A stretch of DNA of 64,000 bases, from assembly GCA_021802125.1 (NCBI GenBank), contig JAKAAX010000007.1, positions 8,983 through 72,982 on the forward strand, given 5' to 3'. This DNA is from Thermoplasmata archaeon. GTDB lineage: Archaea; Thermoplasmatota; Thermoplasmata; Lutacidiplasmatales; UBA184. Each line of letters opens with the position of its first letter. The first letter of the stretch is position 1. Both the position numbers and the translations under genes were made by a program. Shown here one piece after another: positions 1-64,000 of this stretch. Below the pieces are notes generated by a model. It did no database searches, had not been told where the DNA came from, and saw nothing but the letters and a program-made list of their open reading frames with translations.

Positions 1-3000
1 GTCCCGCCGGAGGAGGTTGCCGTCAGCACGACGGTCCATCCCACGTGGGTGCTCGTGGTGTTGGCGGCGAGCGCCACGCTCGGAGGAGCGTTCACGGTCA
101 GGGTCTCGACCGCCGTGGTCGACCTCCCCGAGAGGGAGTCCGTCACCGTCACCTGGACCGCGTAGGTGCCGGCGGAGGTGGCGTCGAACGGGTAGGAGAG
201 CGCGCTCGCGCCTGGGGCGGTCCAGGTCGCACCGTTGAGCGTCCAGGCGAGCGTGTAGGGCGAGAGGCCCCCGGAGACGGAGACGTTGAACCAGGCGCTC
301 ATCCCCAGGTCCACCGTGGCCTGGGACAGCGCGAGGGAGGCCGAGAGGGGAGCGGCGACCACGACGGGGACGGAGGCGGAGCGCGCCACGTGGCCCAGCG
401 CATCCATCACGGTCACGTTCACCGTGTAGGTCCCCGGCGTGGAGCTCGAGAAGGAGAAGGAGGACCCTGTGGCCCCCGACTGCACCGCGCCGTTCACGAA
501 CCAGAGGTACGTCGCGGGCGGGGCACCTCCGTAGGAGGTGGCCGTGAAGGGAAGCGAAGCCCCCGGGGCGACCGAGGAGGGAGCGGAGGGGGAGATCGCC
601 ACCGAGATCGAGGGGTAGACCGTGGCGGAGACGTTCACCCAGAGGATCCCGGAGTGCGAGTCGGCCACGCGGACGGTCAGGCGGTCGGAGCCCGGGCCCG
701 TCGGGACGAACGTGTAGGAGGCGGAGGTGGCCCCGGCGATCGGGGTGAGGTTCAGGTACCACTGGTAGGTGTACGGAGCGATCCCTCCGGCCGCGGTGAC
801 CGTGAAAGGCTGCGACATCCCCATGTCCAGGATCACCGCCAGGGGGCTGGCGGATGCGACCAGGGCGGGGAGGGCGACCACCGTGGCGTTGCTCCAGGCC
901 GTGAGAGGACCGGTCGCACCATCCGTCGCGGAGAACCCGACCTGGTAGGTCCCTCCCCGGGCCGGCACGAACCGGTACCCGGTGCAGCTGGTGGCGCCGG
1001 CGATCGCGGAGCCGTTCTGGTACCACTGGCAGGTGTCCGGGCTCGAGCCACCGGTGATCGTGGGCGTGAGCGTCGCAGACTGCCCCGCGTCGATGTTGGA
1101 AGTGGTGGGGCTCACCGAGGCCGTCGGGTCGATGGAGACGACGATCGTGACCGGAGCGGAGGAGCTCCTCCCGCCCAGGCTGTCCACGATCGTCGCGTTG
1201 ATGGTCAGGGTGAGGGCGCTGGTGGCCGCGTAGGCGGTCCCCAGGCAGTTCGAGCCAGCCTGCTGGACCCCGTTCACGTAGTACGTGCACGTGAATCCCG
1301 GCGTTCCCCCCGCGACCGTCCCCGTGACGTTGGCCGTCTCCCCGACGTCCACCTGGGGGGTCCCGCGGGTGAGCGTGAGCGTGGGCAAGGGGTTCACCGT
1401 GACCAGGTCCCACCCCGAGGGCGCTGCCGCGGCGGGGGTCCCGACGCTCGCGTCCCCGGCCACGTAGCAGTAGTACGTGCTGGCGGAGGGGGTCACCGTG
1501 ACCGTGAGCGAGCTCCCCGACAACGTCCCCGAGCTGCACGCCCCGGAGCTGGAGGAGGAAGCGAACCACTGGTAGGTGTAGGCCGGCGTCCCGCCCGACG
1601 CGCTTGCCGTGAGGGTGACCGACTGACCGCTGTCGATGGTCGGGAGCGTGGGCGTGACCGCCCCGGCGACGAGCGCGGGATCCACCGTCACGAGGTTCCA
1701 CGGCGAGGAGGCGTTCGTGGCGGGCGTCCCCAGGCTCGCGTCGGTCGCCACGTAGCAGTAGTAGGTGCTCGCCGCCGGCGAGGACGAGATGGTCGCCGAC
1801 GTCCCGGCCGCCGTCCCCGACCAGCAGGACCCGGTGCCCGAGGTGGAGGAGTACCACTGCTCGGCGTAGGGAGATGTTCCTCCCGTCGGGCTAGCCGTGA
1901 GCGAGATCGACTGGCCCGCATCGATGACCGGGGCCGAGGGGGTCGCTCCCCCGGCCGTCAGCGCCGGGTCCACGGTCAGAAGGTCCCATGTCGAGGAGGC
2001 CGAGGCGGCCGGGGATCCCACGCTCGAGTCTCCCACCACGTAGCAGTAGTAGGTCGAGGAGGCCGGGGACGCGGCGAAGGTCGAGGTCGACGGACCCGCG
2101 GTCCCGGAGGAGCAGGCGCCCGTGCCGGTGGACGAGGAGTACCAATGGTCGGTGTAGGGAGCCGTTCCGCTGGAGGGGTTCGCCGTCAGCGTCAGGGACT
2201 GGCCCACATCGATCGCGGGCGCCGTGGGCGTCACCGCTCCCGCCACCAGCGCCGCGTTCACCGTCACCAGGACCCAGCCGGAGGACGCGCTCGCCACGGG
2301 GGTCCCCTGGCTCGAGTCTCCCACCACGTAGCAGTAGTACGTGTTCGCCGCAGGAGTTGGGGCGAAGGTCGCGCCCGTGCCTCCCGCGGTCCCCGTCGAG
2401 CACGCGCCGGAGCTCGAGGAGGAGGAGTACCACTGGTAGGTGTAGGCGGGAGTTCCCGCCGACGGGTTCGCCGTGAGGGTGATCGTCTGGCCGACGTCGA
2501 TGACCGGGGTGGCGGGGGTGGCCGAGCCCGCGACGAGCGCGGGGTTCACCGTCACGAGGTCCCACGCCGACGACTGGGTCGCCCCGGTGTTGTCCCTCAC
2601 CTGGTAGCAGTAGTACGTGCTCGCGCTCGGCTTCACCGTGGTCGGCGACCCCGTCGCTCCCGCCGTCCCTGCGGTACAGATCCCGGTGTTGCTCGACGAG
2701 CTGAACCAGGAGTAGGTGTAGGGCGCGGTGCCGCCCGACGGGTTCGCCCCCAGAGAGATCGACTGCCCGAGGTCGATGGCGGGGCTGGCGGGTGAGACCA
2801 AGCCTCCCACCAGCGGCTCGTTCACCGTCACCAGGTCCCATGCCGAATACCCCAGGGCCGCGGGGGTCCCCTGGCTCGCGTCGCCCACGGCGTAGCAGTA
2901 GTACGTGTTCACGGTGGGCGAGCTCGTGTAGGACGCGGTGGTCGCCCCCGCGGTCCCCGACGCGCACGTTCCCGTGTTGAGCAGGGAGTAGTACCACTGG

Positions 3001-6000
3001 TACGTGTACGCGGGCGTGCCCCCGGAGGGGTTCGCGGTGAGGGTCACCGACTGCCCCGAGTTGATCGTGGGCGAGTTCGGGGTCGCCGAGCCCGCGACGA
3101 GCGCGGGGTCGACGGTCACCAGGGTCCACGACGACGAGGCGCTCGCCGCCGGGCTCCCGACGCTCGAGTCTCCCACCACGTAGCAGTAGTAGGTGTTCGA
3201 GGCGGGTGAGGCCCCGTCCGTCGAGGTCGTAGGGCCCGGGGTCCCGGACGCGCACGTCCCGGTGTTCGAGGAGGAGGAGTACCACTGGTAGGTGTAGGCG
3301 GGAGTCCCCGCCGACGGGTTCGCTGTGAGGGTGATCGTCTGGCCGACATCGATGACCGGGGTGGCGGGAGTGGCCGAGCCCGCGACGAGCTTGGGATGGA
3401 CCGTCACCAGGTCCCACGCGGAGGAGGAGATCGCCGCGGGAGTTCCCTGGCTCGAATCGCTCGCCACGTAGCAGTAGTAGGTCGTGGCGGTGGGGGAGAT
3501 CGCGTAGGTGGTCGAGGATGGCCCCGCCGTCCCCGACGAACAGGCGCCGCTGTTCGAGGTGGAGAAGTACCACTGGACCGAGTACGGCGCCGTTCCACCG
3601 GAGGGAGCGGAGGTGAGCGTGATGGACTGGCCGCTGTCGATCGCCGGTGCCGGGGGAGACACCGCCCCCGCGGCCAGAGCGGGGTCCACCGTCACGAGGG
3701 ACCAAGCGGTGGAGGAGCTTGCCGCCGGGCTGCCTTGGGCGCTGTCGCCCACGACATAGCAGTAGTAGATGTTGGAGGTGGGCGAGGGCGCGACAGTGGC
3801 CGTGCCGCCGACGCTCGTTCCGGAGCTGCACGCCCCGCTCCCGGTGGTCGAGGAGTACCACAGGTAGGTGTAGGCCGGCGTCCCGCCGGACGGGTTCGAC
3901 GCGAGCGTGATCGACTGGCCACTGTCGATGACCGGAGCCGAGGGCGAGACCGCCCCCGCCGCCAGCGCCACGTTCACCGTCACGGTGTCCACGACGGAGC
4001 ACTTGCTCACGGGGGAGTAGGCGCTGTCGGTCACCCGGTAGGAGTAGGAGGTGGTGGAGCCCGGAGAGACGGAGAGCGTCGCGAACGTCGCCCCTGAGAC
4101 CGACGTGCCGCACGCCGTCCCCGTGAACCACTGGTAGGAGTAGGGGGAAGTCCCGCTGGAGGGGTTCGCCGTCAACGTCAGGGACTGCCCCACGTCGATG
4201 GACGGAGCCGAGGGCGAGACCGGCCCCGCCACCAGCGCGCCGTTCACCGTCACCAGGTCCCATCCGGACGACGCGCTCGCCGCGGGAGTTCCCTGGCTCG
4301 AGTCACCCACCACGTAGCAGTAGTACGCGTTCGCCGCCGGAGTTGTCGCGAAGGTCGAGCTCGTTCCCCCAGGGGTTCCCGTCGAGCACGCCCCGCTGCT
4401 GGAGGCGGAAGAGTACCACTGGTAGGTGTAGGGGGACGTCCCCGCCGACGGGTTCGCCGTGAGCGTGATCGACTGGCCGGCGTCGATCTTCGGCGTCGCC
4501 GGTGACACCGCTCCCGCCGCCAGCGCCGCGTTCACCGTCACCAGGTCCCACGCCGACGTCTGGATCGCCCCGGTGTTGTCCGTCACCTGGTAGCAGTAGT
4601 ACATGTTCGCGGTCGGCGTCACCGTGGTCGGCGACCCCGTCCCTCCCGGCGTCCCCGCCGTGCAGGCCCCGCTGCTGCTGGTCGAGCTGTACCAGATGTA
4701 CGTGTAGGGCGCCGTTCCGCCGGACGGGTTGGCTCCCAGCGAGATCGACTGCCCCGCATCGATGAAGGGGTTGGCGGGCGAGACCGAGCCTCCCACGAGC
4801 GGTCCGTTCACCGTCACCAGGTCCCACGTGGAATACCCCAGGGCCGCGGGGCTCCCCTGGCTCGCGTCCCGCACCGCGTAGCAGTAGTACGTGTTGGCCG
4901 ACGGGTAGCTCGTGTACGTCGAGGTCGTCGGGCCCGCCGTCCCCGACGCGCACGTCCCGGTGTTCAGAGGGGAGGAGTACCACTGGTACGTGTACGCCGT
5001 CGTCCCTCCGGAGGGGTTCGCCGTGAGGGTCACCGCCTGACCGGCGTTGATGATGGGGGAGTTCGGGGTGGCCGAGCCCGGCACCAGCGCGGGGTTCACC
5101 GTGACCAGGTCCCACGACGTCATCGCGCTCGCCGCCGGGGTCCCCACGCTCGAGTCTCCGACCACGTAGCAGTAGTAGGTGTTCGAGGACGGCGCGGGCA
5201 GGTAGGTCGCGCTCGTCCCTGCGACAGAGCCCGAGGTGCAGAGGCCCGTGTTCACGCTGGAGGAGTACCATTGGTACGTGTAGGCCGCCGTGCCGCTCGA
5301 CGGGTTCGCGGTGAGGGTGATCTGCTGACCGTTGTCGATGATCGGCGTGGTGGGGCTGACCGCTCCGGGCACGAGCGCGGGATTCACGGTGACCAGGTCC
5401 CAGCCGGACACCGCGCTCGCCGCGGGAGTTCCCTGGCTCGAGTCACCCACCACGTAGCAATAGTACAGCGTGGAGGTGGGAGAGACGCTCACGGTGGCGG
5501 TGGTGCCTCCCGGGGTCCCGGCGGAGCAGGATCCCCCGTTGGAGGCGGAGGAGTACCAATGGTAGGTGTAGGTCGGGCTCCCTCCCGACGGGTTCGCGGT
5601 GAGCGAGATGGACTGACCGTTGTCGATGGCGGGAGCGGCGGGGGTGGCCGACCCAGGCGCCAGCGCAGGGTTCACCGTCACCAGGGCCCAGGTCGACGAG
5701 GTCCCCGCCGCGGGGGTCCCACTGCTGCTGTCGGTCAGATGGTAGCAGTAGTACGTGTTCGCGGTGGGCGAGACCACGAAGGTCGCCGTCGCCGGCCCGC
5801 TGGTGCCCGCCGTGCAGATGCCCGTGCCCGCGCTCGCGGAGTACCACTGGTAGTGGTACGCCGGAGTTCCTCCCGAGGGAGCCGAGCTGAGGGTGATCGA
5901 CTGGCCGTTGTCGAGCGTCGGCGCTCCCGGGCTCACCGTGCCCGCGACGAGCGGGACGTTGACCGTCACGAGGTCCCAGGCGGAACTGAGACTTGCGGCG

Positions 6001-9000
6001 GGCGTGCCGCTGCTGCTGTCGGTCAGATGGTAGCAGTAGTACGTGGCGGCGGCCGGGGTGACCGCGAAGGTCGCGGTCGTAGGTCCGGCGGTCCCGGCGG
6101 CGCAGAGCCCGGTGTTGGAGGAGGAAGAGTACCACTGGTACGAGTAGGGAGCGGTGCCTCCCGACGGGTTGGCCGTGAGTGTGATGGACTGGCCGGAGTC
6201 GATGCTGGGGGCTGAGGGAGAGACCGTGCCCACGTTGAGCGCCGGGTTCACCGTGACCAGGCTCCAGGCGGAGACCTGGCTTGCGGCAGGGGTTCCCACG
6301 CTGCTGTCCCCGACGTGGTAGCAGTAGTACGTGTTCGCCGTGGGGGACACGGTGATCGTCGCGGTCGTTGCCCCGACGGTCCCCAGCGTGCACGTTCCGG
6401 AGTTCGAGGAGGAAGAGTACCACTGGTAGGCGTAGGGAACGGTCCCCCCGGAGGGGTTCGCGCTAAGGGTGATGGACTGTCCGCTGTCGATGGTGGCCGC
6501 CGCCGGACCGACCGAGCCGGGGTTGAGGGCAGGGTTCACGGTCACCAGGACCGCGGTCGAGTACGCGACCGCCGCCGGGGTTCCCGCGCTCGCGTCCCCG
6601 TACTGGACACAGTAGTACGTGTTGCCGGTGGGAGCGGGGGAGTAGGTGGACGAGGTCTGACCGGTCACGACGGCGTCGCTCGTGCAGGTGGTCGACGTCC
6701 CGGACCTCCACTGGTAGGTGTAGGTCGGCGTTCCGCCGGTGGGAGCCGAGGAGGAGAGCACGACCGACTGCCCGGTGTCGATCGTCGGCGAGGCGGGGGT
6801 GACCGACCCGGCCGCGAGCGCGGAGTTCACGGTCACCAACACCACGTTCGAGTACGCCACTGCCGCCGGAGCGCCCACGCTCGAGTCCCCGTACTGGACA
6901 CAGTAGTCCGTGGTCGCGGTCGGCGAAGGGGAGTACGTCGTGGTGGTCGCCGAGGGCACCAGCGTGTCGCTCGAGCAGGTGGTGGACGTTCCCGCCCGCC
7001 ACGTGTAGGTGTAGGTGGGAGTGCCGCTCGTGGGGGCGGAGGACGAGAGCGTAATCGTCTGCCCCGTATCGATCGTGGCGGAGCTCGGCGACACCACGCC
7101 CGCCACGAGGGCGCCGTTCACCGTGACCAGCTGCCAGGCGGAAGCCCCTCCCGCGGCAGGGCTCCCCACGCTGCTGTCCCCGACGTGGTAGCAGTAGTAG
7201 ATGGTCGCCGTGGGGGAGACCGTGAGGGAAGAGCTCGTCCCAGCGGCCGTCCCTGCGGTGCACGATCCGCTGCTCGAGCTCGAGGAGTACCACTGGTAAG
7301 TGTACGGTGTCGTTCCTCCCGAGGGGTTCGCGGTCAACACCAGGGACTGGCCGCTGTCGATCGTCACGGTGGAGGGCGACACCGAGCCCGGCACCAGCGC
7401 GGGGTTCACGGTCACCGACACGACGTTCGAGTACACCACCGCCGCCGGAGTACCCACGCTCGAGTCCCCGTACTGGACGCAGTAGTCTGCCGCTACGGTC
7501 GGGGAGGGAGAGTACGTGGAGGTGGTCTGCCCGGAGACCACCGCGTCGTTCGTGCAGGTGGTCGACGTCCCGGCCCTCCACGCATAGGTGTAGGAGGGAG
7601 TGCCGCCCGTGGGCGCAGAAGAGGTGAGGGCGATCGACTGCCCGGTGTCGATCGTCGCCGAGGAGGGCGTCACCGTCCCCGCCACCAGAGCGGAGTTCAC
7701 GGTCACCGACACGACGTTGGAGTAGGCGATCGCCGCGGGAGTTCCCACGCTGGAGTCACCGTACTGGACGCAGTAGTCCGTCGCCACGGTCGGGGACGGA
7801 GCGTAGGTCGAGGTGGTCTGCCCGGCGACCACCGTGTCGCTCGAGCACGTGGTGGACGCGCCCGAGCGCCACTCGTAGGAGTACGCGAGGGTCCCTCCCG
7901 TGGGAGCGGAGGAGGTCAGGGTGACCGTCTGCCCGGTGTCGATCGCGGCCGAGGAGGGGGTGACCGCACCGGCGACAAGCGCCGCGTTGACCGTGACCAG
8001 TACCACGTTCGAGTAAGCGACCGCGACCGGTGTCCCCTGGCTCGCGTCCCCGTACTGGACGCAGTAGTAGGTGGTCGAGGTCGGGGACGGGGAGTAGACG
8101 GAGGTCGTCTGCCCGGAGACCGCCGTGTCGCTCGAGCACGTGGCCGACGCGCCCGCCCGCCACGCGTAGGTGTACGTCGGGGTCCCGCCGCTGGGCGAGG
8201 TCGAAGAGAGCGCGATCATCTGCCCCGTATCGATGCTCGCCGAGGCAGGGGACACCGTCCCCGCGACCAGCGCGGGGTTCACGGTCACCAGCACCACGTT
8301 CGAGTAGGCCACCGCCGGGGGAGTTCCCACGCTCGAGTCCCCGTACTGCGCACAGTAGTACGTGCTGGCGGTCGGGGACACGAGGTAGGTCGCGCTGGTC
8401 TGCCCGGAGACCACCGTGTCGCTCGTGCACGTGGCGGACGTCCCCGACCGCCAGGCGTAGGTGTAGGTCGAGGTCCCGCCGCTGGGCGCCGTCGAGGAGA
8501 GCGTGATCGTCTGGCCGGAGTCGATCGTCGCCGAGGAAGGGGTCACCGTTCCCGCCGCGAGCGCGGAGTTCACGGTCACCAGCACCACGTTCGAGTACGC
8601 GACTGCGGTGGGAGTTCCCACGCTCGAGTCCCCGAACTGGACACAGTAGTACGTCGCAACGGTGGGGGACGGGGAGTAGGTCGAGGTGGTCTGGCCCGAC
8701 ACCGCCGTGTCCACCGTGCACGTGGCCGACGTCCCGGACCGCCACTGGTAGGTGTAGGAGAGAGTGCCGCCCGTCGGCGCGGAAGAGGTGAGGGCGATCA
8801 ACTGCCCGGTATCGATCGTCGGCGAGGCGGGGGTGACCGAACCGGCCACCAGCGCGGGGTTCACGGTCACCAACACCACGTTGGAGTAGACCACCGCCGC
8901 GGGCGTTCCCTGGCTCGCGTCGCCGTACTGGACACAGTAGTAGGTGTTCGCCGTGGGGGCGGGCAGGTAGCTGGTGGAGGTCTGTCCCGAGACCACCGCG

Positions 9001-12000
9001 TCGCTCGCACAGGTGGTGGACGTCCCGGCCCGCCACGCGTAGGTGTAGGAGGGAGTGCCGCCCGTCGGGGCCGAAGAGGAGAGGGAGATCGACTGCCCGT
9101 TGTCGATCGCGGCGGAGGAGGGGGTGACCGCGCCGGCGACCAGCACCGTGTTGACGGTCACCTGTACCACGTTCGAGTAGGCGACCGCGGTCGGGGTCCC
9201 CAAGCTCGCGTCCCCGTACTGGACGCAGTAGTACGTGGTCGTGGTGGGGGACGGGGTGTAGGTCGAGGCGGTCGACCCGGAGACCGCGGTGTCGCTCGTG
9301 CACGTGGCCGACGCCCCGGACCGCCACTGGTAGTTGTAGGAGGGAGTGCCGCCCGTCGGAGCGGCAGAGGTGAGGAGGATCGACTGTCCGCTGTCGATCG
9401 TCGCCGAGGAGGGCGTGACCGTCCCCGCCACCAGAGCGGAGTTCACGGTCACGAGCACCACGTTGGAGTACACCACCGCCGTGGGAGTTCCCACGCTGGA
9501 GTCACCGTACTGGACGCAGTAGTCCGTCGCCGCCGTCGGGGAGATGGTGTAGGTCGTGGTGGTCTGCCCCGAGACCAGAGCGTCGCTCGCGCACGTGGAG
9601 GAGGTCCCCGAGCGCCACGCGTAGGTGTAGGAGGGTGTGCCGCCCGTGGGGGCCGCAGAGGTGAGGGTGATCGATTGCCCGGTGTCGATGGCCGGCGAGG
9701 CGGGGGTGACCGAACCGGCCACCAGGGTCGGGTTCACCGTCACCAGTACCACGTTCGAGTAGGCGACCGCCGCGGGAGTTCCCGAGCTTGAATCCCCGTA
9801 CTGAACGCAGTAGTACGTGCTAACGGTCGGGGATACCGCGTAGGTCGAACTGGTCTGACCGGAGACAGCCGTATCCCCCGTGCACGTGGCGGACGCCCCC
9901 GACCGCCACGCATAGGTGTACGTCGGGGTTCCGCCGCTGGGCGCCGTCGAGGAGAGCGTGATGGTCTGGCCGTAGTCGATCGTTGCCGAGGAGGGCGTGA
10001 CCGTCCCTGCGACCAGAGCGGAGTTCACGGTCACCGTCACGACGTTGGAGTACGCCACCGCCGTCGGGGTTCCCGCGCTCGCGTCCCCGTACTGGACGCA
10101 ATAGTCCGTGGTCACGGTCGGGGCCGGAGTGTAGGTCGAGGTGGTCTGCCCGGCGACCGCCGTGTCACTCGCGCACGTGGAGGAGGTTCCCGACCGCCAC
10201 GCGTAGGTGTACGTCGGGGTCCCGCCGCTGGGCGAGGTCGAGGTGAGCAGGATCGACTGACCGCTGTCGATCGTCGCCGAACTGGGCGACACCGCGCCCG
10301 CGGCGAGGGCGCTGTTCACCGTGACCGTGTCACCGGCGGAGCATTTGTAGTTCGGAGACCCCAGGCTCGTATCGGTGACCTTGTACGAGTACGTGGTCGT
10401 CGCCGTAGGGTTGGCCGCGTAGGTCGACGCGGTCGCCGAGGCGATGGCCGTGTTGCACGCGGATCCGGTGTACCACTGGTACGTGTAGACGGCCGTGCCG
10501 CCGCTGGCCGCGGAGACGAGCGTGATCGTCTGACCGTTGTCGATGGTCGGGGAGGCGGGGGTGATCGCCCCGGCCACCAGTGCGGAGTCCACCGTCAGGG
10601 TGGGCATGGTGACCTTCGCGGTGAAGCCCCAACCGTCGGTCAGCGTCAGGACGATCGCGCTGAAGGTCCCCGTGCCCGACGAGCTCGGAGCGCAGGTGAG
10701 GGGATCGGCGTTGCTCGAGGCGCATCCCGCGGGAAGTCCGGCCCAGGAGTAGGAGTACGCGGCGATGCCCGCGTTCGCCGTGGCGCTCAGGCTCGTCTGC
10801 TCGCCCACGTCGATCAGCGTGGGAGTTGTCGCGGCCGCCGTGAGGTAGGGTCCGTCCAAGCCGATGTACTCGCTCTGCGCGGTGGTCTGGGTCGTGGTGT
10901 AGACAATGTCGTCGCGCCAGGGGGGCACGGCGGACGCCGGGAGGTACGTGGCCATCCCAGGCTCGTAGCCGCCCAGGGCGGCCGTCTGGATCGTCCCCCA
11001 GGCACCCCCCGGTGTCGTCGCCGCGGTCACCACGAGAAGGGCGGAGGGGTTCTGCCATGCCACGAAGGGCGCGGCACCGGCGCCCTCCACCGTGATCGCG
11101 GAGAGCCCGGCGCCCGTGACGCTCCCGTCCGGAGAGGGCCCGGTGGTGGGAGCACTAGCGAAATCGTTCGTGGAATAGGCGTACTGGATGTCGAAGCTGG
11201 TGGGCGTGGTGGTCGTGTCCAGGATGTAGGTGAGCGCGACGTTGGTGCCGGAAGGGGCGTAGGCGATGTCCCCCTCGACCGCCTCGATCGGTACGGAGTT
11301 GTAGGTGGTGCTGAACGCATGCGTCGCCACCACCATCGGGCCGTATGTGATGGCGGAGAAGTCCGTGGTGCTGACGATGACGTCCTGGTACCAGTTGGCA
11401 GGTGTGGCATCCGAAACCCCGAGGGAGACCGCGCAGGAGGCGACCGCGAGGCTGCACTCCAGAGATTCCGCCCCCACGTAGTAGCAGTTGGCGGTGGCAC
11501 AACCTCCGACCTGGGTGAGGGTGTACCCGTAGGTCGCCTTGAACGTCGTGCCGCTCGTCCAGACGTCGAACATGAATCCGAAGTTCGCGCAGGTCGACGA
11601 GGGATAGTCCCCCCAGGCGCCCACGAGGAGGTTCCCGGCGTTGTCGAAGGCCGCAACCGGGGCGACAATACCGAAATTGGCGCCGAACCCGGCCCACAGC
11701 GTACCCACGCTGCACATCGTGCCGTACGCCGTGTCCCCGGTCGCCGCGCTCCAGCTCCCGGTCGTGGCCGACCCACCGTAGTTGGTCGCGCACGTGTGGT
11801 AGTAGTCCCCGTAATTCACCGTCGTGACGGAACTGATCGCCAGGTAGACGATGCAAACGTCGCTCGCTGTCGGCGTTGCGACGATGGTCGGACTGACCAG
11901 CTCGCACGTGCCGCTCCCCCCGCCCGTCGTGCAGTAGGTCCCGGTGTAGGCCGCGGCGATGTACTGGACCGTGAAGCTGGTCCCGCCGTTGAGGCTCTTC

Positions 12001-12767
12001 GCCGAGTAGATCCCCCAGCCCGTGGCTGAGACGTCGGAGGAGAAGGCGACGTAGATGTTCCCCGAGGTGTCCTCGGTGATGCTCGGGCCCTGATAGGGCG
12101 CGTTGACCGGCCCACCGCTCGCTTGGCCCGAGACCCCGATGTCGGTGCCCGCGCTATAACCGGTGGATGGGACACCCGGCCCCGCCACGCCACCGCTTCC
12201 TTGGGGAGAGGCGAGGGGTGCGGCCAGCGGGTTGGGGAGAACGGAGTTGAGGGGGGAAGGTGCGGAGGAGCCGGGGGTGGCGGCCACAGGGGCGAGACCC
12301 TTGGAGGCGGTCGAAGGGTCAGGTGCGGGGATCGCGGGAGTGAGCGAGGCGACCGCGGGCGACGAGCTGGTGGGGCCCGACCCCGCCGGCAGGTTCACGC
12401 TGGAGGAGGTCCCTGGCAACCATGGAGCGAGGGCCTGCTCGACCGCAGCCCGCTCGGCCGGGGAGACCGTGGACGGGCCCTGAGCGCCCGTCGTGGACGA
12501 CGGGGCGGTGGGCCCGGATGCTCCAAGCCCGGAGGGGGCCTGGAACGCAGCTCCGTTGGGGGGGGTAGCCGGCGAAAGGTGGAGGGGGCTCGTCGTGGGG
12601 TTGGTTGGGGCGGCCGAGCCCGAGAATGGGACCACGAGGCCCAGGCTCGAGCCCAGGACCAGCGAGACCAGGACGACCAGTAGGGGGACTCCTGTCCGGG
12701 AGATGGCGGCGCGGCCCCCGCGCGCTCCAGCTCCCGACCGAGAGTCTGCAACCCCACGCCGACCCAT
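1..12767 (-). CDS. Giant secreted/cell-surface protein, 5'-complete and 3'-truncated by the window edge (at least 4255 codons). Order: N-terminal signal/anchor helix, P/S/T-rich linker, Cys-rich globular region, then about 35 tandem Ig-like/PKD-like modules.
   Basis: Absent from the supplied ORF track. In the minus frame whose codon first bases fall on coordinates = 2 (mod 3), TAA at 12771-12773 is followed by ATG at 12767. No stop appeared in any stretch I hand-translated down to position 1, and no track ORF uses this frame anywhere in 1-12767. Translation begins MGRRGVADSRSGAGARGGRAAISRTGVPLLVVLVSLVLGSSLGLVVPFSGSAAPTNPTTSPL. Later come repeated VNSALVAGTVTPSSATIDSGQSI.LTS.APSGGTP.YTYAWRSG...YCVQYGDSS modules and LVTVNAALAAGAVSPATPKIDAGQSITLTANPSAGTSPYTYQWYSS...YYCYVVGDSS modules. 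Near position 1 the modules are PKD-like: FDATSAGTYAVQVTVTDSLSGRSTTAVETLTVN. Third codon positions are almost all G/C in this frame. Confidence 0.85.
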   Translation of the reverse strand, partial: MGRRGVADSRSGAGARGGRAAISRTGVPLLVVLVSLVLGSSLGLVVPFSGSAAPTNPTTSPLHLSPATPPNGAAFQAPSGLGASGPTAPSSTTGAQGPSTVSPAERAAVEQALAPWLPGTSSSVNLPAGSGPTSSSPAVASLTPAIPAPDPSTASKGLAPVAATPGSSAPSPLNSVLPNPLAAPLASPQGSGGVAGPGVPSTGYSAGTDIGVSGQASGGPVNAPYQGPSITEDTSGNIYVAFSSDVSATGWGIYSAKSLNGGTSFTVQYIAAAYTGTYCTTGGGSGTCELVSPTIVATPTASDVCIVYLAISSVTTVNYGDYYHTCATNYGGSATTGSWSAATGDTAYGTMCSVGTLWAGFGANFGIVAPVAAFDNAGNLLVGAWGDYPSSTCANFGFMFDVWTSGTTFKATYGYTLTQVGGCATANCYYVGAESLECSLAVASCAVSLGVSDATPANWYQDVIVSTTDFSAITYGPMVVATHAFSTTYNSVPIEAVEGDIAYAPSGTNVALTYILDTTTTPTSFDIQYAYSTNDFASAPTTGPSPDGSVTGAGLSAITVEGAGAAPFVAWQNPSALLVVTAATTPGGAWGTIQTAALGGYEPGMATYLPASAVPPWRDDIVYTTTQTTAQSEYIGLDGPYLTAAATTPTLIDVGEQTSLSATANAGIAAYSYSWAGLPAGCASSNADPLTCAPSSSGTGTFSAIVLTLTDGWGFTAKVTMPTLTVDSALVAGAITPASPTIDNGQTITLVSAASGGTAVYTYQWYTGSACNTAIASATASTYAANPTATTTYSYKVTDTSLGSPNYKCSAGDTVTVNSALAAGAVSPSSATIDSGQSILLTSTSPSGGTPTYTYAWRSGTSSTCASDTAVAGQTTSTYTPAPTVTTDYCVQYGDASAGTPTAVAYSNVVTVTVNSALVAGTVTPSSATIDYGQTITLSSTAPSGGTPTYTYAWRSGASATCTGDTAVSGQTSSTYAVSPTVSTYYCVQYGDSSSGTPAAVAYSNVVLVTVNPTLVAGSVTPASPAIDTGQSITLTSAAPTGGTPSYTYAWRSGTSSTCASDALVSGQTTTTYTISPTAATDYCVQYGDSSVGTPTAVVYSNVVLVTVNSALVAGTVTPSSATIDSGQSILLTSAAPTGGTPSYNYQWRSGASATCTSDTAVSGSTASTYTPSPTTTTYYCVQYGDASLGTPTAVAYSNVVQVTVNTVLVAGAVTPSSAAIDNGQSISLSSSAPTGGTPSYTYAWRAGTSTTCASDAVVSGQTSTSYLPAPTANTYYCVQYGDASQGTPAAVVYSNVVLVTVNPALVAGSVTPASPTIDTGQLIALTSSAPTGGTLSYTYQWRSGTSATCTVDTAVSGQTTSTYSPSPTVATYYCVQFGDSSVGTPTAVAYSNVVLVTVNSALAAGTVTPSSATIDSGQTITLSSTAPSGGTSTYTYAWRSGTSATCTSDTVVSGQTSATYLVSPTASTYYCAQYGDSSVGTPPAVAYSNVVLVTVNPALVAGTVSPASASIDTGQMIALSSTSPSGGTPTYTYAWRAGASATCSSDTAVSGQTTSVYSPSPTSTTYYCVQYGDASQGTPVAVAYSNVVLVTVNAALVAGAVTPSSAAIDTGQTVTLTSSAPTGGTLAYSYEWRSGASTTCSSDTVVAGQTTSTYAPSPTVATDYCVQYGDSSVGTPAAIAYSNVVSVTVNSALVAGTVTPSSATIDTGQSIALTSSAPTGGTPSYTYAWRAGTSTTCTNDAVVSGQTTSTYSPSPTVAADYCVQYGDSSVGTPAAVVYSNVVSVTVNPALVPGSVSPSTVTIDSGQSLVLTANPSGGTTPYTYQWYSSSSSSGSCTAGTAAGTSSSLTVSPTATIYYCYHVGDSSVGSPAAGGASAWQLVTVNGALVAGVVSPSSATIDTGQTITLSSSAPTSGTPTYTYTWRAGTSTTCSSDTLVPSATTTTYSPSPTATTDYCVQYGDSSVGAPAAVAYSNVVLVTVNSALAAGSVTPASPTIDTGQSVVLSSSAPTGGTPTYTYQWRSGTSTTCTSDAVVTGQTSSTYSPAPTGNTYYCVQYGDASAGTPAAVAYSTAVLVTVNPALNPGSVGPAAATIDSGQSITLSANPSGGTVPYAYQWYSSSSNSGTCTLGTVGATTATITVSPTANTYYCYHVGDSSVGTPAASQVSAWSLVTVNPALNVGTVSPSAPSIDSGQSITLTANPSGGTAPYSYQWYSSSSNTGLCAAGTAGPTTATFAVTPAAATYYCYHLTDSSSGTPAASLSSAWDLVTVNVPLVAGTVSPGAPTLDNGQSITLSSAPSGGTPAYHYQWYSASAGTGICTAGTSGPATATFVVSPTANTYYCYHLTDSSSGTPAAGTSSTWALVTVNPALAPGSATPAAPAIDNGQSISLTANPSGGSPTYTYHWYSSASNGGSCSAGTPGGTTATVSVSPTSTLYYCYVVGDSSQGTPAASAVSGWDLVTVNPALVPGAVSPTTPIIDNGQQITLTANPSSGTAAYTYQWYSSSVNTGLCTSGSVAGTSATYLPAPSSNTYYCYVVGDSSVGTPAASAMTSWDLVTVNPALVPGSATPNSPIINAGQAVTLTANPSGGTTAYTYQWYSSPLNTGTCASGTAGPTTSTYTSYPSANTYYCYAVRDASQGSPAALGYSTWDLVTVNGPLVGGSVSPANPFIDAGQSISLGANPSGGTAPYTYIWYSSTSSSGACTAGTPGGTGSPTTVTPTANMYYCYQVTDNTGAIQTSAWDLVTVNAALAAGAVSPATPKIDAGQSITLTANPSAGTSPYTYQWYSSASSSGACSTGTPGGTSSTFATTPAANAYYCYVVGDSSQGTPAASASSGWDLVTVNGALVAGPVSPSAPSIDVGQSLTLTANPSSGTSPYSYQWFTGTACGTSVSGATFATLSVSPGSTTSYSYRVTDSAYSPVSKCSVVDTVTVNVALAAGAVSPSAPVIDSGQSITLASNPSGGTPAYTYLWYSSTTGSGACSSGTSVGGTATVAPSPTSNIYYCYVVGDSAQGSPAASSSTAWSLVTVDPALAAGAVSPPAPAIDSGQSITLTSAPSGGTAPYSVQWYFSTSNSGACSSGTAGPSSTTYAISPTATTYYCYVASDSSQGTPAAISSSAWDLVTVHPKLVAGSATPATPVIDVGQTITLTANPSAGTPAYTYQWYSSSSNTGTCASGTPGPTTSTDGASPASNTYYCYVVGDSSVGSPAASASSSWTLVTVDPALVAGSATPNSPTINSGQSVTLTANPSGGTPAYTYQWYYSLLNTGTCASGTAGATTASYTSSPTVNTYYCYAVGDASQGTPAALGYSAWDLVTVNEPLVGGLVSPASPAIDLGQSISLGANPSGGTAPYTYSWFSSSSNTGICTAGTAGATGSPTTVKPSASTYYCYQVRDNTGATQSSAWDLVTVNPALVAGSATPATPVIDVGQTITLTANPSAGTPAYTYQWYSSSSSSGACSTGTAGGTGATFAPTPAANTYYCYVVGDSSQGTPVASASSGWVLVTVNAALVAGAVTPTAPAIDVGQSLTLTANPSSGTAPYTDHWYSSSTGTGACSSGTAGPSTSTFAASPASSTYYCYVVGDSSVGSPAASASSTWDLLTVDPALTAGGATPSAPVIDAGQSISLTASPTGGTSPYAEQWYSSTSGTGSCWSGTAAGTSATISSSPAASTYYCYVATDASLGTPATNASSPWNLVTVDPALVAGAVTPTLPTIDSGQSVTLTASASGGTPAYTYQWFASSSSSGACSSGTLSGSSLTVTVTPSASTYYCYVAGDASVGTPAAAAPSGWDLVTVNPLPTLTLTRGTPQVDVGETANVTGTVAGGTPGFTCTYYVNGVQQAGSNCLGTAYAATSALTLTINATIVDSLGGRSSSAPVTIVVSIDPTASVSPTTSNIDAGQSATLTPTITGGSSPDTCQWYQNGSAIAGATSCTGYRFVPARGGTYQVGFSATDGATGPLTAWSNATVVALPALVASASPLAVILDMGMSQPFTVTAAGGIAPYTYQWYLNLTPIAGATSASYTFVPTGPGSDRLTVRVADSHSGILWVNVSATVYPSISVAISPSAPSSVAPGASLPFTATSYGGAPPATYLWFVNGAVQSGATGSSFSFSSSTPGTYTVNVTVMDALGHVARSASVPVVVAAPLSASLALSQATVDLGMSAWFNVSVSGGLSPYTLAWTLNGATWTAPGASALSYPFDATSAGTYAVQVTVTDSLSGRSTTAVETLTVNAPPSVALAANTTSTHVGWTVVLTATSSGG
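1395..6534 (-). repeat. In-frame tandem array of about 285-nt (95-aa) Ig-like modules (YTYQWY / YYCYV.GD subtype), about 18 copies.
   Basis: The boundary string gttcaccgtcaccaggtcccac (WDLVTVN on minus) or a variant recurs at about 1395, 1685, 1970, 2258, 2545, 2820, 3110, 3395, 3687, 3965, 4246, 4530, 4806, 5095, 5385, 5668, 5957, 6245 and 6534. Confidence 0.85.
6534..10315 (-). repeat. In-frame tandem array of about 291-nt (97-aa) Ig-like modules (AWRSG / CVQYGD subtype). There are 12 copies plus one intercalated module of the other subtype at 7117-7399.
   Basis: The boundary string gttcacggtcac (VTVN on minus) or a close variant recurs at about 6534, 6826, 7117, 7399, 7693, 7984, 8277, 8566, 8860, 9150, 9440, 9730, 10022 and 10315. 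Copies are similar but not identical at the DNA level. Confidence 0.85.
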
Positions 12768-12898
12768 GACTTAGCAGCACAGTCTATAGTGTGCATGAGT
12801 ATATCGGCCGTTCGTTGCCCCGTCGGGGGTCGGAACGATAAGGAACCTGGGGCCAGGGACCCCCCGGACCCCCGTAGCGAAGTTCACGACTTACTCTC

Positions 12899-12905
12899 TA
12901 AATAG
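12899..12905 (+). promoter_or_regulatory. Candidate TATA box (taaatag) for the IscA-like gene.
   Basis: AT-rich heptamer in GC-rich DNA, centred about 28 nt upstream of ATG 12930. This is the spacing typical of archaeal promoters with short or no leader. Confidence 0.4.
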
Positions 12906-12929
12906 CCCGCACCGCCCTTACCGGTTACT

Positions 12930-13304
12930 ATGTCCGGGTCGCTCATCCAGCTCGGTTCTGACATGCCTCCCCCCGCGGAGGTCCACCTCACGGTCACCCC
13001 CACCGCCCGGGAGCAGCTCCTGAAGCTCAGGAGTCAAGCCCACGCGGAGGGGAAGGGGCTTCGGCTCTTCGTCCAGGGCGGGGGCTGCTCGGGCCTGACC
13101 TACGGGATGCAGTTCGACGACGCCTCGGAAGGCGACCAGGTGCTCGAGGTGGGCGAGGGGCTCAAGGTCCTCGTCGACCAGGCGAGCGCCCCGGTGCTGA
13201 ACGGGATCACCGTGGACTTCCTGCTGTCGCTCGAGGCCTCCGGGTTCAAGATCAAGAACCCGAACGCCAAGAGCACCTGCTCCTGCGGCAAGAGCTTCGC
13301 CTAG
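12930..13304 (+). CDS. A-type Fe-S cluster carrier (HesB/IscA/ErpA family).
   Basis: Track ORF, 124 aa. Contains FVQGGGCSGLTYGMQFD and the C-terminal KSTCSCGKSFA (C-x-C-G-x-SF signature of A-type carriers). Confidence 0.9.
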   Translation: MSGSLIQLGSDMPPPAEVHLTVTPTAREQLLKLRSQAHAEGKGLRLFVQGGGCSGLTYGMQFDDASEGDQVLEVGEGLKVLVDQASAPVLNGITVDFLLSLEASGFKIKNPNAKSTCSCGKSFA

Positions 13305-13322
13305 GTAGCCTCCCGGGCACGC

Positions 13323-13811
13323 ATGGCCGGAGGCCCCCGCCCCGCACCCCTGCACGGGAGGGTGGTCCAGGTCAACGTCTCCCCCCAGGGAGGCCTGCCC
13401 AAGCTTCCCGTCCCCGGCCCGGTCTGGGTCCGTCGTCAGGGTGTGGAGGGCGATCGCAACCGGTACCGTACGGAGAAGCTCGGGGGCGACCCCGACTCGG
13501 CCGTCCTCCTGCTCCCCCTGTCCACCATCTCCGCCCACGCTTCCGCGGGATTCCCGGTCCGACCCGGGTCCATGGGAGAGAACCTCACCATCGAGGGCGT
13601 GTCCGAGGAGCAGTTCCGCCCCGGACAGCGCTGGAGGATGGGGGGCGCCCTCCTGCAGATCTCGCGAGCGTGCACGCCCTGTAACGAGCTCGACGCGTAC
13701 GGGACGGACCTGCGGAAGCGGGCCCTCGGCCTACGAGGATGGTACGCTCGGGTCCTTGAGGAGGGGCCCGTCCAAGCCGGGGATGAGGCCGTGCTAACGG
13801 CTGACGTGTAG
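13323..13811 (+). CDS. MOSC domain protein (YiiM-like).
   Basis: Track ORF, 162 aa. GENLTIEGVSEEQFRPGQRWRMGGALLQISRACTPCNELD matches the MOSC beta-barrel with its conserved Cys. Confidence 0.8.
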   Translation: MAGGPRPAPLHGRVVQVNVSPQGGLPKLPVPGPVWVRRQGVEGDRNRYRTEKLGGDPDSAVLLLPLSTISAHASAGFPVRPGSMGENLTIEGVSEEQFRPGQRWRMGGALLQISRACTPCNELDAYGTDLRKRALGLRGWYARVLEEGPVQAGDEAVLTADV

Positions 13812-13868
13812 CTCTCTGGACAACTTGGTGTTTAAATACCGCGGTGTGGTGATTTTCCCCGAGCGACC

Positions 13869-14339
13869 ATGGTATCCCGTCTCGAGTCCGCAAAGGTCGA
13901 ACCCCAGCCCGCAGCGAGCGCCTTCGGACTGGAGGTCTCGTCGCCCGCCGTCGACCAGATCAAGGGCCTGCTGAAGGTCCAGAAGCCGGGCATGGCCGTC
14001 CGGGTCTTCGTCCAGATGGGCGGAGGCGGCGGTGGCTGCTGCGGCGGCGGATCCGGTCCCGCCTTCGGGATGGCCTTCGACAAGCCGAAGAACGGCGACG
14101 AGGTCGTGAAGGTCGACGGGGTCAACTTCATCGTGGACCCCTACAGCGTCGAGTTCCTGAACGGGGCCCATGTGGACTTCGTGCAGGAGAACGGCGAGTC
14201 CGGCTTCAAGATCAGCAACCCCACCCTCCCGATGAGCGAGGGGGGCAGCGGCGGCGGATGCGGCTCCTGCGGCGCCAGCGCCGACAACGGCGGCGGATGT
14301 GGGTGCGGCTCTGGCGGCGGTGGCTGCGGCTGCGGTTGA
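13869..14339 (+). CDS. Atypical HesB/IscA-like protein with a Gly/Cys-rich insert and a Gly/Cys-rich C-terminal tail.
   Basis: Track ORF, 156 aa. It has an IscA-like scaffold (LEVSSPAVDQIKGLL, VRVFVQ, DGVNFIVDPYSVEFLNGAHVDF, GFKISNP). The usual GGGCSG is replaced by MGGGGGGCCGGGSG, and the usual CxCGxSF end is replaced by GGSGGGCGSCGASADNGGGCGCGSGGGGCGCG. A TATA-like tttaaata lies at 13831-13838. Confidence 0.75.
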   Translation: MVSRLESAKVEPQPAASAFGLEVSSPAVDQIKGLLKVQKPGMAVRVFVQMGGGGGGCCGGGSGPAFGMAFDKPKNGDEVVKVDGVNFIVDPYSVEFLNGAHVDFVQENGESGFKISNPTLPMSEGGSGGGCGSCGASADNGGGCGCGSGGGGCGCG

Positions 14340-14377
14340 ACCCACCCGGTACCCTTCGCGCCGCGAACGCGGCGTTC

Positions 14378-15679
14378 TCAACGGGAGAGCGATAGCTCTC
14401 CCCGCCGGCCTCCGGTCTCCCGGGAGGATTGGGGAGCGGGGGCCACGGGCTCCCAGTGGGGTGTCCGCCAGAAGGTCAGGAGGCCGTAGATCGTCGTCAC
14501 GAAGAGCAGCGAGCTCGCCAGCGGCGCCATGAGGAGCAGGCGGAGCGATCGCTGCCGCGCACAGCGGTAGGAAGCGTAGAGGAAGGCCGCGCCACCGGTA
14601 GCCTCGGCGACGAGCGGGAGGCCACCGACCAGCAGCAAGAGGAGGTGGCCAGAGGAGAACGCGTGGGTCCCGTTCGAGAGGAGGTAGTCGAGGAGCGGGG
14701 GCAGCAACCCCGTGGGCCCTCGACGCAGCGCCAACGGGAGCCGGGTCAAGAGCATGGCCAGCGTGAGGAGCGGGAGCAGGTAGGTCCCGAACAGCTCAAT
14801 CCGGTAGAAGCGCTCCTCCCGGCGCCCCGACCTCTCCCCCGTGAGCTCCTTTCCCAAGCGGATCCACGCGGAGCGCGCCCACCGCACGTTCCGTCGGACG
14901 AGGCCGCGAAAGCTCGAGGGAGCGGGTGATCGTGCGGGAACGTCGTAGGCCTTCACCGCGCGCCAGCCCTCCTCGACCAGATGGCCGGTGAGCAACCAGT
15001 CATCGCCGATGGGGGAGCTCCGCCCCAGCACCTGGAGGTCCAGGAAAGCCGGGGAGAGGACGAAGGACCGGATCGCCTCGGTCCGGTACATGGTGCAGGC
15101 GCCGTCCAGCAGCAGGACGCTCCCGCGCGACGACGTGGCCCGGAGCACCACCTCCCGGCTCCGCTCGACGAACTCGGAGCACGAGGAGACGAGCCCGACC
15201 TCCTGGGGGACCTCGAGGTTGGCGGAGACGCCCCCCACTCCCTCCGAGAAGTGGGAGCGGAGGCTTCCGACGGCCCCCGGCGGCAGCACAGTGTCGCTGT
15301 CGAGCAGCAGGACGAACGGGGTCCGGACCTCCTGGAGGCCCGCCGCGATGGCCGCCTTCTTCCCGGACCGCACGGGCAGGGCGACCAGGCGAGCGCCGTG
15401 CTCGGCGGCGATCGAGGCGCTACCGGCATCCGGCCCGTCGGTCACGACGATCAGGGACGCGCCGGAGCGGTCGATCGAGCTCAGGCAGGCCCGGAAGCGC
15501 TCCGGGTCCTGGAAGAGGACCGGCACGACGACCGTCACTCCCTCCGCCCCTGCGGGGGAGGCTCGGGGCGCGTGAGGTCTCGCGCGCGAGAACCGGGCGT
15601 TGGTCCAAAGGTAGATCGCGGTCAGGACCCCGGAAAGAGAGGACAGGAGAAAGAGGAGCAGCGGCCAGGAGGGTGGCAT
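14378..15679 (-). CDS. Membrane-bound processive family-2 glycosyltransferase (NodC / hyaluronan / chitin-synthase-like).
   Basis: Track ORF, 433 aa. It has an N-terminal TM helix and the motifs VVTDG, LLLDSD (DxD), GACTMYR, GDDWLLT and RRNVRWARS (Q/RxxRW-type), followed by C-terminal TM helices. Confidence 0.85.
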   Translation of the reverse strand: MPPSWPLLLFLLSSLSGVLTAIYLWTNARFSRARPHAPRASPAGAEGVTVVVPVLFQDPERFRACLSSIDRSGASLIVVTDGPDAGSASIAAEHGARLVALPVRSGKKAAIAAGLQEVRTPFVLLLDSDTVLPPGAVGSLRSHFSEGVGGVSANLEVPQEVGLVSSCSEFVERSREVVLRATSSRGSVLLLDGACTMYRTEAIRSFVLSPAFLDLQVLGRSSPIGDDWLLTGHLVEEGWRAVKAYDVPARSPAPSSFRGLVRRNVRWARSAWIRLGKELTGERSGRREERFYRIELFGTYLLPLLTLAMLLTRLPLALRRGPTGLLPPLLDYLLSNGTHAFSSGHLLLLLVGGLPLVAEATGGAAFLYASYRCARQRSLRLLLMAPLASSLLFVTTIYGLLTFWRTPHWEPVAPAPQSSRETGGRRGELSLSR

Positions 15680-15853
15680 CGAGGCCTCCCCCCACGGACC
15701 GGGAGTTCAGCGGATGAGCTTTGGTCCAATGTCGGTGGGGGCCCGAAGGCGCGCCCGAGGTCCGGGTCGCTCACGCGACTTCAGTGCAACCCTTTTTCAT
15801 CTCCTCGGAAATGCCCCACTCTCTCGGACGGAGCTTCCGGAGCGGACGAACTC

Positions 15854-16879
15854 ATGGCGAAGGCCTCTCACAAGTCGAAGAAGGCGGCTAGACCTACCCC
15901 CAAGAAGGCCCCACCCCCCAAGCGAGCATCGCCCCCGAAGCGGGTCCCTCCCCCCAAGAAGAAGGCCGCGCCGCCCAAGCCGGCCCCGGCGAAGCCCTCA
16001 CGACCGGCCCGGCGCCCCTCCAGTCCTGCCGCCGACATGAAGGCCCGTGAGGAGGCCATCCTCGAGAAGGGCAAGGAGCTCGTGACCGCCTACCGCGAGC
16101 TCGCCGACCACCAGCAGGAGTTCGAGTCCCGTCTCCGTCAGCTCGAGACGAAGGAGCACCAGATCGCTTCCCGGGAGTCCAGTTTCTCAACGCTTCAGAA
16201 GAAGCTCGCCGACGCCGGCGTGGTGGAAGCCACGGCCGAGGAGATCGGACGCGCCCGCGACCGCCTGAAGGGCCTCGAGGAGAAGCTCAAGGGCATGCGC
16301 GCCGACGTCGAGAAGGAGAAGCACGAGATCAAGGAGTGGCGCGAGACGCTCGCCGAGCGGGAGGAGAAGCTCGGTCAGTCGGAGAAGGTCCACCTCTCGA
16401 AGGAGAAGGACCTCCTCGAGGAGGAGGAGGGCGTCAACCAGCGGAGGGCCGCTCTCGCCGAGGAAGAGGCGCGCCTACGCAAGATCAACGACGACGCCGT
16501 GCGTGACCTGCACGACCGGGCCTCCCGGCTGGAGGAGCGCGAACGCGCGCTCACGAGCCTTCAGGAGGAGACCGAGCGTAGGCTCGCCGAGTTCACCCAG
16601 CGCGAGTCCGAGATCGCTCGGATCGAGCAGGAGGCGCGCGACCGCCACGCGGAGGCCGAGGCCGCCCACAAGTCCGTCGAAGAGGGGCGCATGGCCCTCG
16701 ACGAGCGCGAGCGGGCCCTGGCGGAGCACGAGTCCACCCTGCTCGGCCACGCGGAGGCCCTTGAGCCCCACGAGCAGGCGCTGGAAGAGGCCGAGACCCA
16801 GGTCCGCACCCATCGGGAGAAGCTGGCCAAGGCGAGGGACGCCCTCAAGACCCACGTCGCCTCGCACCGCAGTGGGTAA
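15854..16879 (+). CDS. Coiled-coil protein with an N-terminal Lys/Pro/Ala-rich basic tail.
   Basis: Internal ATG of track ORF 14981..16879. The upstream 291 codons are antisense to the GT2 gene and read as R/G/P nonsense. From MAKASHKSKKAARPTPKKAPPPKRASPPKRVPPPKKKAAPPKPAPAKP the sequence continues into about 290 aa of E/R/K/L/A heptad-like sequence. Confidence 0.7.
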   Translation: MAKASHKSKKAARPTPKKAPPPKRASPPKRVPPPKKKAAPPKPAPAKPSRPARRPSSPAADMKAREEAILEKGKELVTAYRELADHQQEFESRLRQLETKEHQIASRESSFSTLQKKLADAGVVEATAEEIGRARDRLKGLEEKLKGMRADVEKEKHEIKEWRETLAEREEKLGQSEKVHLSKEKDLLEEEEGVNQRRAALAEEEARLRKINDDAVRDLHDRASRLEERERALTSLQEETERRLAEFTQRESEIARIEQEARDRHAEAEAAHKSVEEGRMALDERERALAEHESTLLGHAEALEPHEQALEEAETQVRTHREKLAKARDALKTHVASHRSG

Positions 16880-17176
16880 CGAGAGACGCCCTGCCCAGGA
16901 CCCGGGCCCCGCCCACAGGGCTGTCCCAGGCGCCCCCGAACGGGAGCCGGACGCTTCATCGCGCACCTTCCGGGGGTCCTCGGTCCCGGGCAGATGGCCC
17001 CACCTTTCAGCTCGAGGGAACCCGCGTTCGGGAACGACGTGGAGCGGGACTCTGTACCCGTCGAGCCGAGGGGCGCGCTCGCCGCCCTTCAATAAACCTT
17101 CGCGCGAGGGCCCGCGAAGGGCCGCCGCATCGCTCGACCAACCTCAGAAATAGCCCTCCTGGCTTCCCCTGGCCAG

Positions 17177-19417
17177 ATGCCAGGGACCGTGCCGGTAAGG
17201 ATGAGCACCGCCCTCCCGGCGGACATCCGGGAGGAGGTCCGGCTCGTCCTCCCTCGCGTGGAGGGGGGAAGAGGGTTCATCGCCACCCTGCTCGGCGCCG
17301 CCGAATCGGGGAAGAGCCGTCTCGTCGCGGACCTCGCGCGCGACGCGAAGGAACGGGGATGGACCACGCTCCTGGCCACCGCGAACCCGCGTTCGAGCGA
17401 GCTTCCGCGCGGCCTCGTCCTGGACGCGCTGGGCGCGATCCTGCCGGGGGTCGCCTCCGCGAAGGGGCCCTCGACCCCGCACGCCCCTGCGCCCCCCGGG
17501 CTCGGGCTCCCCCTCGCGCTCGCGGCGTTCCTCCCCAACGTCCAGAGCGAAGAGGAGCCGAAGGAGGCCGGCGCGGGCCGGACCTACGCCGCCCCCTGGG
17601 AGCTTCCTTCTTCGCTCTCCCCGAACGAGGCGGACTCCCTGCTCCTCCGTAGGGTCTGGGGAGCCGCGGAGCGGGCTCCCGTCCTGCTGCTGCTGGACGA
17701 CGCCCAGTGGATGGACGAGCTCTCCGTGCGTTTCCTCTCGACGCTCTGCCTGACCCTCCGGGACCACCGGGTGCTGCTGCTCCTCTCGATCGACCCCGAG
17801 GCCGCTCCGCCGCTCGTCCGACGGTTCGCCGTGCAGCAGGAGGGGGGCTTCTCCGATGCGGTCTACCGCGTGGCGGTCGCCTCCGCCCACAAGCCGCGCG
17901 GCCTCCCGCCGCCGGCACCTCCCGCGCCCGAGACCGTCGAGCCGAGCCCGCTCGAGTCACTGCTCTCCCTGGGAGCCGTGATGGGCATCGAGTTCGACGT
18001 CCGGACCCTGGCCGCCACGACCGGTCGGACGGTGGCCGAGGTGCAGGAGCACCTGGACGACGCGGCCCGGCGCGGGTGGCTCTGGAAGAGCGGGGAGGAG
18101 AGCTACCACTTCTCGGGAGAGCGGACCTGGAGGTGGGCGGCCGGGCTCCCCTACGACCCGCTGCCGGCCCGCCACGAACGGATCGCGCGGGCGCTGGAGA
18201 CCCTCCACCCGAACCCGGGTGGCCGGGTGCTCTTCGAACTGGCCCACCACTGGCTCGAGGCGGGCAAGGCCGAACGCGCCTTCCCTTACCTGGTCCGCTC
18301 GGCCGAGGCCGCGTACGGGACGGGGGCCTTCGAGACCGCGCGGGACCGGCTCCAGAGGGCCATGGGAACCCTCGCGTCCCTGCCGCCCGCGGAGCGTGGG
18401 CACGAGGAGGTCCGCGTGCTCGTGGACCTGGCGGAGGTCCGGGACGCCATGGGGGAGGGGACGCAGGCGGCCGCACGTCTCCGCGAGGCCCTCTCGCGGG
18501 CCGAGGCGCTCCACCTGTCCGCGAAGGAGGTGGTGAGGATCGAGGTCCTCCTGGGGGACCTCCAGCGGCGCTGGGGGCGGGGCGACCTGGCCTTCGACAT
18601 CCTGGAGCGGGCCCGGGCCAGGGCCGCGAGCGCGCACGACCCGTCCACCGAGGCCACCGTGCTCTCCCGCATCGCCATGGTCCAGCGACGCCAGGGGCAC
18701 TGGGCCGAGTCACGGGCGAGCGTCGAACGCTCGCTGAAGCTCTTGGCGGAGGGAGGAGGAGGGCCGGAGGAGCGTGCGCTCGTCCACTACGCCGCCGCAG
18801 ACACCTACATCTGGGGAGGAAAGGAGGACGATGCCGCGGCGCGCGAGCACATCCGAGCGACCCGGAAGGCGCTCCAGGAGCTGGGCCAGCTCAGCCGGGA
18901 GGTCCCCCTCACCAACCTCGAGGGGCTGCACGCCTCGCAGCTGGGGGACACCGAGGGGGCGCTCCGACTGTGGCAGGAGGCCGCCGACACCGCGGTCCGT
19001 CTCGGGAACGTGACCGAGGCGGCCAACATGCACGGGAACCTGGCCGAGGTCTACGCGGAACACCAGCGGTTCGAGCAGGCCCGAAGCTCCCTCGCGTTCG
19101 CGGAAGAACTGCTCCAGGGCGCGGACGAACCCCGGGTCCAGGGCCAGATCCATCTGGCGGCGGCGACGCTCGCCTGGAGAACGGGGGACCTGCCGCTAGC
19201 CGAGAAGGAGATCGACCGGGGAATGAAGCTGCTCTCCTCCGACGCCGGGGTCGACCTTCGGCAGCAGGTGGAGTTCCTCCGTGCCCGCATCCGCCTCTCT
19301 CAGGGCCGTAGGGCGGAGGCCCGCCAGCTGGTCCGAGGTCTCGACCCCGTGAGGTACCCTTCTCTCCTTCCCCCCACCCAAAAGGTGGAGTGGGAAACGA
19401 TGCATCGCGACCTCTGA
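17177..19417 (+). CDS. STAND/AAA_16-type NTPase with C-terminal TPR-like helical repeats.
   Basis: Track ORF, 746 aa. It has a Walker A-like LLGAAESGKSRL and a Walker B-like PVLLLLDDAQWMDE. The long C-terminal region is alpha-helical repeat sequence rich in A/E/R/L. I saw no HTH or effector domain. Confidence 0.7.
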   Translation: MPGTVPVRMSTALPADIREEVRLVLPRVEGGRGFIATLLGAAESGKSRLVADLARDAKERGWTTLLATANPRSSELPRGLVLDALGAILPGVASAKGPSTPHAPAPPGLGLPLALAAFLPNVQSEEEPKEAGAGRTYAAPWELPSSLSPNEADSLLLRRVWGAAERAPVLLLLDDAQWMDELSVRFLSTLCLTLRDHRVLLLLSIDPEAAPPLVRRFAVQQEGGFSDAVYRVAVASAHKPRGLPPPAPPAPETVEPSPLESLLSLGAVMGIEFDVRTLAATTGRTVAEVQEHLDDAARRGWLWKSGEESYHFSGERTWRWAAGLPYDPLPARHERIARALETLHPNPGGRVLFELAHHWLEAGKAERAFPYLVRSAEAAYGTGAFETARDRLQRAMGTLASLPPAERGHEEVRVLVDLAEVRDAMGEGTQAAARLREALSRAEALHLSAKEVVRIEVLLGDLQRRWGRGDLAFDILERARARAASAHDPSTEATVLSRIAMVQRRQGHWAESRASVERSLKLLAEGGGGPEERALVHYAAADTYIWGGKEDDAAAREHIRATRKALQELGQLSREVPLTNLEGLHASQLGDTEGALRLWQEAADTAVRLGNVTEAANMHGNLAEVYAEHQRFEQARSSLAFAEELLQGADEPRVQGQIHLAAATLAWRTGDLPLAEKEIDRGMKLLSSDAGVDLRQQVEFLRARIRLSQGRRAEARQLVRGLDPVRYPSLLPPTQKVEWETMHRDL

Positions 19418-19487
19418 CCGGGCCGAGCGTCGGGATCCTCCGACCCGGACCCTCCCTGTTGATAGCCTCCCGGGCCTCTCATCACCG

Positions 19488-20087
19488 ATGGCGAAGCTTG
19501 ACCCTCGCGTGCTCGAAGCGCTCCACCTGGCGGTGGAGGCGCACGGCGCGCAGCTGCGCAAGGACGGAAGGACCCCGTACGTGGTCCATCCTTTCGGCGT
19601 GATGCGGAAGCTCTCCACCCACCTCGGCGTTACCGACCACGAGCTGCTGGAAGCGGCGCTCCTTCACGACGTCCTGGAGGACACCGACGTGCCCCCTGAG
19701 AAGATCCGACGGGAGTTCGGCGAGCGAGTCCTCACGCACGTGCTCGAGCTCACGCTCCCCCCCGACGCTCACGGGCCCTCGGTGTCCACGGAGACGAAGA
19801 CCCGCCACCTGGTGGAAGGCTTGCGACACATCAGCTGGGAGAGCGTACTGATCAAGCTCTGCGACCGCTGGGACAACCTGACGGACGCCCGGGCCGCGCG
19901 TTGGTCCGGCGAGAAGCTCGAGGGCTTCCTCCAACAGACCGAGGAGATGCTCACGGCCGTGAAGGAGCGGCGGGCGCGCGAGCCGGAGCCCGCGTCCCTA
20001 TCCCAACCCCTCGAGCGCGGCCTCGAAGGCCTCCGAAGGGCTCTCGCCGAGGTCCGGGCCCTTACAGGGACCGCGAGCCCGGGGTAG
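19488..20087 (+). CDS. HD-domain protein of the RelA/SpoT hydrolase type (HD_4; small alarmone hydrolase / Mesh1-like).
   Basis: Track ORF, 199 aa. AVEAHGAQLRKDGRTPYVVHPFGV followed by LLHDVLEDT...EKIRREFGERV is the SpoT-type H..HD..ED hydrolase signature. Confidence 0.75.
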   Translation: MAKLDPRVLEALHLAVEAHGAQLRKDGRTPYVVHPFGVMRKLSTHLGVTDHELLEAALLHDVLEDTDVPPEKIRREFGERVLTHVLELTLPPDAHGPSVSTETKTRHLVEGLRHISWESVLIKLCDRWDNLTDARAARWSGEKLEGFLQQTEEMLTAVKERRAREPEPASLSQPLERGLEGLRRALAEVRALTGTASPG

Positions 20088-20093
20088 CGGAGC

Positions 20094-21575
20094 TCAGCCG
20101 CTCGTCCGCCCACGGCCGGCAAGGGCCTCTCGGGTCGAGGCCAGCCCCGGCCCCTCGGAGCTTCGTCCTCCCTGCCCGCCGCGGACCGCGTTCGTCGCGG
20201 CGGCCAGCAGGGTCGCGCCGAGCCCCACCGCGAAGATGAGGTGCAGGGCCGACATGAAGGCCGGGACGTCGAGGGGGGCAGAAGCGTTCCCTCCGGAGAA
20301 GATCGCGACGAGCGTGTCGTGCGGCACGACCCCGGCGAGGATCGTGAAGCCCATCGCGAGGCTCCCCAGGTTCCCGGCCTGGAGAAGCGTCATCCCCATG
20401 CCGCTCGCGACGCCCCGTCGTAAGGCCGGCACGCTCGACATCACCTCCGCCCGGTTCGGAGCGGCGAACATCCCCTGGCCGATGCCCAGGAGGACCATGG
20501 CGCTCGCCACCTGCAGGTACGGGTCGCCCGCTCGGAACTCGAGCAGGAGGAGGAAGCCCAGGGAGCTCACCAGGAGCCCCGCGGTCCCCAGGAAGCGAGC
20601 CCCGGTCTTGTCCGAGATCGTGCCGCTGATCGGACCCACGATGACGAAGGCGAGAGAGAGCGGCAGGAGCAGGATGCCTGCCGTGAGGGGAGAATCGCCC
20701 AGGACCCCCTGGAAGTAGAACACCATGATGAACGAGAAGGCGCCCCTCGCCAGTGCGGAGAAGAACGAGGCCATGTTCCCGAAGGTGAACGTGCGGATCC
20801 GGAAGAGGGCGGTCTGGAACATCGGGCTCTGCACGACCCGTTCGATCCTGGAGAAGAGGAGCAGCCCCGCGATCCCCACCACCAGCAGCAGCACGATCGT
20901 GGGGGAGGTCCACCCGGCGAGACCCCCCAGCGTCACCCCGACGAGGAGAGAGGTGATCCCGATCGCGAAGGTGAGGTTCCCCTTCCAGTCGATGGGCTGG
21001 TGCCGCTCCTCGAGCCGGTCGCGGGGGAGCTGGAAGTAGGCCCAGACCGTGCCGAACGTCCCGATCGGCAGGTTCACCCAGAAGATCGCCCGCCAGCCCA
21101 TCGCCGTGGTCAGGATGCCGCCCAGGACCAGCCCGAGCATCCCCCCGGAGATCGCGGCCACCTGGTTGATCCCCAGGGCCCGCCCGCGCTCCTGCGGAGG
21201 GAACGCGTCGGTCAGGATCGCCGCGGAGTTCGACGAGAGGAACCCGGCGCCCACCCCCTGGACGAGGCGGGCGGAGAGCAGGAACGCCCCGTCCGGCGAC
21301 AGGCTCGCGAGGCCGCTTCCGAGGGTGAAGATCGCGAAGCCCAACGTGTAGAGACGGACGCGCCCGTACATGTCCGAGAGCCGGCCCAGGGAGAGGAGCA
21401 GGGTCGTGGTGACCAGGCTGTAGGTCAGCACCACCCAGAGCAGGACCTCGGGGGACGTGCCGGGGAGCTCGCGCCCGATCGTGGGAAGTGAGATCAGCAC
21501 GATCGAGGAGTCCAGGAGGGCCATGAACGTGCCCACCGTGGTGTTGCTGAGGGCGATCCACTTGCGAGCCACCAT
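20094..21575 (-). CDS. MFS transporter, DHA2 (EmrB/QacA-like) family.
   Basis: Track ORF, 493 aa. Contains KWIALSNTTVGTFMALLDSSIVLISLP, LGRLSDMYGRVRLY and VQGVGAGFL, with many TM segments. Confidence 0.9.
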   Translation of the reverse strand: MVARKWIALSNTTVGTFMALLDSSIVLISLPTIGRELPGTSPEVLLWVVLTYSLVTTTLLLSLGRLSDMYGRVRLYTLGFAIFTLGSGLASLSPDGAFLLSARLVQGVGAGFLSSNSAAILTDAFPPQERGRALGINQVAAISGGMLGLVLGGILTTAMGWRAIFWVNLPIGTFGTVWAYFQLPRDRLEERHQPIDWKGNLTFAIGITSLLVGVTLGGLAGWTSPTIVLLLVVGIAGLLLFSRIERVVQSPMFQTALFRIRTFTFGNMASFFSALARGAFSFIMVFYFQGVLGDSPLTAGILLLPLSLAFVIVGPISGTISDKTGARFLGTAGLLVSSLGFLLLLEFRAGDPYLQVASAMVLLGIGQGMFAAPNRAEVMSSVPALRRGVASGMGMTLLQAGNLGSLAMGFTILAGVVPHDTLVAIFSGGNASAPLDVPAFMSALHLIFAVGLGATLLAAATNAVRGGQGGRSSEGPGLASTREALAGRGRTSG

Positions 21576-21679
21576 GCTTCTGAAAGCCGCGGGAGGGGCC
21601 GGGGCGGCGAGCGGCCACGAACTTCGGGGCTAAGAGGGCCCTGGGCCGGCGGGGAGCGGCGTGCCGCTCCTTCGCCCGT

Positions 21680-22102
21680 CTACGACTCGTCCGACGCGGT
21701 CACCGGGACCCGGGCCGAGGGGGTCCCTTCGGCGGACTCGCGGTCGCGGTCCATGGCCTGGCGGAGCGCCTTTCGCATCAGGCTGATCGTGTTGTTGTAG
21801 TGCGGGACCACGCGCCCTTGGACGCCGCCGCCACGCCAGTTCTGGAGCGCGGCACGGAGCTGGTTGTGCATCGCCGGCTCCGCCCTCTCGGCGGGGCAGT
21901 ACGCGTTGGAGGGGTCGGAGCCTTCCATCGGTTCCGAGCAGACCGCGCAGAGGGAGAGGACGCGGATCGGCTCCCCGACCTCCGTCACCGGGGCGACCGG
22001 CTTCGACCCGTACTGGGCCGCGTACATGTTGCGGAACTTCCGCAACCTCTCGGCCTGCGAGTCGTGGGACTCGGCGGGCTCCTTCTTCTTCCAGAAGGGC
22101 AT
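21680..22102 (-). CDS. Hypothetical protein.
   Basis: Track ORF, 140 aa. Third codon positions are G/C-rich and the composition looks like normal protein. No family recognised. The N-terminus is MPFWKKK. Confidence 0.55.
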   Translation of the reverse strand: MPFWKKKEPAESHDSQAERLRKFRNMYAAQYGSKPVAPVTEVGEPIRVLSLCAVCSEPMEGSDPSNAYCPAERAEPAMHNQLRAALQNWRGGGVQGRVVPHYNNTISLMRKALRQAMDRDRESAEGTPSARVPVTASDES

Positions 22103-22183
22103 GTCGAGTTCCCCCGCCCATTAAGGGTCGTCAGGTCGTATATCAATGGTTCCGCGCGGCGGGGATCTCTGGGAGCGGCCTCT

Positions 22184-23680
22184 TCAGACGCTCCGTTCCA
22201 GCTGGCGTGTCCAGACCTCCCGCGACCGCGCCCGTTCCCGCGCATCCATTCGTGGCCGGAAGAGGCGGGCGCGTCGTGCGTCGGCCTTCGGCAGTTCCGC
22301 CAGGGAACCGAAGAGCCCCACGGAGAGACCGGCCGCGAGCGCGGCCCCGCGAGAGGTCGCCTCCAGCACGGGGGACCGGGCCAGCGGGACGCTGGAGAGG
22401 TCGGCGACCAGCTGCAACAGCAGGTCGGAGCGACCCAGGCCCCCGTCGACCCAGAGCACCCGGGGAGCACCACCGCGGGCCCCGCGATAGGCCTCCAGGA
22501 TGTCCGCGACCCGGTGGGCGACCCCCTCGAGCGCGGCCCGGGCGAGGTCTGCTCGGGTCGTGGCTCGCGTGAGCCCGGTCAGCGCCCCGCGTGCCGAGGG
22601 ACGCCAGTGCGGGGCAAAGAGACCCGCCAGGGCTGGAAGGAAGGTGAGCCCGTGCTCGGGTCGGGCGGTCCGCGCGGACATCTCCAGCGCCTTCACGCTG
22701 GGGAAGAGCCCCAGTCCCGGCGTCCCGAGCCAGTCGAGGAAGGAGCCCGCGGCCCCGACGCCGCCCTCGAGCCCGAGCTTCCGGTCCCCGCGACCGTCCT
22801 CGTAGAGGACCGTCCGGATGAGCCCCTGGGCGCGGCCGGTGCCCGGGGGGGCCCCCTCCGCCAGGAAGAACGCGCCCGTGCCGAAGGTGAGCTTCGCGCT
22901 CCGGGGAGCCGCGCCCGAGATGCCCAGGAGGCTCGCCTGCTGGTCTCCGAGGTCCGCGGCGAGGGGCAGGTCCTCCGCGAGGCCCAGCCCTGGGGCGACC
23001 GCACCGTAGACGGTCCCGAAGGACGGTCGCACCTGCGGGAGCGCCGACGCGTCCACCTGGAAGTGATCGAGCAGGGAGGGCGACCATGCCCGTAGGTCGA
23101 GGTCGTAGAGGAGCGTCCGTGAGGCGTTCGTGGCATCCGTGACCCAGGGCGCGGACCGGCGGGATCCGTCCATCAGGCGGTAGAGGATCCAGGTGTCCAC
23201 GGTCCCCAGGAGCAGCCGCTCGCGCGAGGCCGCCCGTCGGACCGCCGGAAGATGGCGCAGGAGCCAGAGCATCTTCGGCGCACTGGGGTACGTCGTGAGC
23301 GGGAGCCCTCCCTGGTCCCAGACGCGTTCGGCCCAGCCACCTTCACCCAGCGCGCGTGCGAGCTCCTCCGTGCGGGTGTCCTGCCAGACGACGACGGGCG
23401 AGAGAGCTCGGCCCGTCCTCGCATCGACGGCGACCAGGCTCTCCCGCTGGTTCGTGACCCCGAGGGCCCGGACCCCCGGTCGGCGCCGGAGCGTGTCGCG
23501 CAGCGTCTGGACCGAGAGGCGGAACAGTTCCTCCGGGTCCTGTTCGACCCATCCCGGCCTCGGGGTCCGCGTCCGCTGCGTCCGCGAGGAGACCGCGACC
23601 GAGCGACCTTGCTTGTCGAAGACGACGCTGCGCACCGAGGAGGTGCCGACGTCGAGGCCCGCGATGAGGTCCCTCGTCAT
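22184..23680 (-). CDS. FGGY-family carbohydrate kinase (glycerol/xylulose-kinase-like).
   Basis: Track ORF, 498 aa. The N-terminal LIAGLDVGTSSVRSVVFD, GVTNQRESLV and VVWQDTR are FGGY signatures. Confidence 0.85.
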   Translation of the reverse strand: MTRDLIAGLDVGTSSVRSVVFDKQGRSVAVSSRTQRTRTPRPGWVEQDPEELFRLSVQTLRDTLRRRPGVRALGVTNQRESLVAVDARTGRALSPVVVWQDTRTEELARALGEGGWAERVWDQGGLPLTTYPSAPKMLWLLRHLPAVRRAASRERLLLGTVDTWILYRLMDGSRRSAPWVTDATNASRTLLYDLDLRAWSPSLLDHFQVDASALPQVRPSFGTVYGAVAPGLGLAEDLPLAADLGDQQASLLGISGAAPRSAKLTFGTGAFFLAEGAPPGTGRAQGLIRTVLYEDGRGDRKLGLEGGVGAAGSFLDWLGTPGLGLFPSVKALEMSARTARPEHGLTFLPALAGLFAPHWRPSARGALTGLTRATTRADLARAALEGVAHRVADILEAYRGARGGAPRVLWVDGGLGRSDLLLQLVADLSSVPLARSPVLEATSRGAALAAGLSVGLFGSLAELPKADARRARLFRPRMDARERARSREVWTRQLERSV

Positions 23681-23756
23681 GCCTCCCTCCTCCCTCGGAC
23701 CTACGGCGTCGCGGGGAGAGCGGGGTCGGGTCCCAACCGAACGAATCCTCCGTCCA

Positions 23757-24482
23757 TCAGCCCTCCGAGATCGGGGGACCGAGCTTGAGGTACAGTCGCT
23801 TGTTCTTCGCGCCCTTGTTCTCCAGGCTCAGGAGCGAGACCGTCCCCACCTCCTTCGAGGAGCGGACATGGGTGCCCCCGTCGGCCTGGACGTCGAAGCC
23901 CTGGATGTCGATGAGCCGAACCTCCTGCACGTCCGGCAGGAGCTCGCGCGCCACCCGGACGAGCGAGGGGTCCTTCATCGCCTCCTCTCGAGGAAGGAAG
24001 CGGACCGCGATGGGAAGGTCCCTCTCGACCACACGGTTCATCTCGGCGACCACACCGTCCGCGACCTCCCGGTTGAGCTCGGGCAGGGAGAGGTCCATCC
24101 GCGCGCGGTCGGGGTAGATCTGGCCCCCGGTGATCCCGCTGCCGAACCGGTGGAAGACCACGCCGCTCAGGATGTGCAGGCAGGTGTGGTAGCGCATGTG
24201 GGCGTAACGGAGGGGCCAGTCGATGCTCCCGTGCACGAGCGCGCCCTCGGAAAGAGGGGTTCCCTCGACCACGTGGACGATCGCGCCCTCGCGCTTCTCG
24301 ACCCGGTTGACCCGGAGCGTGCTCCCGTCCGGGCCCCGCAGCGTCCCCACGTCCGAGGGCTGGCCCCCTCCGGCGGGATAGAAGACCGTGGAGTCGAGCT
24401 CCACCTCCCCGGGGCGTGAGACGGTGACCTTCGAGTCCGCTTCCCGGGCGTAGGCGTCACGCAGGTACAGCCCCCGGGTCAT
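23757..24482 (-). CDS. alaX: Alanyl-tRNA editing protein AlaX (trans-editing of mischarged tRNA-Ala).
   Basis: Track ORF, 241 aa. It has the zinc motifs HTCLH and DVQADGGTHV, and the overall AlaX-M layout. Confidence 0.85.
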   Translation of the reverse strand: MTRGLYLRDAYAREADSKVTVSRPGEVELDSTVFYPAGGGQPSDVGTLRGPDGSTLRVNRVEKREGAIVHVVEGTPLSEGALVHGSIDWPLRYAHMRYHTCLHILSGVVFHRFGSGITGGQIYPDRARMDLSLPELNREVADGVVAEMNRVVERDLPIAVRFLPREEAMKDPSLVRVARELLPDVQEVRLIDIQGFDVQADGGTHVRSSKEVGTVSLLSLENKGAKNKRLYLKLGPPISEG

Positions 24483-24577
24483 CGGCGCCCCCCAGGTCCC
24501 TTGCCGTGCATAGAGCTAGGGGGGAGGTCATGTTCGCGATTGGAAAGCCTTCTACAGGGCGTCCTCCTCGCCCCCTC

Positions 24578-25288
24578 ATGGCCGAGATCCTCCCAGGGGT
24601 CCACTTGGTGGAAGGCGTCAGCCCGAGCCCGGATTTCACGACGAACATCCTCCTCCTGAAGGACAAGAAGGGGGGCAGCTGGACCCTCCTCGACACGGGA
24701 CTGCCCCCGGGGAAGGCCCCCACCGACGTGGCGGCGCAGATCGAGAGGTACGGGCAGCAGCACGGCATCCCGCTCTCCTCCGTCAAGAACATCGTCATCA
24801 CCCATCTCCACGCGGACCACACCGGGAACCTGAAGGCCCTCCAGGCCAAGACCGGGGCCAAGGTGTTCGCGCACTGGATCGAGGCGGCCTACATCGAGGG
24901 GGACCCTCCCTACAAGGGCCCCGGGATGCCTCCGCCGGACCGGGTGCAGATCACCGAGAAGGTCCGCGACCACACCGAGCTCGACCTGTTCGATGGGCTC
25001 GTCGCGCTCTACACCCCGGGCCACACGCCCGGCCACACCACGTACTACTGCCCCTCCCGGAAGATCCTCTTCGCGGGCGACTCGGTGTTCAACATGGGCG
25101 GAACGTTCGAGGTGAGCGCGAAGGACTACACCTTCTCGCAGTCGATGGCCGTCATCTCCCTGCGCAGGCTCGCCACGCTCGACGTCGAGAGCGTGATCAT
25201 GTACCACGGCGCCCCGGTGCTGAAGGGGGGCGCGGCCCACCTGAAGGCGGCCGCGAAGAAGGGGTACGGGTCCACCCCCGAGAACTAG
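24578..25288 (+). CDS. MBL-fold metallo-hydrolase.
   Basis: Track ORF 24506..25288. I prefer the internal ATG at 24578 (MAEILPGVHLVEG), which leaves a divergent promoter gap to alaX. Motifs are ITHLHADHTGN and YTPGHTPGH. Confidence 0.8.
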   Translation: MAEILPGVHLVEGVSPSPDFTTNILLLKDKKGGSWTLLDTGLPPGKAPTDVAAQIERYGQQHGIPLSSVKNIVITHLHADHTGNLKALQAKTGAKVFAHWIEAAYIEGDPPYKGPGMPPPDRVQITEKVRDHTELDLFDGLVALYTPGHTPGHTTYYCPSRKILFAGDSVFNMGGTFEVSAKDYTFSQSMAVISLRRLATLDVESVIMYHGAPVLKGGAAHLKAAAKKGYGSTPEN

Positions 25289-25309
25289 ACCCGGGCCCTC
25301 CCTCGGGGC

Positions 25310-26884
25310 TCAGGAGAACAGGTCCGGCACCCGCGCGTCGATCTCGACGTTGAGGAGCGTGGGCCCGCTCGCGTCGCGGAGCTCCTCGAGCGCGCCCTCG
25401 AGCTCCCCGGCCCCGCCCACGCTGCGGCCCTTCACCCCGAGAGCGGCCGCGAGCCCCACCACGTCCAGCGCGGGGATCTGCATCGACTCGGCGTCGACGA
25501 GGGGAGGGTGGTAGGCCTTCGAGTAGCTGCGGAGGATCGCGTAACCGTGGTTGTTCAGCACGAGGACCTTCACGGGGATGTTGTAGCGCTTGAGCGTCCA
25601 GAGCGCCTGGGGAGCGTACATGAGCGCTCCGTCCCCGATGACGACGAGGGTCTTCTCGCGGCGTAGTCCGATGCCCAGGGAGGCGGCGAGCCCCCACCCG
25701 AGCTGTCCGCTGCGGTAGCCGAAGTAGCTGTCCTTCCCGTGGTAGAACCCGGTGGCCTTGAGGATCGGGGTGTTGGAGATGGCCTCGTCGACCACGGTGT
25801 AACCCTGGAAGACCTTCCGGACGAGGTCGAGGACGAACTCGCCCCCCATCGTCGTCCGGGCCCGCGCGATCCGGTTCGCCCGGGAGAAGTCCCTCGGGTG
25901 TCGGTACTCGCGGCCCCGGTCCCGCACCCCCTCCGCGAGCCTCTTCAGGAGCTCTCGAGGGTCCCCGACCGCCGCCTGGGGCGACAGCTTCTCGGCGACC
26001 CCGGGGTCGGACCCGACGTAGAGCACGTTCTTACCGGCGAGGATCGCCGCGGGGAAGTACGGGTAGACGATGAGGTCCGCACCGACCAGGAGGACGGTGT
26101 CGTAGGGCGTGAGCATCTGGTTGATCATGACGCTCGCCGGGAGCAGGTCACCGGCGTAGCTCGCGAGACCCGAGGGCACCGGGGACCGGGACGTGAGGGG
26201 CTCGACGAAGACGGGGGCGCCCAGCTTTCGCGAGAGCGCGGCGAGCTCATCGAAGGCCTCGAACGCGTCGACCTCGTACCCGGCGACGATGGCCGGACGC
26301 GCGGCCTTGTCGAGGGCACCCGCGACCGCCTTGACCGCGCTCTCCGGCGTCGGGGGCGCGCGGCCGGGGTCCGGAGCGGGGACGGGCGCGCCGTCCCACG
26401 GCTCCTCCATGAGGTTCATCGGAAGGCTCAGCAGGACCGGTCCCCACGGCGGGGTCGACGCGATCGTCCAGGCCCGGCGGAGGGCCCCCTCGACGTCCCC
26501 GACCTTCGAGATCTCGGTGGCCCATTTGACACGGCCCTGCACCCAGTCGGGGAACGGACCGTAGAGGAGAGGCTTCTGGTCGTAGTGCCGCTGGTCCTGC
26601 TGCCCGACGGTGACGATGACCGGGGAGCGGTTCCGGTAGGCGCTGTCGAGGTACCCCATGGCGTTGCCCAGGCCCGGGGCCGCGTGCAGGTTCACGACGC
26701 TCGGGCGGCGGTCGACCTGGGCGAGGCCGTCCGCGGCCCCCATCGCGATGCCGTCCTGGAGGGTGAGGAGGTAGCGCTGCGGGATGTCCTCGAGGAAGGG
26801 AAGTTCTGTCGTGCCCGGGTTCCCGAACATCTCCTTCGCGCCCCACGCGTAGAGCGCGTCGGCGATGGCCCGGGCGACCTTCAC
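25310..26884 (-). CDS. Thiamine-diphosphate-dependent enzyme (benzoylformate decarboxylase / acetolactate synthase superfamily).
   Basis: This is the lower part of track ORF 25310..28081. GTG start at 26884 (VKVARAIADALYAWG) overlaps the upstream stop in GTGA. The TPP motif is VIGDGALMYAPQALWTLKRYNIPVKVLVLNNHGY. Confidence 0.85.
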   Translation of the reverse strand: MKVARAIADALYAWGAKEMFGNPGTTELPFLEDIPQRYLLTLQDGIAMGAADGLAQVDRRPSVVNLHAAPGLGNAMGYLDSAYRNRSPVIVTVGQQDQRHYDQKPLLYGPFPDWVQGRVKWATEISKVGDVEGALRRAWTIASTPPWGPVLLSLPMNLMEEPWDGAPVPAPDPGRAPPTPESAVKAVAGALDKAARPAIVAGYEVDAFEAFDELAALSRKLGAPVFVEPLTSRSPVPSGLASYAGDLLPASVMINQMLTPYDTVLLVGADLIVYPYFPAAILAGKNVLYVGSDPGVAEKLSPQAAVGDPRELLKRLAEGVRDRGREYRHPRDFSRANRIARARTTMGGEFVLDLVRKVFQGYTVVDEAISNTPILKATGFYHGKDSYFGYRSGQLGWGLAASLGIGLRREKTLVVIGDGALMYAPQALWTLKRYNIPVKVLVLNNHGYAILRSYSKAYHPPLVDAESMQIPALDVVGLAAALGVKGRSVGGAGELEGALEELRDASGPTLLNVEIDARVPDLFS

Positions 26885-27825
26885 GCCTTCACCTCGTAGA
26901 GAGGGTCCTTTCCCGAAGCGAAGCGGAGCACGTTGCGGAGCGCCTCGGTGAGGAGACGGTCCTGCGCCTCCAGCGTAACCCCGGCGCTGTGGGGCGTGAA
27001 GACCGTGGCGGGGAACTTGAACAGCTCGTCCGAGAAGTCCGGCGGTTCCTGGGGGTAGACGTCGAGCGCGGCGCGGATCCTTCCCTTCGCGAGCTCGGCC
27101 TTGAGGGCGGGCAGGTCGACCAGCTCCGACCGGGACGTGTTCACGAGGATCGCATCGTCCTTCATCGAGGCGATCTCCTTGGCGCCCAGGATCCCCTTCG
27201 TCTCGGAGGACAGCGGGAGATGGAGGGAGACGATGTCCGAGGCGGCGAAGAGCTCGGGGAGCTCGACGTAGGTGAGTCCGAGGGTGCGCTCCTCTTCCTC
27301 CTTCAGGCGGAACTTGTCGTAGTAGATGGTGGAGACCTCGAACGGGATGAGGCGTTTGGCGACCTCCCGCCCGATCCGTCCCGACCCGACGATGCCGAAG
27401 ACCTTGCCCGCGAGGTCGTGGCCCGCCGTGAGGGGTGGCCAGAAACCCTCCCGCATCCCCTTGTCGATGGTGGTCACGTCCCGTAGGAGCGCGAGGACGA
27501 CCATGATCACGTGCTCCGCGACGCTCTTCGCGTTCGCGCCCTGCACGTTGGAGACCCGGATCCCGCGCTTCTGGCATTCCTCCAGAGGCACGTTGTTGTA
27601 ACCGGTCCCGGCCACCTGCAGGAACCGGAGCTTTGGGAAGCTGTCGAGGTCCTTGACCTCGACCGGCGTGAACGGCGTGAGCGCGATGATCTCCACCTCC
27701 GAGGGGGACCCTGCGGAGGTGTCCAGAAGGTCGCTCACGACCTGCACCCCCGGAACGACCGCGAGAAGGCGGCTCTTGACCATGTCGACGTCGACGAACG
27801 AGGGTACGACCGCGCGGACCTTCAT
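26881..27825 (-). CDS. D-isomer-specific 2-hydroxyacid dehydrogenase, NAD-binding.
   Basis: Track ORF, 314 aa. It has the GIVGSGRIGREVA Rossmann motif and the conserved R..E..H-type C-terminal half (TPHSAG). Confidence 0.85.
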   Translation of the reverse strand: MKVRAVVPSFVDVDMVKSRLLAVVPGVQVVSDLLDTSAGSPSEVEIIALTPFTPVEVKDLDSFPKLRFLQVAGTGYNNVPLEECQKRGIRVSNVQGANAKSVAEHVIMVVLALLRDVTTIDKGMREGFWPPLTAGHDLAGKVFGIVGSGRIGREVAKRLIPFEVSTIYYDKFRLKEEEERTLGLTYVELPELFAASDIVSLHLPLSSETKGILGAKEIASMKDDAILVNTSRSELVDLPALKAELAKGRIRAALDVYPQEPPDFSDELFKFPATVFTPHSAGVTLEAQDRLLTEALRNVLRFASGKDPLYEVKA

Positions 27826-28249
27826 CGGTTCCGGCCGACAGGATCAGATTAGATGAACCTGTGCCCGGGAGGGAAGCCTCCGCGGACCCGAGACGCGTCC
27901 CGTCTCCCCCCTGACCCCTCACGGACGACGGGCGCTGCCCACCGATCCCACATCCCGCAGGGATGGCGATGGAGCCTTTCGGCACGAGAGCGTTGCCCCC
28001 TCCACCCAGGGCCGCTCCCTGACGACAGCGGAGACCGCCCATTCCGTGACCGCGAGCGAGACGCCGCCTGAGCGCCGCCATCCCCGCCCGGTCCTTCGAG
28101 GGCGCGGTGCGTGCCCTCTTCTATCTGATGCGCTCTCAGTAACCTTCTCGCCCCTGGGGTGCACCGACGATGCTCAGCCTTGCCGGTCGGCGCGTCCGGA
28201 CCTCCGGGCCAAGCATGATCGCGCACGGACCTTCGGAAGGAACTCGCAG

Positions 28250-29521
28250 ATGACGAACGGGTCCTCTCCAGAGAGCCTAGCGGGAGGGATGCCTCCGGGC
28301 CCCGAGTTCCGGGAGAGGACCCGGGGCCCCTTTCGCCGCATGGCCTACGTCCTGGCGGTGACCTCCTTCGGGGCGGGGCTTCCCACGCCCCTCTACGCGA
28401 CCTACCAGCAGCAGTTCGGCTTCTCCTCCACCGTCCTGGCCGAGGTCTTCGCCACCTACACGCTGGGCGTCCTTCTCACGATGTTCCTGCTGGCCCCCCA
28501 GATCGACCTCGTCGGGACGCGCCCGGTGCTGTACGTCGGCATGGTGCTGACGGCGCTCTCCGGTGTGGTCTTCATCTTCTCGACGAACGCCCCGATGCTG
28601 GCGGCGGCGCGCTTGGTCTCGGGCCTCGCGGTGGGGGCCACCACGAGCACCGCGACGGTGGCGATGACCCACCGCGAGCCGAGGGCGGACCAGCACCACG
28701 TGGCGCGCGTGGCGGTCGGCGCGAACTTCGGGGGGGTGGCCTGTGGGATCTTCCTGGGAGGCGTGTCGGTGGCCCTCCTCCCGGACCCGAGACACGAGGT
28801 CTTCCTGTTCCTCATCGCCGCCTCCCTGCTGGGGATCCTCGCCATCCGGATCTCCCCGCCCCATCCGCATCCGGAGAGGGGCCGTGGGGCACGGATCGAA
28901 CGGGTCTCCGTCCCGCGCGGGATACGGGGGCCCTTCTGGGTGGCGGTCGGGGGGCTCATGGCCTGCTACGCGATCTACGGGTTCTTCGCGTCCCTCGCCC
29001 CGACCGCGGTGGAGCACGCGATGCGCGTCTCCGGCTCGCTCGCGGCCGTCTTCGTGGCGGTGATGTTCGCCTCTGCGGCACTCGTCCAGATGTTCTTGGG
29101 GAAGCTTCGCGACCGGAACGCGCTGCTCCTCGGGCTGCCCTTGCTTGCGGCCTCCCTCGTCCTCTTCGTCCTCGCGCTCCCGTTCGCCTCGATCCCGCTC
29201 ATGCTCCTGGCGGGCACGCTCATGGGGATCGGGGTGGGCTGCGTCTACATGGGCAGCGTGACCCTGGTCGACCGGGTCACCCCGGAGAGCATGGGAGGAG
29301 AGGTCCTTTCCGGCTTCTACGTGGCCGGGTACCTGGCCCTCGCCGTGCCCACGCTCGGACTGGGCCTCGTCGCGGACAGTCTCGGGGTGGTCGCCTCCGG
29401 CTCGATCTTTGGGCTCGCCCTCGGGGCGTTCGTCATTCTGACCTACTTCGCGACACGCCGTACCCCCCTTCCGCCGGGGGGGGAGGGACGGCCGCTACCG
29501 ACCAGCTGGGGAGCGACCTAG
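28250..29521 (+). CDS. MFS transporter.
   Basis: Internal ATG (MTNGSSPESL) of track ORF 28046..29521. About 12 hydrophobic segments follow. The upstream part of the ORF is low-complexity. Confidence 0.75.
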   Translation: MTNGSSPESLAGGMPPGPEFRERTRGPFRRMAYVLAVTSFGAGLPTPLYATYQQQFGFSSTVLAEVFATYTLGVLLTMFLLAPQIDLVGTRPVLYVGMVLTALSGVVFIFSTNAPMLAAARLVSGLAVGATTSTATVAMTHREPRADQHHVARVAVGANFGGVACGIFLGGVSVALLPDPRHEVFLFLIAASLLGILAIRISPPHPHPERGRGARIERVSVPRGIRGPFWVAVGGLMACYAIYGFFASLAPTAVEHAMRVSGSLAAVFVAVMFASAALVQMFLGKLRDRNALLLGLPLLAASLVLFVLALPFASIPLMLLAGTLMGIGVGCVYMGSVTLVDRVTPESMGGEVLSGFYVAGYLALAVPTLGLGLVADSLGVVASGSIFGLALGAFVILTYFATRRTPLPPGGEGRPLPTSWGAT

Positions 29522-29569
29522 CGCGCCCACCCGCCGACCATCTTGCACCTGGCGGCCGCGTCCGCGCTC

Positions 29570-29992
29570 TCACCGCAGGAACGGGCCCAAGACCAGCAGT
29601 CCGAAGAGGAGCAGCGCCAGCACCGTGCCGCTGACCAGCGCCATCTCCCGCTCCTCGTTGTGAAGGAAGTACCAGCATCCCGTGAGGACCCGCCCCAGAG
29701 GAGTGACCACGAGGACCAGAACCCCGAGGGTCAGGTAGGCCTGCGGGTGGCCCGAGACGATGCCCCGGCCCAGGGCGGCCGGGGACAGGTATCCGGAGAT
29801 CGGGTTCGTTCCGAGCAGCACGCTGAGCTGAGCGGTCGGATGCTGGGCGAAGAACATCACCAGGGCTCCGAGGAGGAAGGCGGAAGCGATGAGGAGACCG
29901 GCCCGGAGCACCCAGGACATCAGGACGTACGCCTCGGCAGGAAGCTCACGGTAATGCGAGAGGGGCACGGCAGGGGGCGTTTCCGAGCTCAT
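29570..29992 (-). CDS. DUF1634-type small membrane protein (usual partner of TauE/SafE exporters).
   Basis: Track ORF, 140 aa with 4 TM segments. Its ATG overlaps the upstream TauE stop (ATGA at 29989-29992). Confidence 0.7.
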   Translation of the reverse strand: MSSETPPAVPLSHYRELPAEAYVLMSWVLRAGLLIASAFLLGALVMFFAQHPTAQLSVLLGTNPISGYLSPAALGRGIVSGHPQAYLTLGVLVLVVTPLGRVLTGCWYFLHNEEREMALVSGTVLALLLFGLLVLGPFLR

Positions 29993-30858
29993 GCCAGTCC
30001 CAACCCCCGAAGGATGATCTCCACCGCCAGGACGATGAGGATCGTGAGGAAGACCCCCTGGACCACACGGCTGCTGAGCCCAGGGAAGAGCCAGCTACCG
30101 ACGAACGAGCCCGCGGCGGTCCCGAGTGCGACGGGGGCCGCAATGACCGGATCGATGTAGCCGGCCGATAGCAGAACCCCGGAGGTCGCTGCGACCGTGA
30201 CGCCGATCATGAAGTTGCTGGTCGCGGTGGCCACTTTGATGGGCAGCCCCAGGTAGCGCTCCAGCGCCTGGACCTTCAGCACCCCGCTGCCGATCCCGAA
30301 CAGCCCGGAGACCAGCCCTGCCGCGAACATCACGCCGAGGGCCGGGGTGGTCCTGCCCGCGTTGTAGGGCACCTCCCGATGAAGGTGGAGGTCGAAGTAG
30401 CTGCCCGAGAGACCGAGCCGCTTCGACCGGTCGTCGGGCACCGCGGGTCCGGTCGTGCCCTCCCGCACCTTTCGAAGATTACCCGGGACCGAAGCCAGGA
30501 GCACGAGGCCCAGGCCCACCAGCAGGAGCGAGACCAGGTTCGAGCGAGCGAGGAAGATCGTCGCCGTGGCGCCGATCAGCGCCCCGGGGACCGTCGCGAT
30601 CTCCAGGAACATGCCGATGCGAAGGTCCGTCAGGCGGTCCTTCACGTAGGCGGACCCAGTGGCCGCCGAGGTCGCAAGGACGCTGATGGCGCTCGCGCCC
30701 ACCGCATCGACGAAGGGGACCTGGAAGAACACGACCAGGACCGGGACGATCACGACCCCGCCACCTAGGCCGGCGAGCGAGCCCAGGAATCCCGCGGCTA
30801 TGGCCACGAGAACGAGCATCAGGATGGTCAGTACGAGCGACAACGAGAGCGGAGTCAC
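29989..30858 (-). CDS. TauE/SafE-family anion (sulfite/sulfonate) exporter.
   Basis: Track ORF, 289 aa. It has the duplicated 4-TM halves with GFLGSLAGLGGGVVIVP and GLVSGLFGIGSGVL motifs. Confidence 0.85.
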   Translation of the reverse strand: MTPLSLSLVLTILMLVLVAIAAGFLGSLAGLGGGVVIVPVLVVFFQVPFVDAVGASAISVLATSAATGSAYVKDRLTDLRIGMFLEIATVPGALIGATATIFLARSNLVSLLLVGLGLVLLASVPGNLRKVREGTTGPAVPDDRSKRLGLSGSYFDLHLHREVPYNAGRTTPALGVMFAAGLVSGLFGIGSGVLKVQALERYLGLPIKVATATSNFMIGVTVAATSGVLLSAGYIDPVIAAPVALGTAAGSFVGSWLFPGLSSRVVQGVFLTILIVLAVEIILRGLGLA

Positions 30859-31064
30859 CGAGGCGGATAAGGCAAACCGAGCGCGCGGGCAGAGCGTGCG
30901 AGCGAGGTGGGGAGGAACCGCAGTCGAGCGCGCCGCTCCCGACTCGCGGAGGGCGGGAGCCCGAGCGAAGGGCAGCGAAGGGGGGAGGTGGCGGCTGCGG
31001 CGGGACCCCAGGCGCCTCGCGCGGACGAGCCAGATTCATCAAGGAAGTTCACCGTGGGTTTTGC

Positions 31065-32393
31065 GTGCCCTTCTGGAGGAGGAACCAGGACCCACGCCCA
31101 CGACGGGCGTCAACGCAGGGGCAGAATGCCCCGGTTCGCGGGCAACTTGCGACGGGACCGACGAGCCTTGTGGGGCTTGGGGCAGCCTTGCTCGGACGAG
31201 ACCTGGGTCGAGCCTTGGGGGTCACCACCGCCGACTACCTGGAGGTGAGGGGTCGCCGAAGTACCGTTGTGTCCGTCTTGCACCAGCCGGGGGCACCTCC
31301 CCCAAGCGAGGGCTCCCTCGAAGTCGAGCCGGTGGTCATGAGGAACGCCGGGGCAACGGTCGGGGAGGTGGTCGAGCTTCGGAGGGTCGAGCCCCCCTTG
31401 GCCGAGCAGCTCACGATTGCGCCCGTGTATGACGGCCATCCGAAGATGGACCTTGGTGCCGGGCTCGAAGCCTTCGTAGCGAAGGCCCTGGCCCGCAGAT
31501 CGTTCGTCCAGGGAGACGCCTTCGTCGTACGCGGGGTCTTCCTCATGGGGGGCTCCCTGCTCTTCCTCTGTACGGACTCCACTCCGGCGGGTGCGGTGAG
31601 GGTGGGGCCGAGCACTCTGGTCACGATCTCGCAGGAAACCTTCCCTGAGTCTCTCCTCGAAGTGGAAGGCGTTCCGACCCACCAAGGGCAGCCCGATCTC
31701 CCCGAACTGAACGGGGGTCCCAAGCTGGCGAAAGAACTGACGGGCGCGCTCCGAGCCTATCATCTCCGGGCCCAGAACTGCGGTCCCCCGGTACGGGATC
31801 CCGCCCTTTCCTGGTGGGAGGATAGCCAGAGGGTGATCCGCGACGTCCTGCGCTACCTTGACGCGGAGGCGAAGTGGCGGGAGGCGAACGAGCAGTGGGA
31901 GCAGGAGCACCCGAAGCCGCCTTACACCCCGGGGTCCGAGGACGCATGGCTCGCCCGGATGGCGGCTCGTGAAGAGTGGGAGCGCACGCATCCCGACCCT
32001 AGAGAATCGCCTGACCACATGCGACCCCGAGGCCTCGCCCTCAGAGAGATGCAGGCGTGGGCCCTTTCCAACCCTCCGCCCACACTCCGCGGGACAAAAT
32101 TCGACCAGGAAATAGCCGCAAGGTTGAGCCATGCCCTGTTGGCCTCCGCCCGTTTCACGCTAGAGGACCATGTCTGGCACGAGAACTACGCGACGTGGAA
32201 GAACGAACACCCCAACCCCCCTCTTCCACCGAAGGCGCCAGCTTCGGCCACTCGAGAATGGGAGGTGGCCCGGCACGCTTGGGAGAGCGCCCACCCCCAC
32301 CCAGGGGAGACACCGGAGGAACGGAGCGAACGGAAGCGGCTCTTTGCCGATTGTGAGGCGCTCTGGGCGCGCCTCTCTGATCTGTACCCCTAG
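31065..32393 (+). CDS. Stand-alone CDC48/VAT N-terminal domain protein (double-psi barrel plus beta-clam) fused to a C-terminal W-x6-7-W-E-x2-HP-x-P repeat domain. No AAA ATPase module.
   Basis: Track ORF, 442 aa, GTG start. LEVEPVVMRNAGATVGEVVELRRVEPPLAEQLTIAPV...LEAFVAKALARRSFVQGDAFVV...LLFLCTDSTPAGAVRVGPSTLVTI aligns by eye to VAT-N (IVRIDSVMRNNCGASIGDKVKVRKV...VTLAPI...IEEYVQRALIRRPM...LLFKVVKTLP). The C-terminal repeats are KWREANEQWEQEHPKP, AWLARMAAREEWERTHPDP, VWHENYATWKNEHPNP and EWEVARHAWESAHPHP. Confidence 0.75.
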   Translation: MPFWRRNQDPRPRRASTQGQNAPVRGQLATGPTSLVGLGAALLGRDLGRALGVTTADYLEVRGRRSTVVSVLHQPGAPPPSEGSLEVEPVVMRNAGATVGEVVELRRVEPPLAEQLTIAPVYDGHPKMDLGAGLEAFVAKALARRSFVQGDAFVVRGVFLMGGSLLFLCTDSTPAGAVRVGPSTLVTISQETFPESLLEVEGVPTHQGQPDLPELNGGPKLAKELTGALRAYHLRAQNCGPPVRDPALSWWEDSQRVIRDVLRYLDAEAKWREANEQWEQEHPKPPYTPGSEDAWLARMAAREEWERTHPDPRESPDHMRPRGLALREMQAWALSNPPPTLRGTKFDQEIAARLSHALLASARFTLEDHVWHENYATWKNEHPNPPLPPKAPASATREWEVARHAWESAHPHPGETPEERSERKRLFADCEALWARLSDLYP

Positions 32394-32691
32394 TTCGCGC
32401 TCGGGACTCGGCTTCCCTCAATGCCCTCAGTTAGGCGAGACCGACGACCGCCCGCTCACGGATTCGCGGGCGGGAGGACCCGTCCGAGAACGGGAGGCAG
32501 ATGGGCCGTTCGAGGTAGGACCGTCCGAGCCGGGGGCCCTCCCCGGCGAGGCAGGTCCGGTTCATCGGGGTGTGGGAGGCCAGCGAAGGAGCCTCGATGG
32601 ATCCCGACCGACCGAAGGAAAGAGGGAGGCGGGGTCGAGCGGCCAACGGTTGACGGGAGCGAATCTATCTACGATCCCCGACCCCCCCTGC

Positions 32692-32922
32692 GTGAATCTT
32701 CCTCCGCTGCCGGGGGCCTTCCCGCCACCCAAGCCGCCCAGCCCCCACCTCCGAGTCTGGAAGGCCGTGCTCGGGATGGGGATTCTCGTGGCAGTCATTG
32801 GTTCGCTCTGGTACTTTTCAGGTGTGGACCAGAACGTCGCCATCGTGGTCACTCTGACCGGGGCGGCACTCTCCTTCCTGCTCGTCCTTCTTGTCCCAGG
32901 TCTCGCTAACGCGAAACTCTAG
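32692..32922 (+). CDS. Possible small 2-TM membrane protein.
   Basis: In-frame GTG inside track ORF 32170..32922. The C-terminal WKAVLGMGILVAVIGSLWYFSG...VVTLTGAALSFLLVLLVPGL forms two clear hydrophobic helices. The start is uncertain. Confidence 0.3.
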   Translation: MNLPPLPGAFPPPKPPSPHLRVWKAVLGMGILVAVIGSLWYFSGVDQNVAIVVTLTGAALSFLLVLLVPGLANAKL

Positions 32923-33471
32923 GAGTTCCCGTAAAGAAGCGGAGGACGGGGCTTTCGCCCCGCCCCCCGCCGTGCCCATGTCTCAGGGACCGAGCACCGC
33001 CATCGAGGCGTTCCGCCCCAGAGAGAGCTGGAGTCTGCCCTTGTACTCCTTGACCCACGCGCCGCAGAGGCGGACGCGCGCCCGATGCGCTTGCGGCCTT
33101 GGAATGATGTCCGCACCAAGGGCATGGCGCGCCAGGTTGGTCGACGAAGCTCCCGCAGCGTGGACACTTCGCGTGGGTCTTGCCGCTTGCCCAAATGATA
33201 GGACCGAGACCCGCGAACCGCAGGGATAGCCCAGGAAGGCGACGGCTTGGAGACCAACTGGCGCAGAAGGCGCGTTCGGGCGGGCGTGGCAGTTGAACAC
33301 CGGGCCGATGGCCTATGCCCCAGGAAGCATTGCGACGCTCGAGAACATGGTCCCGAAACCCACCTTCGACCACAACGCACCCTGTTGGACCACCGGTCGC
33401 CGAGTAGGGCGGACATTTTCGCGCAGCATACGAAGAAATACCACGCGGATCGTCCCACGCGAGGAAGGAGC

Positions 33472-33777
33472 ATGGCCTCGCCAGAGGGACGGATCGAGCC
33501 TGTAGTGACGAAATGCCCCCGGTGCTCGGGGCCACTACAGTACGGATTCCTCGCTTCCCAGGGTCGATTGAACTGGGTGGAACATCTTGGAGGGATGATG
33601 GACGTGTCTCCGTTCAGAGGGACCACGCTCATCCCATTGCCTGTGCACGCGCCGCATTTTCGAGGGTGGATGTGCGCCCCCTGCGGCCTCCTGATCGTCG
33701 ATTACGGGAGCGGAATCCTCTACGCGAACAAGGAGACCATCGCGCGGTACGATCCGGACAATAGTTCCAGCCAGTAA
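33472..33777 (+). CDS. Small zinc-ribbon protein (CPRC ... CAPC).
   Basis: Internal ATG of track ORF 33247..33777, preceded by gaggaaggag. The sequence is MASPEGRIEPVVTKCPRCSGPLQYGFL...GWMCAPCGLLIVDY. Third-position G/C is visibly lower than in the core genes. Confidence 0.5.
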   Translation: MASPEGRIEPVVTKCPRCSGPLQYGFLASQGRLNWVEHLGGMMDVSPFRGTTLIPLPVHAPHFRGWMCAPCGLLIVDYGSGILYANKETIARYDPDNSSSQ

Positions 33778-35180
33778 CCGCGCGCGAGAACGGACCCCAA
33801 TCGGTCCGAGAAACCCGCCTCACCAGAAACAAGCCGATAGCTGCGGCACGGGTTTCTCGGGAGGACTCTTCGCGAGCTTGCGAGGGATGAGTCCGAGCCG
33901 AAGGATGCACCTCACGGTGAAACCGACCAAGAGACCGGGGCATGCATCCCTCGGGACGACTCGGCCTCCACGCCCCTGGCCCCCGCCTCACTCCCAGGCC
34001 GAATCGGAACCCCGGCAGAACGGCCTGCCTCGCGGGCCCGGACCTCGGAGAGGGGATCGCAGAATGACCGGAGGATCTCGGACACGGGCTTGACGTGGAT
34101 GACGCTGAAGTCCCGATTGGGACGCGATCAGGGGCCCTGGTCGAGACCCGCGAGCACATCTTGTTGCAGCTCTCGCAATAGGAGGCGTTCCGCACCCGTC
34201 GGGGCCTATGGTAGGGTGGCGGCAGGAGGGGCACGGGGGCTCAGGGCCCCCGGGACCTCACGGTCCTGTATCGCCGAGTCGACCATCCGGTTCTGAATCT
34301 TAGCAGCGGAGGTCCTCGCCATCCTCCGCCGAGGTGCAGGGTACGACAAAGAGCGGCCACGTGGGCCCCAGAGCGGCCCATGGTCCGCGCGAGCCCCTTG
34401 GGGGGGTCACCGAGACGGACGATGCTGCATCGGGTTCCGGCGCCGCCGAGCGGCGATCCGCCTCTGGCGTGCGAGGTGGGCCCGCTTCTTGTTGGCGGCA
34501 GACCGTCGCCGGATGACTCCCGATGCCATGTTGCTCCACCGACCTTGCGAGGGCCGCGCCAGGCGTCCTAGGGTATAACGCTCTCGAATGGGGGACCCCT
34601 CGAAGATGAGGCAAGCTCGACCCCTCCCGCAACCAGGGGAACCCACCGGTGTCCGACGAGACGGTGCCCCGGGAGGACCGATGCGCCAGCCTCTTCCCCC
34701 TCCGGGGAGGAGGCCGGCGCAACGCCGGGGAAGGGGGGGCCACGCCCGCGCCTCCCCCGAACCTCCACCGAGCCAGGTAGGATCGCGCGCTCGCGCGCTC
34801 TCACCTCCCCGCGAGGTAGTCGCGCGGGGAGCGCAGGACCTCAGCCGCATCCTCAACGTGAAGGGGGGGCGGAAACCGTTGTGGTCACCCCTGCACCCCC
34901 CGCACCGCGTCACAACGGGGGACGTGTCCCCCGCGTGGGGGGAGATGTCCGAGGACGCGTGACGGCTCGTCGCTTGGCCGACGTGGATTGGCACGCTCCG
35001 GCCCTTCTGCCTTCCACGAGCCCGCAGCAGGGCATGGTCGAAGGTCGCACGGGGCCGGCCCTGGCCGAGGGGACCGCGGACGGGACGAGGCCCTTCTCCC
35101 GGAGGGCGCTGCCGGCCGCCCACCGCACCGAGCCGCGATCCGGACCGGGGGTCGCTAGGTCCTGGGGCTCAGCCCCGGGC

Positions 35181-37271
35181 TCACGCGGCGGGCGGTGGAG
35201 GTGGGGGAGGGGGAGGGGCAGAGGTCGGCGGAGGGGCCGACGCGGGGGTGGGTGCCGCCGGGGTCGAGCTCGGCGGTCGGCGGCCCTTGATCATACGGTA
35301 TCCCATGTAGCCCCCAACCCCGGCCACCGCCACGACCACGATCCCCGCCAACAGGTACGGCGGGGAGCTGCCTCCCGACCCGGAGCTCGAAGGCGGGGAG
35401 GGCTTCACGATGGTCACCGTGAAGGTGGTGTGCGAGATCCAACCGTACTGGCTCGCGTTCGCGTAGACCGTTACCGTTCCGGCCATCGCCAGGGCGGTCA
35501 GGTTCACCAAGGGCCCGCTGGTGACGTTGAGCGTGGCCAGGGAGGAGGGCCGGATCGCCCACTGGTAGACGACCCCGTTGCTGGGATAGAGGGCGGCCCC
35601 GGACATGTCCTGAGCGTGGGCGGTCAGGAGGGCGCTCTGATTGAAGTCGATCGTGGCCGACGGGGCCGCGGACACGCTCACGCTGTTGAGCGTGGAGTTC
35701 GTGCAAACCGCCTGGGCGGTGTAGAAGGTGGTCCACCCTGAGGCGCCGCCCCCGGGCTGGTTCTCGAACATCGCGTCCACGTACTGGCCCTGAGCGGAGA
35801 CCACGAGGAAGTTAGGGAGCTCGTTCGAGGCGTTCACCGGACCGATGGGCTGATAGTTCCAGGCATGGGTGGTGACGTTGTAGGTGGAGACGGCCGGCTG
35901 GGCCGTGCTCGCGGAGGGGTCGAAGAGCGCTTCGTCGCCGAAGGTGACGCCGCAGGGGCCGTAGGTAGCGCCGGTGGTGTCGTAAACCGCGCTTCCCGGG
36001 TTGATCTCGTTGAGCGTGGTGTTCTGCCAGCTCGAGGCCTTTCCCCAGACCGTCGTGAGGGCGCTAAAGCCGTTCGCCCCGCCGGTGATCCCGAGCGAGG
36101 AGGCGTTCTGAACGCCCAGGAAAGTGGTGCCGTCCCCGAGCATGAGCGCCGGGAGCCCGCCCCCGACGTTCGGGGTCGCCACGACGGATTCGAAGGTGGC
36201 TTCCAGGTCGGGGACGCCGCCCCCCACCGAGGAGGACCAGGTGGTGTTGCCGTTAGAGAGCACCGTCCCCGTGTACTGGGCGATGTCCACCTGGGGGAAC
36301 CCCCCAGGGGTCGTGTCGGCCCGGACGAACGCGAGGTCTACGCCCGAGGCTCCCGTGAGGATCTGAGGAAGATGGGCGTTCACCGCCGGCGCATTGGCGG
36401 GCTCGCCGCAGCAGATGTCGTTCGCGTCGGGGATCGAGACCTGCCAGGGGGCGGACGCCGTGCCCCCCGGGGTGGTCGGGAGGGCGGAGAGGGGGATGCC
36501 GACGACCCAGAGCACCGAGGCGGCCGCATTCAGGCTCCACAGGGGAGGGCCCCCCGAGAACGTGATGAGGAGGGTGGCGTTGTTCGCCACGGCGGCCGAG
36601 AGGCTAGCCGGGGAGACGCAACAGCCTCCCGGGTTGTGGAACCCCGGCGGCTCGGCGACCACGTTCACCCAGGGTCCGTTCAGGTTCCCGGTGGGGTCGT
36701 AGATGACCGAGACCCCGTTGGAAAGGTCGTTCCACAGGCTGTCGTCGCCCGTGGAGAGGTAAGCGATGAACGAGACGAGCTTGCCGTTCCAGGATCCCGT
36801 TGTCACCCAGCACCCCGGGCCTCCGTTGCTCGTGCCCGCGGTCAGGGGCGTTCCGATCTGCGTCGCGGTCCAGGGACCGCTCTGGTTCGTCAGGAGGTAG
36901 AGGTTCCCGCCGGCCCCGTTCGAGTAGTTCATGTAGCAGGTGTAGGCCGCGGTCCCCTGGGTCATCAGGTTCCCCACGGAGTCCCGGTATCCGTTGCTGA
37001 GCCCCAGCACGGCCTGAGGCGGAGAGATCCACCGTAGGTGGTACGGCGCAGGCGCAGCCGAGGGTGACAGAGGCATCCCCGAAACCTGGCTGGGGGCGAG
37101 CGTGGTCGGATGGCTGGGGGTGGAGACGGAGAGGCCGCCCGGAAGTGTGCGCGATCCGGCCACCACTAGCGTGAAGAGGACGAGGGCTAGGCCCAGTTGC
37201 AGAGCGAGAGACGTCCGAGGAGATGCGACGGGCGGAGGGAAAACTCGGGAGGCGGCGTTCCTCGGATCCAT
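35181..37271 (-). CDS. Cell-surface (S-layer-like) glycoprotein candidate. It has an N-terminal signal/anchor helix, a large beta-rich ectodomain with many N-x-S/T sequons, a C-terminal TM anchor and a poly-Pro tail.
   Basis: Track ORF, 696 aa. N-terminus: SLALQLGLALVLFTLVVAG. About 15 or more sequons (NYS, NQS, NAT, NTT, NAS, NVT, NST, NLT). C-terminus: YLLAGIVVVAVAGVGGYMGY-RMIKGRR-PPSSTPAAPTPASAPPPTSAPPPPPPPPPAA. Confidence 0.75.
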   Translation of the reverse strand: MDPRNAASRVFPPPVASPRTSLALQLGLALVLFTLVVAGSRTLPGGLSVSTPSHPTTLAPSQVSGMPLSPSAAPAPYHLRWISPPQAVLGLSNGYRDSVGNLMTQGTAAYTCYMNYSNGAGGNLYLLTNQSGPWTATQIGTPLTAGTSNGGPGCWVTTGSWNGKLVSFIAYLSTGDDSLWNDLSNGVSVIYDPTGNLNGPWVNVVAEPPGFHNPGGCCVSPASLSAAVANNATLLITFSGGPPLWSLNAAASVLWVVGIPLSALPTTPGGTASAPWQVSIPDANDICCGEPANAPAVNAHLPQILTGASGVDLAFVRADTTPGGFPQVDIAQYTGTVLSNGNTTWSSSVGGGVPDLEATFESVVATPNVGGGLPALMLGDGTTFLGVQNASSLGITGGANGFSALTTVWGKASSWQNTTLNEINPGSAVYDTTGATYGPCGVTFGDEALFDPSASTAQPAVSTYNVTTHAWNYQPIGPVNASNELPNFLVVSAQGQYVDAMFENQPGGGASGWTTFYTAQAVCTNSTLNSVSVSAAPSATIDFNQSALLTAHAQDMSGAALYPSNGVVYQWAIRPSSLATLNVTSGPLVNLTALAMAGTVTVYANASQYGWISHTTFTVTIVKPSPPSSSGSGGSSPPYLLAGIVVVAVAGVGGYMGYRMIKGRRPPSSTPAAPTPASAPPPTSAPPPPPPPPPAA

Positions 37272-37866
37272 GGTGTTGTTCTCCCGACGGTGGCCCCGAA
37301 CCGGACCCGAGAATCGGCCCTCCGGCGAACTCTTCAGGTGGTTGGTGCCCCGTCGTATCTGAACACAAATTGCGATAGCTTCTACATAAAAGACGCGGCG
37401 CTATTCACCCGCATTCGGAGTCTCCTGGCGCGGGTAAAGTGTGAACGTCGGTTGATGCCTGACGAGCCGGGTCAGGTGACCAGAACCCCTGTCATATACC
37501 TCCCGAGAGCGATCTGGTAGACGCGCGGCCTGGTCTTCCTCAAAAGGAGGTTCGAGACCATGTTGGCGAGCCCGCTCCCCAGTGGGACCAGCACCTCTTG
37601 CAGCGGTGGGCTGCCCCGTTCTTCACGAACCTTCGGGAACCATCCTAGAGGAGAACCTTCTCTAGGTCGTAGACGAGGTCGGCCTCTCGACGCAGGATCA
37701 CCCCCACGACGTCGTCCCGAGCCGGGATCTGCGCCTGGTCGATCAGTTGGTCAAGGTCGGTCCGCTCGCCGGTTTCGGTCTCAGGGATCTCCTCCTCCAG
37801 TGGGGTTTGGCGGCCCGTCAGGCCAGGCGGTCCCCTCACATCAACCCGCATTCACACAGGACTGCG

Positions 37867-38163
37867 TCAGGCCGACCACGGCAGCTTCCGCGGCCGCCGG
37901 GGATGGGCGCGCGGCCGCTTCCAGATTCGCGTGAACACGACCGCCGTCCCGACCACCCTGTAGAAGACGCGGTACTCTCCCAGGTGGAACCGAAGCTTCC
38001 CGGGATGCCGCGGGCCTTGCTGGACGCGCAGCCAGGGGTAGGACTTGTAGGGATTCCGGAGGAGATAGACGAGCTTCTCCTGGAAGAGGACTTGGAGACG
38101 GTGCGGGAGCTCTTGGAACTCCCGGTCGGCGCTCTCGAGGAACTCGACGTCGTACGGGGTCAC
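37867..38163 (-). CDS. RelE/ParE-family type II toxin.
   Basis: Track ORF 37867..38220, trimmed to the GTG at 38163, which overlaps the antitoxin stop (GTGA). VTPYDVEFLESADREFQELP...LLRNPY...LRFHLGEYRVFYRVVGTAVVFTRIWKR fits the RelE/ParE fold pattern. Confidence 0.75.
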   Translation of the reverse strand: MTPYDVEFLESADREFQELPHRLQVLFQEKLVYLLRNPYKSYPWLRVQQGPRHPGKLRFHLGEYRVFYRVVGTAVVFTRIWKRPRAHPRRPRKLPWSA

Positions 38164-38384
38164 ACGAGTCCTGCCTTGGCGAGGACCTTGGCGCCGGGGA
38201 CGCGCTTCTCGTGGGTCCACCGCCGCTCGATCTCAGCGTAGAAAGCGTGATCGAGGTAGGACTCCTCCAGGAGGTCCTGGATGACCTCGTCGAAGCTCTC
38301 GCCCGACCCCTTCACGGCCCCCAGCAGCCGGCGCGTGCGCTCGGTGACCGTGATCGTTGTCGGGCGTTCGAGGACGGCAGGCAC
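38160..38384 (-). CDS. Antitoxin, archaeal VapB-like/PF02697-type (small RHH-like).
   Basis: This is the C-terminal 74 codons of track ORF 38160..38741, from the in-frame GTG at 38384. TITVTERTRRLLGAVKGSGESFDEVIQDLLEE matches the T-I-x-V-x-x-x-x-Y/R-x-x-L...G-E-S-F-S/D-x-V-I pattern. The upstream 119 codons are P/A/S low-complexity with clearly lower third-position G/C. Confidence 0.65.
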   Translation of the reverse strand: MPAVLERPTTITVTERTRRLLGAVKGSGESFDEVIQDLLEESYLDHAFYAEIERRWTHEKRVPGAKVLAKAGLV

Positions 38385-38761
38385 GACAGGACAATTGTCG
38401 CCAATTGACAGAAGGGTTGTCGCGGACCGTGCCCCTCCCGGCCTGCGCGTTTGGGGAGGGCCCAGCCGCTCCCACGGCCCCAGAAGAGCCAACGGGGCCG
38501 CAGAGGGGCCGCAGGGTCGAGGCGAGGAGCGGGGGGCAGGCACCGCTACGAGGGAGGCCTCGTCCCCGGAGGGCGAAGCCCGAGGGGATGCGGCCGGAAC
38601 GGGAGGCTCAGGAGCCTTCGGTGGAGGCGCCGGAAGGGCACTCGCGGGAGTGAAGCCAGTCGAGCGAACGTCCCCACCGTTCGACGGAGCGGAGTTGGCG
38701 ACCGAGACGTTGTCCCCTTTCCCCTTGTGAACCCACGTCAAGCATACGCATTAATTCATGA

Positions 38762-38834
38762 TGGGCCCGGTCGGACTCGAACCGACGACCAACCGGTTAT
38801 GAGCCGGACGCTCTAGCCACTAAGCTACGGGCCC
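38762..38834 (-). tRNA. tRNA with CAT anticodon (elongator Met, or Ile2 if C34 is modified).
   Basis: The reverse complement is GGGCCCGTAGCTTAGTGGCTAGAGCGTCCGGCTCATAACCGGTTGGTCGTCGGTTCGAGTCCGACCGGGCCCA. It has a 7-bp acceptor stem, the T-arm GTCGG-TTCGAGT-CCGAC and the anticodon loop CTCATAA. No CCA is encoded. Confidence 0.9.
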
Positions 38835-38898
38835 TGCGACGCCGGAGGAGGGCCCATCCATTTCAATGCGTGGTACGCTCGCGAACGTGAGCCCCCGC

Positions 38899-39393
38899 TC
38901 AGCGGTGCAGGGCCAGGCGCTCCCGGCCCTGCGCCGTCTCTTCCCCGACGGCTACAGGCTCTTCGACCTGTGGCCTTGGGCGGAAACCCCGGGAGACCGC
39001 CAGTTGGACCAGGTCCGCGTGGTCCTTGCCCAGGCCCTCCCACTCGGGGTAGGCCTCCAGTCGCGCGAGCTTCGGTCTCCCATCCCGGACGGAGAAGAGG
39101 AGGGCGTGCACGGCGAAGTGAGGGGTGCCTTCCAGCCGATAGAGCGTCCTGACCACGTACAGCGAGGGCTGGGAACGGATGTTCCAGATGGCCCGGGTCC
39201 CTTCCGTGCGGCTCTCCGCGAGCTTCTCCCCCGTGCACTCGAGCTCATGGAACGCCGAGCCGTCGGAGGAGAACGGACCGATCGCGAGTCGGAGCGAGGT
39301 CTTGGGCCGGGCGCTCGGGGAACCGGGCTTGGGTCGGTCGGAGGGGCTGGTCATGAGCTCACCCGTTCCCCCGACCGGAGCGAGCAGCATCAA
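38899..39393 (-). CDS. Hypothetical protein.
   Basis: Track ORF, 164 aa. Third-position G/C is very high and the composition is protein-like (YVVRTLYRLEGTPHFAVHALLFSVRDGRPKLARLEAYPEWEGLGKDHADLV). The start may be the ATG at 39354 (MTSPSD). No family recognised. Confidence 0.55.
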   Translation of the reverse strand: MMLLAPVGGTGELMTSPSDRPKPGSPSARPKTSLRLAIGPFSSDGSAFHELECTGEKLAESRTEGTRAIWNIRSQPSLYVVRTLYRLEGTPHFAVHALLFSVRDGRPKLARLEAYPEWEGLGKDHADLVQLAVSRGFRPRPQVEEPVAVGEETAQGRERLALHR

Positions 39394-39406
39394 GGCCTAG
39401 AAGGTA

Positions 39407-39428
39407 GTCTATATAGCCCACTATAGAC
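39407..39428. promoter_or_regulatory. Inverted repeat GTCTATA-N8-TATAGAC (CTATAG-type element).
   Basis: It lies between the phoU stop (39448) and the start of the 38899..39393 gene. The same core is seen at 45589-45600, 45839-45848 and 12783-12791. Confidence 0.4.
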
Positions 39429-39447
39429 GGTGGGAGGTCCCGAGGAG

Positions 39448-40158
39448 CTAGGGGGCTCGACCCTCCGACTCCTTGACCGGGGTGGGCCCTCGATGGGGGC
39501 TCTCCCCGGTGACCATGTAGATCACCCGCTTCCCGATGTTGACGGCGTGGTCGGCGATCCTTTCCAGGTAGCGGTTGACCAGGAGAAGGTGGGCCCCCAC
39601 CTCGGGCTCGAGCGAACGCTCCTTCATGCCGAGGACGAGCGCCTGGAAGACCTCGTCGTGGAGGTCGTCCACCGAGTCGTCGAACCGGGACATGTCCTTG
39701 ACCGACTCCGCGTCGCGCGTCATGAACGCGCGGATCGCCGTGTCCACCATGTGGATCGTCAGGTCTCCCATCCGTACGAGCTGGCTCATCTGAGGTGGGT
39801 TTCCGCCGTGGAGCTTTCGAAGCTCGACCTCCGCCTCGGTGATGTCCCGGGCGTAGCGCCCGATCCGGTCGAGGTCCGTCGTGATCTCCAGGCAGGTGGT
39901 GATCGTCCGAAGGTCGCGCGCGACCGGGGCGTGGAGCGCGATCAGGTCCACGCAGGTCTTCTCCACGATGACCTGGAGCGCGTAGATCTCCTTGTCGAGG
40001 GTGGCGACCTCCTCGGCTTCCGCGACCTCGGCCCGCTGCATCCCGTCCATCGCCTTTCGGATGGCCAGTTCGGAGAGGTCCGCCAGCGTGCGGACATCCT
40101 CGTTCAGCCGGTCGAGCCCCTGTCCCAGGGCCTTGCGGCCTCCTTCCACGCCTCTCAT
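39448..40158 (-). CDS. phoU: Phosphate transport system regulator PhoU.
   Basis: Lower part of track ORF 39448..41040, from the ATG at 40158 (ATGA overlap with the pstB stop). It has two PhoU repeats with [12 protein letters not shown] and [13 protein letters not shown]. Confidence 0.9.
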
Positions 40159-41102
40159 CCGAACCTCCCCGTGATGTAGTTCTCCGTGAGCTTCTCCTTC
40201 GGCTGCTCGAAGACCCGCTTCGTCGTGTCGAACTCGACCAGCCGACCTTGGTACATGAACGCCGTAAGGTCCGCGACCCGCGCTGCTTGCTGCATGTTGT
40301 GCGTGACGATGACGACCGTGTAGTCGCTCTTCAGTTCGAAGATGAGGTCCTCGACCCGCTGGGTCGCGACCGGGTCCAGGCTCGACGTGGGTTCGTCCAT
40401 GAGCAGCACGCGCGGGCTCACGGCGAGGGCGCGGGCGATGCACAGACGCTGCTGCTGTCCGCCAGACAGCGTGAGGGCTGGTCGGTCGAGCGCCTCCTTC
40501 ACCTCGTCCCAGAGCCCCGTTCTTCGGAGGGAGGAGACCACCGCCTTCTCGACGGTGTCCTCCGACTCGCCGTCCAGCCTCAGCCCGAACGCCACGTTCT
40601 CGAAGACCGAGGTGGGGAAGACCGTCGGGCGCTGGAAGACCATCCCGATCCTTCGGCGGACGAGCACGGGATTGACCTGGGCGCCGTAGATGTCCTGCCC
40701 CAGGTAGCGGACCGTCCCCTTGACCTGCAGGTGGTGAAGCTCCACCATCCGGTTCATGGACCGAAGGAGCGTCGTCTTGCCGCAGCCCGACGGCCCGATG
40801 ATCGCGGTGACCTTGCCGACGGGGATGTGCAGGCTCACGTCGCTGATGAGCGGCTTGTTCCGGGCCAGGACCGATAGCCGATCGATGGCGAGGATGATCT
40901 CCCCGCGGTCCTCGGAGGCTGCGGCGATGGGGGAAGTGGCCGCCCGAGGGGAGCCGGCCGAGAGGGGGGTCCCGCAGCGTCCGCACTTGAGCGGAGCCTC
41001 CGTCCCGGCGGCCGCAACGGGAGCCCCACACTTCGGGCACACGAGCGGGGACGATCCGGCGCTGGACCCACGGGGCACGAGGTTGTCGTTCCTTTCGTTC
41101 AT
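40155..41102 (-). CDS. pstB: Phosphate ABC transporter ATP-binding protein PstB with an about 65-aa N-terminal zinc-ribbon extension.
   Basis: Lower part of track ORF 40155..42005, from the ATG at 41102 (ATGA overlap with the pstA stop). Motifs: [44 protein letters not shown]. The N-terminus is [47 protein letters not shown]. Confidence 0.9.
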
Positions 41103-41998
41103 TCGTAGAGCCCCGCGAGGCGTCGTCGGTATCGGTCGGAGAGCACCTGGACCACGATATTGATGGCGAGCACGATCACGATGAGCAGGAACGCGGCCTG
41201 GAAGGCCAGCGCGAGGAAGGACCCGAAGGAGCGCGGGAAGTCGTAGAACGCCCAGATGCCTCCGGTGAGGAAGGAGGTCGGCTGCATCAGGCTCTGGACC
41301 GGGGTCGAGCTCCACCCGGCGGTGTAGACGAGAGGCGCGGCCTCTCCAAGTCCCAGGGCCATCGCAAAGAACACCCCGGTGAAGATGGTCGGGAACGCGA
41401 TCGGGAAGGCGACCCGGCGAAGGTACTGGAGGCGGCTGGACCCCAGCGCCAGGGAGGCCTCCCGTTGGCTCGGAGGAACGTTCGACAGCGCGATGTCGGT
41501 GGTTCGGAAGATGTACGGGAGCATGAACACGCCCAGGATGATCCCTCCGGCGAGGGTCGTGAACCCCCAGTGGGTGTAGAGGACGAGGGCGTAGTACCCG
41601 AAGTATCCCAGGACGATCGCCGGGATGCCCGCGAGCACGTTGCCGGCAAGCCGGGCGATCCGCTTGACGGCCGGCGGGGCGAACTCCGCGGTGTAGAAGC
41701 CCGCCGAGATCCCGAGGGCGCCGGCGATCCCCGTGCCCAGGGTGATGAGGACGAGCGTCCCCCAGATCATGGCGTAGAGACCTCCGCCCGTGCCCACCTG
41801 GTTCTGGGTGAGCGTGGCCCATGACATGGTGGGGAGGGCGTAGCTCGCGACCCACCCGATGAGGTCGAAGAGAGGGAAGAACACGGCCGCGAAGGCGAGC
41901 AGGAGCACCCAGCCGATGACCCGGTCGAAGAGGATCCTTCGCCGCATGCGTCCGGAGGTGTGGGTGAGCTCGTCCCCCAGCCCCGTCGTCACCTTCAT
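41099..41998 (-). CDS. pstA: Phosphate ABC transporter permease PstA.
   Basis: Lower part of track ORF 41099..43168, from the ATG at 41998 (ATGA overlap with the pstC stop). [10 protein letters not shown]..., 6 TM segments, EAA-like loop [21 protein letters not shown]. Confidence 0.85.
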
Positions 41999-43053
41999 TC
42001 TCCACCCCCCAGCGTTGTCGCGGTCGCGAGCTCGACCCGCGTGAAGCGCTGCGCGACGAGGTTCACCACCACGGCGACCACTAGGAGGACAAGGGAGAAC
42101 TCGACGAGCAGGACGAAGAGGTTCGGATAGATGAGGGCGCTGTCCAGCTGGGAGAAGATGAAGGAGGCGACCGTCGTGGTCGAGGCGTACAAGTTCGGCG
42201 GTAGCGCGATCGAGGTCCCCCCGATCACCATGGCCACCGCGACGCTCTCGCCGAGAGCTCGACCGAAGCCGAGGAGGACGGCGCTCCACAGGCCGTTGCG
42301 CGCGACCGGAAGACGGACCCGACGGACCACCTCCCATCGCGTCGCCCCGACGGCCAACCCGGCCTCGACAAGGTCTCTCGGAACGCTTCGCAGCGCCTCG
42401 CGCATGAGCGCCGTCGTGAGCGGGATGATCATGATGGTCAGGACGAAGACCGCGAGCAGGGTTCCCCACGGCCCGATGTCCGATGCCGGGCCCCCAAAGC
42501 CCGGAAGCCAGCCCAGGACGTCCCGAAGCGAGGGCTCCAGCGTGAGTCCGAAGTAGGGAGCGAGGACGACGAACCCCCAGATCCCGTAGACCACGCTCGG
42601 GATGCCCGCGAGCAGGTTCGTGACCATGGAGAGCAGCCGGCCGGGGAGAGGAGGAAGGTAGACCACCGAGGAGATCGCCAACGCGAGGCTCAGCGCGGTC
42701 GCCAGGACCAGCGAGAGGGAGGCGGTGAGGAACGTCCCCACCAAGAAGACGCCGATCCCCCAGCTCGATGCGTCCGGCTCGCCCGGAACGAACCTGTACT
42801 GGAAGCCCCAGAAGGTGAGCCCGAAGTCCTTGAGCCCGCTCGCGATGAGCAGCACCGCTACGACCGCCCCTAGGATGAGCAGGGGGATCAGGGCGACCGG
42901 GCTCCCGAGCCACGCCCCCAACGTCGAGGACCGCGCTTCGTCGGTGGAGAGGCGGGCTTGGGAGGCCGGGGGGGGCGGGGGTTCCCCCGCCCCCGGGGGA
43001 AGTGGTTGGGTTTCGGCCGCGTTCAATCTTGGGTCCCGGGTCCTTTGCGTCAC
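41995..43053 (-). CDS. pstC: Phosphate ABC transporter permease PstC.
   Basis: Track ORF, 352 aa. The GTG start directly abuts the pstS stop. EAA-like loop: [22 protein letters not shown]. Confidence 0.85.
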
Positions 43054-44304
43054 CTAGTTGCTGATCGGCACCGCGTTGAGGGCCTGCATGTCGTATCCGA
43101 TGACGGCCGCCGTCAGGGGCAGGAACGACACCTGGGGTGCGTAGGTCCCTCCGTAGGCCAGCGACCACTCGAGGAAGGTCAGCACGGCCTTCATGTGGGA
43201 CTGGCTCGCCGGGGAGGAGGAGATCAGCAGATACTCCAGGTTCGTGTCGGGATACGGCGACGGGAAGGCCGAGCTCGCGAGCGTGCCCCCCGCTCCAAGG
43301 ACGAGGTTCGTCGCGCCGGGAACCCCGCCGAGGATGAGGCTCACTGCGACGCTGGGCGGCTGCAGGTTCTGCAGGCCGAGGTTCGCGTCCTGGCTGATGG
43401 TGTAGGCCGAGGGCAGGATGTAGTTCTGCTGGCCCGCGCCTCCCGAGCTCACGACACCGTTCACGTTCGCGTTCTGGTCACCGACCGCCGCATAAGCAAG
43501 CCCTGCCGTCGAGTTGACCTGCTTGAGGTAGCTGATGCCGATGTACGCGATCCCGTACTGGGTGCTGCCGAGCAGCGTGACCATCCCGGAGTTGCCCGTA
43601 GCCGAGGGCCCGACCGGCCAGGTGATGGTCGTGCCGTACTTCTGCGCCCAGCCGCTCCAGGACATGTAGCAGAGCGAGCTGAACATGAACGTGTCCCCGC
43701 TGCCGTCCTGCCGGTGGATGGGCACGATGGTGTTGCCGGGGAGCGACACGCCCGGGTTGGCCGCCTGGATGAGGGGGTCGTTCCACTTCGTGATCGCGCC
43801 CTGGTAGATCATCGACAGGATCGTCCCGTTGAGGTTCAGATGGGAGCTGATCCCCGGGATGTTGTAGACGATGAGCTGCGCTGAGATCGCGATCGGGAAG
43901 TTGATGAGGTTGTGCCCGGAGGCCGTGCTGGGGGTCAGGTAGGCATCCGTGCCGCCCATGTCGACCGTCCCGGCTTCTGCCGAGCTGATCCCCGTGCCGC
44001 TACCGGTACTGGCGGGCGAGAGCGCGATGTTCGGGTAGACCGCGCTGAACGCCGGAGAGAGCACCTGCAGGTACGGGTAGATCAGGGACGACCCGGTCTC
44101 CGAGATGGTGGTGGTCGACGTCGAGCTGTTCCCCGAGGAGCCGGAAAGGGCGTACTTGGTGACCGCGTAGCCCGTTCCAATCCCCACGAGGAGGAGCACG
44201 ACCCCAAGTCCGAGGGCCGCGCCCTTGGACATGGTGGAGCTCTTCCTCCGGATGGCTCCTCCGGAGAGGTTGTCGTTCGGTCCTGTCGAATGGCTGTTGG
44301 TCAT
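43054..44304 (-). CDS. pstS: Phosphate-binding protein PstS (membrane-anchored).
   Basis: Lower part of track ORF 43054..44541, from the ATG at 44304, preceded by gaaaggaggaaa (strong SD). It has an N-terminal TM/anchor helix AALGLGVVLLLVGIGTGYAV, an S/T linker and PBP motifs (GSGTGISS, DGSGDTFMF). Confidence 0.85.
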   Translation of the reverse strand: MTNSHSTGPNDNLSGGAIRRKSSTMSKGAALGLGVVLLLVGIGTGYAVTKYALSGSSGNSSTSTTTISETGSSLIYPYLQVLSPAFSAVYPNIALSPASTGSGTGISSAEAGTVDMGGTDAYLTPSTASGHNLINFPIAISAQLIVYNIPGISSHLNLNGTILSMIYQGAITKWNDPLIQAANPGVSLPGNTIVPIHRQDGSGDTFMFSSLCYMSWSGWAQKYGTTITWPVGPSATGNSGMVTLLGSTQYGIAYIGISYLKQVNSTAGLAYAAVGDQNANVNGVVSSGGAGQQNYILPSAYTISQDANLGLQNLQPPSVAVSLILGGVPGATNLVLGAGGTLASSAFPSPYPDTNLEYLLISSSPASQSHMKAVLTFLEWSLAYGGTYAPQVSFLPLTAAVIGYDMQALNAVPISN

Positions 44305-45545
44305 ACGTTCTTTCCTCCTTTCTTTGGGATCATGTTGTTCCCTGGGATTGGGCCGACCTGGCCCTGCGGATGCGGACCCGCGCTCACGCTGGCCCGGTGG
44401 ACCGACGGACGGACCACGTCGTGGAGGCCGTCGTACCGGGTGTGCACCCAGCCGATGGCCGCGCGGTCGAGCGAAAGCTCCGCGATGTCCGCCACGTAGG
44501 CGGCCGAGCGATCGATGGAGTCGAGGACCTGCGCGATCCACGCGGCGGTGAGCGGCGGGACCTGCGTGGAGGTCCTTCTCGAAAGCAAGCTCTGGAGCAG
44601 CGCGATGTGGCTCTCATGGAGCGATCCGGCGATGTCCGCGATCTCGTTCGCGGCGCTGGCGTCGGGCCGCTCGACCAGCGGGATGGCCCGCTCCAGCAGC
44701 TCCGTGACCTGGGCGTGGAACTCGGCCACGGGACGGAAGCGGGAGGGATGGATGCCGGTCCGGGGGAGGCTCGCGGATGCCCGACCGATACGGACCGCAT
44801 GGTCCGCGATCCGCTCCAGGGCCCGTGATATCGCGAGAAGGGGCAGCGATGCGGACGCGCCACCGGGGACCATGGTCTCGGCGGGCGCGCGCAGGAACTG
44901 CGCCGCGAGCGTGCGGTGGACGCGCCACTCCAGCCGGTCGATCTCGTCGTCCTGCCCCTCCCAGTAGGAGTCCTCCTCCACGCTGGGCGCGCGCGACAGG
45001 CCCTCTCCTGCCCGCTTCTGCAGGTCGAGAGCGGCCCGGGCCATCCGAACGACGACCTGAACGGGATCCGCCGGAGCCGCGTTCGAGATGTCGCGAAGGA
45101 CCAGGGTCGAGTTTCCCTCGGCCACCACTTCCATGCGCCCGCTGCGACGAGCGAACTCCCGGACCGTCCTCTGGACGGCCTGGGACATGCCCCTGGGGAA
45201 GTCCAGCACCAGATCCGTGGTCCCTGCGAGGTAGGCCGCGACGAGGCAGCGGAAGAGGTGCTCGAGGGGCTCCTCGGAGCGACCGGTCACCTGGGCTCCC
45301 CAGGTGGTATCGCGTACCCGGACGTCCTCTAGGATGAGGCGACCAGGGCCGCCATCCCGAAGCCGTAGGCTTCCCCCCAGCTGAAGCCCGTTGTTCCGGA
45401 CCCAGGATCTCGGGACCGCGACCACGACCTCGCCCTTGCCCGCCCGCCGAAGCAGACGGATGGACTCCCCCCTCCTCTCCGCGTCCGGGTCGGAGCTTGG
45501 TCTCGGCGGGGCCTCCGCCTGCTCGCTCATCATAGGTTCCGACAA
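44301..45545 (-). CDS. AbrB/SpoVT-like domain plus PhoU-domain protein (archaeal-type phosphate uptake regulator).
   Basis: Track ORF, 414 aa. The N-terminal VVVAVPRSWVRNNGLQLGGSLRL is a looped-hinge-helix/AbrB-like motif. The PhoU-like [13 protein letters not shown] comes later. Its stop overlaps the pstS ATG (ATGA). Confidence 0.75.
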   Translation of the reverse strand: MSEPMMSEQAEAPPRPSSDPDAERRGESIRLLRRAGKGEVVVAVPRSWVRNNGLQLGGSLRLRDGGPGRLILEDVRVRDTTWGAQVTGRSEEPLEHLFRCLVAAYLAGTTDLVLDFPRGMSQAVQRTVREFARRSGRMEVVAEGNSTLVLRDISNAAPADPVQVVVRMARAALDLQKRAGEGLSRAPSVEEDSYWEGQDDEIDRLEWRVHRTLAAQFLRAPAETMVPGGASASLPLLAISRALERIADHAVRIGRASASLPRTGIHPSRFRPVAEFHAQVTELLERAIPLVERPDASAANEIADIAGSLHESHIALLQSLLSRRTSTQVPPLTAAWIAQVLDSIDRSAAYVADIAELSLDRAAIGWVHTRYDGLHDVVRPSVHRASVSAGPHPQGQVGPIPGNNMIPKKGGKNV

Positions 45546-45588
45546 CGAGCGGCGAACCTTCTGGCGCGCATATATAGAAGTTGAAAAT

Positions 45589-45600
45589 AGACTATAGTCT
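45589..45600. promoter_or_regulatory. Perfect 12-bp palindrome AGACTATAGTCT in the pst-operon promoter region.
   Basis: Centred about 50 nt upstream of start codon 45545. A separate TATA-like tatataga lies at 45571-45578. Confidence 0.5.
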
Positions 45601-45838
45601 ACAACATAGAACCCAAGGTGTCCTCCCGGGGCGCCCCCCCACCCCCTTCACGCCGATGGAAAGCGTAGATCCCCCTCCTCCCAGAAAAGCCCTGCCGGTC
45701 GGCGGAGGTTCCCGATCCCGGGGGTCCCCCCGACAATCCTCGAGGTGGAGAAGGCCCGTTCCCGGACCCGCCTTCCCCCCAACCCCGCGTCCTCGAAACC
45801 TGGGAGAGATATGTATCACACCATATGACAATGAAATT

Positions 45839-45848
45839 CACTATAGTG
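45839..45848. promoter_or_regulatory. Perfect 10-bp palindrome CACTATAGTG (followed by TCTACA) in the Pi-transporter promoter region.
   Basis: Centred about 48 nt upstream of ATG 45892. It shares CTATAGT(G)TCTACA with the element at 45589-45603. Confidence 0.5.
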
Positions 45849-45891
45849 TCTACAGGTTCCCCTTATCCCCAACCCCCTCGCTCAGCGGTCG

Positions 45892-48021
45892 ATGACCGAC
45901 CGCCCAGGGGTGGAGGTCGCGCCCGTCCCCACGATGCGGACGGCCGCCAAGGAGCGGCAGAAGATCCTCGCCTCGCTCGACTCCACGCAGACCCAGGCCT
46001 TCCATCTCCGGACCATCGTGGTCGCCGGGATGGGTTTCTTCTCGGACGCCTACGACCTCTTCGTCATCTCGATGGCGTTGCCCATCTTGGGCTTCCTCTA
46101 CGGTACCAGTGGGTCCCTCCCGAAGCTCGAGCTCTCCGCCATCGCGGCGTCCGCCCTGTTCGGTGCGGTGGTCGGACAGGTCTTCTTCGGGATGCTGGCC
46201 GACAAGTTCGGGCGGAAGAAGATCTACTCGCTCACGCTCTCGGTCATGGTCATCGGAGCGGTGGGGAGCGCGTTCGCCTCCCCGTTCATGGGGCTGGACC
46301 TGGTGATGGTCCTCGTCCTCTGGAGGTTCCTGCTCGGGTTCGGGGTGGGGGGAGACTATCCGCTCTCGGCCACCATCATGAGCGAGTACAGCAACATCCG
46401 CAGCCGGGGAAGGCTCATCGCGAGCGTGTTCGCGATGCAGGGCTTCGGGCTGCTCACGGGAGCGGTCGTTTCGCTGGCCGCCATCCTGGTGCTCCCGGTC
46501 CACGACCTCGACCTGGTCTGGAGGATCATCCTCGGGTTCGGGGCGGTCCCGGCCCTGGCGACGATCTACTTCCGGACCAAGATGCCGGAGACCCCGCGGT
46601 TCCAGCTCGCGGTCCAGGGCGACGTGGAGGCCGCCTCAAAGACCATCACCACGCTCACGGGGAAGGCCTCGACGAGCCGGGCCATCGGGACCCCCTCGTC
46701 CCGCCACATCAAGGTCCCGCTCGGGACCTTCCTCCGAAACTACGCCCCGGTCCTCTTCGGGACCGCCGCGTCGTGGTTCCTGCTGGACATCGCGTTCTAC
46801 TTCTCGAACATCTTCAATCCGACCGTCCTCACCCACATCGGGTTCGCCTCCTCCAAGCCCACGACGTTCCTCCTTGCGCACCAGGCGGTGCTCACGCTGG
46901 CCGAGGGGAACATCCTGATCGCGCTCTTCGCGACCGTGCCGGGATACTGGGCCGCGGTGGCCCTCATCGACCGCTGGGGCCGCCGAAGCCTCCAGATCAT
47001 CGGGTTCGGCATCATGGCCTTCTCCTTTGCGATCCTCTCGTTCTTCTACAGCTCCCTGCTCGGGACCTCCCTCCTCCTGTTCCTCGCCGTCTACGCGACG
47101 ACCTTCTTCTTCGCGAACTTCGGGCCCAACACCACGACCTTCGTGATCCCGAGCGAGGTCTATCCCACGCAGTTCCGGGGGACCGGGCACGGCATCTCGG
47201 CCGCCTCAGGGAAGCTGGGCGCGGCGATCGCGACCTTCTTCCTGCCGCTCTTCCTGGTCGCGAACGGTCTGCCCCCCACCCTGCTCGTGCTCGCGGGGGT
47301 CTGCTTCCTGGGGTTCTTCATCTCCCTCGTCACCACCCCGGAGACCACCGGTCGTGCCCTCGAGGACGTCTCCCGCGAGGACGAGCTTCACCTCATGGTG
47401 GAGCGGTTCTCCGGGCATCTGGAGGGACTGGTCGACGCGGTGAAGCTCGGGGCGGGGGAGCTCAACGTGCTCCTCGCGAACCCTCCGACCGAGCTTTCCG
47501 AACGGGTCCCCCGCATCTCGGCCATCGAACAGCAGGCGGACGAGGCGGTCCATCAGATCTACATCGACCTCAACAACAAGGTCATGCGGACCCAGGTGCG
47601 CTCGGACGTGGGTGCGCTCGCGAGCCACCTGGACGACATCATGGACGGCATCGAGGCCGTGGCGGCGCGGATGAAGACCTACCACTTCGTCGACAGCGAC
47701 CCGGACCTCAAACGGTTCGGCGAGATCGTGGTGCAGTGCGTCGATGAGGTGGGGGTGGGCATCCACGCGCTCGACGGGCTACTGGACGGGAAGACCACCG
47801 AGCTCCAGCATTCCATCGAGGAAGTGAACCGTCTGGAGAACGAGGCGGACGACCTCCTCCGGGGTCTTCTCGAGCGGCTGTTCAACGACTCGAAGTCGGC
47901 CCTGGAGGTCCTGAAGTTGAAGGACCTCTACGAGCGGCTCGAGGTCATCACCGACCGGTGCGAGGACGTGACGGACGTCTTCCAGGACCTGATGGTCCGG
48001 TACGCGGTGCTGGCGCCGTAG
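45892..48021 (+). CDS. Fusion protein: PHS-family (Pho84-like) MFS inorganic phosphate transporter plus a C-terminal DUF47/PhoU_div (Pit-accessory-like) domain.
   Basis: Track ORF, 709 aa. MFS part: GMGFFSDAYDLFVISMALP, ADKFGRKKIY, RFLLGFGVGGDYPLSATIMSEYS. From about 47398 onward: ISAIEQQADEAVHQIY...HLDDIMDGIEAVA...EEVNRLENEADDLLRGLLERLF...LKDLYERLEVITDRCEDVTDVFQDLMVRY, which is the DUF47 two-repeat pattern. Confidence 0.85.
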   Translation: MTDRPGVEVAPVPTMRTAAKERQKILASLDSTQTQAFHLRTIVVAGMGFFSDAYDLFVISMALPILGFLYGTSGSLPKLELSAIAASALFGAVVGQVFFGMLADKFGRKKIYSLTLSVMVIGAVGSAFASPFMGLDLVMVLVLWRFLLGFGVGGDYPLSATIMSEYSNIRSRGRLIASVFAMQGFGLLTGAVVSLAAILVLPVHDLDLVWRIILGFGAVPALATIYFRTKMPETPRFQLAVQGDVEAASKTITTLTGKASTSRAIGTPSSRHIKVPLGTFLRNYAPVLFGTAASWFLLDIAFYFSNIFNPTVLTHIGFASSKPTTFLLAHQAVLTLAEGNILIALFATVPGYWAAVALIDRWGRRSLQIIGFGIMAFSFAILSFFYSSLLGTSLLLFLAVYATTFFFANFGPNTTTFVIPSEVYPTQFRGTGHGISAASGKLGAAIATFFLPLFLVANGLPPTLLVLAGVCFLGFFISLVTTPETTGRALEDVSREDELHLMVERFSGHLEGLVDAVKLGAGELNVLLANPPTELSERVPRISAIEQQADEAVHQIYIDLNNKVMRTQVRSDVGALASHLDDIMDGIEAVAARMKTYHFVDSDPDLKRFGEIVVQCVDEVGVGIHALDGLLDGKTTELQHSIEEVNRLENEADDLLRGLLERLFNDSKSALEVLKLKDLYERLEVITDRCEDVTDVFQDLMVRYAVLAP

Positions 48022-48107
48022 ATGGCCGGGGCGGCCCGCGCGACCCTCGTGTCGACCTCAGGCCCCGAGGCCAGCTCCGTGCTCCCCGTGGGGGGGAGGG
48101 GGGAGAG

Positions 48108-48210
48108 CGCCGCCGCGCGGAGTTTCGGGTGAGCGCGTGGAGGCGCACACCGTTCGAACCGCGGACCTTTCGGTTAACAGCCGATCGCTCTGCCACTGAG
48201 CTACGGCGGC
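48108..48210 (-). tRNA. tRNA-Asn (GTT) with a 31-nt intron in the T-loop (non-canonical position, about 59/60).
   Basis: The reverse complement is GCCGCCGTAGCTCAGTGGCAGAGCGATCGGCTGTTAACCGAAAGGTCCGCGGTTCGAA[CGGTGTGCGCCTCCACGCGCTCACCCGAAAC]TCCGCGCGGCGGCG. T-stem CGCGG/CCGCG and acceptor stem GCCGCCG/CGGCGGC only pair if the bracketed 31 nt (about 48122-48152) are removed. The insert itself folds as GGTGTGCGC-CTCCAC-GCGCTCACC. Confidence 0.8.
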
Positions 48211-48239
48211 ACCGGTCGAGCCGACCCGAAGGAGGGTAT

Positions 48240-48656
48240 TTACCTTTCCCGCCGGGAAACCCCCGCGGCTACGACCCTCGGGGACGCCACTGGGGGGGGC
48301 GCGTTCTTCGCCCGGAACCCCGCGGCGCGTTCCTTCAGGTGCTGGATGATGCTGTTCATCTGGTCCAGCGATCGGTCCAGGTCCCTCCAGAACTCCTTCG
48401 ACTTCTCCGTGACGACCGCGCCTTCCGCCGAGGGTTCGATGACCCCCTGGCGTTCGAGGAGGTGGAGCGAGTAGCGGACCTTGTGGATGGGCAGCTTCAG
48501 CGCCTCGGAGAGACGGATGATGCCCATGGGGTGGTTGTCCGAGAGCCTCTCGAGGATGTCGACGTTCCGTGCCAGCAGCTCGAGCTCCGCCAGTATCCTG
48601 TCGACAAGAATCGTACCTTCCACTTCGTCTGGGAGCGGCTCTTCAGAGCTTGGCAT
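48240..48656 (-). CDS. Winged-helix DNA-binding protein (archaeal transcription regulator-like).
   Basis: Track ORF, 138 aa. LERLSDNHPMGIIRLSEALKLPIHKVRYSLHLLERQGVIEPS fits the wHTH pattern. A TATA-like ttaaatag (minus) lies about 40 nt upstream. Confidence 0.65.
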   Translation of the reverse strand: MPSSEEPLPDEVEGTILVDRILAELELLARNVDILERLSDNHPMGIIRLSEALKLPIHKVRYSLHLLERQGVIEPSAEGAVVTEKSKEFWRDLDRSLDQMNSIIQHLKERAAGFRAKNAPPPVASPRVVAAGVSRRER

Positions 48657-49054
48657 GCTACACCGTCTCCGGGGAGGCGGGCGCTCCTATTTAATGGGTT
48701 GTTCTTCCGGTTTAAACCCAGATTCCCGCCGTCAGCCAGTTGGGGGCGCCCCCTCTCCCGAGACGGATCATGAAGGAGCTCGAGGGCGGTTCAGGGCGCA
48801 AGGGAGGGCGACGACACCACCCACTTTCGGTTCACGGCCCGGATCCTGGCGTTCAGGGGCGCGACGCTGCATTCATTCCGGGGTTCTCCGCTGAGTCGCG
48901 AGTTGCCTAACTGCCAAATTGCAGGTTACAGAACCTTGTCACCGCGAAAGGTCCTACGGCGTTGAGGAAGACCCCTGCGGAATCCTCCTCGAGAGCGCGC
49001 TCGCAAGCATGGTTTATACTGACGCCGCCCATTCGATGTTGAGGATTTTTCAGA

Positions 49055-49651
49055 ATGAAATTTTGCCCCAAGTGTGGTTTGGCCGGCGATGACGACCATG
49101 CGTACTGTCTGAAGTGCGGTCGTGCGTTCCCAACGGCCCCGACCGCAACGAGCGACGGATCGCCGGGAGGCGCTTCACTCCCGCCCCCATCTCCCGCTCC
49201 GTCGCCACCTCCTCCAGCCCCGGCGCCACAACCCTACATTCTCGCCACACCGTTGTACGGGCCCGCCCCACAGACCGTCTTTCTCCAACCCACTCATCAC
49301 GAATCGCACGTAGGGGTCATCGTGGTGGTCACCATCCTGGTCCTCTTCCTGGTCTTCCTGTTCTACCCGCTCCCATTTTCATTCTCCATCATCAACCCGG
49401 GCAGCCTATCGACCAGCCAGTGCCACGCCCGGACCTTCGATTCCGGGGTAGGAGTCGCCTTCCACTGGTCCACCGGGGACGGCGCCACGGTTACCTTCAG
49501 CGTTGAGGACTCCTCTGGAAACGTGTTCTACTCCCAGAACGCGGCGAGCGGATCCGGGTCTTTCACATCAAACGGCCACAGCTACGACTTCTGCATGTAC
49601 GACTGGCTCGCCGATTCGGTGTCCGTTTCGGGAACTGCACCGATATTGTGA
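49055..49651 (+). CDS. Zinc-ribbon membrane protein: N-terminal CPKCG..CLKCG, Pro-rich linker, one TM helix, small extracellular beta-rich domain.
   Basis: Track ORF, 198 aa. MKFCPKCGLAGDDDHAYCLKCGRAF, then PPPSPAPSPPPPAPAP, then VGVIVVVTILVLFLVFLFY. Third-position G/C is lower than in the core genes. Confidence 0.6.
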   Translation: MKFCPKCGLAGDDDHAYCLKCGRAFPTAPTATSDGSPGGASLPPPSPAPSPPPPAPAPQPYILATPLYGPAPQTVFLQPTHHESHVGVIVVVTILVLFLVFLFYPLPFSFSIINPGSLSTSQCHARTFDSGVGVAFHWSTGDGATVTFSVEDSSGNVFYSQNAASGSGSFTSNGHSYDFCMYDWLADSVSVSGTAPIL

Positions 49652-49852
49652 GAAGGGCTACGCGGCGGCGTGGTCAGAAGGCCGTGGCACTCCTCACGAG
49701 GCTTGACGCCCAGGAGTGGACATGATCGATCCGCGCCGAAGGCGAAAGCCCAATTCCACGCAGAACGGCGCAGGACCGACGCACCTCGCGGTGCTCTCGA
49801 CTTGACAGGATGAACCCTGACAATCGGGCTTGGTCGGGAAGGAGGTTCGGGA

Positions 49853-49926
49853 CGGGCCCGCCGGGATTCGAACCCGGGTCTGAGGCTCCGGAGGCCCCTG
49901 TGATATCCAAGCTATACTACGGGCCC
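49853..49926 (-). tRNA. tRNA-Arg (CCG).
   Basis: The reverse complement is GGGCCCGTAGTATAGCTTGGATATCACAGGGGCCTCCGGAGCCTCAGACCCGGGTTCGAATCCCGGCGGGCCCG. Acceptor, anticodon (loop CTCCGGA) and T arms are good. The D-stem pairs poorly (GTAT vs TCAC), so it should be checked with a covariance model. Confidence 0.8.
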
Positions 49927-50377
49927 ATCGATGCGTCCCAGGGAGATGTGGACTTGGTCCCTCTGACGAAGTGCTGTCTCCACGTCCGGTCGTGAAGCAA
50001 CGTCAGGGTCCTCCCGGGACCGTCTGAGGCTGGTGTCTGGTTCCTAGATTCCTCCCCCGTCGGGGCCCAGCGCACACTGCTCGAGTGTCTTGAACTCTTC
50101 TAACACCGGGTTAGCGGGGACCCCCTCGATTCCCTCCGCCTGGCCAAGAACCCCCCTCGGGCGCCCTCCGACATGGTCTAGGGATGCCTCAATGACCCGC
50201 TGCCAGCCTGGAGAAACTCCCGCAGTGCTCTGAGCTCGTCGCCCGAGCCCCGCTCTCGCGTCGCCCCCCACGACACTGCCCCCGACCGAACTCTCACGCT
50301 GAAGCGGGTCGCGGCGGCGCACACGCGGGTTCCTTCGTCTGCGAACGGCGGAACGAACGCATAGGTTCAAGGCGTCG

Positions 50378-51868
50378 GTGGTCGTTGCGCAGATCGTGGC
50401 CAAGATTTCCTGCGCAGGGTGTGGGACACGTGCCTCACCCTACCTCGGGAGGTACACCTATTGGTGTGTCCCGGACGCGGCGTTCCTCTGCCGTTCCTGT
50501 AGCCCTCGGATCAGGTCGACGAAGCGGCGGGAGTGCTCGCACTGCGGCTCGGTCGTCCGATTCTCCGGCTCGCTCTTCATCGCCATGGCCCTGCTCCTTG
50601 CCATAGCACCCTTGGGAGGTGGGCTTCCGGGAGCGTTGGACTACCCCACCCGTTCTACATGGCAGAACATGCCCTTCTCCACCGGGCCGTTCGTCCCCGG
50701 CAACTCGATCAAGATCCGCGGGACGATCGAGGGTCCACCGGGGGAAACGGTTCTGACAGGGACCTGGGACGGAGCCACCAGCGGCTTCGATTGGTCTGGA
50801 GGCAATTTCGCGGTCCTGGTAGGATCTACCTCCGTCCTTGTTGATCCGGCCTCCGCGATCGCGAACGACAACTTCTACGGGACCCCCCACAGTCTGAACC
50901 AGGACAACGAGCGGGAGTACTGGGCAGGCGATCAGATCACGGTGCTCGGGACCGTAGGCAGCCCCCTCAACGGAACTGCGCAACTCAGCGGGAACGTCAT
51001 CGCCCCGTACCCCTACAGCTTCCTGAACTGGGAGTGGCTCGCCTTCCCTCTGGGATGCGGGGTCGCCTCGATCGTCGGCCTCGGAGCGCTCGTCGCCGGC
51101 GTGGTGATCACTCGACGGCGCCTCGACATCATGAGAGCGAGGTGGGGTGACTCCGGTCCCAGGTTCTTCGGAGAGGCCACGACCCCGTTAGCGGGCCCTC
51201 TTCCGAGCTCGCTCACCCAGCCGCCGGCTTCAGGCGCGGACGAGACAGTCTGGGTGACCGGGGGCGTCTCGAGGGAGGCGGTCGACCGCGTGGCAGCATC
51301 CTACGCCACGTGGGCGGTTCGAACTCAACGGAGGCTGCTCCTCGGATCGATGCTTCTTGGAGCGCTCGGCGGGTTCGTCCTGGTCGGACAGATCGTGGTC
51401 GATCTGGGGCTGGGGTCGTTCTGGATCTGGGCGAGCGCGGGAGTGGTCGCCGGCGCGCTCGGAACGGCCGGTGGCGTCTTCGTCTGGAACCGTAGGGCCC
51501 AACGCGCTCGGAAGTTCTACTACGACCTCACCGCGGTGGGCCTCTCTAAGGACGGACTTCGCATCCGGACGCCGGGCGGGGTCGAGAAGTTCGACTGGTC
51601 CCAGGCGAAGCTCGGAGGGATGATCATGCCCGATGGTACATCGTCCATCGGCCTAGTCCCCTCAAGTGGCGGCGGGGGTTCGAAATGGTCCCAACTGATC
51701 CTCACCCGTGATCAGATGGCCGCCCTGGTCCGGTTCCCGGGACGCCCGCCCTGGAAGTTCTCAGAGCGCTTCCTCCGCGCGCTGGGGGTGCCACCCGAAG
51801 AGGTCCCGCGGTGGGCGCGCGATGATTCTGGGACGCCTGGGACCGACCAGAGGGGCCACGCAGGCTGA
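50378..51868 (+). CDS. Multi-domain membrane protein of unknown function. It has N-terminal Cys clusters (CAGCG, CRSC, CSHCG), TM helices and an extracytoplasmic beta-rich domain; the C-terminal domain is possibly PH-like.
   Basis: Track ORF, 496 aa. Hydrophobic segments: LFIAMALLLAIAPLGG, AFPLGCGVASIVGLGALVAGVVI, LLLGSMLLGALGGFVLVGQIVV and FWIWASAGVVAGALGTAGGVFVW. No family recognised. Confidence 0.55.
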   Translation: MVVAQIVAKISCAGCGTRASPYLGRYTYWCVPDAAFLCRSCSPRIRSTKRRECSHCGSVVRFSGSLFIAMALLLAIAPLGGGLPGALDYPTRSTWQNMPFSTGPFVPGNSIKIRGTIEGPPGETVLTGTWDGATSGFDWSGGNFAVLVGSTSVLVDPASAIANDNFYGTPHSLNQDNEREYWAGDQITVLGTVGSPLNGTAQLSGNVIAPYPYSFLNWEWLAFPLGCGVASIVGLGALVAGVVITRRRLDIMRARWGDSGPRFFGEATTPLAGPLPSSLTQPPASGADETVWVTGGVSREAVDRVAASYATWAVRTQRRLLLGSMLLGALGGFVLVGQIVVDLGLGSFWIWASAGVVAGALGTAGGVFVWNRRAQRARKFYYDLTAVGLSKDGLRIRTPGGVEKFDWSQAKLGGMIMPDGTSSIGLVPSSGGGGSKWSQLILTRDQMAALVRFPGRPPWKFSERFLRALGVPPEEVPRWARDDSGTPGTDQRGHAG

Positions 51869-52353
51869 CCTCCCTGGACTGGAGGTAGGCAGCGAGGGGA
51901 TTGCCGCTGGACCCTCGACGGACCAACCCCACCACAGCTCGCTCGTGATGAGGAGTGAGGCTCGTGGCGTGTCCGGAATCGATCCCCGTGGTCACGGGGA
52001 AGGATGTGACGGAGCTGCACGAAAAACCTCAGTCCGACGGGCCGTCTCGGAAAAGCGGCCCTCGTTGGAACGGGTCCCGCGAACCGCACCGCAAGCTTCG
52101 GCCGCCGACCCGGGCTGGCGAGGGGTAGATGTTTGCGCAAACTCCGGACGGGAACGGGCCGACAAGGACCCGAGGTTCGGTGTCCGCGCCGATGGGCGCG
52201 CCACGACCCGCATCTGCGCGCTCGAGCGGGTACGGTCGCTCCTGAATCAGCGCCAAGGCCGTTCTAGCCCCCCGCGCAGGCTGCTCTCGCCTGGTGCGGA
52301 CTGGTTCGGTGGGCCGCGGACCCCAGGCGGGCGTCCGGGGGCGAGGAACCCCC

Positions 52354-53268
52354 ATGAACCGTCTTGAGAGAGCCTTTAGCGCGAATCCGCTTCCCGCTAC
52401 ACAGGCGAGCATGGCGACGCTTCGACCGACGTCCCTCCCGCCCCGCGTCGGTGAGGGCCCCACGCTAACGACCGAAGGCCCGTCCGAGCTCCAGAGGAAC
52501 CAGGTCCACACCCTGGACTGCCTGGAGGGCATGGCCAGGCTCACGGCCTCCTCCGTCGACGTGATCGTCACCTCTCCGCCCTACAACATCGGCAAGCCCT
52601 ACCACACGTACGACGACTCGCGCCCCCGGGAGGAGTACCTCGACTGGCTCGAGAGGGTGGCCGTCGCCGCGAAGCGGGTGCTCGCCGACGAAGGGTCGTT
52701 CTTCCTCAACATGGGAGGCAAGCCGTCGGACCAGGGGATCCCCCTCGAGGTGGTCGACCGGTTCCGGAGGCACTTCACGCTCCAGAACACCATCGTCTGG
52801 GTCAAGTCGGTGGCCGTCCACGACACCCTCGCCGTCGGCCATTACCAGCCGACGAACAGCGTGCGGTACCTGAACGGCTGCCACGAGTTCATCTTCCACC
52901 TCACGAAGTCCGGGGTCGTCCCCCTGGACAAGCTCGCCGTGGGGGTCCCCTACCAGGACAAGAGCAACATCGGACGGTGGGAGGCGGCCAAGAAGGACCT
53001 GAGGGACCGCGGGTCGACCTGGTTCATCCCCTACGATACGATCCAGGAGTCGCGGCCCCACCCCGCGGTCTTTCCCCCGAAGCTGCCGGAGATGTGCGTG
53101 CGCCTGCACGGGGTCCGCCCGAGCATGCTGGTGCTGGACCCGTTCATGGGAACGGGCTCGACCGCGCTCGCCTGCCATCGCCTGGGCGTGGACTACCTGG
53201 GCTTCGAGGTGGACCCGAAGTACGTCGAGATCGCCCGGGAGAACCTCTCCCAGCTCATCCCCCGATGA
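52354..53268 (+). CDS. DNA methyltransferase, beta-class (motif IV before motif I). The SPPY motif suggests N4-cytosine, or possibly N6-adenine, specificity.
   Basis: Internal ATG (MNRLERAF) of track ORF 52294..53268. DVIVTSPPYNIGKPY is motif IV and VLDPFMGTGSTALA is motif I, near the C-terminus. No nuclease gene is adjacent. Confidence 0.8.
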   Translation: MNRLERAFSANPLPATQASMATLRPTSLPPRVGEGPTLTTEGPSELQRNQVHTLDCLEGMARLTASSVDVIVTSPPYNIGKPYHTYDDSRPREEYLDWLERVAVAAKRVLADEGSFFLNMGGKPSDQGIPLEVVDRFRRHFTLQNTIVWVKSVAVHDTLAVGHYQPTNSVRYLNGCHEFIFHLTKSGVVPLDKLAVGVPYQDKSNIGRWEAAKKDLRDRGSTWFIPYDTIQESRPHPAVFPPKLPEMCVRLHGVRPSMLVLDPFMGTGSTALACHRLGVDYLGFEVDPKYVEIARENLSQLIPR

Positions 53269-53989
53269 GGGAGTCCCCTTCGAGGGAGGGGCCCCGGCCG
53301 GCCCTGGGCGCGTGAGCCGGCTCTCCCTGCGCGGGCACCCACGGGCCGGGGAGCGCGGAGCTTGCGCCCCAGTGCTCCGCGAGACGGGCCTCGATCCGCA
53401 CCAGCATGACCGAGAGGCTGCCCTTGTCCACGCCGAGGTCGTGGGCGAGCTGGGTCAGCGAGATGCGACGGGGGAACGCGTAGTAGCCGAGTTGGACCGC
53501 GCGGCGGAAGACCTCGGCCTGCCGCGGGGTGAACTGCGAGCCGGTAGGGTAGGCCCGGGAGGTCAGCACGGCCAGCACCCGGCTCCCTGGGAGGCGAGCC
53601 TCGACCAAGGCGAGCGACCGGCGGGAGATGCGCTGGAGGCCGAGCACCTCCCAGTAGGCGCGTCCGTCCTGGAGCGCGAACGGGTACCGAGGGACCATGC
53701 CGGTCTCCTCGAGAAGAGGCACCAGGACGAGGTGCCGGTACTCGACACGAAGGAGGGCCCCGGACCGTCCCGCCTCCATGATGCGCACCTCCTGGACGCT
53801 CGGGTCGTGCTGGAGGAAGGTGCGGAGCTCCTCGTTGGGCACGCCCTGTCCGGCGATGTGCGCGATGGAGCGGCCGGACCGCAGGCCCTGGAGCGCCATC
53901 ACCCAGAACGTGGTGTCGGGGAAGCGCCGGCTCATCCGGGAGAGCCAGTAGTCGGCCGGAAGCTGGAGCTCGATGCGAACGATCGGCAT
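53255..53989 (-). CDS. HTH_10 (Bat-like) DNA-binding domain protein.
   Basis: Track ORF, 244 aa. The C-terminal FTPRQAEVFRRAVQLGYYAFPRRISLTQLAHDLGVDKGSLSVMLVRIEARL is the classic archaeal HTH_10 pattern. It overlaps the convergent methyltransferase 3' end by 14 nt. Confidence 0.8.
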   Translation of the reverse strand: MPIVRIELQLPADYWLSRMSRRFPDTTFWVMALQGLRSGRSIAHIAGQGVPNEELRTFLQHDPSVQEVRIMEAGRSGALLRVEYRHLVLVPLLEETGMVPRYPFALQDGRAYWEVLGLQRISRRSLALVEARLPGSRVLAVLTSRAYPTGSQFTPRQAEVFRRAVQLGYYAFPRRISLTQLAHDLGVDKGSLSVMLVRIEARLAEHWGASSALPGPWVPAQGEPAHAPRAGRGPSLEGDSLIGG

Positions 53990-53997
53990 CCGGAGCG

Positions 53998-55956
53998 CTA
54001 CCCTCCCCCGGTTCCGAGGTCACCCGAGGCGGACCGGACCCCTGCCGCGGAGGAGCGGAGCTGGGAGAGGCCCACACGGGTGACCATCCCCACGATGTGG
54101 ACGAAAGGCTCGTGCCCGAGGACGGCCGCGACCTCTACGCCGCGCTGTTCCAGCATCGACAGGGCCTCCGCGGCCGAGGCGTACTCCGGGACGAGCACCT
54201 CGAAGGGACGGACCAGTTCCCCCACCCGCCGCTCGGCCCGCTCGTCCTCCGGCACGTGCAGCAGGTCGCTGACCTTGACGATCCCCTGCCAGACCTGCCC
54301 GAGCTTCACCGGGAAGAGGTACTGCTCCGTGTTGGCCGCGATCTCGAGGGCCTCGCGGACGCTCGCACCGGGCGGCAGGTGGGTCATCTCCGGCCGCGTC
54401 AGGGCGAGGACCGGCACCTCCGAGAGCAGGAGCCGGCGGTACTCGTCGCGGTGCGCGGGGCTCCGCAGGCGCGTCGACACCTGCTCGGAGTACAGGTGGT
54501 TGCTCCCGGTCATCAGGTAGGCGATGAAGATCGCGAGCATCGCGGGGAGGAGGAGGCTGTAGCTGCCCGCCATCTCCACGACCATCACGAGCACCGCCAG
54601 AGGAGCCTTCGAGATCCCCCCGAAGAAGGCCATCATCCCCACGATGACGAAGGCCGCGACGTCCTGCGACGGGACCAGCGACGGGGAGAGGAGGTGGAAG
54701 AGCCCGCCGATGACCGTGCCGAGCAGGGCCCCCACCACGACGCTGGTCCCGAAGAGCCCCGCGCTCCCCCCGCTCCCGACGGTGAGCGAGGTGGTCAGCA
54801 TCCGTAACACCACGGCCACCCCGATGGTGAGCAGGGCCAGGGGCCCGAAGACCCCGAGCGAGCCCACCTGGCCCAGCATCGCGGCCTGGACGAACCCGTA
54901 CCCGACGTTGATGGCGGCGAGCGCGGCGTAGTGGTCCTCGGCCGGAAGGGCGAAGTAGACCACGAGCACCAGCACCCCCGCGGAGACGGCCCCGAGCCCC
55001 GCGCGGAGGCTCAGAGGGAGCCCGCTCTTCGAGAACCACGACTCCGTACGCCGGTACATCTGGACGAAGCCCACCCCCACGCCCGCACAGACGAGGCCGA
55101 GCAACGCGTAGAGCGGGATCTGCGGGACGGTCCAGAGCGTCCCCCCCGGCGAGGCGAAGATGCTCTGGAACCCGAAGAGCGAACCGTAGATCGAGTAGCT
55201 GACCACGGAGGAGATGATCGCGGGGACGAAGACGACCGGCTCGAAGTCCCCCGTGTAGAAGATCTCTGCCGCGTAGATGGCTCCTCCCAGAGGGGCCCGG
55301 AAGATCGCGCCCACCCCGGCGCCGAGACCGGAGGCCAGGGCGATCCTCCTCTCGCTTGGCGAGAGGCCGAGCGCGTCCGCCCAGAGCGACCCGAACCCTC
55401 CTCCGACCTGGCTGACCGGTCCTTCCCTCCCGCCGGCGCCCCCCGTCCCCAGGGTGATGGAGCTCGCCAGCACCTTCAGGAGCGGCACCCGGTACCGGAT
55501 GCGTCCCTCCTTCTGGTGGAACGCCCGGATCGTCTGGTCCGTCCCATGACCGGCGATCTCGGGAGCGAACCACTGGGCGATGGCGCCCGAGGCGACCCCG
55601 CCCAGACCCATCACCAAGGGCAGCAGCAGGATGCGCGGGAAGGAGCTCGGCCAGGTGACCTGCAGTCCCCCGGCCAAGGGGTACTGGATCCCGACGATGA
55701 GGTCCAGGAAGAAATAGGTCGAGAGCAGCCAGAGGGAGTAGAACATCACCGCGCCGACGCCGGCGACGACCCCGATCGGAACGGCGATCAGCGCCCACCG
55801 GGCGAGGTCCCTCGAGACCTTCCCCCATCCCTTGAGGTCCGAGCTCCACGCCCCTCCCCACCGCTTGCGGAGATCGGCGAGCGAGGCTTCGACCCAGTGC
55901 GGCAGGCCGTGGCCCAGGGGCTTCTCCGCCTCCCCATCCTCCCTTCCGCCGATCAT
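53998..55956 (-). CDS. ClC-family chloride channel/antiporter with C-terminal CBS domains.
   Basis: Track ORF, 652 aa. Motifs: GHGTDQ, GGAGGREGP, GAIFRAPLGG and GSGGSAGLF. The soluble tail of about 150 aa looks like a CBS pair. Confidence 0.9.
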   Translation of the reverse strand: MIGGREDGEAEKPLGHGLPHWVEASLADLRKRWGGAWSSDLKGWGKVSRDLARWALIAVPIGVVAGVGAVMFYSLWLLSTYFFLDLIVGIQYPLAGGLQVTWPSSFPRILLLPLVMGLGGVASGAIAQWFAPEIAGHGTDQTIRAFHQKEGRIRYRVPLLKVLASSITLGTGGAGGREGPVSQVGGGFGSLWADALGLSPSERRIALASGLGAGVGAIFRAPLGGAIYAAEIFYTGDFEPVVFVPAIISSVVSYSIYGSLFGFQSIFASPGGTLWTVPQIPLYALLGLVCAGVGVGFVQMYRRTESWFSKSGLPLSLRAGLGAVSAGVLVLVVYFALPAEDHYAALAAINVGYGFVQAAMLGQVGSLGVFGPLALLTIGVAVVLRMLTTSLTVGSGGSAGLFGTSVVVGALLGTVIGGLFHLLSPSLVPSQDVAAFVIVGMMAFFGGISKAPLAVLVMVVEMAGSYSLLLPAMLAIFIAYLMTGSNHLYSEQVSTRLRSPAHRDEYRRLLLSEVPVLALTRPEMTHLPPGASVREALEIAANTEQYLFPVKLGQVWQGIVKVSDLLHVPEDERAERRVGELVRPFEVLVPEYASAAEALSMLEQRGVEVAAVLGHEPFVHIVGMVTRVGLSQLRSSAAGVRSASGDLGTGGG

Positions 55957-56449
55957 CTACGCCCCGGCCGGGTCACGCCTCGCTTTGGGCGATTGCCCGA
56001 CGCGGGTGCCTGGGACGCCCCGCTCGTCGAACGGGGGCGGCGGGAGATGGTCCCGCGACCCAGACCGCAACCCGCGTAACGACCCGCTCCCGTACGGGAC
56101 CGGCCCAGGGCCCCAGGCTTCAAGCGACCGCCATCCAACATGTTGGACCTTATGCCTTTGCTTCCACCCGCCTACGGCCGCCGATGTTGTCCGCGAAAGG
56201 GAGCCGACCCGTTCCCTTCGCGCCTCTGACGCACCCACGGCAGGTCGACCGCCCCTCCGGGGCTCGGAGTCGACGCGGCGTGCAGGGAGGCTCAGACCTT
56301 CACCACCCGACGGGGACGACGGCGCGCCCCCTGCGTGCGCCACGCGATCCCGCTCTGTCTCTCAGGCCACGAGAGAGCTACCCACGAGATGGGTCGCCGC
56401 GATCGATCGCGCTCCTCCCGCCCTCGACCGAACGGCGGGGAGTGGCCCC

Positions 56450-57265
56450 ATGATGACGAACCGGATGCGGTCGCCGAAGGCCCGGGACCACGTCCACGAC
56501 CAGCTCACCGCCATCACCTTCGACCTGTGGGGAACGCTGCTCCACCTCTCTCCCCGCAACGCCGCCCGGTACGAGGAGGAGCGGGAGAGGATCTGGCTCG
56601 ACTCGGCCAGGTCCTGGCCGCGCGTCGAGGGCGTGGAGCCCGCGAAGGGCTCGGAAGAGGAGGCGCGGGCCCAGGTCGTCCAAGAGACCCGCAAGGAGGC
56701 CACGCTCGGCCGCACGAGGTCCGTGGAGGCTCAGGGTCACCGCTTGGCCGAGCTCCTGGGGCGGGAGTACCACCCGGGCTGCGTCTCGCGACAGCTGGAC
56801 CCGCTGGTCCGACGTCTCCCGGTGCGCATCGAGCCCGCGGACCGGAGGACCCTTGCGGAGCTGGAGCGGTCCGGCCTTCGCCTGGGGGTGGTCTCGAACC
56901 TCCTCTTCGAGCCGGCCGAGAGCGTCCGGGCCCTTCTCGCCGAGCACCACCTCCTGCGCTTCTTCCATCACGTCTCGTTGAGCGAGGAGCTCCCCTGGTG
57001 CAAGCCCTCCCCCCGGATCTTCCAGGACTGCCTGGAGGAGCTCGGGGTCCCGGCGTGCCATGCCGCGCACGTGGGAGACTCGGAAGAGGACGTGACGGGA
57101 GCCACGCGTGAAGGGTACGGAGCGGTCGGGTTCATCGGATCGACACGGCGCACGGTCCCCCGCGCGGGAGGGCCCTCCGCATCCTCCTCTCGCCGAGCCG
57201 CGCGCCCCCGCTGCGTCCACCTGGGCAGCGTGAGCGAGCTGACCCAGAAGCTTCTCAAGGTGTAG
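56450..57265 (+). CDS. HAD-superfamily hydrolase.
   Basis: Internal ATG (MMTNRM) of track ORF 55832..57265. Motif I-like ITFDLWGTLL, motif II VVSNL, and the later K and GDSEED motifs. Confidence 0.7.
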   Translation: MMTNRMRSPKARDHVHDQLTAITFDLWGTLLHLSPRNAARYEEERERIWLDSARSWPRVEGVEPAKGSEEEARAQVVQETRKEATLGRTRSVEAQGHRLAELLGREYHPGCVSRQLDPLVRRLPVRIEPADRRTLAELERSGLRLGVVSNLLFEPAESVRALLAEHHLLRFFHHVSLSEELPWCKPSPRIFQDCLEELGVPACHAAHVGDSEEDVTGATREGYGAVGFIGSTRRTVPRAGGPSASSSRRAARPRCVHLGSVSELTQKLLKV

Positions 57266-57445
57266 CGCACCGTTCTGTGCCGCGCCGCCCAGCCCTGCAC
57301 CTGGCTCCGGGCGTTGTCCGCCTCCCTCGACCCATCCTCCTCGGAGCGAGCCCGCTCGGCGGACCCCTCCGCGGCCCCTCCTCGCGGCTCGTGCCCGCGA
57401 AAATAGTGAGGAGCCGTAATATACGGAGCCGAACGTCCATGCGAC

Positions 57446-57955
57446 ATGTCCGCCGCGGCGCTACGGGCAAAGCCTCGTGGGAAGCCGCGCGAGGAGCCCC
57501 AGCCCGCCACCTGGGGGCCCTTCGACGACTACCGGTGCGCGCACCACACGTTCCGTCGGGTCCTCGGCCGCATCCTCGGTCCCTTCGAGCTCGCGGTGTC
57601 GGACTACACCGCGCTCCGCCTCGCGAGCGCGGACCCGGTCCGGCCGTCCTTCCTGAGCGCGCATCTGGGGATCTCCCCGGCGGCGACGACGGAGGTCCTC
57701 GACCGTCTCGAGGCACGAGGGCTCGTGCGGAGGGAGCGCGACCCCACCGACCGGAGGGCCGTCGCGGTGAGCCTGACCGAGAACGGGGCGAAGCTCTACC
57801 GCCGCGCCTCCCAGGCCCATCGCGCCTTCCTCGACTCGCTCGCTCGTGACATGCGCCCCCACGAACTGGAGGCGCTCCGGTCCGGTTCCCTGGAGCTGCG
57901 TCGGGTGCTCGAGGAACGGTCGCGGGAGTTGGACCTGGACCCGAAGGAGACCTGA
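57446..57955 (+). CDS. MarR-family transcriptional regulator.
   Basis: Track ORF, 169 aa. LSAHLGISPAATTEVLDRLEARGLVRRERDPTDRRAVAVSLTENG is the MarR wHTH signature. Its stop overlaps the next ATG (TGATG). Confidence 0.85.
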   Translation: MSAAALRAKPRGKPREEPQPATWGPFDDYRCAHHTFRRVLGRILGPFELAVSDYTALRLASADPVRPSFLSAHLGISPAATTEVLDRLEARGLVRRERDPTDRRAVAVSLTENGAKLYRRASQAHRAFLDSLARDMRPHELEALRSGSLELRRVLEERSRELDLDPKET

Positions 57956-59772
57956 TGGTCGCCTACAAGTGGACCGTCCTCTCCAACACCACACTGGGAG
58001 CGCTCCTCGCCTCCCTCGACGGGACGATCGTCCTGATCTCGCTCCCGGTGATCTTCCAGGGGCTCGGGGTGGACCCGTTCCTCCCTTCGAGCTTCCCGCT
58101 CCTCATCTGGATGCTCTTGGGCTACGGCGTCGTCACCGGCACGCTGCTCGTCTCCATGGGCCGGCTCTCCGACATGTGGGGACGTGCCCGGATGTACAAC
58201 TTCGGGTTCGCCATCTTCTCGGCGGGGTCCGTCGCCCTGTTCCTGACCCCGAGCTCGGGGGACGCGGGGGCCTGGGAGCTCATCGGCTTCCGGCTCGTGC
58301 AGGCGGTGGGCGCCTCCTTCCTGTTCGCGAACTCGGCGGCCCTCATCACCGACGCGTTCCCTCCGAGCGAGCGCGGGAAGGCCATCGGCGTCAACCAGGT
58401 GGCGTTCCTGGGAGGCTCGATCGTCGGGCTCATCACCGGCGGGGTGCTGGCCTCCATCCCCGACCTCCACTTCGGGCCCTTCGTCCTCCCGACCTGGAGG
58501 ATCATCTTCCTGGTCAGCGTCCCGGTGGGCGTCTTCGGGACGATCTGGGCCTACGCCCGGCTGCGGGAGACCTCCGTCCGAAGCCAGCACCAGAAGATCG
58601 ACCTCCTCGGGAACGTCACCTTCGCGGTGGGGCTCACCCTGCTCCTGGTCTCGACCACGTACGGTCTCCTCCCTTACGGCGGGTCCGCGATGGGCTGGGG
58701 CAACCCTTGGGTCTGGGGCGGGTTCCTCACCGGGGCGGCGCTGCTCCTGCTCTTCCTGCGCATCGAGACCCGGGTCCCGGACCCGATGTTCCGGCTCGAG
58801 TTCTTCCGGGTCCGGGCCTTCTCGGCCGGGGTCTCCTCCTCCTTCCTGGGGTCGGTCGCGCGCGGGGGGATGATGCTCCTCCTGGTCCTCTGGTTCCAGG
58901 GGATCTGGCTCCCGCTGCACGGCTACTCGTTCGCCGAGACCCCGTTCTGGGCCGGGGTGATGATGGCCCCCATGATGGTGGGCTTCATCGTCGCGGGCCC
59001 GATCAGCGGATGGATCTCCGATCGCAAGGGGGCCCGGGTCATCTCGACGGTGGGCATGGCCCTGGGCTCGGCGACCTTCTTCGCGCTCGCCTTCCTTCCG
59101 TCCGACTTCGCCTACTGGCAGATGGCCGTGATCATCTTCCTGCAGGGGTGCGGGATGGGGATGTTCGCCTCGCCGAACGCGGCCTCGGTGATGAACTCCG
59201 TCCCGGCGGAGAACCGTGGAGCGGCCTCGGGGATGCTCGCGACGCTGCAGAACATCGGGCAGCAGACCTCCATGGCGCTCTTCTTCACGATCCTGGTGCT
59301 CGGACTTTCGACGGGGCTCTCGGTGTCGGTCTCGGGGGCGCTCGCGGGGGCCCACGTGGGAGCGCCCGACCAGGGGATCCTGACGACCATCGTCTCCTCC
59401 GACCCGACCGGAGCGCTCTTCGGCGCCTTCCTCGGCGAGAACCCGATGAACGGCATCCTGGCGCACGCCTCGACGGTCCCCGGATGGCAGGCCCTTCCTC
59501 TCTCCACGCAATCGACGCTCACCGCGCCCCACTTCTTCGCGACGGCGATCGCCGGCGCCTTCACCTCCGCCATGTCGGAGGCGTTCATGTTCGCCGGCCT
59601 GGTCACGGCGCTCAGCGCGGTGATCTCGGCGTTCCGGGGAGAGCGCTACGTCTGGGGCGAGACCACCCCGACGACCGGATCGGGCGCCTCAGAGCGGAAG
59701 GCCGCCGAGCCGGGACCCCAGGTGGGGGGGCTCTTCCGCGGCGCGGGCAGCTGGATGCGACGCTTCCGCTGA
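57955..59772 (+). CDS. MFS transporter, DHA2 family; paralogue of 20094..21575.
   Basis: Track ORF, 605 aa. KWTVLSNTTLGALLASLDGTIVLISLP, MGRLSDMWGRARMY and VQAVGASFL closely parallel the other DHA2 gene. Confidence 0.9.
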   Translation: MVAYKWTVLSNTTLGALLASLDGTIVLISLPVIFQGLGVDPFLPSSFPLLIWMLLGYGVVTGTLLVSMGRLSDMWGRARMYNFGFAIFSAGSVALFLTPSSGDAGAWELIGFRLVQAVGASFLFANSAALITDAFPPSERGKAIGVNQVAFLGGSIVGLITGGVLASIPDLHFGPFVLPTWRIIFLVSVPVGVFGTIWAYARLRETSVRSQHQKIDLLGNVTFAVGLTLLLVSTTYGLLPYGGSAMGWGNPWVWGGFLTGAALLLLFLRIETRVPDPMFRLEFFRVRAFSAGVSSSFLGSVARGGMMLLLVLWFQGIWLPLHGYSFAETPFWAGVMMAPMMVGFIVAGPISGWISDRKGARVISTVGMALGSATFFALAFLPSDFAYWQMAVIIFLQGCGMGMFASPNAASVMNSVPAENRGAASGMLATLQNIGQQTSMALFFTILVLGLSTGLSVSVSGALAGAHVGAPDQGILTTIVSSDPTGALFGAFLGENPMNGILAHASTVPGWQALPLSTQSTLTAPHFFATAIAGAFTSAMSEAFMFAGLVTALSAVISAFRGERYVWGETTPTTGSGASERKAAEPGPQVGGLFRGAGSWMRRFR

Positions 59773-59923
59773 AGAGAGCGGGCTGCCTGCGTACGGGACT
59801 CGGGGACTTCCCGATCCTCGAGAACCGGACCTCGCCACGAGGGCTGGGCATCGACATCCAACGGTGAGCCCGTCGAGTCCGGGTGGAGCAGGCGCGGAGG
59901 CGCCCGGCAGCTCGGTGAGCCGA

Positions 59924-60157
59924 CTACTTGCTCTTCGGGCCCTTCGGGGCGCGCGCCGGCTTCTCGGCCTTCGGCGCGGGGGCCTTGTCGGCCTCCGAAT
60001 ACCCGCACTTGCCGCAGGAGCGGCGGGGGCGCGGGGAGCCGTGCTGCGCCATGATGACGCCCGGCCCGCACTTCGGGCAGAAGGTGTGGGTACGGGTCAG
60101 TGTCTCGCCCTGGACGGTGTAGAAACCGGTTCGCGCCTTTCCCATGGTCTTCCTCAC
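59924..60157 (-). CDS. rps27ae: Ribosomal protein eS31 (S27ae).
   Basis: Track ORF, 77 aa. FYTVQGETLTRTHTFCPKCGPGVIMAQH...SCGKCGY is the zinc ribbon. The start is either the GTG at 60157 (GTGA overlap with the S24e stop) or the ATG at 60145. Confidence 0.9.
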   Translation of the reverse strand: MRKTMGKARTGFYTVQGETLTRTHTFCPKCGPGVIMAQHGSPRPRRSCGKCGYSEADKAPAPKAEKPARAPKGPKSK

Positions 60158-60534
60158 GCCTTCGCGGGTGCCTTGGTCTCGCCCTTGGCCTCGGGCTTGG
60201 CAGCGGGGGCGGGTTCGGCGGCGGCAGCGCCACCGGTGCCCTTCTGCGGCTTCTCCTTGAGACCGTTACGGATCAGGATGTGCTCGCGGACCACCTTGTT
60301 CACGAGGTCCTTCGAGTCGTAGGCGTGCGCGCTGCCACGGGAGCGCTGGACGCCGAACCGGGCGCGCATCCATTCCAGGATGAGCCGGTCCTTGGGGACC
60401 TTCAGCGCCTCGGCAAGGGCCTTGCGGACCTCGTCGCGCTTCGGGGTCGGTCCCTCGGGGTGAGCGACCTCGAAGAGGTACTCCTTCCGCCCGAGGAGCA
60501 GGTTGTGCTTCTCACTAATGACCTTGATGTCCAT
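60154..60534 (-). CDS. rps24e: Ribosomal protein eS24 (S24e).
   Basis: Internal ATG at 60534 of track ORF 60154..60702. The sequence is MDIKVISEKHNLLLGRKEYLFEVAHPEGPTPKRDEVRKALAEALKV...FGVQRSRGSAHAYDS. Confidence 0.9.
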   Translation of the reverse strand: MDIKVISEKHNLLLGRKEYLFEVAHPEGPTPKRDEVRKALAEALKVPKDRLILEWMRARFGVQRSRGSAHAYDSKDLVNKVVREHILIRNGLKEKPQKGTGGAAAAEPAPAAKPEAKGETKAPAKA

Positions 60535-60994
60535 GGTTCGCGGGGCGTGCCTCCATGCCTTCCAGGATCGTCCGTACTCGCCCCTTCGCCGCGTCGTCCA
60601 CGGCGAGGAAGCAGACGCCCGCACCTGGCTGTCCGTATATAACGGTGCTACCGGCCGGGAGCTCCAAGACGAGCGGGAGGACCGCGAGGTCCTCCTCTCC
60701 ATCGACGACGAGGAGCCCGCCGCCTCCGGCCACCAGGTCGTGGACGGCCTTCTGGAGCTCCGCGGTCACCTGCCCCGGAGGGTTCCGGGCCCAGAGCTCC
60801 CGGCGGGTCGCGAGGGGCCCCAGGTCGGTGATCTCCGTCGTCCGCTCCCGCAGCGTGTGTCCGTCGACGACGGCGGCGAAGGGGGGATGGCCCCACTTCA
60901 CCGCGTTCACGCTGACCACGTCACCGCAGGCCACGAAGAGGCCCGTGGTCGCAAGGCGACGCTTGGCCTCCTCGGTCGGGAGGACGGGCCCCAT
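60515..60994 (-). CDS. DUF359 protein (archaeal GTP-dependent dephospho-CoA kinase family). The true N-terminus is probably upstream of the first ATG.
   Basis: Track ORF, 159 aa. VACGDVVSVN and LLVVDGEEDLAVLPLVLELPAGSTVIYGQPGAGV fit the DUF359 pattern. The conserved gene neighbourhood (rpoE'-spt4-DUF359-S24e-S27ae) supports the call. Confidence 0.75.
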   Translation of the reverse strand: MGPVLPTEEAKRRLATTGLFVACGDVVSVNAVKWGHPPFAAVVDGHTLRERTTEITDLGPLATRRELWARNPPGQVTAELQKAVHDLVAGGGGLLVVDGEEDLAVLPLVLELPAGSTVIYGQPGAGVCFLAVDDAAKGRVRTILEGMEARPANHGHQGH

Positions 60995-61055
60995 CGGGCG
61001 CGAGAGCTCCTCGCGCAGTTCCGGACGAAGGTAGAGGTCCTTCGTGGCCGCCTCG

Positions 61056-61244
61056 TCACTTCACGCGCAGTGCGTAGCGTCCACCGGCCTTGATGCCCAT
61101 CTTGCGGGCGATCTCGGACTTCTCGGGGTCGACGACGATGAGGTAACCCTGCCACTCCTTGCTCGTCTCCCCGCCGCATTTCGGGCACTTCATCTGGTCG
61201 GAGATCGAATGGCAGTTGCGGCAAGCGCGCTGGGTGATCGCCAT
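61056..61244 (-). CDS. spt4: Transcription elongation factor Spt4 (RpoE'').
   Basis: Track ORF, 62 aa. ACRNCHSI...KCPKCGG is the zinc ribbon, followed by W.GYLIVVDPEKSEIA. Confidence 0.9.
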   Translation of the reverse strand: MAITQRACRNCHSISDQMKCPKCGGETSKEWQGYLIVVDPEKSEIARKMGIKAGGRYALRVK

Positions 61245-61257
61245 CGCTACCTACTCC

Positions 61258-61908
61258 TCAGGCCGCCTTGGCCTTGGCCGCGGCGGGAGGTGCAGGAGCG
61301 GCCGCCTTCTTGCCGCCGCCTCCGCCGCCACCGCTCCCACGGCCACCCTCGGCCTTCTCGGTCTTCTTGTGGGACTCGGCGATCCACTCGAGGCGGCCGA
61401 GCCCGGGCTGACGCATGGTCAGTCCGATCCGGCTGTCCCTCGGGGAGATCTCGGAGAGCGAAAGGGAGACGATACGGGCCCGGACCTTGTACCCGACGCG
61501 CAGGTCCCGCTTGGTCTCGACGCCGACCAGGCGCTGGTTGTGCTCGTCGATGTTCACCCGGTCGTCCATGATCTGGCTGACGTGGAGGAGACCGTCCAGC
61601 GGCCCGAAGCGCACGAAGGCCCCGAACTTCCGGACCTCGACGACCTGGCCCTCGATGACCTCCTGGAGCTCCGGTCGGAAGAGGATCGCGGTGTACTCGA
61701 CGTCCTGGTAGACGCCGCCGTCACCGTGGATGATCCGGCCCTCGCCGATGAGCTTGACGTTCATGATGAGGACGGTCAGGCTCTGACCGTCCAGGAGCTT
61801 CCCTTCGAACTGCTGCTGCGCGAGCTCGGAGATGACGTCGCCGATGTTCGGCGAAAGGCGCGCGGGCGGAATGCGAACGACGTCCCGGCGGGTCTCCAAA
61901 TAATACAT
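61258..61908 (-). CDS. rpoE: RNA polymerase subunit E' (Rpo7) with an S1 domain and a Gly/Lys/Ala-rich tail.
   Basis: Track ORF, 216 aa. MYYLETRRDVVRIPP..., then the S1 motif GQVVEVRKFGAFVRFGPLDGLLHVSQI. Confidence 0.9.
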   Translation of the reverse strand: MYYLETRRDVVRIPPARLSPNIGDVISELAQQQFEGKLLDGQSLTVLIMNVKLIGEGRIIHGDGGVYQDVEYTAILFRPELQEVIEGQVVEVRKFGAFVRFGPLDGLLHVSQIMDDRVNIDEHNQRLVGVETKRDLRVGYKVRARIVSLSLSEISPRDSRIGLTMRQPGLGRLEWIAESHKKTEKAEGGRGSGGGGGGGKKAAAPAPPAAAKAKAA

Positions 61909-61934
61909 CGGGCTCGAGGCGCGACAAGAACGCC

Positions 61935-61944
61935 CTATATAAAG
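61935..61944 (-). promoter_or_regulatory. TATA box (minus strand reads cTTTATATAg) for the rpoE' operon.
   Basis: It is a near-consensus archaeal TATA element centred about 32 nt upstream of ATG 61908, implying a leaderless or very short-leader transcript. Confidence 0.55.
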
Positions 61945-62044
61945 GGAATCGGGGCCGCGGGGGGTTTTCCAGAGAAGTCACCCTCGAAGGGAGGCCCCGG
62001 GGGGGCCCCCGAGGGTGGGGGGAGGACCCCCATCCCCCTGGGCC

Positions 62045-63073
62045 CTAGGCGCCGACGCGGAGGATCCCCAGGGCCTGGTCCGTCCGCTCGATGCTTCTCC
62101 GCGGGTCGGTCTCCAGCTGGAACATCGCCCGCAGGACGTCGATGTTCTCCGGTACGACGATGGACTCCTGGTGGATGGCCTGGAAGAAGTAGAGGTCGCT
62201 CCCCTCCAGCTTCAGCCCCTCCTCCCAGAGGACGTTCTCCATCACGTCGTTCCGCGACCGACCGAGGTCGCGCGCCCACTCGATCACCTGAGGGGTGCCC
62301 TCCATGCGGTCCGAGGCCCGGAACATGACGAAGCGGGGGGTGGTGCGGAAGGCCGCCATCACGTCGCTCCCGCTCGAGGGGGGGTGCGAGAGGCGCACGT
62401 GGTTCACGTGGACGTGCATGAGCGTCGTGGGCACGACCACCGCCGAGGTCGCGATCGGAAGGTCGGGGAAGATCGTCCGGACGTCCGGGCCGTGGTGGGA
62501 GGGCAGGGTCATCGTGGGGAGGATCCCGTTGATGGGCCCCCGCTTCGACTCCCCGGGGTCCGCCGCGCGACGGACCAGCGTCGCCTCCCAGTGCTCGACC
62601 CCGAACCGCTCCCGGAGGACGGCGGCCGCCCGGGAGAGCCCGGTGGTGTTGCAGGAGACGACGCGGACCTTCCGCGCCCCCAGACAGGAAGTGTAGTTGG
62701 CGAGCGCGCTGAAGGAGCGGTCGGCCACGGAGGCCTTCTCACCGCCCTGCCAGACCGCGGCGACCTTCGCCTCCTCGTAGAGGGCCTTGTTCGCGGCGCC
62801 CACCTTCTCGGGCGTGCAGTCGACGACGACGTCGACGCTCCGCAGAAGCTCCTGAAGGGTCCCCGCGGTCGGGATCCCCGCCGCGTCGAAGTCGGCCTTC
62901 TTCCCATCGCCCGCGAGGAAGACCGGATAGCCCTTCTCCATCGCCCGGCGGGCCTCGAACCCCGGCTTGGTCTTCGCGACCCCGACCAGGGTCATGTCCT
63001 TCTGCAGGCGGACCGCGTCCGCCACCCGCTTGCCGATCGTCCCGTAGCCGTTGACGGCCACCTTCAGTGACAT
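62045..63073 (-). CDS. gap: Type II (archaeal) glyceraldehyde-3-phosphate dehydrogenase.
   Basis: Internal ATG at 63073 of track ORF 62045..63199. MSLKVAVNGYGTIGKRVADAV, VVSCNTTGLSR (catalytic Cys) and LPSHHGPDV. Confidence 0.9.
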   Translation of the reverse strand: MSLKVAVNGYGTIGKRVADAVRLQKDMTLVGVAKTKPGFEARRAMEKGYPVFLAGDGKKADFDAAGIPTAGTLQELLRSVDVVVDCTPEKVGAANKALYEEAKVAAVWQGGEKASVADRSFSALANYTSCLGARKVRVVSCNTTGLSRAAAVLRERFGVEHWEATLVRRAADPGESKRGPINGILPTMTLPSHHGPDVRTIFPDLPIATSAVVVPTTLMHVHVNHVRLSHPPSSGSDVMAAFRTTPRFVMFRASDRMEGTPQVIEWARDLGRSRNDVMENVLWEEGLKLEGSDLYFFQAIHQESIVVPENIDVLRAMFQLETDPRRSIERTDQALGILRVGA

Positions 63074-63223
63074 ACAGGGGGCCCAGCCGCGGGGGGGCAT
63101 AGTCGTTTCTCGTTCCGGGGGGGCCGTGGCCCGGGCGGCGCCGGAAAGGTGGAGGGGAGGGGCCCACGCACGGGTTGCGGAACGAGGAAATACTCGCACC
63201 TAGGATGAGGAGGGCAGGACCCC

Positions 63224-63556
63224 ATGGCCGTACCCCCCACGCAGCCCGAAAAGCACAGCCACGCCGGCGGCGTCCTCGCGCTGTTCCTCCTGATCTTCGG
63301 GTTCGGGCTCGGCTACTTCCTGAGCCCCATCCTGGCCGGGCTCCTGGGCCTCCTGGTGCTCTGGATGGGCTGGAAGTTCCTCAAGTGGCGCGTCGACCCG
63401 CTCGACATGTTCTTCTGGATGAAGTCGAAGCCGAGCTGGGCCTCCGTGGGGCTCACCTGGCTCTCGGGGCTCCTCCTGCTCGGGGCGGCCTACGCGACGT
63501 ACATCCTCAACCACCACAGCGTGATCGGCTGGTACCTTCGGCTGAAGGGCTTCTAG
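63224..63556 (+). CDS. Small membrane protein (3 predicted TM segments), unknown function.
   Basis: Track ORF, 110 aa. The hydrophobic segments are GVLALFLLIFGFGLGYFLSPILAGLLGLLVLWMGW and WASVGLTWLSGLLLLGAAYATYIL. Confidence 0.55.
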   Translation: MAVPPTQPEKHSHAGGVLALFLLIFGFGLGYFLSPILAGLLGLLVLWMGWKFLKWRVDPLDMFFWMKSKPSWASVGLTWLSGLLLLGAAYATYILNHHSVIGWYLRLKGF

Positions 63557-63662
63557 AGCGCGCGCCCGGGGCCCGGGACGGGCGCGGGAAGGGACCGGAG
63601 GACCGAACGCCGTCCGAGGACAAGCCAAATAGCCGGAGCCTTTCGTCCCGCCGGCGAGCTCC

Positions 63663-64000
63663 ATGGACTTCCGTCTGTCCCCCGAGGAAGAGGCCTTCCA
63701 ATCGACCCTCCGACGCTTCGGCGACGAGGTCCTCCGCAAGAACGAGCAGGTGATCGACGACACCGGGACCATCCCCGCCAAGGTCCTGGACGAGATGGCC
63801 CGGCTCGGGCTGTTCGCGATGCCGGTCCCGGAGGAGTACGGGGGGATGGGCGCCACCGCCATCCAGACCGAGATCGCCGCGGAAGAGATCGGCCGCGGGG
63901 ACTTCTCCATGGCCACCGCGGTCTACTTCCTCCTGGAGGCCGGATGGGGATGGATCCTCGCCAAGCACGGGACGGAGGAGACGAAGAAGGAGGTCCTGCC
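63663..64000 (+). CDS. Acyl-CoA dehydrogenase, N-terminal part (3'-truncated by the window edge).
   Basis: Not in the track because there is no stop in the window. From ATG 63663 the sequence is MDFRLSPEEEAFQSTLRRFGDEVLRKNEQVIDDTGTIPAKVLDEMARLGLFAMPVPEEYGGMGAT, a typical ACAD N-terminal domain. Confidence 0.8.
   Translation, partial: MDFRLSPEEEAFQSTLRRFGDEVLRKNEQVIDDTGTIPAKVLDEMARLGLFAMPVPEEYGGMGATAIQTEIAAEEIGRGDFSMATAVYFLLEAGWGWILAKHGTEETKKEVL

Follow-up and report, generated by a model that had tools for sequence, protein, structure and literature searches.

Bacteria, and some archaea too, are well known to have giant surface proteins built from Ig-like repeats, and the addition of a further one changes no concept. 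SprB proteins, for instance, are multi-thousand-residue surface filaments. Bacterial adhesins secreted by T1SS, such as Salmonella SiiE (53 BIg domains), MpIBP and RTX adhesins of the LapA type, are described as proteins of hundreds of kDa with tandem Ig rods and a far ligand-binding region (PMC5466336, PMC6272769). The VARTIG proteins of Thermococcales (arCOG07710) are large archaeal secreted or membrane Ig proteins, some of which have a C-terminal TM; they are mostly longer than 500 aa, have a hypervariable C-terminal Ig domain and are encoded at the front of an operon for small membrane proteins, in variable islands (PMC8416519). The SPEARE proteins of Nanohaloarchaeota, such as SVXNc_0300 (9,409 aa), have been interpreted as host-binding (PMC10266531).

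The gene described here lies at one end of a window of 64,000 nucleotides, the whole stretch of DNA that was analysed, which corresponds to a public Thermoplasmata MAG contig (L001, DAIFFM010000037.1, GCA_027376595.1) and is identical to it over 20,375 of 20,375 nt. An archaeal origin had been claimed in an earlier note on this DNA, and it is indeed that of a Thermoplasmata archaeon. GC content makes Lutacidiplasmatales the candidate lineage. To our knowledge the surface architecture of uncultured Thermoplasmata is almost unknown, their cultured relatives being without S-layers.

Coding status and extent of the gene

The giant minus-strand frame is a real gene, and an intact one, in the high-GC DNA of an uncultured Thermoplasmata archaeon. 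From ATG 12767, which an in-frame TAA precedes by two codons (TAA GTC ATG), to base 3 the translated reverse complement of 3..12767 has 4255 codons and no stops, exactly as the earlier note had claimed. Around 75 stops would be expected from base composition (P(0 stops) ~1e-33), and the other five frames have between 8 and 175 each over the same interval. GC1/GC2/GC3 is 0.52/0.67/0.91, the codon-position GC agreeing with the claimed frame, GC3 stays at 0.84-0.94 in each ~1 kb segment, and dN/dS is 0.25-0.50 across all segments tested. The open frame, the coding statistics and purifying selection are established for this gene.

The probability that the frame is no gene at all, but has either stayed open by chance in DNA rich in GC or come from a collapsed or chimeric assembly, is next to nil. 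It is true that high-GC DNA gives long spurious ORFs and that two of the other frames have only 8 and 12 stops, but the absence of stops, the GC3, a dN/dS below 0.5, the strong domain matches and the confident fold model of a module all argue against chance. Several other MAG assemblies do break inside the gene, yet these are low-coverage assemblies (1.1-4.8x), and independent assemblies are collinear where they overlap (98-100% identical, ~91% in a more distant MAG). At the DNA level no two modules exceed 85% identity, which makes assembly collapse unlikely, and all exact repeats are shorter than 50 nt; on this divergence, together with the agreement between assemblies, collapse or chimerism of the repeat array was rejected.

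The gene is absent from the ORF track of the window because the lister omits ORFs running off the source. Those ORFs that are listed here are antisense or off-frame, as had been stated, including the one of 1158 aa at 6315-9791 (+), where the open stretch of the frame carrying it is 24% Arg and 23% Gly. The description of the gene as hidden is right for a start-to-stop ORF list and wrong for the public annotation, in which a protein of 4479 aa is already called on the identical contig. That call is N-terminally shortened to an internal GTG start at codon 194, so that the full length is about 4672 codons (4479+193 = 4672), and the length of the called protein differs from the prediction by no more than one residue. 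The deposited call drops the signal peptide and linker, with a spurious 68-aa antisense ORF called there instead; three of the orthologs L002-L006 are annotated from the same ATG as proposed here.

The whole gene is ~14 kb (~4672 codons), the window holding its first 91% (12.7 kb), with ~1.25 kb of the gene and ~417 residues of the product lying to the left. The product, put earlier at no fewer than 4255 residues with its C-terminus out of view, is predicted to be ~4672 aa and ~462 kDa with a pI of ~4. At ~4,670 aa it is probably the largest protein of this small archaeal genome; in a genome of ~2 Mb, the size known for the candidate lineage, the gene would make up ~0.7%. The features of the gene and its surroundings are given in Table 1.

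Table 1. Positions of the features in the window, with the evidence used for each
Feature	Position	Strand	Evidence or context
Giant gene, in-window codons 1-4255	3..12767	-	0 stops, GC3 0.91, dN/dS
Predicted signal peptide, aa 1-55	12603..12767	-	Hydropathy, ortholog conservation, dN/dS 0.28
Pro/Ser/Thr-rich low-complexity linker, aa 56-215	12123..12602	-	Composition, dN/dS 0.49
Globular head, aa 216-636 (~420 aa), 10 Cys	10860..12122	-	Fold model, Foldseek, family
33 tandem Ig-like modules M01-M33, aa 637-3792	1392..10859	-	HMMs, alignment, AF2 model
Subtype A block M03-M12, 97 aa	7404..10313	-	TRF array, protein identity
Mostly subtype B, M16-M23 and M25-M33, 96 aa	1392..6533	-	TRF array, alignment
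M21-M23, one copy of three-module segmental duplication	4242..5093	-	DNA identity
M28-M30, second copy of three-module duplication	2256..3107	-	DNA identity
PKD-like modules, five and first 18 residues of sixth, aa 3793-4255	3..1391	-	Pfam, sequons
Divergent intergenic region, 162 bp	12768..12929	.	Between giant gene and Fe-S assembly gene
Fe-S assembly gene	12930-13304	+	Divergent neighbour of giant gene

N-terminus and upstream region

The domain order of the product is signal peptide, Pro/Ser/Thr-rich linker, predicted sialidase-fold propeller head, 33 Ig-like modules and six PKD-like modules. All of the structural elements named in the earlier note were confirmed: the basic N-terminus with a hydrophobic helix is an Arg-rich n-region with a hydrophobic stretch at aa 20-50, the P/S/T-rich linker has 18% Pro, 26% Ser+Thr and no Cys over aa 56-215, and the Cys-rich globular region has its 10 Cys within aa 216-636, five of them invariant across the family.

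Within aa 1-55 the n-region is followed by a 20-residue hydrophobic h-region (VPLLVVLVSLVLGSSLGLVV) and then by 'SGSA/AP', the whole being in frame and free of indels in the orthologs L002-L006. The whole protein model has only two strongly hydrophobic segments, one of them being the hydropathy peak at aa 20-50, and the family members P0003-P0005 have comparable hydrophobic N-terminal segments. The segment is predicted to be a Sec signal peptide; an uncleaved signal anchor is less likely and would leave both ends of the protein tethered to the membrane. Upstream, the AT-rich boxes GATATACT and CTATAGAC sit 15-40 nt before the ATG and may act as an archaeal TATA/BRE promoter.

The head domain

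By sequence the head has no match in Pfam, its BNR and glycoside hydrolase families included, in NCBIfam or in the PDB, where neither a single-sequence nor a profile search with the head gave anything meaningful, nor does the whole protein match any family in NCBIfam. The AF2 model of the head (pTM 0.71) is all-beta with units of ~4 strands, and Foldseek ranks GH33 sialidases highest among its matches (E = 6e-9, probability 1.0, for a low-confidence model). A BNR/sialidase fold, for which the earlier note had suggested a search, is matched in the model by a sialidase-type six-bladed propeller, and an independent sequence link is found in the weak matches of the head, which are BNR/SBBP propellers. 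The head is thus modelled as a six-bladed beta-propeller of the sialidase/BNR fold, an assignment that is consistent rather than precise because local confidence is low (pLDDT 56, TM ~0.45).

Such a fold could belong to an active sialidase, GH33-like or BNR, displayed on a stalk and degrading polymers. All of the top Foldseek matches belong to GH33 sialidases or to lyases related to them, and signatures of BNR_2, BNR_4 and GH43 occur among the weak sequence relatives. However, the head holds a single Arg in 422 residues, R618, which is invariant in the family and makes a catalytic Arg triad impossible, there is no FRIP/RIP motif ([FY]R[IV]P) in the head, and the only Asp-box is a degenerate 'SLNGGTSF' in blade 1, with a looser copy, 'STNDFA'. 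The single Arg and the missing FRIP led to rejection of a canonical GH33 sialidase; the head is probably non-catalytic, and a surface-displayed glycoside hydrolase, to which no Pfam glycoside hydrolase family lends a match, is highly improbable.

An exhaustive HMMER search with the head gave 16 matches in 1.84 billion (1.84e9) representatives, five of which span the full domain and are 33-42% identical to it. With phmmer the head matches the family at E = 2.6e-58 to 1.2e-22 over domain aa 3-421, and the family alignment has 36 invariant columns, five of them Cys, with Trp positions also invariant. Word-indexed homologue searches returned one fragment for aa 1-700, none for the head and 15 short fragments for the module profile; these were swamped by compositional look-alikes and are uninformative on distribution. 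Homology of the head to the ectodomain of a second surface protein of the window (35181-37271) was rejected on an hhalign probability of 0.1%.

The Ig-like and PKD-like stalk

The Ig-like modules are 90-97 aa long with two Cys each and a regular spacing of 96-97 aa. A custom module HMM finds 33 domains (E 1e-18 to 1e-44), Pfam Ig_3 (PF13927) scores 206 bits against a cutoff of 30, and the Pfam SprB repeat (PF13573) scores 154.6 bits against a cutoff of 28, in 10 stretches. The AF2 model of M17 (MSA of 27 internal modules; pLDDT 92.2, pTM 0.82) is a beta-sandwich that Foldseek aligns with Ig and PKD domains at a TMq of 0.6-0.72, and the Ig domain of a phage decoration protein, 5lxk, matches the module profile (E = 5e-4). 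The single modules therefore bear out the reading given to them earlier, with Ig_3 and PKD above cutoff and a single-module model of pLDDT 92, whilst the count of about 35 needs amending: the array is long, as was said, and comprises 33 Ig-like and five complete PKD-like modules with the sixth cut by the window. In the Ig module the F-strand 'YYC' is present and the B strand 'ITLTAN' lacks a Cys, so that the canonical B-F disulfide is not possible there; the second Cys falls after the C strand ('TGxC'), and the pair may form a non-canonical disulfide.

Subtype A, to which M14 and M15 also belong, has the consensus '...YTYAWRSG..TC..YYCVQYGD..AYSNVV.VTVN' and a protein identity of 69-88%, and is seen as a TRF array at 6534-10280 (period 291, 74% matches). 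Subtype B, which includes M13, has the consensus '...YTYQWYSSSS..G.C..YYCY.VGDSS..W.LVTVN' and a TRF array at 1389-6493 (period 288, 66% matches), and M02 and M24 form a third subtype of 90-91 aa. The DNA identities of M21/M28, M22/M29 and M23/M30 (85/85/83%) are the highest in the array besides M04/M09 (85%). Exact DNA repeats are at their longest, 40-49 nt, in and near the two copies of this three-module duplication.

The membrane-proximal region scores 35 bits with Pfam PKD (PF00801, cutoff 23.5), best over aa 4057-4135, and 46 bits with BiPBP_C, with weak matches to the Ig-module HMM. N-x-S/T sequons are enriched here, with 11 against 4.2 expected in the 518-aa PKD region (the out-of-window sixth module included), and are nearly absent from the Ig array.

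The C-terminus

For the last 417 residues the sequence was taken from the orthologs L007 and L008 (94-98% identical) rather than from the source contig. They comprise one more PKD-like module, a Gly-rich stalk, one TM helix (PWWIVVLIVVALIGLALLLLLL), RRRKK and then ~311 residues of tail. The earlier note had named a TM anchor, PGF-CTERM or another archaeosortase signal as C-termini to look for; the orthologs have no PGF motif, the TM helix and 311-residue tail being found instead. The tail (~310 aa, aa ~4361-4672) is Pro-rich and acidic with two CxxCGxxL...CxxCGxxW zinc-ribbon motifs, for which all Pfam zinc-ribbon matches are below cutoff, and Pfam recognises no signalling domain in it. The layout suggests a type I membrane protein, with an N-terminal ectodomain, a C-terminal TM anchor and a cytoplasmic tail.

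A layout of this type, as in eukaryotic receptors, raises the question of whether the head senses a ligand or partner cell (kin, for example, or a DPANN symbiont) and the tail relays the signal to a cytoplasmic partner. The zinc-ribbon motif is kept, in one to three copies, in the tails of relatives whose heads are only 32-40% identical, and the head and linker have a dN/dS of ~0.5, which is 2-3x that of neighbouring genes (0.13-0.29). This dN/dS is nevertheless below 1, so that diversifying selection is not seen at the resolution used, a stalk of 39 domains is poorly suited to signal transmission, and the tail is without a recognisable signalling domain. A receptor-like or cell-cell recognition protein is very unlikely.

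Origin of the array and gene neighbourhood

Other members of the head family are 1,350-1,900 aa long with few PKD/Ig modules. P0002, P0004 and P0005 have the same head, PKD modules (Pfam PKD scores of 154-155 bits in P0004 and P0005), TM helix, RRR and zinc ribbons, the CxxCGxxL...CxxCGxxW motif being present in two copies in the giant-protein orthologs, three in P0002, two in P0004 and one in P0005; P0003 lacks the motif and has a different C-terminus. As these relatives share the architecture at 1,350-1,900 aa, sequence comparison identifies the giant protein as a hyper-expanded member of a rare family. With so few modules in the relatives, the giant size arose by tandem amplification of the two Ig subtypes and by the three-module duplication, which makes this a clean case of recent domain-array amplification inside a small family.

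Comparison with P0002, which is the closest family member, gave no conserved synteny or operon, the neighbours being different. The P0002 gene is followed by a gene for another Ig/PKD protein, of 2,770 aa. Downstream of the giant gene there is a GATase-like gene and a gene for a PQQ-propeller surface protein. The product had been taken as probably the defining cell-surface structure encoded in its locus; the neighbours are housekeeping and transport genes rather than a surface-structure locus, and they give no functional hint. Elsewhere in the window a truncated tRNA-like match at 48157-48210 was considered as a duplicated att half-site of tRNA-Arg, a reading not supported by the mere 8 nt that the two have in common.

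Proposed function

The product is probably a membrane-anchored, long-reach adhesin or glycocalyx fibre, a function suggested by its architecture. Sec would export the ectodomain and the C-terminal TM helix would anchor it. An Ig domain of a SiiE-type adhesin spans ~3.3-4 nm, and on this basis the 39 beta-sandwich domains would make an extended, disulfide-stabilised fibre of ~130-150 nm, the membrane-proximal PKD modules of which may be N-glycosylated. At its far end the propeller head, which would have lost the catalytic arginines of sialidases, would serve as a lectin-like or ligand-binding tip, so that the fibre could attach the cell to particles, polymers or other cells, with the conserved zinc-ribbon tail possibly linking the protein to a cytoplasmic partner. 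If so, a fibre with a rare head at its tip is a concrete candidate for the attachment of uncultured Thermoplasmata to particles or partners.

It is also conceivable, if rather unlikely, that the protein is structural, many copies of it forming a protective glycosylated brush or disordered protein shell around a cell without a paracrystalline S-layer and having no specific adhesive role. An ectodomain with 31% Ser+Thr, 0.9% Lys+Arg and a pI of ~4 would suit such an envelope or glycocalyx protein, as would the sequons enriched beside the membrane and a GT2 glycosyltransferase gene 1.6 kb away. However, the conserved, Cys-stabilised distal head and the conserved zinc-ribbon tail point to specific contacts at either end of the protein, for which a passive coat would have no use; the roles of coat and adhesin are in any case not mutually exclusive.

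More speculatively, the protein and its few relatives could represent a new archaeal type I family of head, stalk and tail, in which the non-catalytic propeller recognises a glycan or partner cell and the tail couples this to the cell interior. Whilst improbable, this would mean archaeal receptor or cell-cell recognition, for example in symbiont or kin contact in wall-less Thermoplasmata, with the 33-module stalk amplified in the lineage to reach past its own glycocalyx.

Comparison with known systems

The head shares its predicted fold and an Asp-box-like motif with the six-bladed propellers of GH33/BNR proteins, and differs from GH33 sialidases in lacking the Arg triad, FRIP and several Asp-boxes and in having five invariant Cys. 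For the modules, the closest solved structures are Ig domains of phage decoration proteins (T5 pb10, 5lxk; Moo19 and N4, 9d7z and 9e99), with a TM of 0.70-0.72 and 26-29% identity, the GGTxPYTYxW strand included. In phages, however, one to a few such domains decorate the capsid and are without the Cys pair of the module, whereas the giant protein is a cellular membrane protein.

The motif 'GG(T)xPYxYxW' is common to SprB (PF13573) and the giant-protein modules, above cutoff. It is a trait of one Ig-like subtype and no evidence of orthology. SprB proteins belong to Bacteroidota, carry a T9SS C-terminal sorting domain and move along a gliding track, whereas the giant protein is archaeal with a TM and tail, and Pfam finds no T9SS CTD in its orthologs.

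The T1SS adhesins have repeats amplified in tandem as in the giant protein (PMC5466336, PMC6272769). They are exported C-terminus first, retained non-covalently or by an N-terminal plug, and have Ca2+-clamped BIg domains and no TM or tail, whereas the giant protein has an N-terminal signal peptide, two Cys per module, a C-terminal TM, an N-terminal distal head and, in Pfam, no match to RTX/HemolysinCabind. The VARTIG proteins do not reach thousands of residues as the giant protein does and, in contrast to the VARTIG genes, the giant gene has housekeeping neighbours and is collinear in independent MAGs at 91-100% identity.

SPEARE proteins differ in having WD40/PQQ-like propellers where the giant protein has a head of predicted sialidase/BNR fold, and a VirB4/TraG-like ATPase as their cytoplasmic part, with a partner ATPase gene downstream, in place of a zinc-ribbon tail without an ATPase. 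Their hosts are DPANN symbionts and that of the giant protein is a free-living-type Thermoplasmata. The likeness is one of architecture as described: both are archaeal and have a Sec signal peptide, one or more N-terminal propellers, a long array of ~100-aa Ig domains, one TM and a cytoplasmic part, and both have a pI of ~4 (PMC10266531).

The open frame and its annotation

The minus-strand frame that starts at ATG 12767 is open to the left edge of the window, as the earlier note had stated, with the reverse complement of 3..12767 translating to 4255 residues and no stop codon. Around 75 stops would be expected in this number of codons from the local base composition (P(0) ~1e-33), and the remaining five frames contain between 8 and 175 over the same region. 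An in-frame TAA lies two codons ahead of the ATG (TAA GTC ATG). The proposed check of codon-position GC gives GC1/GC2/GC3 of 0.52/0.67/0.91 for this frame and a GC3 of 0.84-0.94 in every segment of ~1 kb. GC of the whole window is 68.8%, in line with the ~69% reported for the acid-soil order Lutacidiplasmatales (PMC9287336), a possible affiliation.

The ORFs that a start-to-stop lister places over the gene are, as had been claimed, antisense or off-frame; for example, 6315-9791 (+) would encode 1158 aa, and Arg makes up 24% and Gly 23% of the open stretch in that + frame. The gene looks hidden because the lister leaves out ORFs that run off the source. The claim that it is hidden therefore holds for the ORF track, as an edge artefact of the listing, but not for public annotation, which already has the gene with a wrong, truncated start. 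The contig DAIFFM010000037.1 of GCA_027376595.1 (locus L001, 151,574 bp) is identical to the window over 20,375 of 20,375 compared bases, which makes it, or a contig with the same sequence, the source; on it the gene is called as a 4479-residue product from an internal GTG, residue 194 of the full translation, which implies a full length of 4479 + 193 = 4672 residues. The ATG is used in three other MAG annotations (L003, L004 and L006), the first 193 codons are in frame and without indels in all five orthologous fragments, and, compared with the most diverged MAG, the signal region has a dN/dS of 0.28 and the linker one of 0.49; thus the ATG start is correct. With the start placed at the GTG, the deposited protein lacks the signal peptide and linker, and the short ORF that L001 has on the opposite strand of this N-terminal stretch is spurious.

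That the gene is an artefact was considered, as was a collapsed or chimeric array. DNA identity between modules is 52-85%, with the highest value in the pairs M04/M09, M21/M28 and M22/M29. No exact repeat of at least 50 nt was found within the gene, and the two TRF arrays have periods of 291 nt (74% matches) and 288 nt (66% matches). Wherever independent assemblies overlap the window, they are collinear with it (98.3-100% identical, 90.7% for a more distant MAG), and the contigs that end inside the gene are from low-coverage assemblies (1.1-4.8x in the contig names). Together these make collapse or chimerism unlikely, though it takes long reads to be sure of the exact number of copies. In a comparison with GCA_027314165.1, the Ig and PKD parts have a dN/dS of 0.25-0.31 and the head and linker one of ~0.5, with neighbouring genes at 0-0.29, or 0.13-0.29 without the Fe-S gene, the protein of which is identical. 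The gene is real and under purifying selection throughout, with its distal end evolving faster.

Domain organisation

Domain analysis finds the linker, Cys-containing globular region and array of Ig/PKD-like modules that had been read from the sequence alone, and that structural interpretation was essentially right.

Features of the giant protein, of its annotation in L001 and of a second surface-protein gene in the window
Feature	Position	Strand	Details
Probable Sec signal peptide (predicted)	aa 1-55	-	Arg-rich n-region, 20-residue hydrophobic core, 'SGSA/AP'
Pro/Ser/Thr linker	aa 56-215	-	Pro 18%
Head domain	aa 216-636	-	10 Cys, 9 Trp
Ig array	aa 637-3792	-	33 tandem modules of 90-97 aa, exactly two Cys each
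Ig subtype A	M03-12, M14, M15	-	97 aa
Ig subtype B	M13, M16-23, M25-33	-	96 aa
Ig subtype C	M02, M24	-	90-91 aa
PKD-like modules	aa 3793-4310	-	six, more divergent; Pfam PKD + BiPBP_C
L001 annotation error region	12189-12767	-	codon-194 GTG start
Antisense ORF in that region	12277-12483	+	68 aa
Second type I surface-protein gene	35181-37271	-	696 aa; no Pfam match

The head has no match in Pfam, NCBIfam or PDB sequence searches, and among 1.84 billion cluster representatives an exhaustive HMMER search turned up no more than 16 proteins, one of which (P0001) is a 100% identical ortholog fragment. Five others match the whole domain at 33-42% identity; in the rest the match is limited to the first ~50 residues, with several stretches per protein, and both partial matches scanned carry BNR/SBBP/GH43-type propeller signatures. 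An AlphaFold2 model with these five homologs in the alignment is locally imprecise (pLDDT 56, pTM 0.71) and all-beta, with about six units of four strands. Nearly all Foldseek matches to it are six-bladed GH33 sialidases (E = 6e-9; 160 matches at E <= 1e-3, TM ~0.45), so the suggested search for a BNR/sialidase fold gave such a fold in the model. A displayed glycosidase was considered. The head contains a single Arg, which makes the sialidase catalytic arginine triad impossible, it has one degenerate copy of the Asp-box, and no FRIP motif was found in it.

The Ig array scores against Pfam Ig_3 (206 bits) and SprB repeat (155 bits), with M01 a divergent module. A single module, modelled by AlphaFold2 with 27 of the protein's own modules as alignment, is a confident beta-sandwich (pLDDT 92, pTM 0.82). 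Its best PDB fold matches are the Ig-like domains of phage capsid decoration proteins (TM 0.70-0.72), followed by CD146/Axl-type Ig domains and AAVR PKD domains, and by sequence profile the phage T5 decoration protein, 5lxk, ranks first (E = 5e-4). The history of the gene can be read from the matrix of module identities: subtypes A and B stem from two bursts of tandem amplification, and M21-23 and M28-30 from a three-module segmental duplication. The window edge falls 18 residues into the sixth PKD-like module, and 38 of the 39 beta-sandwich domains are complete in the window.

There are 11 N-x-S/T sequons in the membrane-proximal PKD-like region against 4.2 expected, and only one in the 3,156-aa Ig array against ~30 expected by composition, despite 33% Ser+Thr; as the modules share ancestry this depletion does not represent 30 independent events. 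The uneven distribution suggests either that only the fibre base is glycosylated or that the Ig modules avoid sequons.

The C-terminus was read from the related-MAG contigs L008 (98% identical) and L007 (94% identical). Past '...VVLTATSSGG' they encode the remainder of the sixth PKD-like module, a Gly-rich stalk, a TM helix (PWWIVVLIVVALIGLALLLLLL) followed by RRRKK, and a Pro-rich, acidic tail of ~310 residues with two zinc-ribbon-like motifs (CPECGSPLPTARSDCYVCGW and CFICRSELNAEGSCPICGVQW), with the stop codon after 'WAEK'. The PGF-CTERM signal that the earlier note had suggested looking for is absent from this ortholog-derived C-terminus, the helix, basic residues and tail standing in its place. 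The composite model has 4671 residues (~462 kDa, pI ~4), within one residue of the length implied by the L001 call, and just two of its segments, aa ~20-50 and ~4325-4355, are strongly hydrophobic. The protein is laid out as a type I membrane protein, with a single TM helix towards the C-terminus and a long tail in the cytoplasm, and we hold this structural description to be close to certain.

Genomic neighbourhood

Around the giant gene are genes for Fe-S assembly, MOSC, a GT2 glycosyltransferase, an AAA-TPR protein, MFS transporters, an FGGY kinase, an AlaX-like protein, a TPP enzyme, a pst/PhoU cluster, a ClC channel and an archaeal-type GAPDH, and no secretion or surface-assembly operon was found near it in the window. 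The adjacent Fe-S assembly protein (12930-13304, +) has exact copies in many public assemblies. A second HesB/IscA-like paralog at 13869-14339 (+) carries low-complexity insertions rich in Gly and Cys, with a tail to match ('GGGGGGCCGGGSG', '...GGGCGSCGASADNGGGCGCGSGGGGCGCG'), which seems unusual for this family.

Downstream, left of the window, lie a class-II glutamine amidotransferase (GATase)-like gene (322-codon open frame) and a 1193-codon gene for a PQQ-propeller type I surface protein (L007 3194-7797 and L008 2417-5041). The 1,193-aa product combines a signal peptide and a PQQ/BamB-like beta-propeller with Ig-like repeats, a TM helix and a long acidic tail in the cytoplasm. Two large surface proteins with a layout of propeller, Ig, TM helix and tail are thus encoded side by side. 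The second surface protein within the window has a signal peptide, a sequon-rich ectodomain with one Ig-like module ('ATIDFNQSALLTA...YQW'), a Ser/Gly stalk, a TM helix, basic residues and a poly-Pro tail; a relationship to the giant protein's head was rejected (hhalign probability 0.1%).

Elsewhere, a permease of the MFS/sugar-transporter family fused to a C-terminal PhoU_div (DUF47) domain (45892-48021, +) adjoins the pst phosphate-uptake cluster with its two PhoU-domain genes (39448-45545), and such a permease-regulator fusion seems uncommon. The lowest-GC stretch of the window (48000-52300, 0.61-0.66) could be the remnant of an integrated element. A truncated tRNA-like sequence at 48157-48210 (-), with 33 bits to Rfam tRNA and no ARAGORN call, lies 1.6 kb from tRNA-Arg(CCG) (49850-49927, -), of which it is not a copy (longest common word 8 nt); nearby are a 496-aa multi-TM, zinc-ribbon-like ORF without a Pfam match (50378-51868) and a DNA N6/N4 methyltransferase (52294-53268).

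A small protein family

Three of the proteins matched by the head (P0002, P0004 and P0005; 1,349-1,592 aa) have the same plan, with a signal peptide, head and several PKD/Ig modules with a 'GGxxPYxYxW' motif, then a TM helix, RRR and a Pro-rich tail with one to three CxxCGxxL...CxxCGxxW zinc ribbons. Within this small, unnamed family the giant protein is thus a member expanded roughly three-fold. P0003 has the head in common but ends differently at the C-terminus; P0006 is a fragment. At the archaeal, non-syntenic locus of P0002 the 1,592-aa protein is directly followed by an Ig/PKD-repeat protein of 2,770 aa (L010 15228-23540), with housekeeping genes otherwise around them, and it seems that such large surface proteins come in pairs. 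A word-indexed protein search missed a known ortholog of the giant protein, its prefilter of 8,000 candidates being filled by compositionally similar sequences; for so Ser/Thr/Ala/Gly-rich a protein an exhaustive HMMER search is needed in its place, and other low-complexity surface proteins are likely to face the same problem.

Possible function

The ectodomain would be exported by the Sec system, and its 39 beta-sandwich domains may form a rod or fibre of roughly 130-150 nm at 3.3-4 nm per domain, the figure for SiiE-type adhesins. Each module would be stabilised by a non-canonical disulfide, and the sequon enrichment suggests that the membrane-proximal PKD part is N-glycosylated. A passive envelope brush was considered for such a fibre. 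At its distal end the head, probably non-catalytic and of predicted sialidase fold, may be a binding tip, with the zinc-ribbon tail tying the protein to a cytoplasmic partner, and a receptor or recognition system was also considered. Long-reach adhesion, or a part as a glycocalyx fibre, is the likeliest role, with the chances of adhesion as the main function put slightly better than even. Such a role would fit the lineage, as its cultured relatives are without an S-layer (PMC12448462).

Comparison with known systems

The closest architectural analogues are the giant surface proteins of nanohaloarchaea, which have a signal peptide, propellers, ~75 Ig domains, a TM helix and a cytoplasmic domain (PMC10266531), although the VirB4/TraG ATPase that defines them is absent from the giant protein. 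The bacterial T1SS giant adhesins (SiiE, LapA/MpIBP) share the Ig-domain rod but differ in export route, anchoring and polarity. The repeat match to SprB reflects a common Ig-module motif, whereas the giant protein has no T9SS C-terminal domain and is not bacterial. GH33 enzymes share the predicted fold of the head, but the head fails tests for their catalytic motifs, and VARTIG of the Thermococcales differs in size, operon context and variability. The protein is useful for archaeal cell-surface biology and annotation, if conceptually unsurprising: it is a hyper-expanded member of an already known kind, the giant membrane-anchored Ig-repeat surface protein, with a rare uncharacterised head domain and a conserved zinc-ribbon tail.

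Follow-up and report, generated by a model that had tools for sequence, protein, structure and literature searches.

The window analysed here, a stretch of 64,000 nucleotides from a Thermoplasmata archaeon contig, contains a tRNA-Asn(GUU) gene with 31 extra nucleotides inside its T-loop, and the locus raises the question of whether this is a working gene with an intron or a broken one. An earlier note on this DNA, made from the letters alone, had proposed a T-loop intron. Three lines of evidence now bear that proposal out and place the 31-nt intron at position 59/60: a strict bulge-helix-bulge (BHB) motif, a canonical spliced tRNA, and conservation with covariation in the family. We consider it very likely that the locus is a working tRNA-Asn(GUU) gene, no other copy of which was detected, with a 103-nt precursor whose strict BHB intron would be cut by an alpha'2 EndA and whose exons would be joined by RtcB; cleavage and ligation in the cell are what we infer from the features described below.

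Read directly from the sequence, the gene runs from 48210 to 48108 of the window on the minus strand (103 nt), and CCA is not encoded. Its parts are as follows.

48108..48210, minus strand: complete pre-tRNA-Asn(GUU), read directly, with the discriminator G at 48108
48153..48210, minus strand: exon 1, 58 nt (acceptor 5' strand, D-arm, anticodon arm, variable loop, T-stem 5' strand, and T-loop nucleotides 54-59)
48178-48176, minus strand: anticodon GUU, in exon 1
48163-48159, minus strand: T-stem 5' strand CGCGG, in exon 1, followed by T-loop nucleotides 54-59 (UUCGAA)
48122..48152, minus strand: predicted intron, 31 nt, at position 59/60 (minimum free energy folds, family-wide conserved position, and compensatory changes)
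48108..48121, minus strand: exon 2, 14 nt (U60, T-stem 3' strand CCGCG, acceptor 3' strand CGGCGGC, and discriminator G)

Exon 1 reads GCCGCCG-UA-GCUC-AGUGGCA-GAGC-G-AUCGG-CUGUUAA-CCGAA-AGGUC-CGCGG-UUCGAA, and the intron (48152-48122) reads CGGUGUGCGCCUCCACGCGCUCACCCGAAAC. All seven pairs of the acceptor stem are perfect. The elements named in the earlier note (i.e., the GUU anticodon, the CCGCG T-stem strand, and the CGGCGGC acceptor strand) are all in place, as is its 9-bp hairpin GGUGUGCGC/GCGCUCACC, in which the single mismatch is U-U. The top pair of the anticodon stem, nucleotides 27/43 (window 48184/48168), is an A.A mismatch; it is kept in most family members, replaced by C.A in some, and by A-U in G012.

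The earlier note had also called for a BHB model of both junctions. For the 103-nt precursor and the 50-nt T-arm alike, the RNAfold minimum free energy (MFE) prediction was one dominant structure, a strict 3-4-3 hBHBh', consisting in order of the 5-bp T-stem CGCGG/CCGCG, a bulge AAC, a 4-bp helix UUCG:CGAA, a bulge ACU, and the inner hairpin. The T-arm fold (-23.2 kcal/mol) accounted for 66% of the ensemble and had a z score of -4.1, which none of 200 shuffles equalled. The elements of the predicted motif map to the window as follows.

48155..48158, minus strand: exon strand of the central BHB helix, U54 U55 C56 G57, paired with CGAA in the MFE structure
48124..48127, minus strand: intron strand of the central BHB helix, CGAA (intron positions 26-29), in the MFE structure
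48152..48154, minus strand: 5' bulge A58 A59 / C, with the predicted 5' splice site between 48153 and 48152
48121..48123, minus strand: 3' bulge A C / U60, with the predicted 3' splice site between 48122 and 48121
48151-48143 paired with 48136-48128, minus strand: inner intron helix with a 6-nt loop (48142-48137), in the MFE structure

Both 3-nt bulges sit 3' of their respective central-helix strands in the MFE structure, and the nine positions of the inner helix comprise 4 bp, the U-U mismatch, and 4 bp. If each bulge is cut behind its second nucleotide, the intron falls between 59 and 60 and the remaining T-loop is UUCGAAU, which is also the T-loop of intronless tRNA-Asn in other Thermoplasmata families. 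We assigned the insertion to 59/60 because this is the sole register that gives a 7-nt T-loop together with both junctions after the second bulge nucleotide; registers 58/59 and 57/58 gave neither a BHB nor a canonical 7-nt T-loop and were rejected. When 48122-48152 was removed in silico, the result was a canonical 72-nt tRNA that ARAGORN calls tRNA-Asn(gtt).

In its interrupted form, the gene escapes standard scans, as the earlier note had predicted. Default ARAGORN reported only two uninterrupted tRNAs in the window and missed tRNA-Asn, and the Rfam tRNA model matched the locus with only 33.3 bits, a deleted T-arm, and a wrong 3' end. Allowing ARAGORN unlimited intron length produced dozens of false tRNAs with "introns" of 100 to 2600 nt in this 69% GC genome, which we discarded; a "tRNA-Asn" on contig C37 from these calls is an artefact.

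Among the 40 nearest genomes, tRNA-Asn was interrupted in every family member with a usable match. We parsed the gene in 25 family members (drawn from these 40 genomes, plus G152), and in all 25 the intron was 28 to 35 nt long, was located at 59/60, and contained a GC-rich hairpin over which the T-stem closes. When the spliced tRNA was compared by BLAST with 251 genomes of the class, matches in the family ended at about position 58, some of them running a few bases into the intron. Seventeen further family genomes break near position 58, bringing the total to 42 of 43; in the remaining genome (G004), tRNA-Asn was not found. Judged from these comparisons, the predicted T-loop intron is a trait of the whole family, and, as the census below shows, T-loop introns are not confined to tRNA-Asn.

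Across the 25 family members, mean identity was 93% for the exons and 59% for the introns, of which 24 were distinct, and the spliced T-loop was UUCAAAU or UUCGAAU in 23. The central helix had all four pairs in 14 members, three in 10, and two in 1; in the 11 imperfect cases, the fourth pair was mismatched, mostly as A57.G. Pairs were counted in an anchored alignment of 24 sequences (G024 was left out, its intron being identical to that of G020), and pairing in the central and inner helices had not been imposed during parsing. Paired cells amounted to 91.3%, compared with 78.8 ± 1.4% in shuffles, a value attained by none of 500 shuffles. The covariation score was 0.35 versus 0.146, and slid registers reached at most 56%. 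Across the intron, covariation is seen at the T-stem pair 49:65 (A-U, 13; C-G, 9; G-C, 1), and the 57:intron pair switches between G-C and A-U among relatives. The 100% pairing of the T-stem is partly by construction because T-stem complementarity was a parsing criterion.

Elsewhere in Thermoplasmata, tRNA-Asn occurs in other intron states. Many other families gave uninterrupted BLAST matches over positions 1-72 (i.e., their tRNA-Asn is intronless), family f2 has a canonical 37/38 intron only and an intact T-loop, and family f3 combines a 37/38 intron with a mini-intron of 11 to 14 nt at 59/60. The family of the window has the 59/60 hairpin intron only (28 to 35 nt). This series within the order suggests that introns were gained step by step at 59/60 and lost at 37/38, in an active turnover. 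The relatives compared for the three tRNA-Asn intron states were G025/G029 (L121, L120) and G026/G028 (L112, L111).

A census of the genome, made by a targeted scan and manual parsing, revealed at least 15 introns in 14 of ~41 detected tRNA genes, 12 of them noncanonical. Introns of 29 to 41 nt at 59/60 were present in at least nine tRNA genes, including that for Asn; the central helix had four of four pairs in His(GUG), Gly(UCC), Ala(GGC), Lys(UUU), and Asn(GUU) and three of four in Asp(GUC), Ser(GCU), Ser(GGA), and Arg(UCG). D-loop introns were found in Lys(UUU), Arg(GCG), and Pro(UGG), and canonical introns in Met, Leu(UAA), and Trp. Four of these genes are located as follows.

G000 C7:~118457-118560 and C54:~85940-86053, minus strand: tRNA-Arg(GCG) and tRNA-Pro(UGG), with a D-loop hairpin insert of ~25-35 nt
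C16:111695-111840, plus strand: tRNA-Lys(UUU), with a D-loop insert and a 41-nt 59/60 intron
G000 C14:72466-72575, minus strand: tRNA-Arg(UCG), for which the better model has seven perfect acceptor-stem pairs and a 59/60 intron of 35 nt

The Arg(GCG), Pro(UGG), and Lys(UUU) genes were wrong or absent in both the ARAGORN and the Rfam tRNA model calls. For tRNA-Arg(UCG), ARAGORN reported an intronless 77-nt gene at 72500-72576, in which part of the intron serves as the 3' end; the Rfam score is only 20 bits. This ARAGORN call is a silent misannotation. Applied to the whole genome, default ARAGORN did not report tRNAs for Asn, His, Trp, and Tyr. The tRNAs for Tyr, Glu(UUC), Leu(CAG/UAG), and Thr(GGU) were not found by the methods used in this 89.9% complete genome; they may lie in the missing 10% or contain more complex interruptions. 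A strict-BHB splice-and-rescan procedure returned many low-quality calls, and a call was kept only if its acceptor stem was complete and it showed tRNA hallmarks; "Arg-acg" (C13) and "Pro-cgg" (C47), 2 of the 11 rescan survivors, were rejected by eye. Because default finders miss tRNA-Asn and several other tRNAs, genomes of the clade seem to lack essential tRNAs, and the omissions distort quality scores of metagenome-assembled genomes (MAGs) that are based on tRNA counts. When the nine T-loop introns were compared with one another for common ancestry, His/Ser-GGA stood out among the 36 pairs (z = 4.2), and the others scored at most 3.3. This similarity is suggestive only, as a GC hairpin and a GRAA tail are shared by design.

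The enzyme that would process these precursors is encoded in the same genome.

G000 C54:~68400-69540 (L001:1459-2595), minus strand: EndA, 378 aa, with two PF01974 and two PF02778 domains in one ORF

Its two N-terminal and two catalytic domains form the two-unit architecture of the alpha'2 type, and a second EndA gene was not found in the genome. The Tyr, His, and Lys residues align with the catalytic residues of the EndA of M. jannaschii (1A79), and the C-terminal unit matches the alpha subunit of M. jannaschii residue for residue and at equal length (162 versus 162). Opposite the Crenarchaea-specific loop of A. pernix alpha (VEKPRGADFEG), the sequence has a 10-residue gap. The marks of broad-specificity EndA are a separate beta subunit or a three-unit architecture, together with a specificity-loop insertion that has a conserved Lys, and the protein has none of them. 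Its nearest relatives all come from "Thermoplasmata archaeon" MAGs, including one with 97% identity (isolate clean3262). It aligns with the A. fulgidus and M. kandleri enzymes over the full two-unit length, and its alignment with the Thermoplasma acidophilum EndA (2OHC) spans only ~70 residues. An N-terminal extension of ~85 residues has a weak Sen54-N-like match. An RtcB ligase is also encoded (568.7 bits).

Enzymes of the alpha4 and alpha'2 types require a strict 3-4-3 hBHBh' (PMC3239211), a requirement that the strict tRNA-Asn motif fits. The insert could nevertheless be a real BHB intron that is cut by something other than alpha'2 EndA, either through an undetected second subunit or by an enzyme of broadened specificity. 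Narrow-type alpha'2 enzymes cope poorly with relaxed motifs (PMC6379350, PMC5829648), which the literature assigns to (alpha-beta)2 and epsilon2 enzymes (PMC5829648), and the central helix is imperfect in 4 of the 9 T-loop introns in this genome and in 11 of the 25 tRNA-Asn introns of relatives. Against this stand the single EndA locus, with both PF01974 domains in one ORF, and a protein that has neither the Crenarchaea-specific loop nor any change in length relative to M. jannaschii alpha. Moreover, the intron in the window is strict, which makes a special enzyme unnecessary here. The relaxed motifs in relatives have no bearing on the strict motif of tRNA-Asn in the window, and a different cutter appears very unlikely.

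A second possibility is that the 31-nt insertion has inactivated the gene, leaving a disrupted pseudogene, and that a working tRNA-Asn lies elsewhere or on an unassembled contig. Default finders make no call at the locus, and the assembly (2.63 Mb; 69% GC; 54 contigs; 89.9% complete) has room for a second tRNA-Asn on a missing contig. The earlier note had advised looking for another tRNA-Asn gene. Searches with Infernal, with BLAST (using the precursor and the spliced sequence), and with an nhmmer profile detected a single locus and no second one in the ~90% complete assembly. Neither was an intact second tRNA-Asn found in more than 40 relatives, some of which are 98 to 100% complete, and relatives of up to 100% completeness carry only the interrupted gene. 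A tRNA pseudogene is expected to have an intact paralogue and to decay freely, but no paralogue was found in the 89.9% complete assembly and the exons are strongly constrained. The interrupted form has been kept in seven genera, in which the exons are near-invariant and the insert varies freely yet always pairs. The insert also sits in perfect BHB register, and a TATA-like box is conserved upstream. The earlier note had named the combination that would have pointed to a pseudogene, namely, junctions unable to form a BHB together with an intact second copy; here, the BHB is present and a second copy was not found. We consider the pseudogene reading extremely improbable and effectively refuted because the interrupted form is conserved.

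The region upstream of the tRNA contains two features.

48237..48242, minus strand: candidate TATA-like box with the sequence TAAATA, read directly, which precedes the tRNA 5' end by 27-32 nt
48240..48656, minus strand: upstream ORF of 138 aa, a possible winged-helix DNA-binding protein, neighbouring the tRNA and outside it

The tRNA-Asn precursor probably has its own promoter, with TAAATA at -32 to -27. Flanks were read for five other tRNAs with a T-loop intron: four of these (His, Asp, Ser-GCU, and Ala-GGC) are preceded by an AT-rich box at a similar distance, and the box of the fifth, Gly-UCC, is ~10 nt farther upstream. The tRNA-Asn genes of relatives likewise have an AT-rich box at a similar upstream distance. 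Since the TAA stop of the upstream ORF sits within TAAATA, the end of that gene and the predicted tRNA promoter overlap. The earlier note had described the tRNA as lying 29 nt downstream of a winged-helix regulator gene. The 29-nt gap and the shared strand hold, but the label is doubtful: searches of Pfam and NCBIfam with the 138-aa ORF gave sub-threshold matches only (HVO_A0114, 22.7 bits; CggR_N, 22.2 bits; ArsR/DeoR-type HTH, E = 0.02-0.1).

On the other side, convergent with the tRNA, the window encodes a 709-aa fusion protein (45892-48021, plus strand) in which an MFS Sugar_tr-type transporter is joined to PhoU_div (DUF47) at the C terminus; it may transport phosphate or organophosphate under regulation. 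A second tRNA gene (GGGCCCGTAGCTTAG...) is located 15 to 35 nt downstream of tRNA-Asn in most of the family's other genera (L090-L106). This GGGCCCGTAGCTTAG tRNA resembles the tRNA-Met of the window (38762-38834). In the genus of the window's genome, the two genes do not adjoin, and here 9.3 kb separate tRNA-Asn from the similar tRNA-Met.

Returning to the reading of tRNA-Asn as a spliced, functional gene, we propose the following course of maturation. In the precursor, U54-G57 would pair with CGAA near the 3' end of the intron to form the strict hBHBh' (3-4-3), which would stack between the T-stem and the 9-bp GC-rich hairpin of the intron. The homodimeric alpha'2 EndA alone would recognize this BHB, whatever its position in the tRNA, and would cut once per bulge, at A59/C and C/U60. 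RtcB would then join the exons, and CCA would be added posttranscriptionally. The product would be a normal 72-nt tRNA body with the T-loop UUCGAAU. Because U54-G57 would be sequestered until splicing, the elbow between the T-loop and the D-loop should be unable to form before then. A T-loop intron would thereby impose an order on maturation: splicing first, followed by elbow formation and modifications of the T54/Psi55/m1A58 type.

It is also conceivable that the insert is retained and that the RNA works, whether as a tRNA or in another role, with a T-arm enlarged by an extra hairpin. Such an RNA would have no T-loop, as U54-G57 are sequestered, and a retained insert sits poorly with flanks that fit the endonuclease motif precisely and with a 57:intron pair that covaries. 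Sister families have a mini-intron of 11 to 14 nt or none at this site, yet their mature T-loops are identical. We regard retention as highly implausible. Group I and group II introns have a ribozyme core, measure a few hundred nucleotides upward, and carry an Rfam signature; with an insert of 31 nt and tRNA as the sole Rfam family in the window, a self-splicing intron was rejected.

The kind of intron described here is already known, since T-loops are recognized BHB sites (PMC6379350) and a 59/60 BHB intron is documented in ARMAN-2 ("Ca. Micrarchaeum acidiphilum"), in pre-tRNA-Pro(GGG) and pre-tRNA-Cys(GCA) (Fujishima et al. 2011, PMC3239211); a 59/60 pre-tRNA of ARMAN-2 served as a substrate for Kaneta et al. 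2018 (PMC5829648). Our full-text literature search returned no description of T-loop introns in Thermoplasmata, an absence that is no proof of unpublished status. The tRNA-Asn intron is ordinary in mechanism and unusual in position and lineage. It shares with ARMAN-2 a protein-spliced type of BHB intron between T-loop nucleotides 59 and 60, and the Pro(GGG) intron of ARMAN-2 is also a strict hBHBh'. However, the ARMAN-2 EndA is a three-unit epsilon2 enzyme with a specificity loop, whereas the enzyme here is a two-unit alpha'2 without the loop. Likewise, the Cys intron of ARMAN-2 is a 13-nt relaxed hBH, in contrast to the 31-nt GC-rich hairpin in a Thermoplasmata host. The ARMAN-2 positions 59/60 and 53/54 coincide with major insertion sites of the (alpha-beta)2 lineages (PMC3239211).

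Noncanonical and multiple tRNA introns are known from Thermoproteales, other Crenarchaeota, and Thaumarchaeota (PMC4090602, PMC8450103; Marck & Grosjean 2003; Sugahara et al. 2008). The present genome resembles these groups in having BHB introns outside 37/38, many of them per genome, that are missed by finders that are not intron aware. With the canonical 37/38 introns of euryarchaea (Haloferax volcanii and Archaeoglobus fulgidus), the tRNA-Asn intron shares the 3-4-3 hBHBh', the enzyme class, and RtcB ligation. The outer helix, however, is the T-stem here and the anticodon stem there, and what the exon contributes to the central helix here is the universally conserved T-loop UUCR.

Euryarchaeota with alpha4 or alpha'2 enzymes have introns in <10% of their tRNA genes, singly and at 37/38 (PMC4090602), and noncanonical introns have been linked with enzymes of the (alpha-beta)2 or epsilon2 type that carry specificity loops (PMC5829648, PMC6379350). 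A lineage-wide load of 59/60 introns alongside a narrow-type enzyme departs from this textbook picture of Euryarchaeota. In this order-level clade, about one-third of the tRNA genes may carry noncanonical introns (mainly at T-loop 59/60, also in the D-loop) in the company of an ordinary alpha'2 that lacks every known specificity loop. Nearly half of these introns would have an imperfect central helix (A57.G), which would point either to an alpha'2 of broader specificity, relative to the characterized A. fulgidus and T. acidophilum enzymes, or to a link between enzyme architecture and intron diversity that is not causal; we hold the chances of this interpretation to be evenly balanced. The genome offers a natural test of the "coevolution" rule, in which the specificity of the enzyme is set against the supply of introns.
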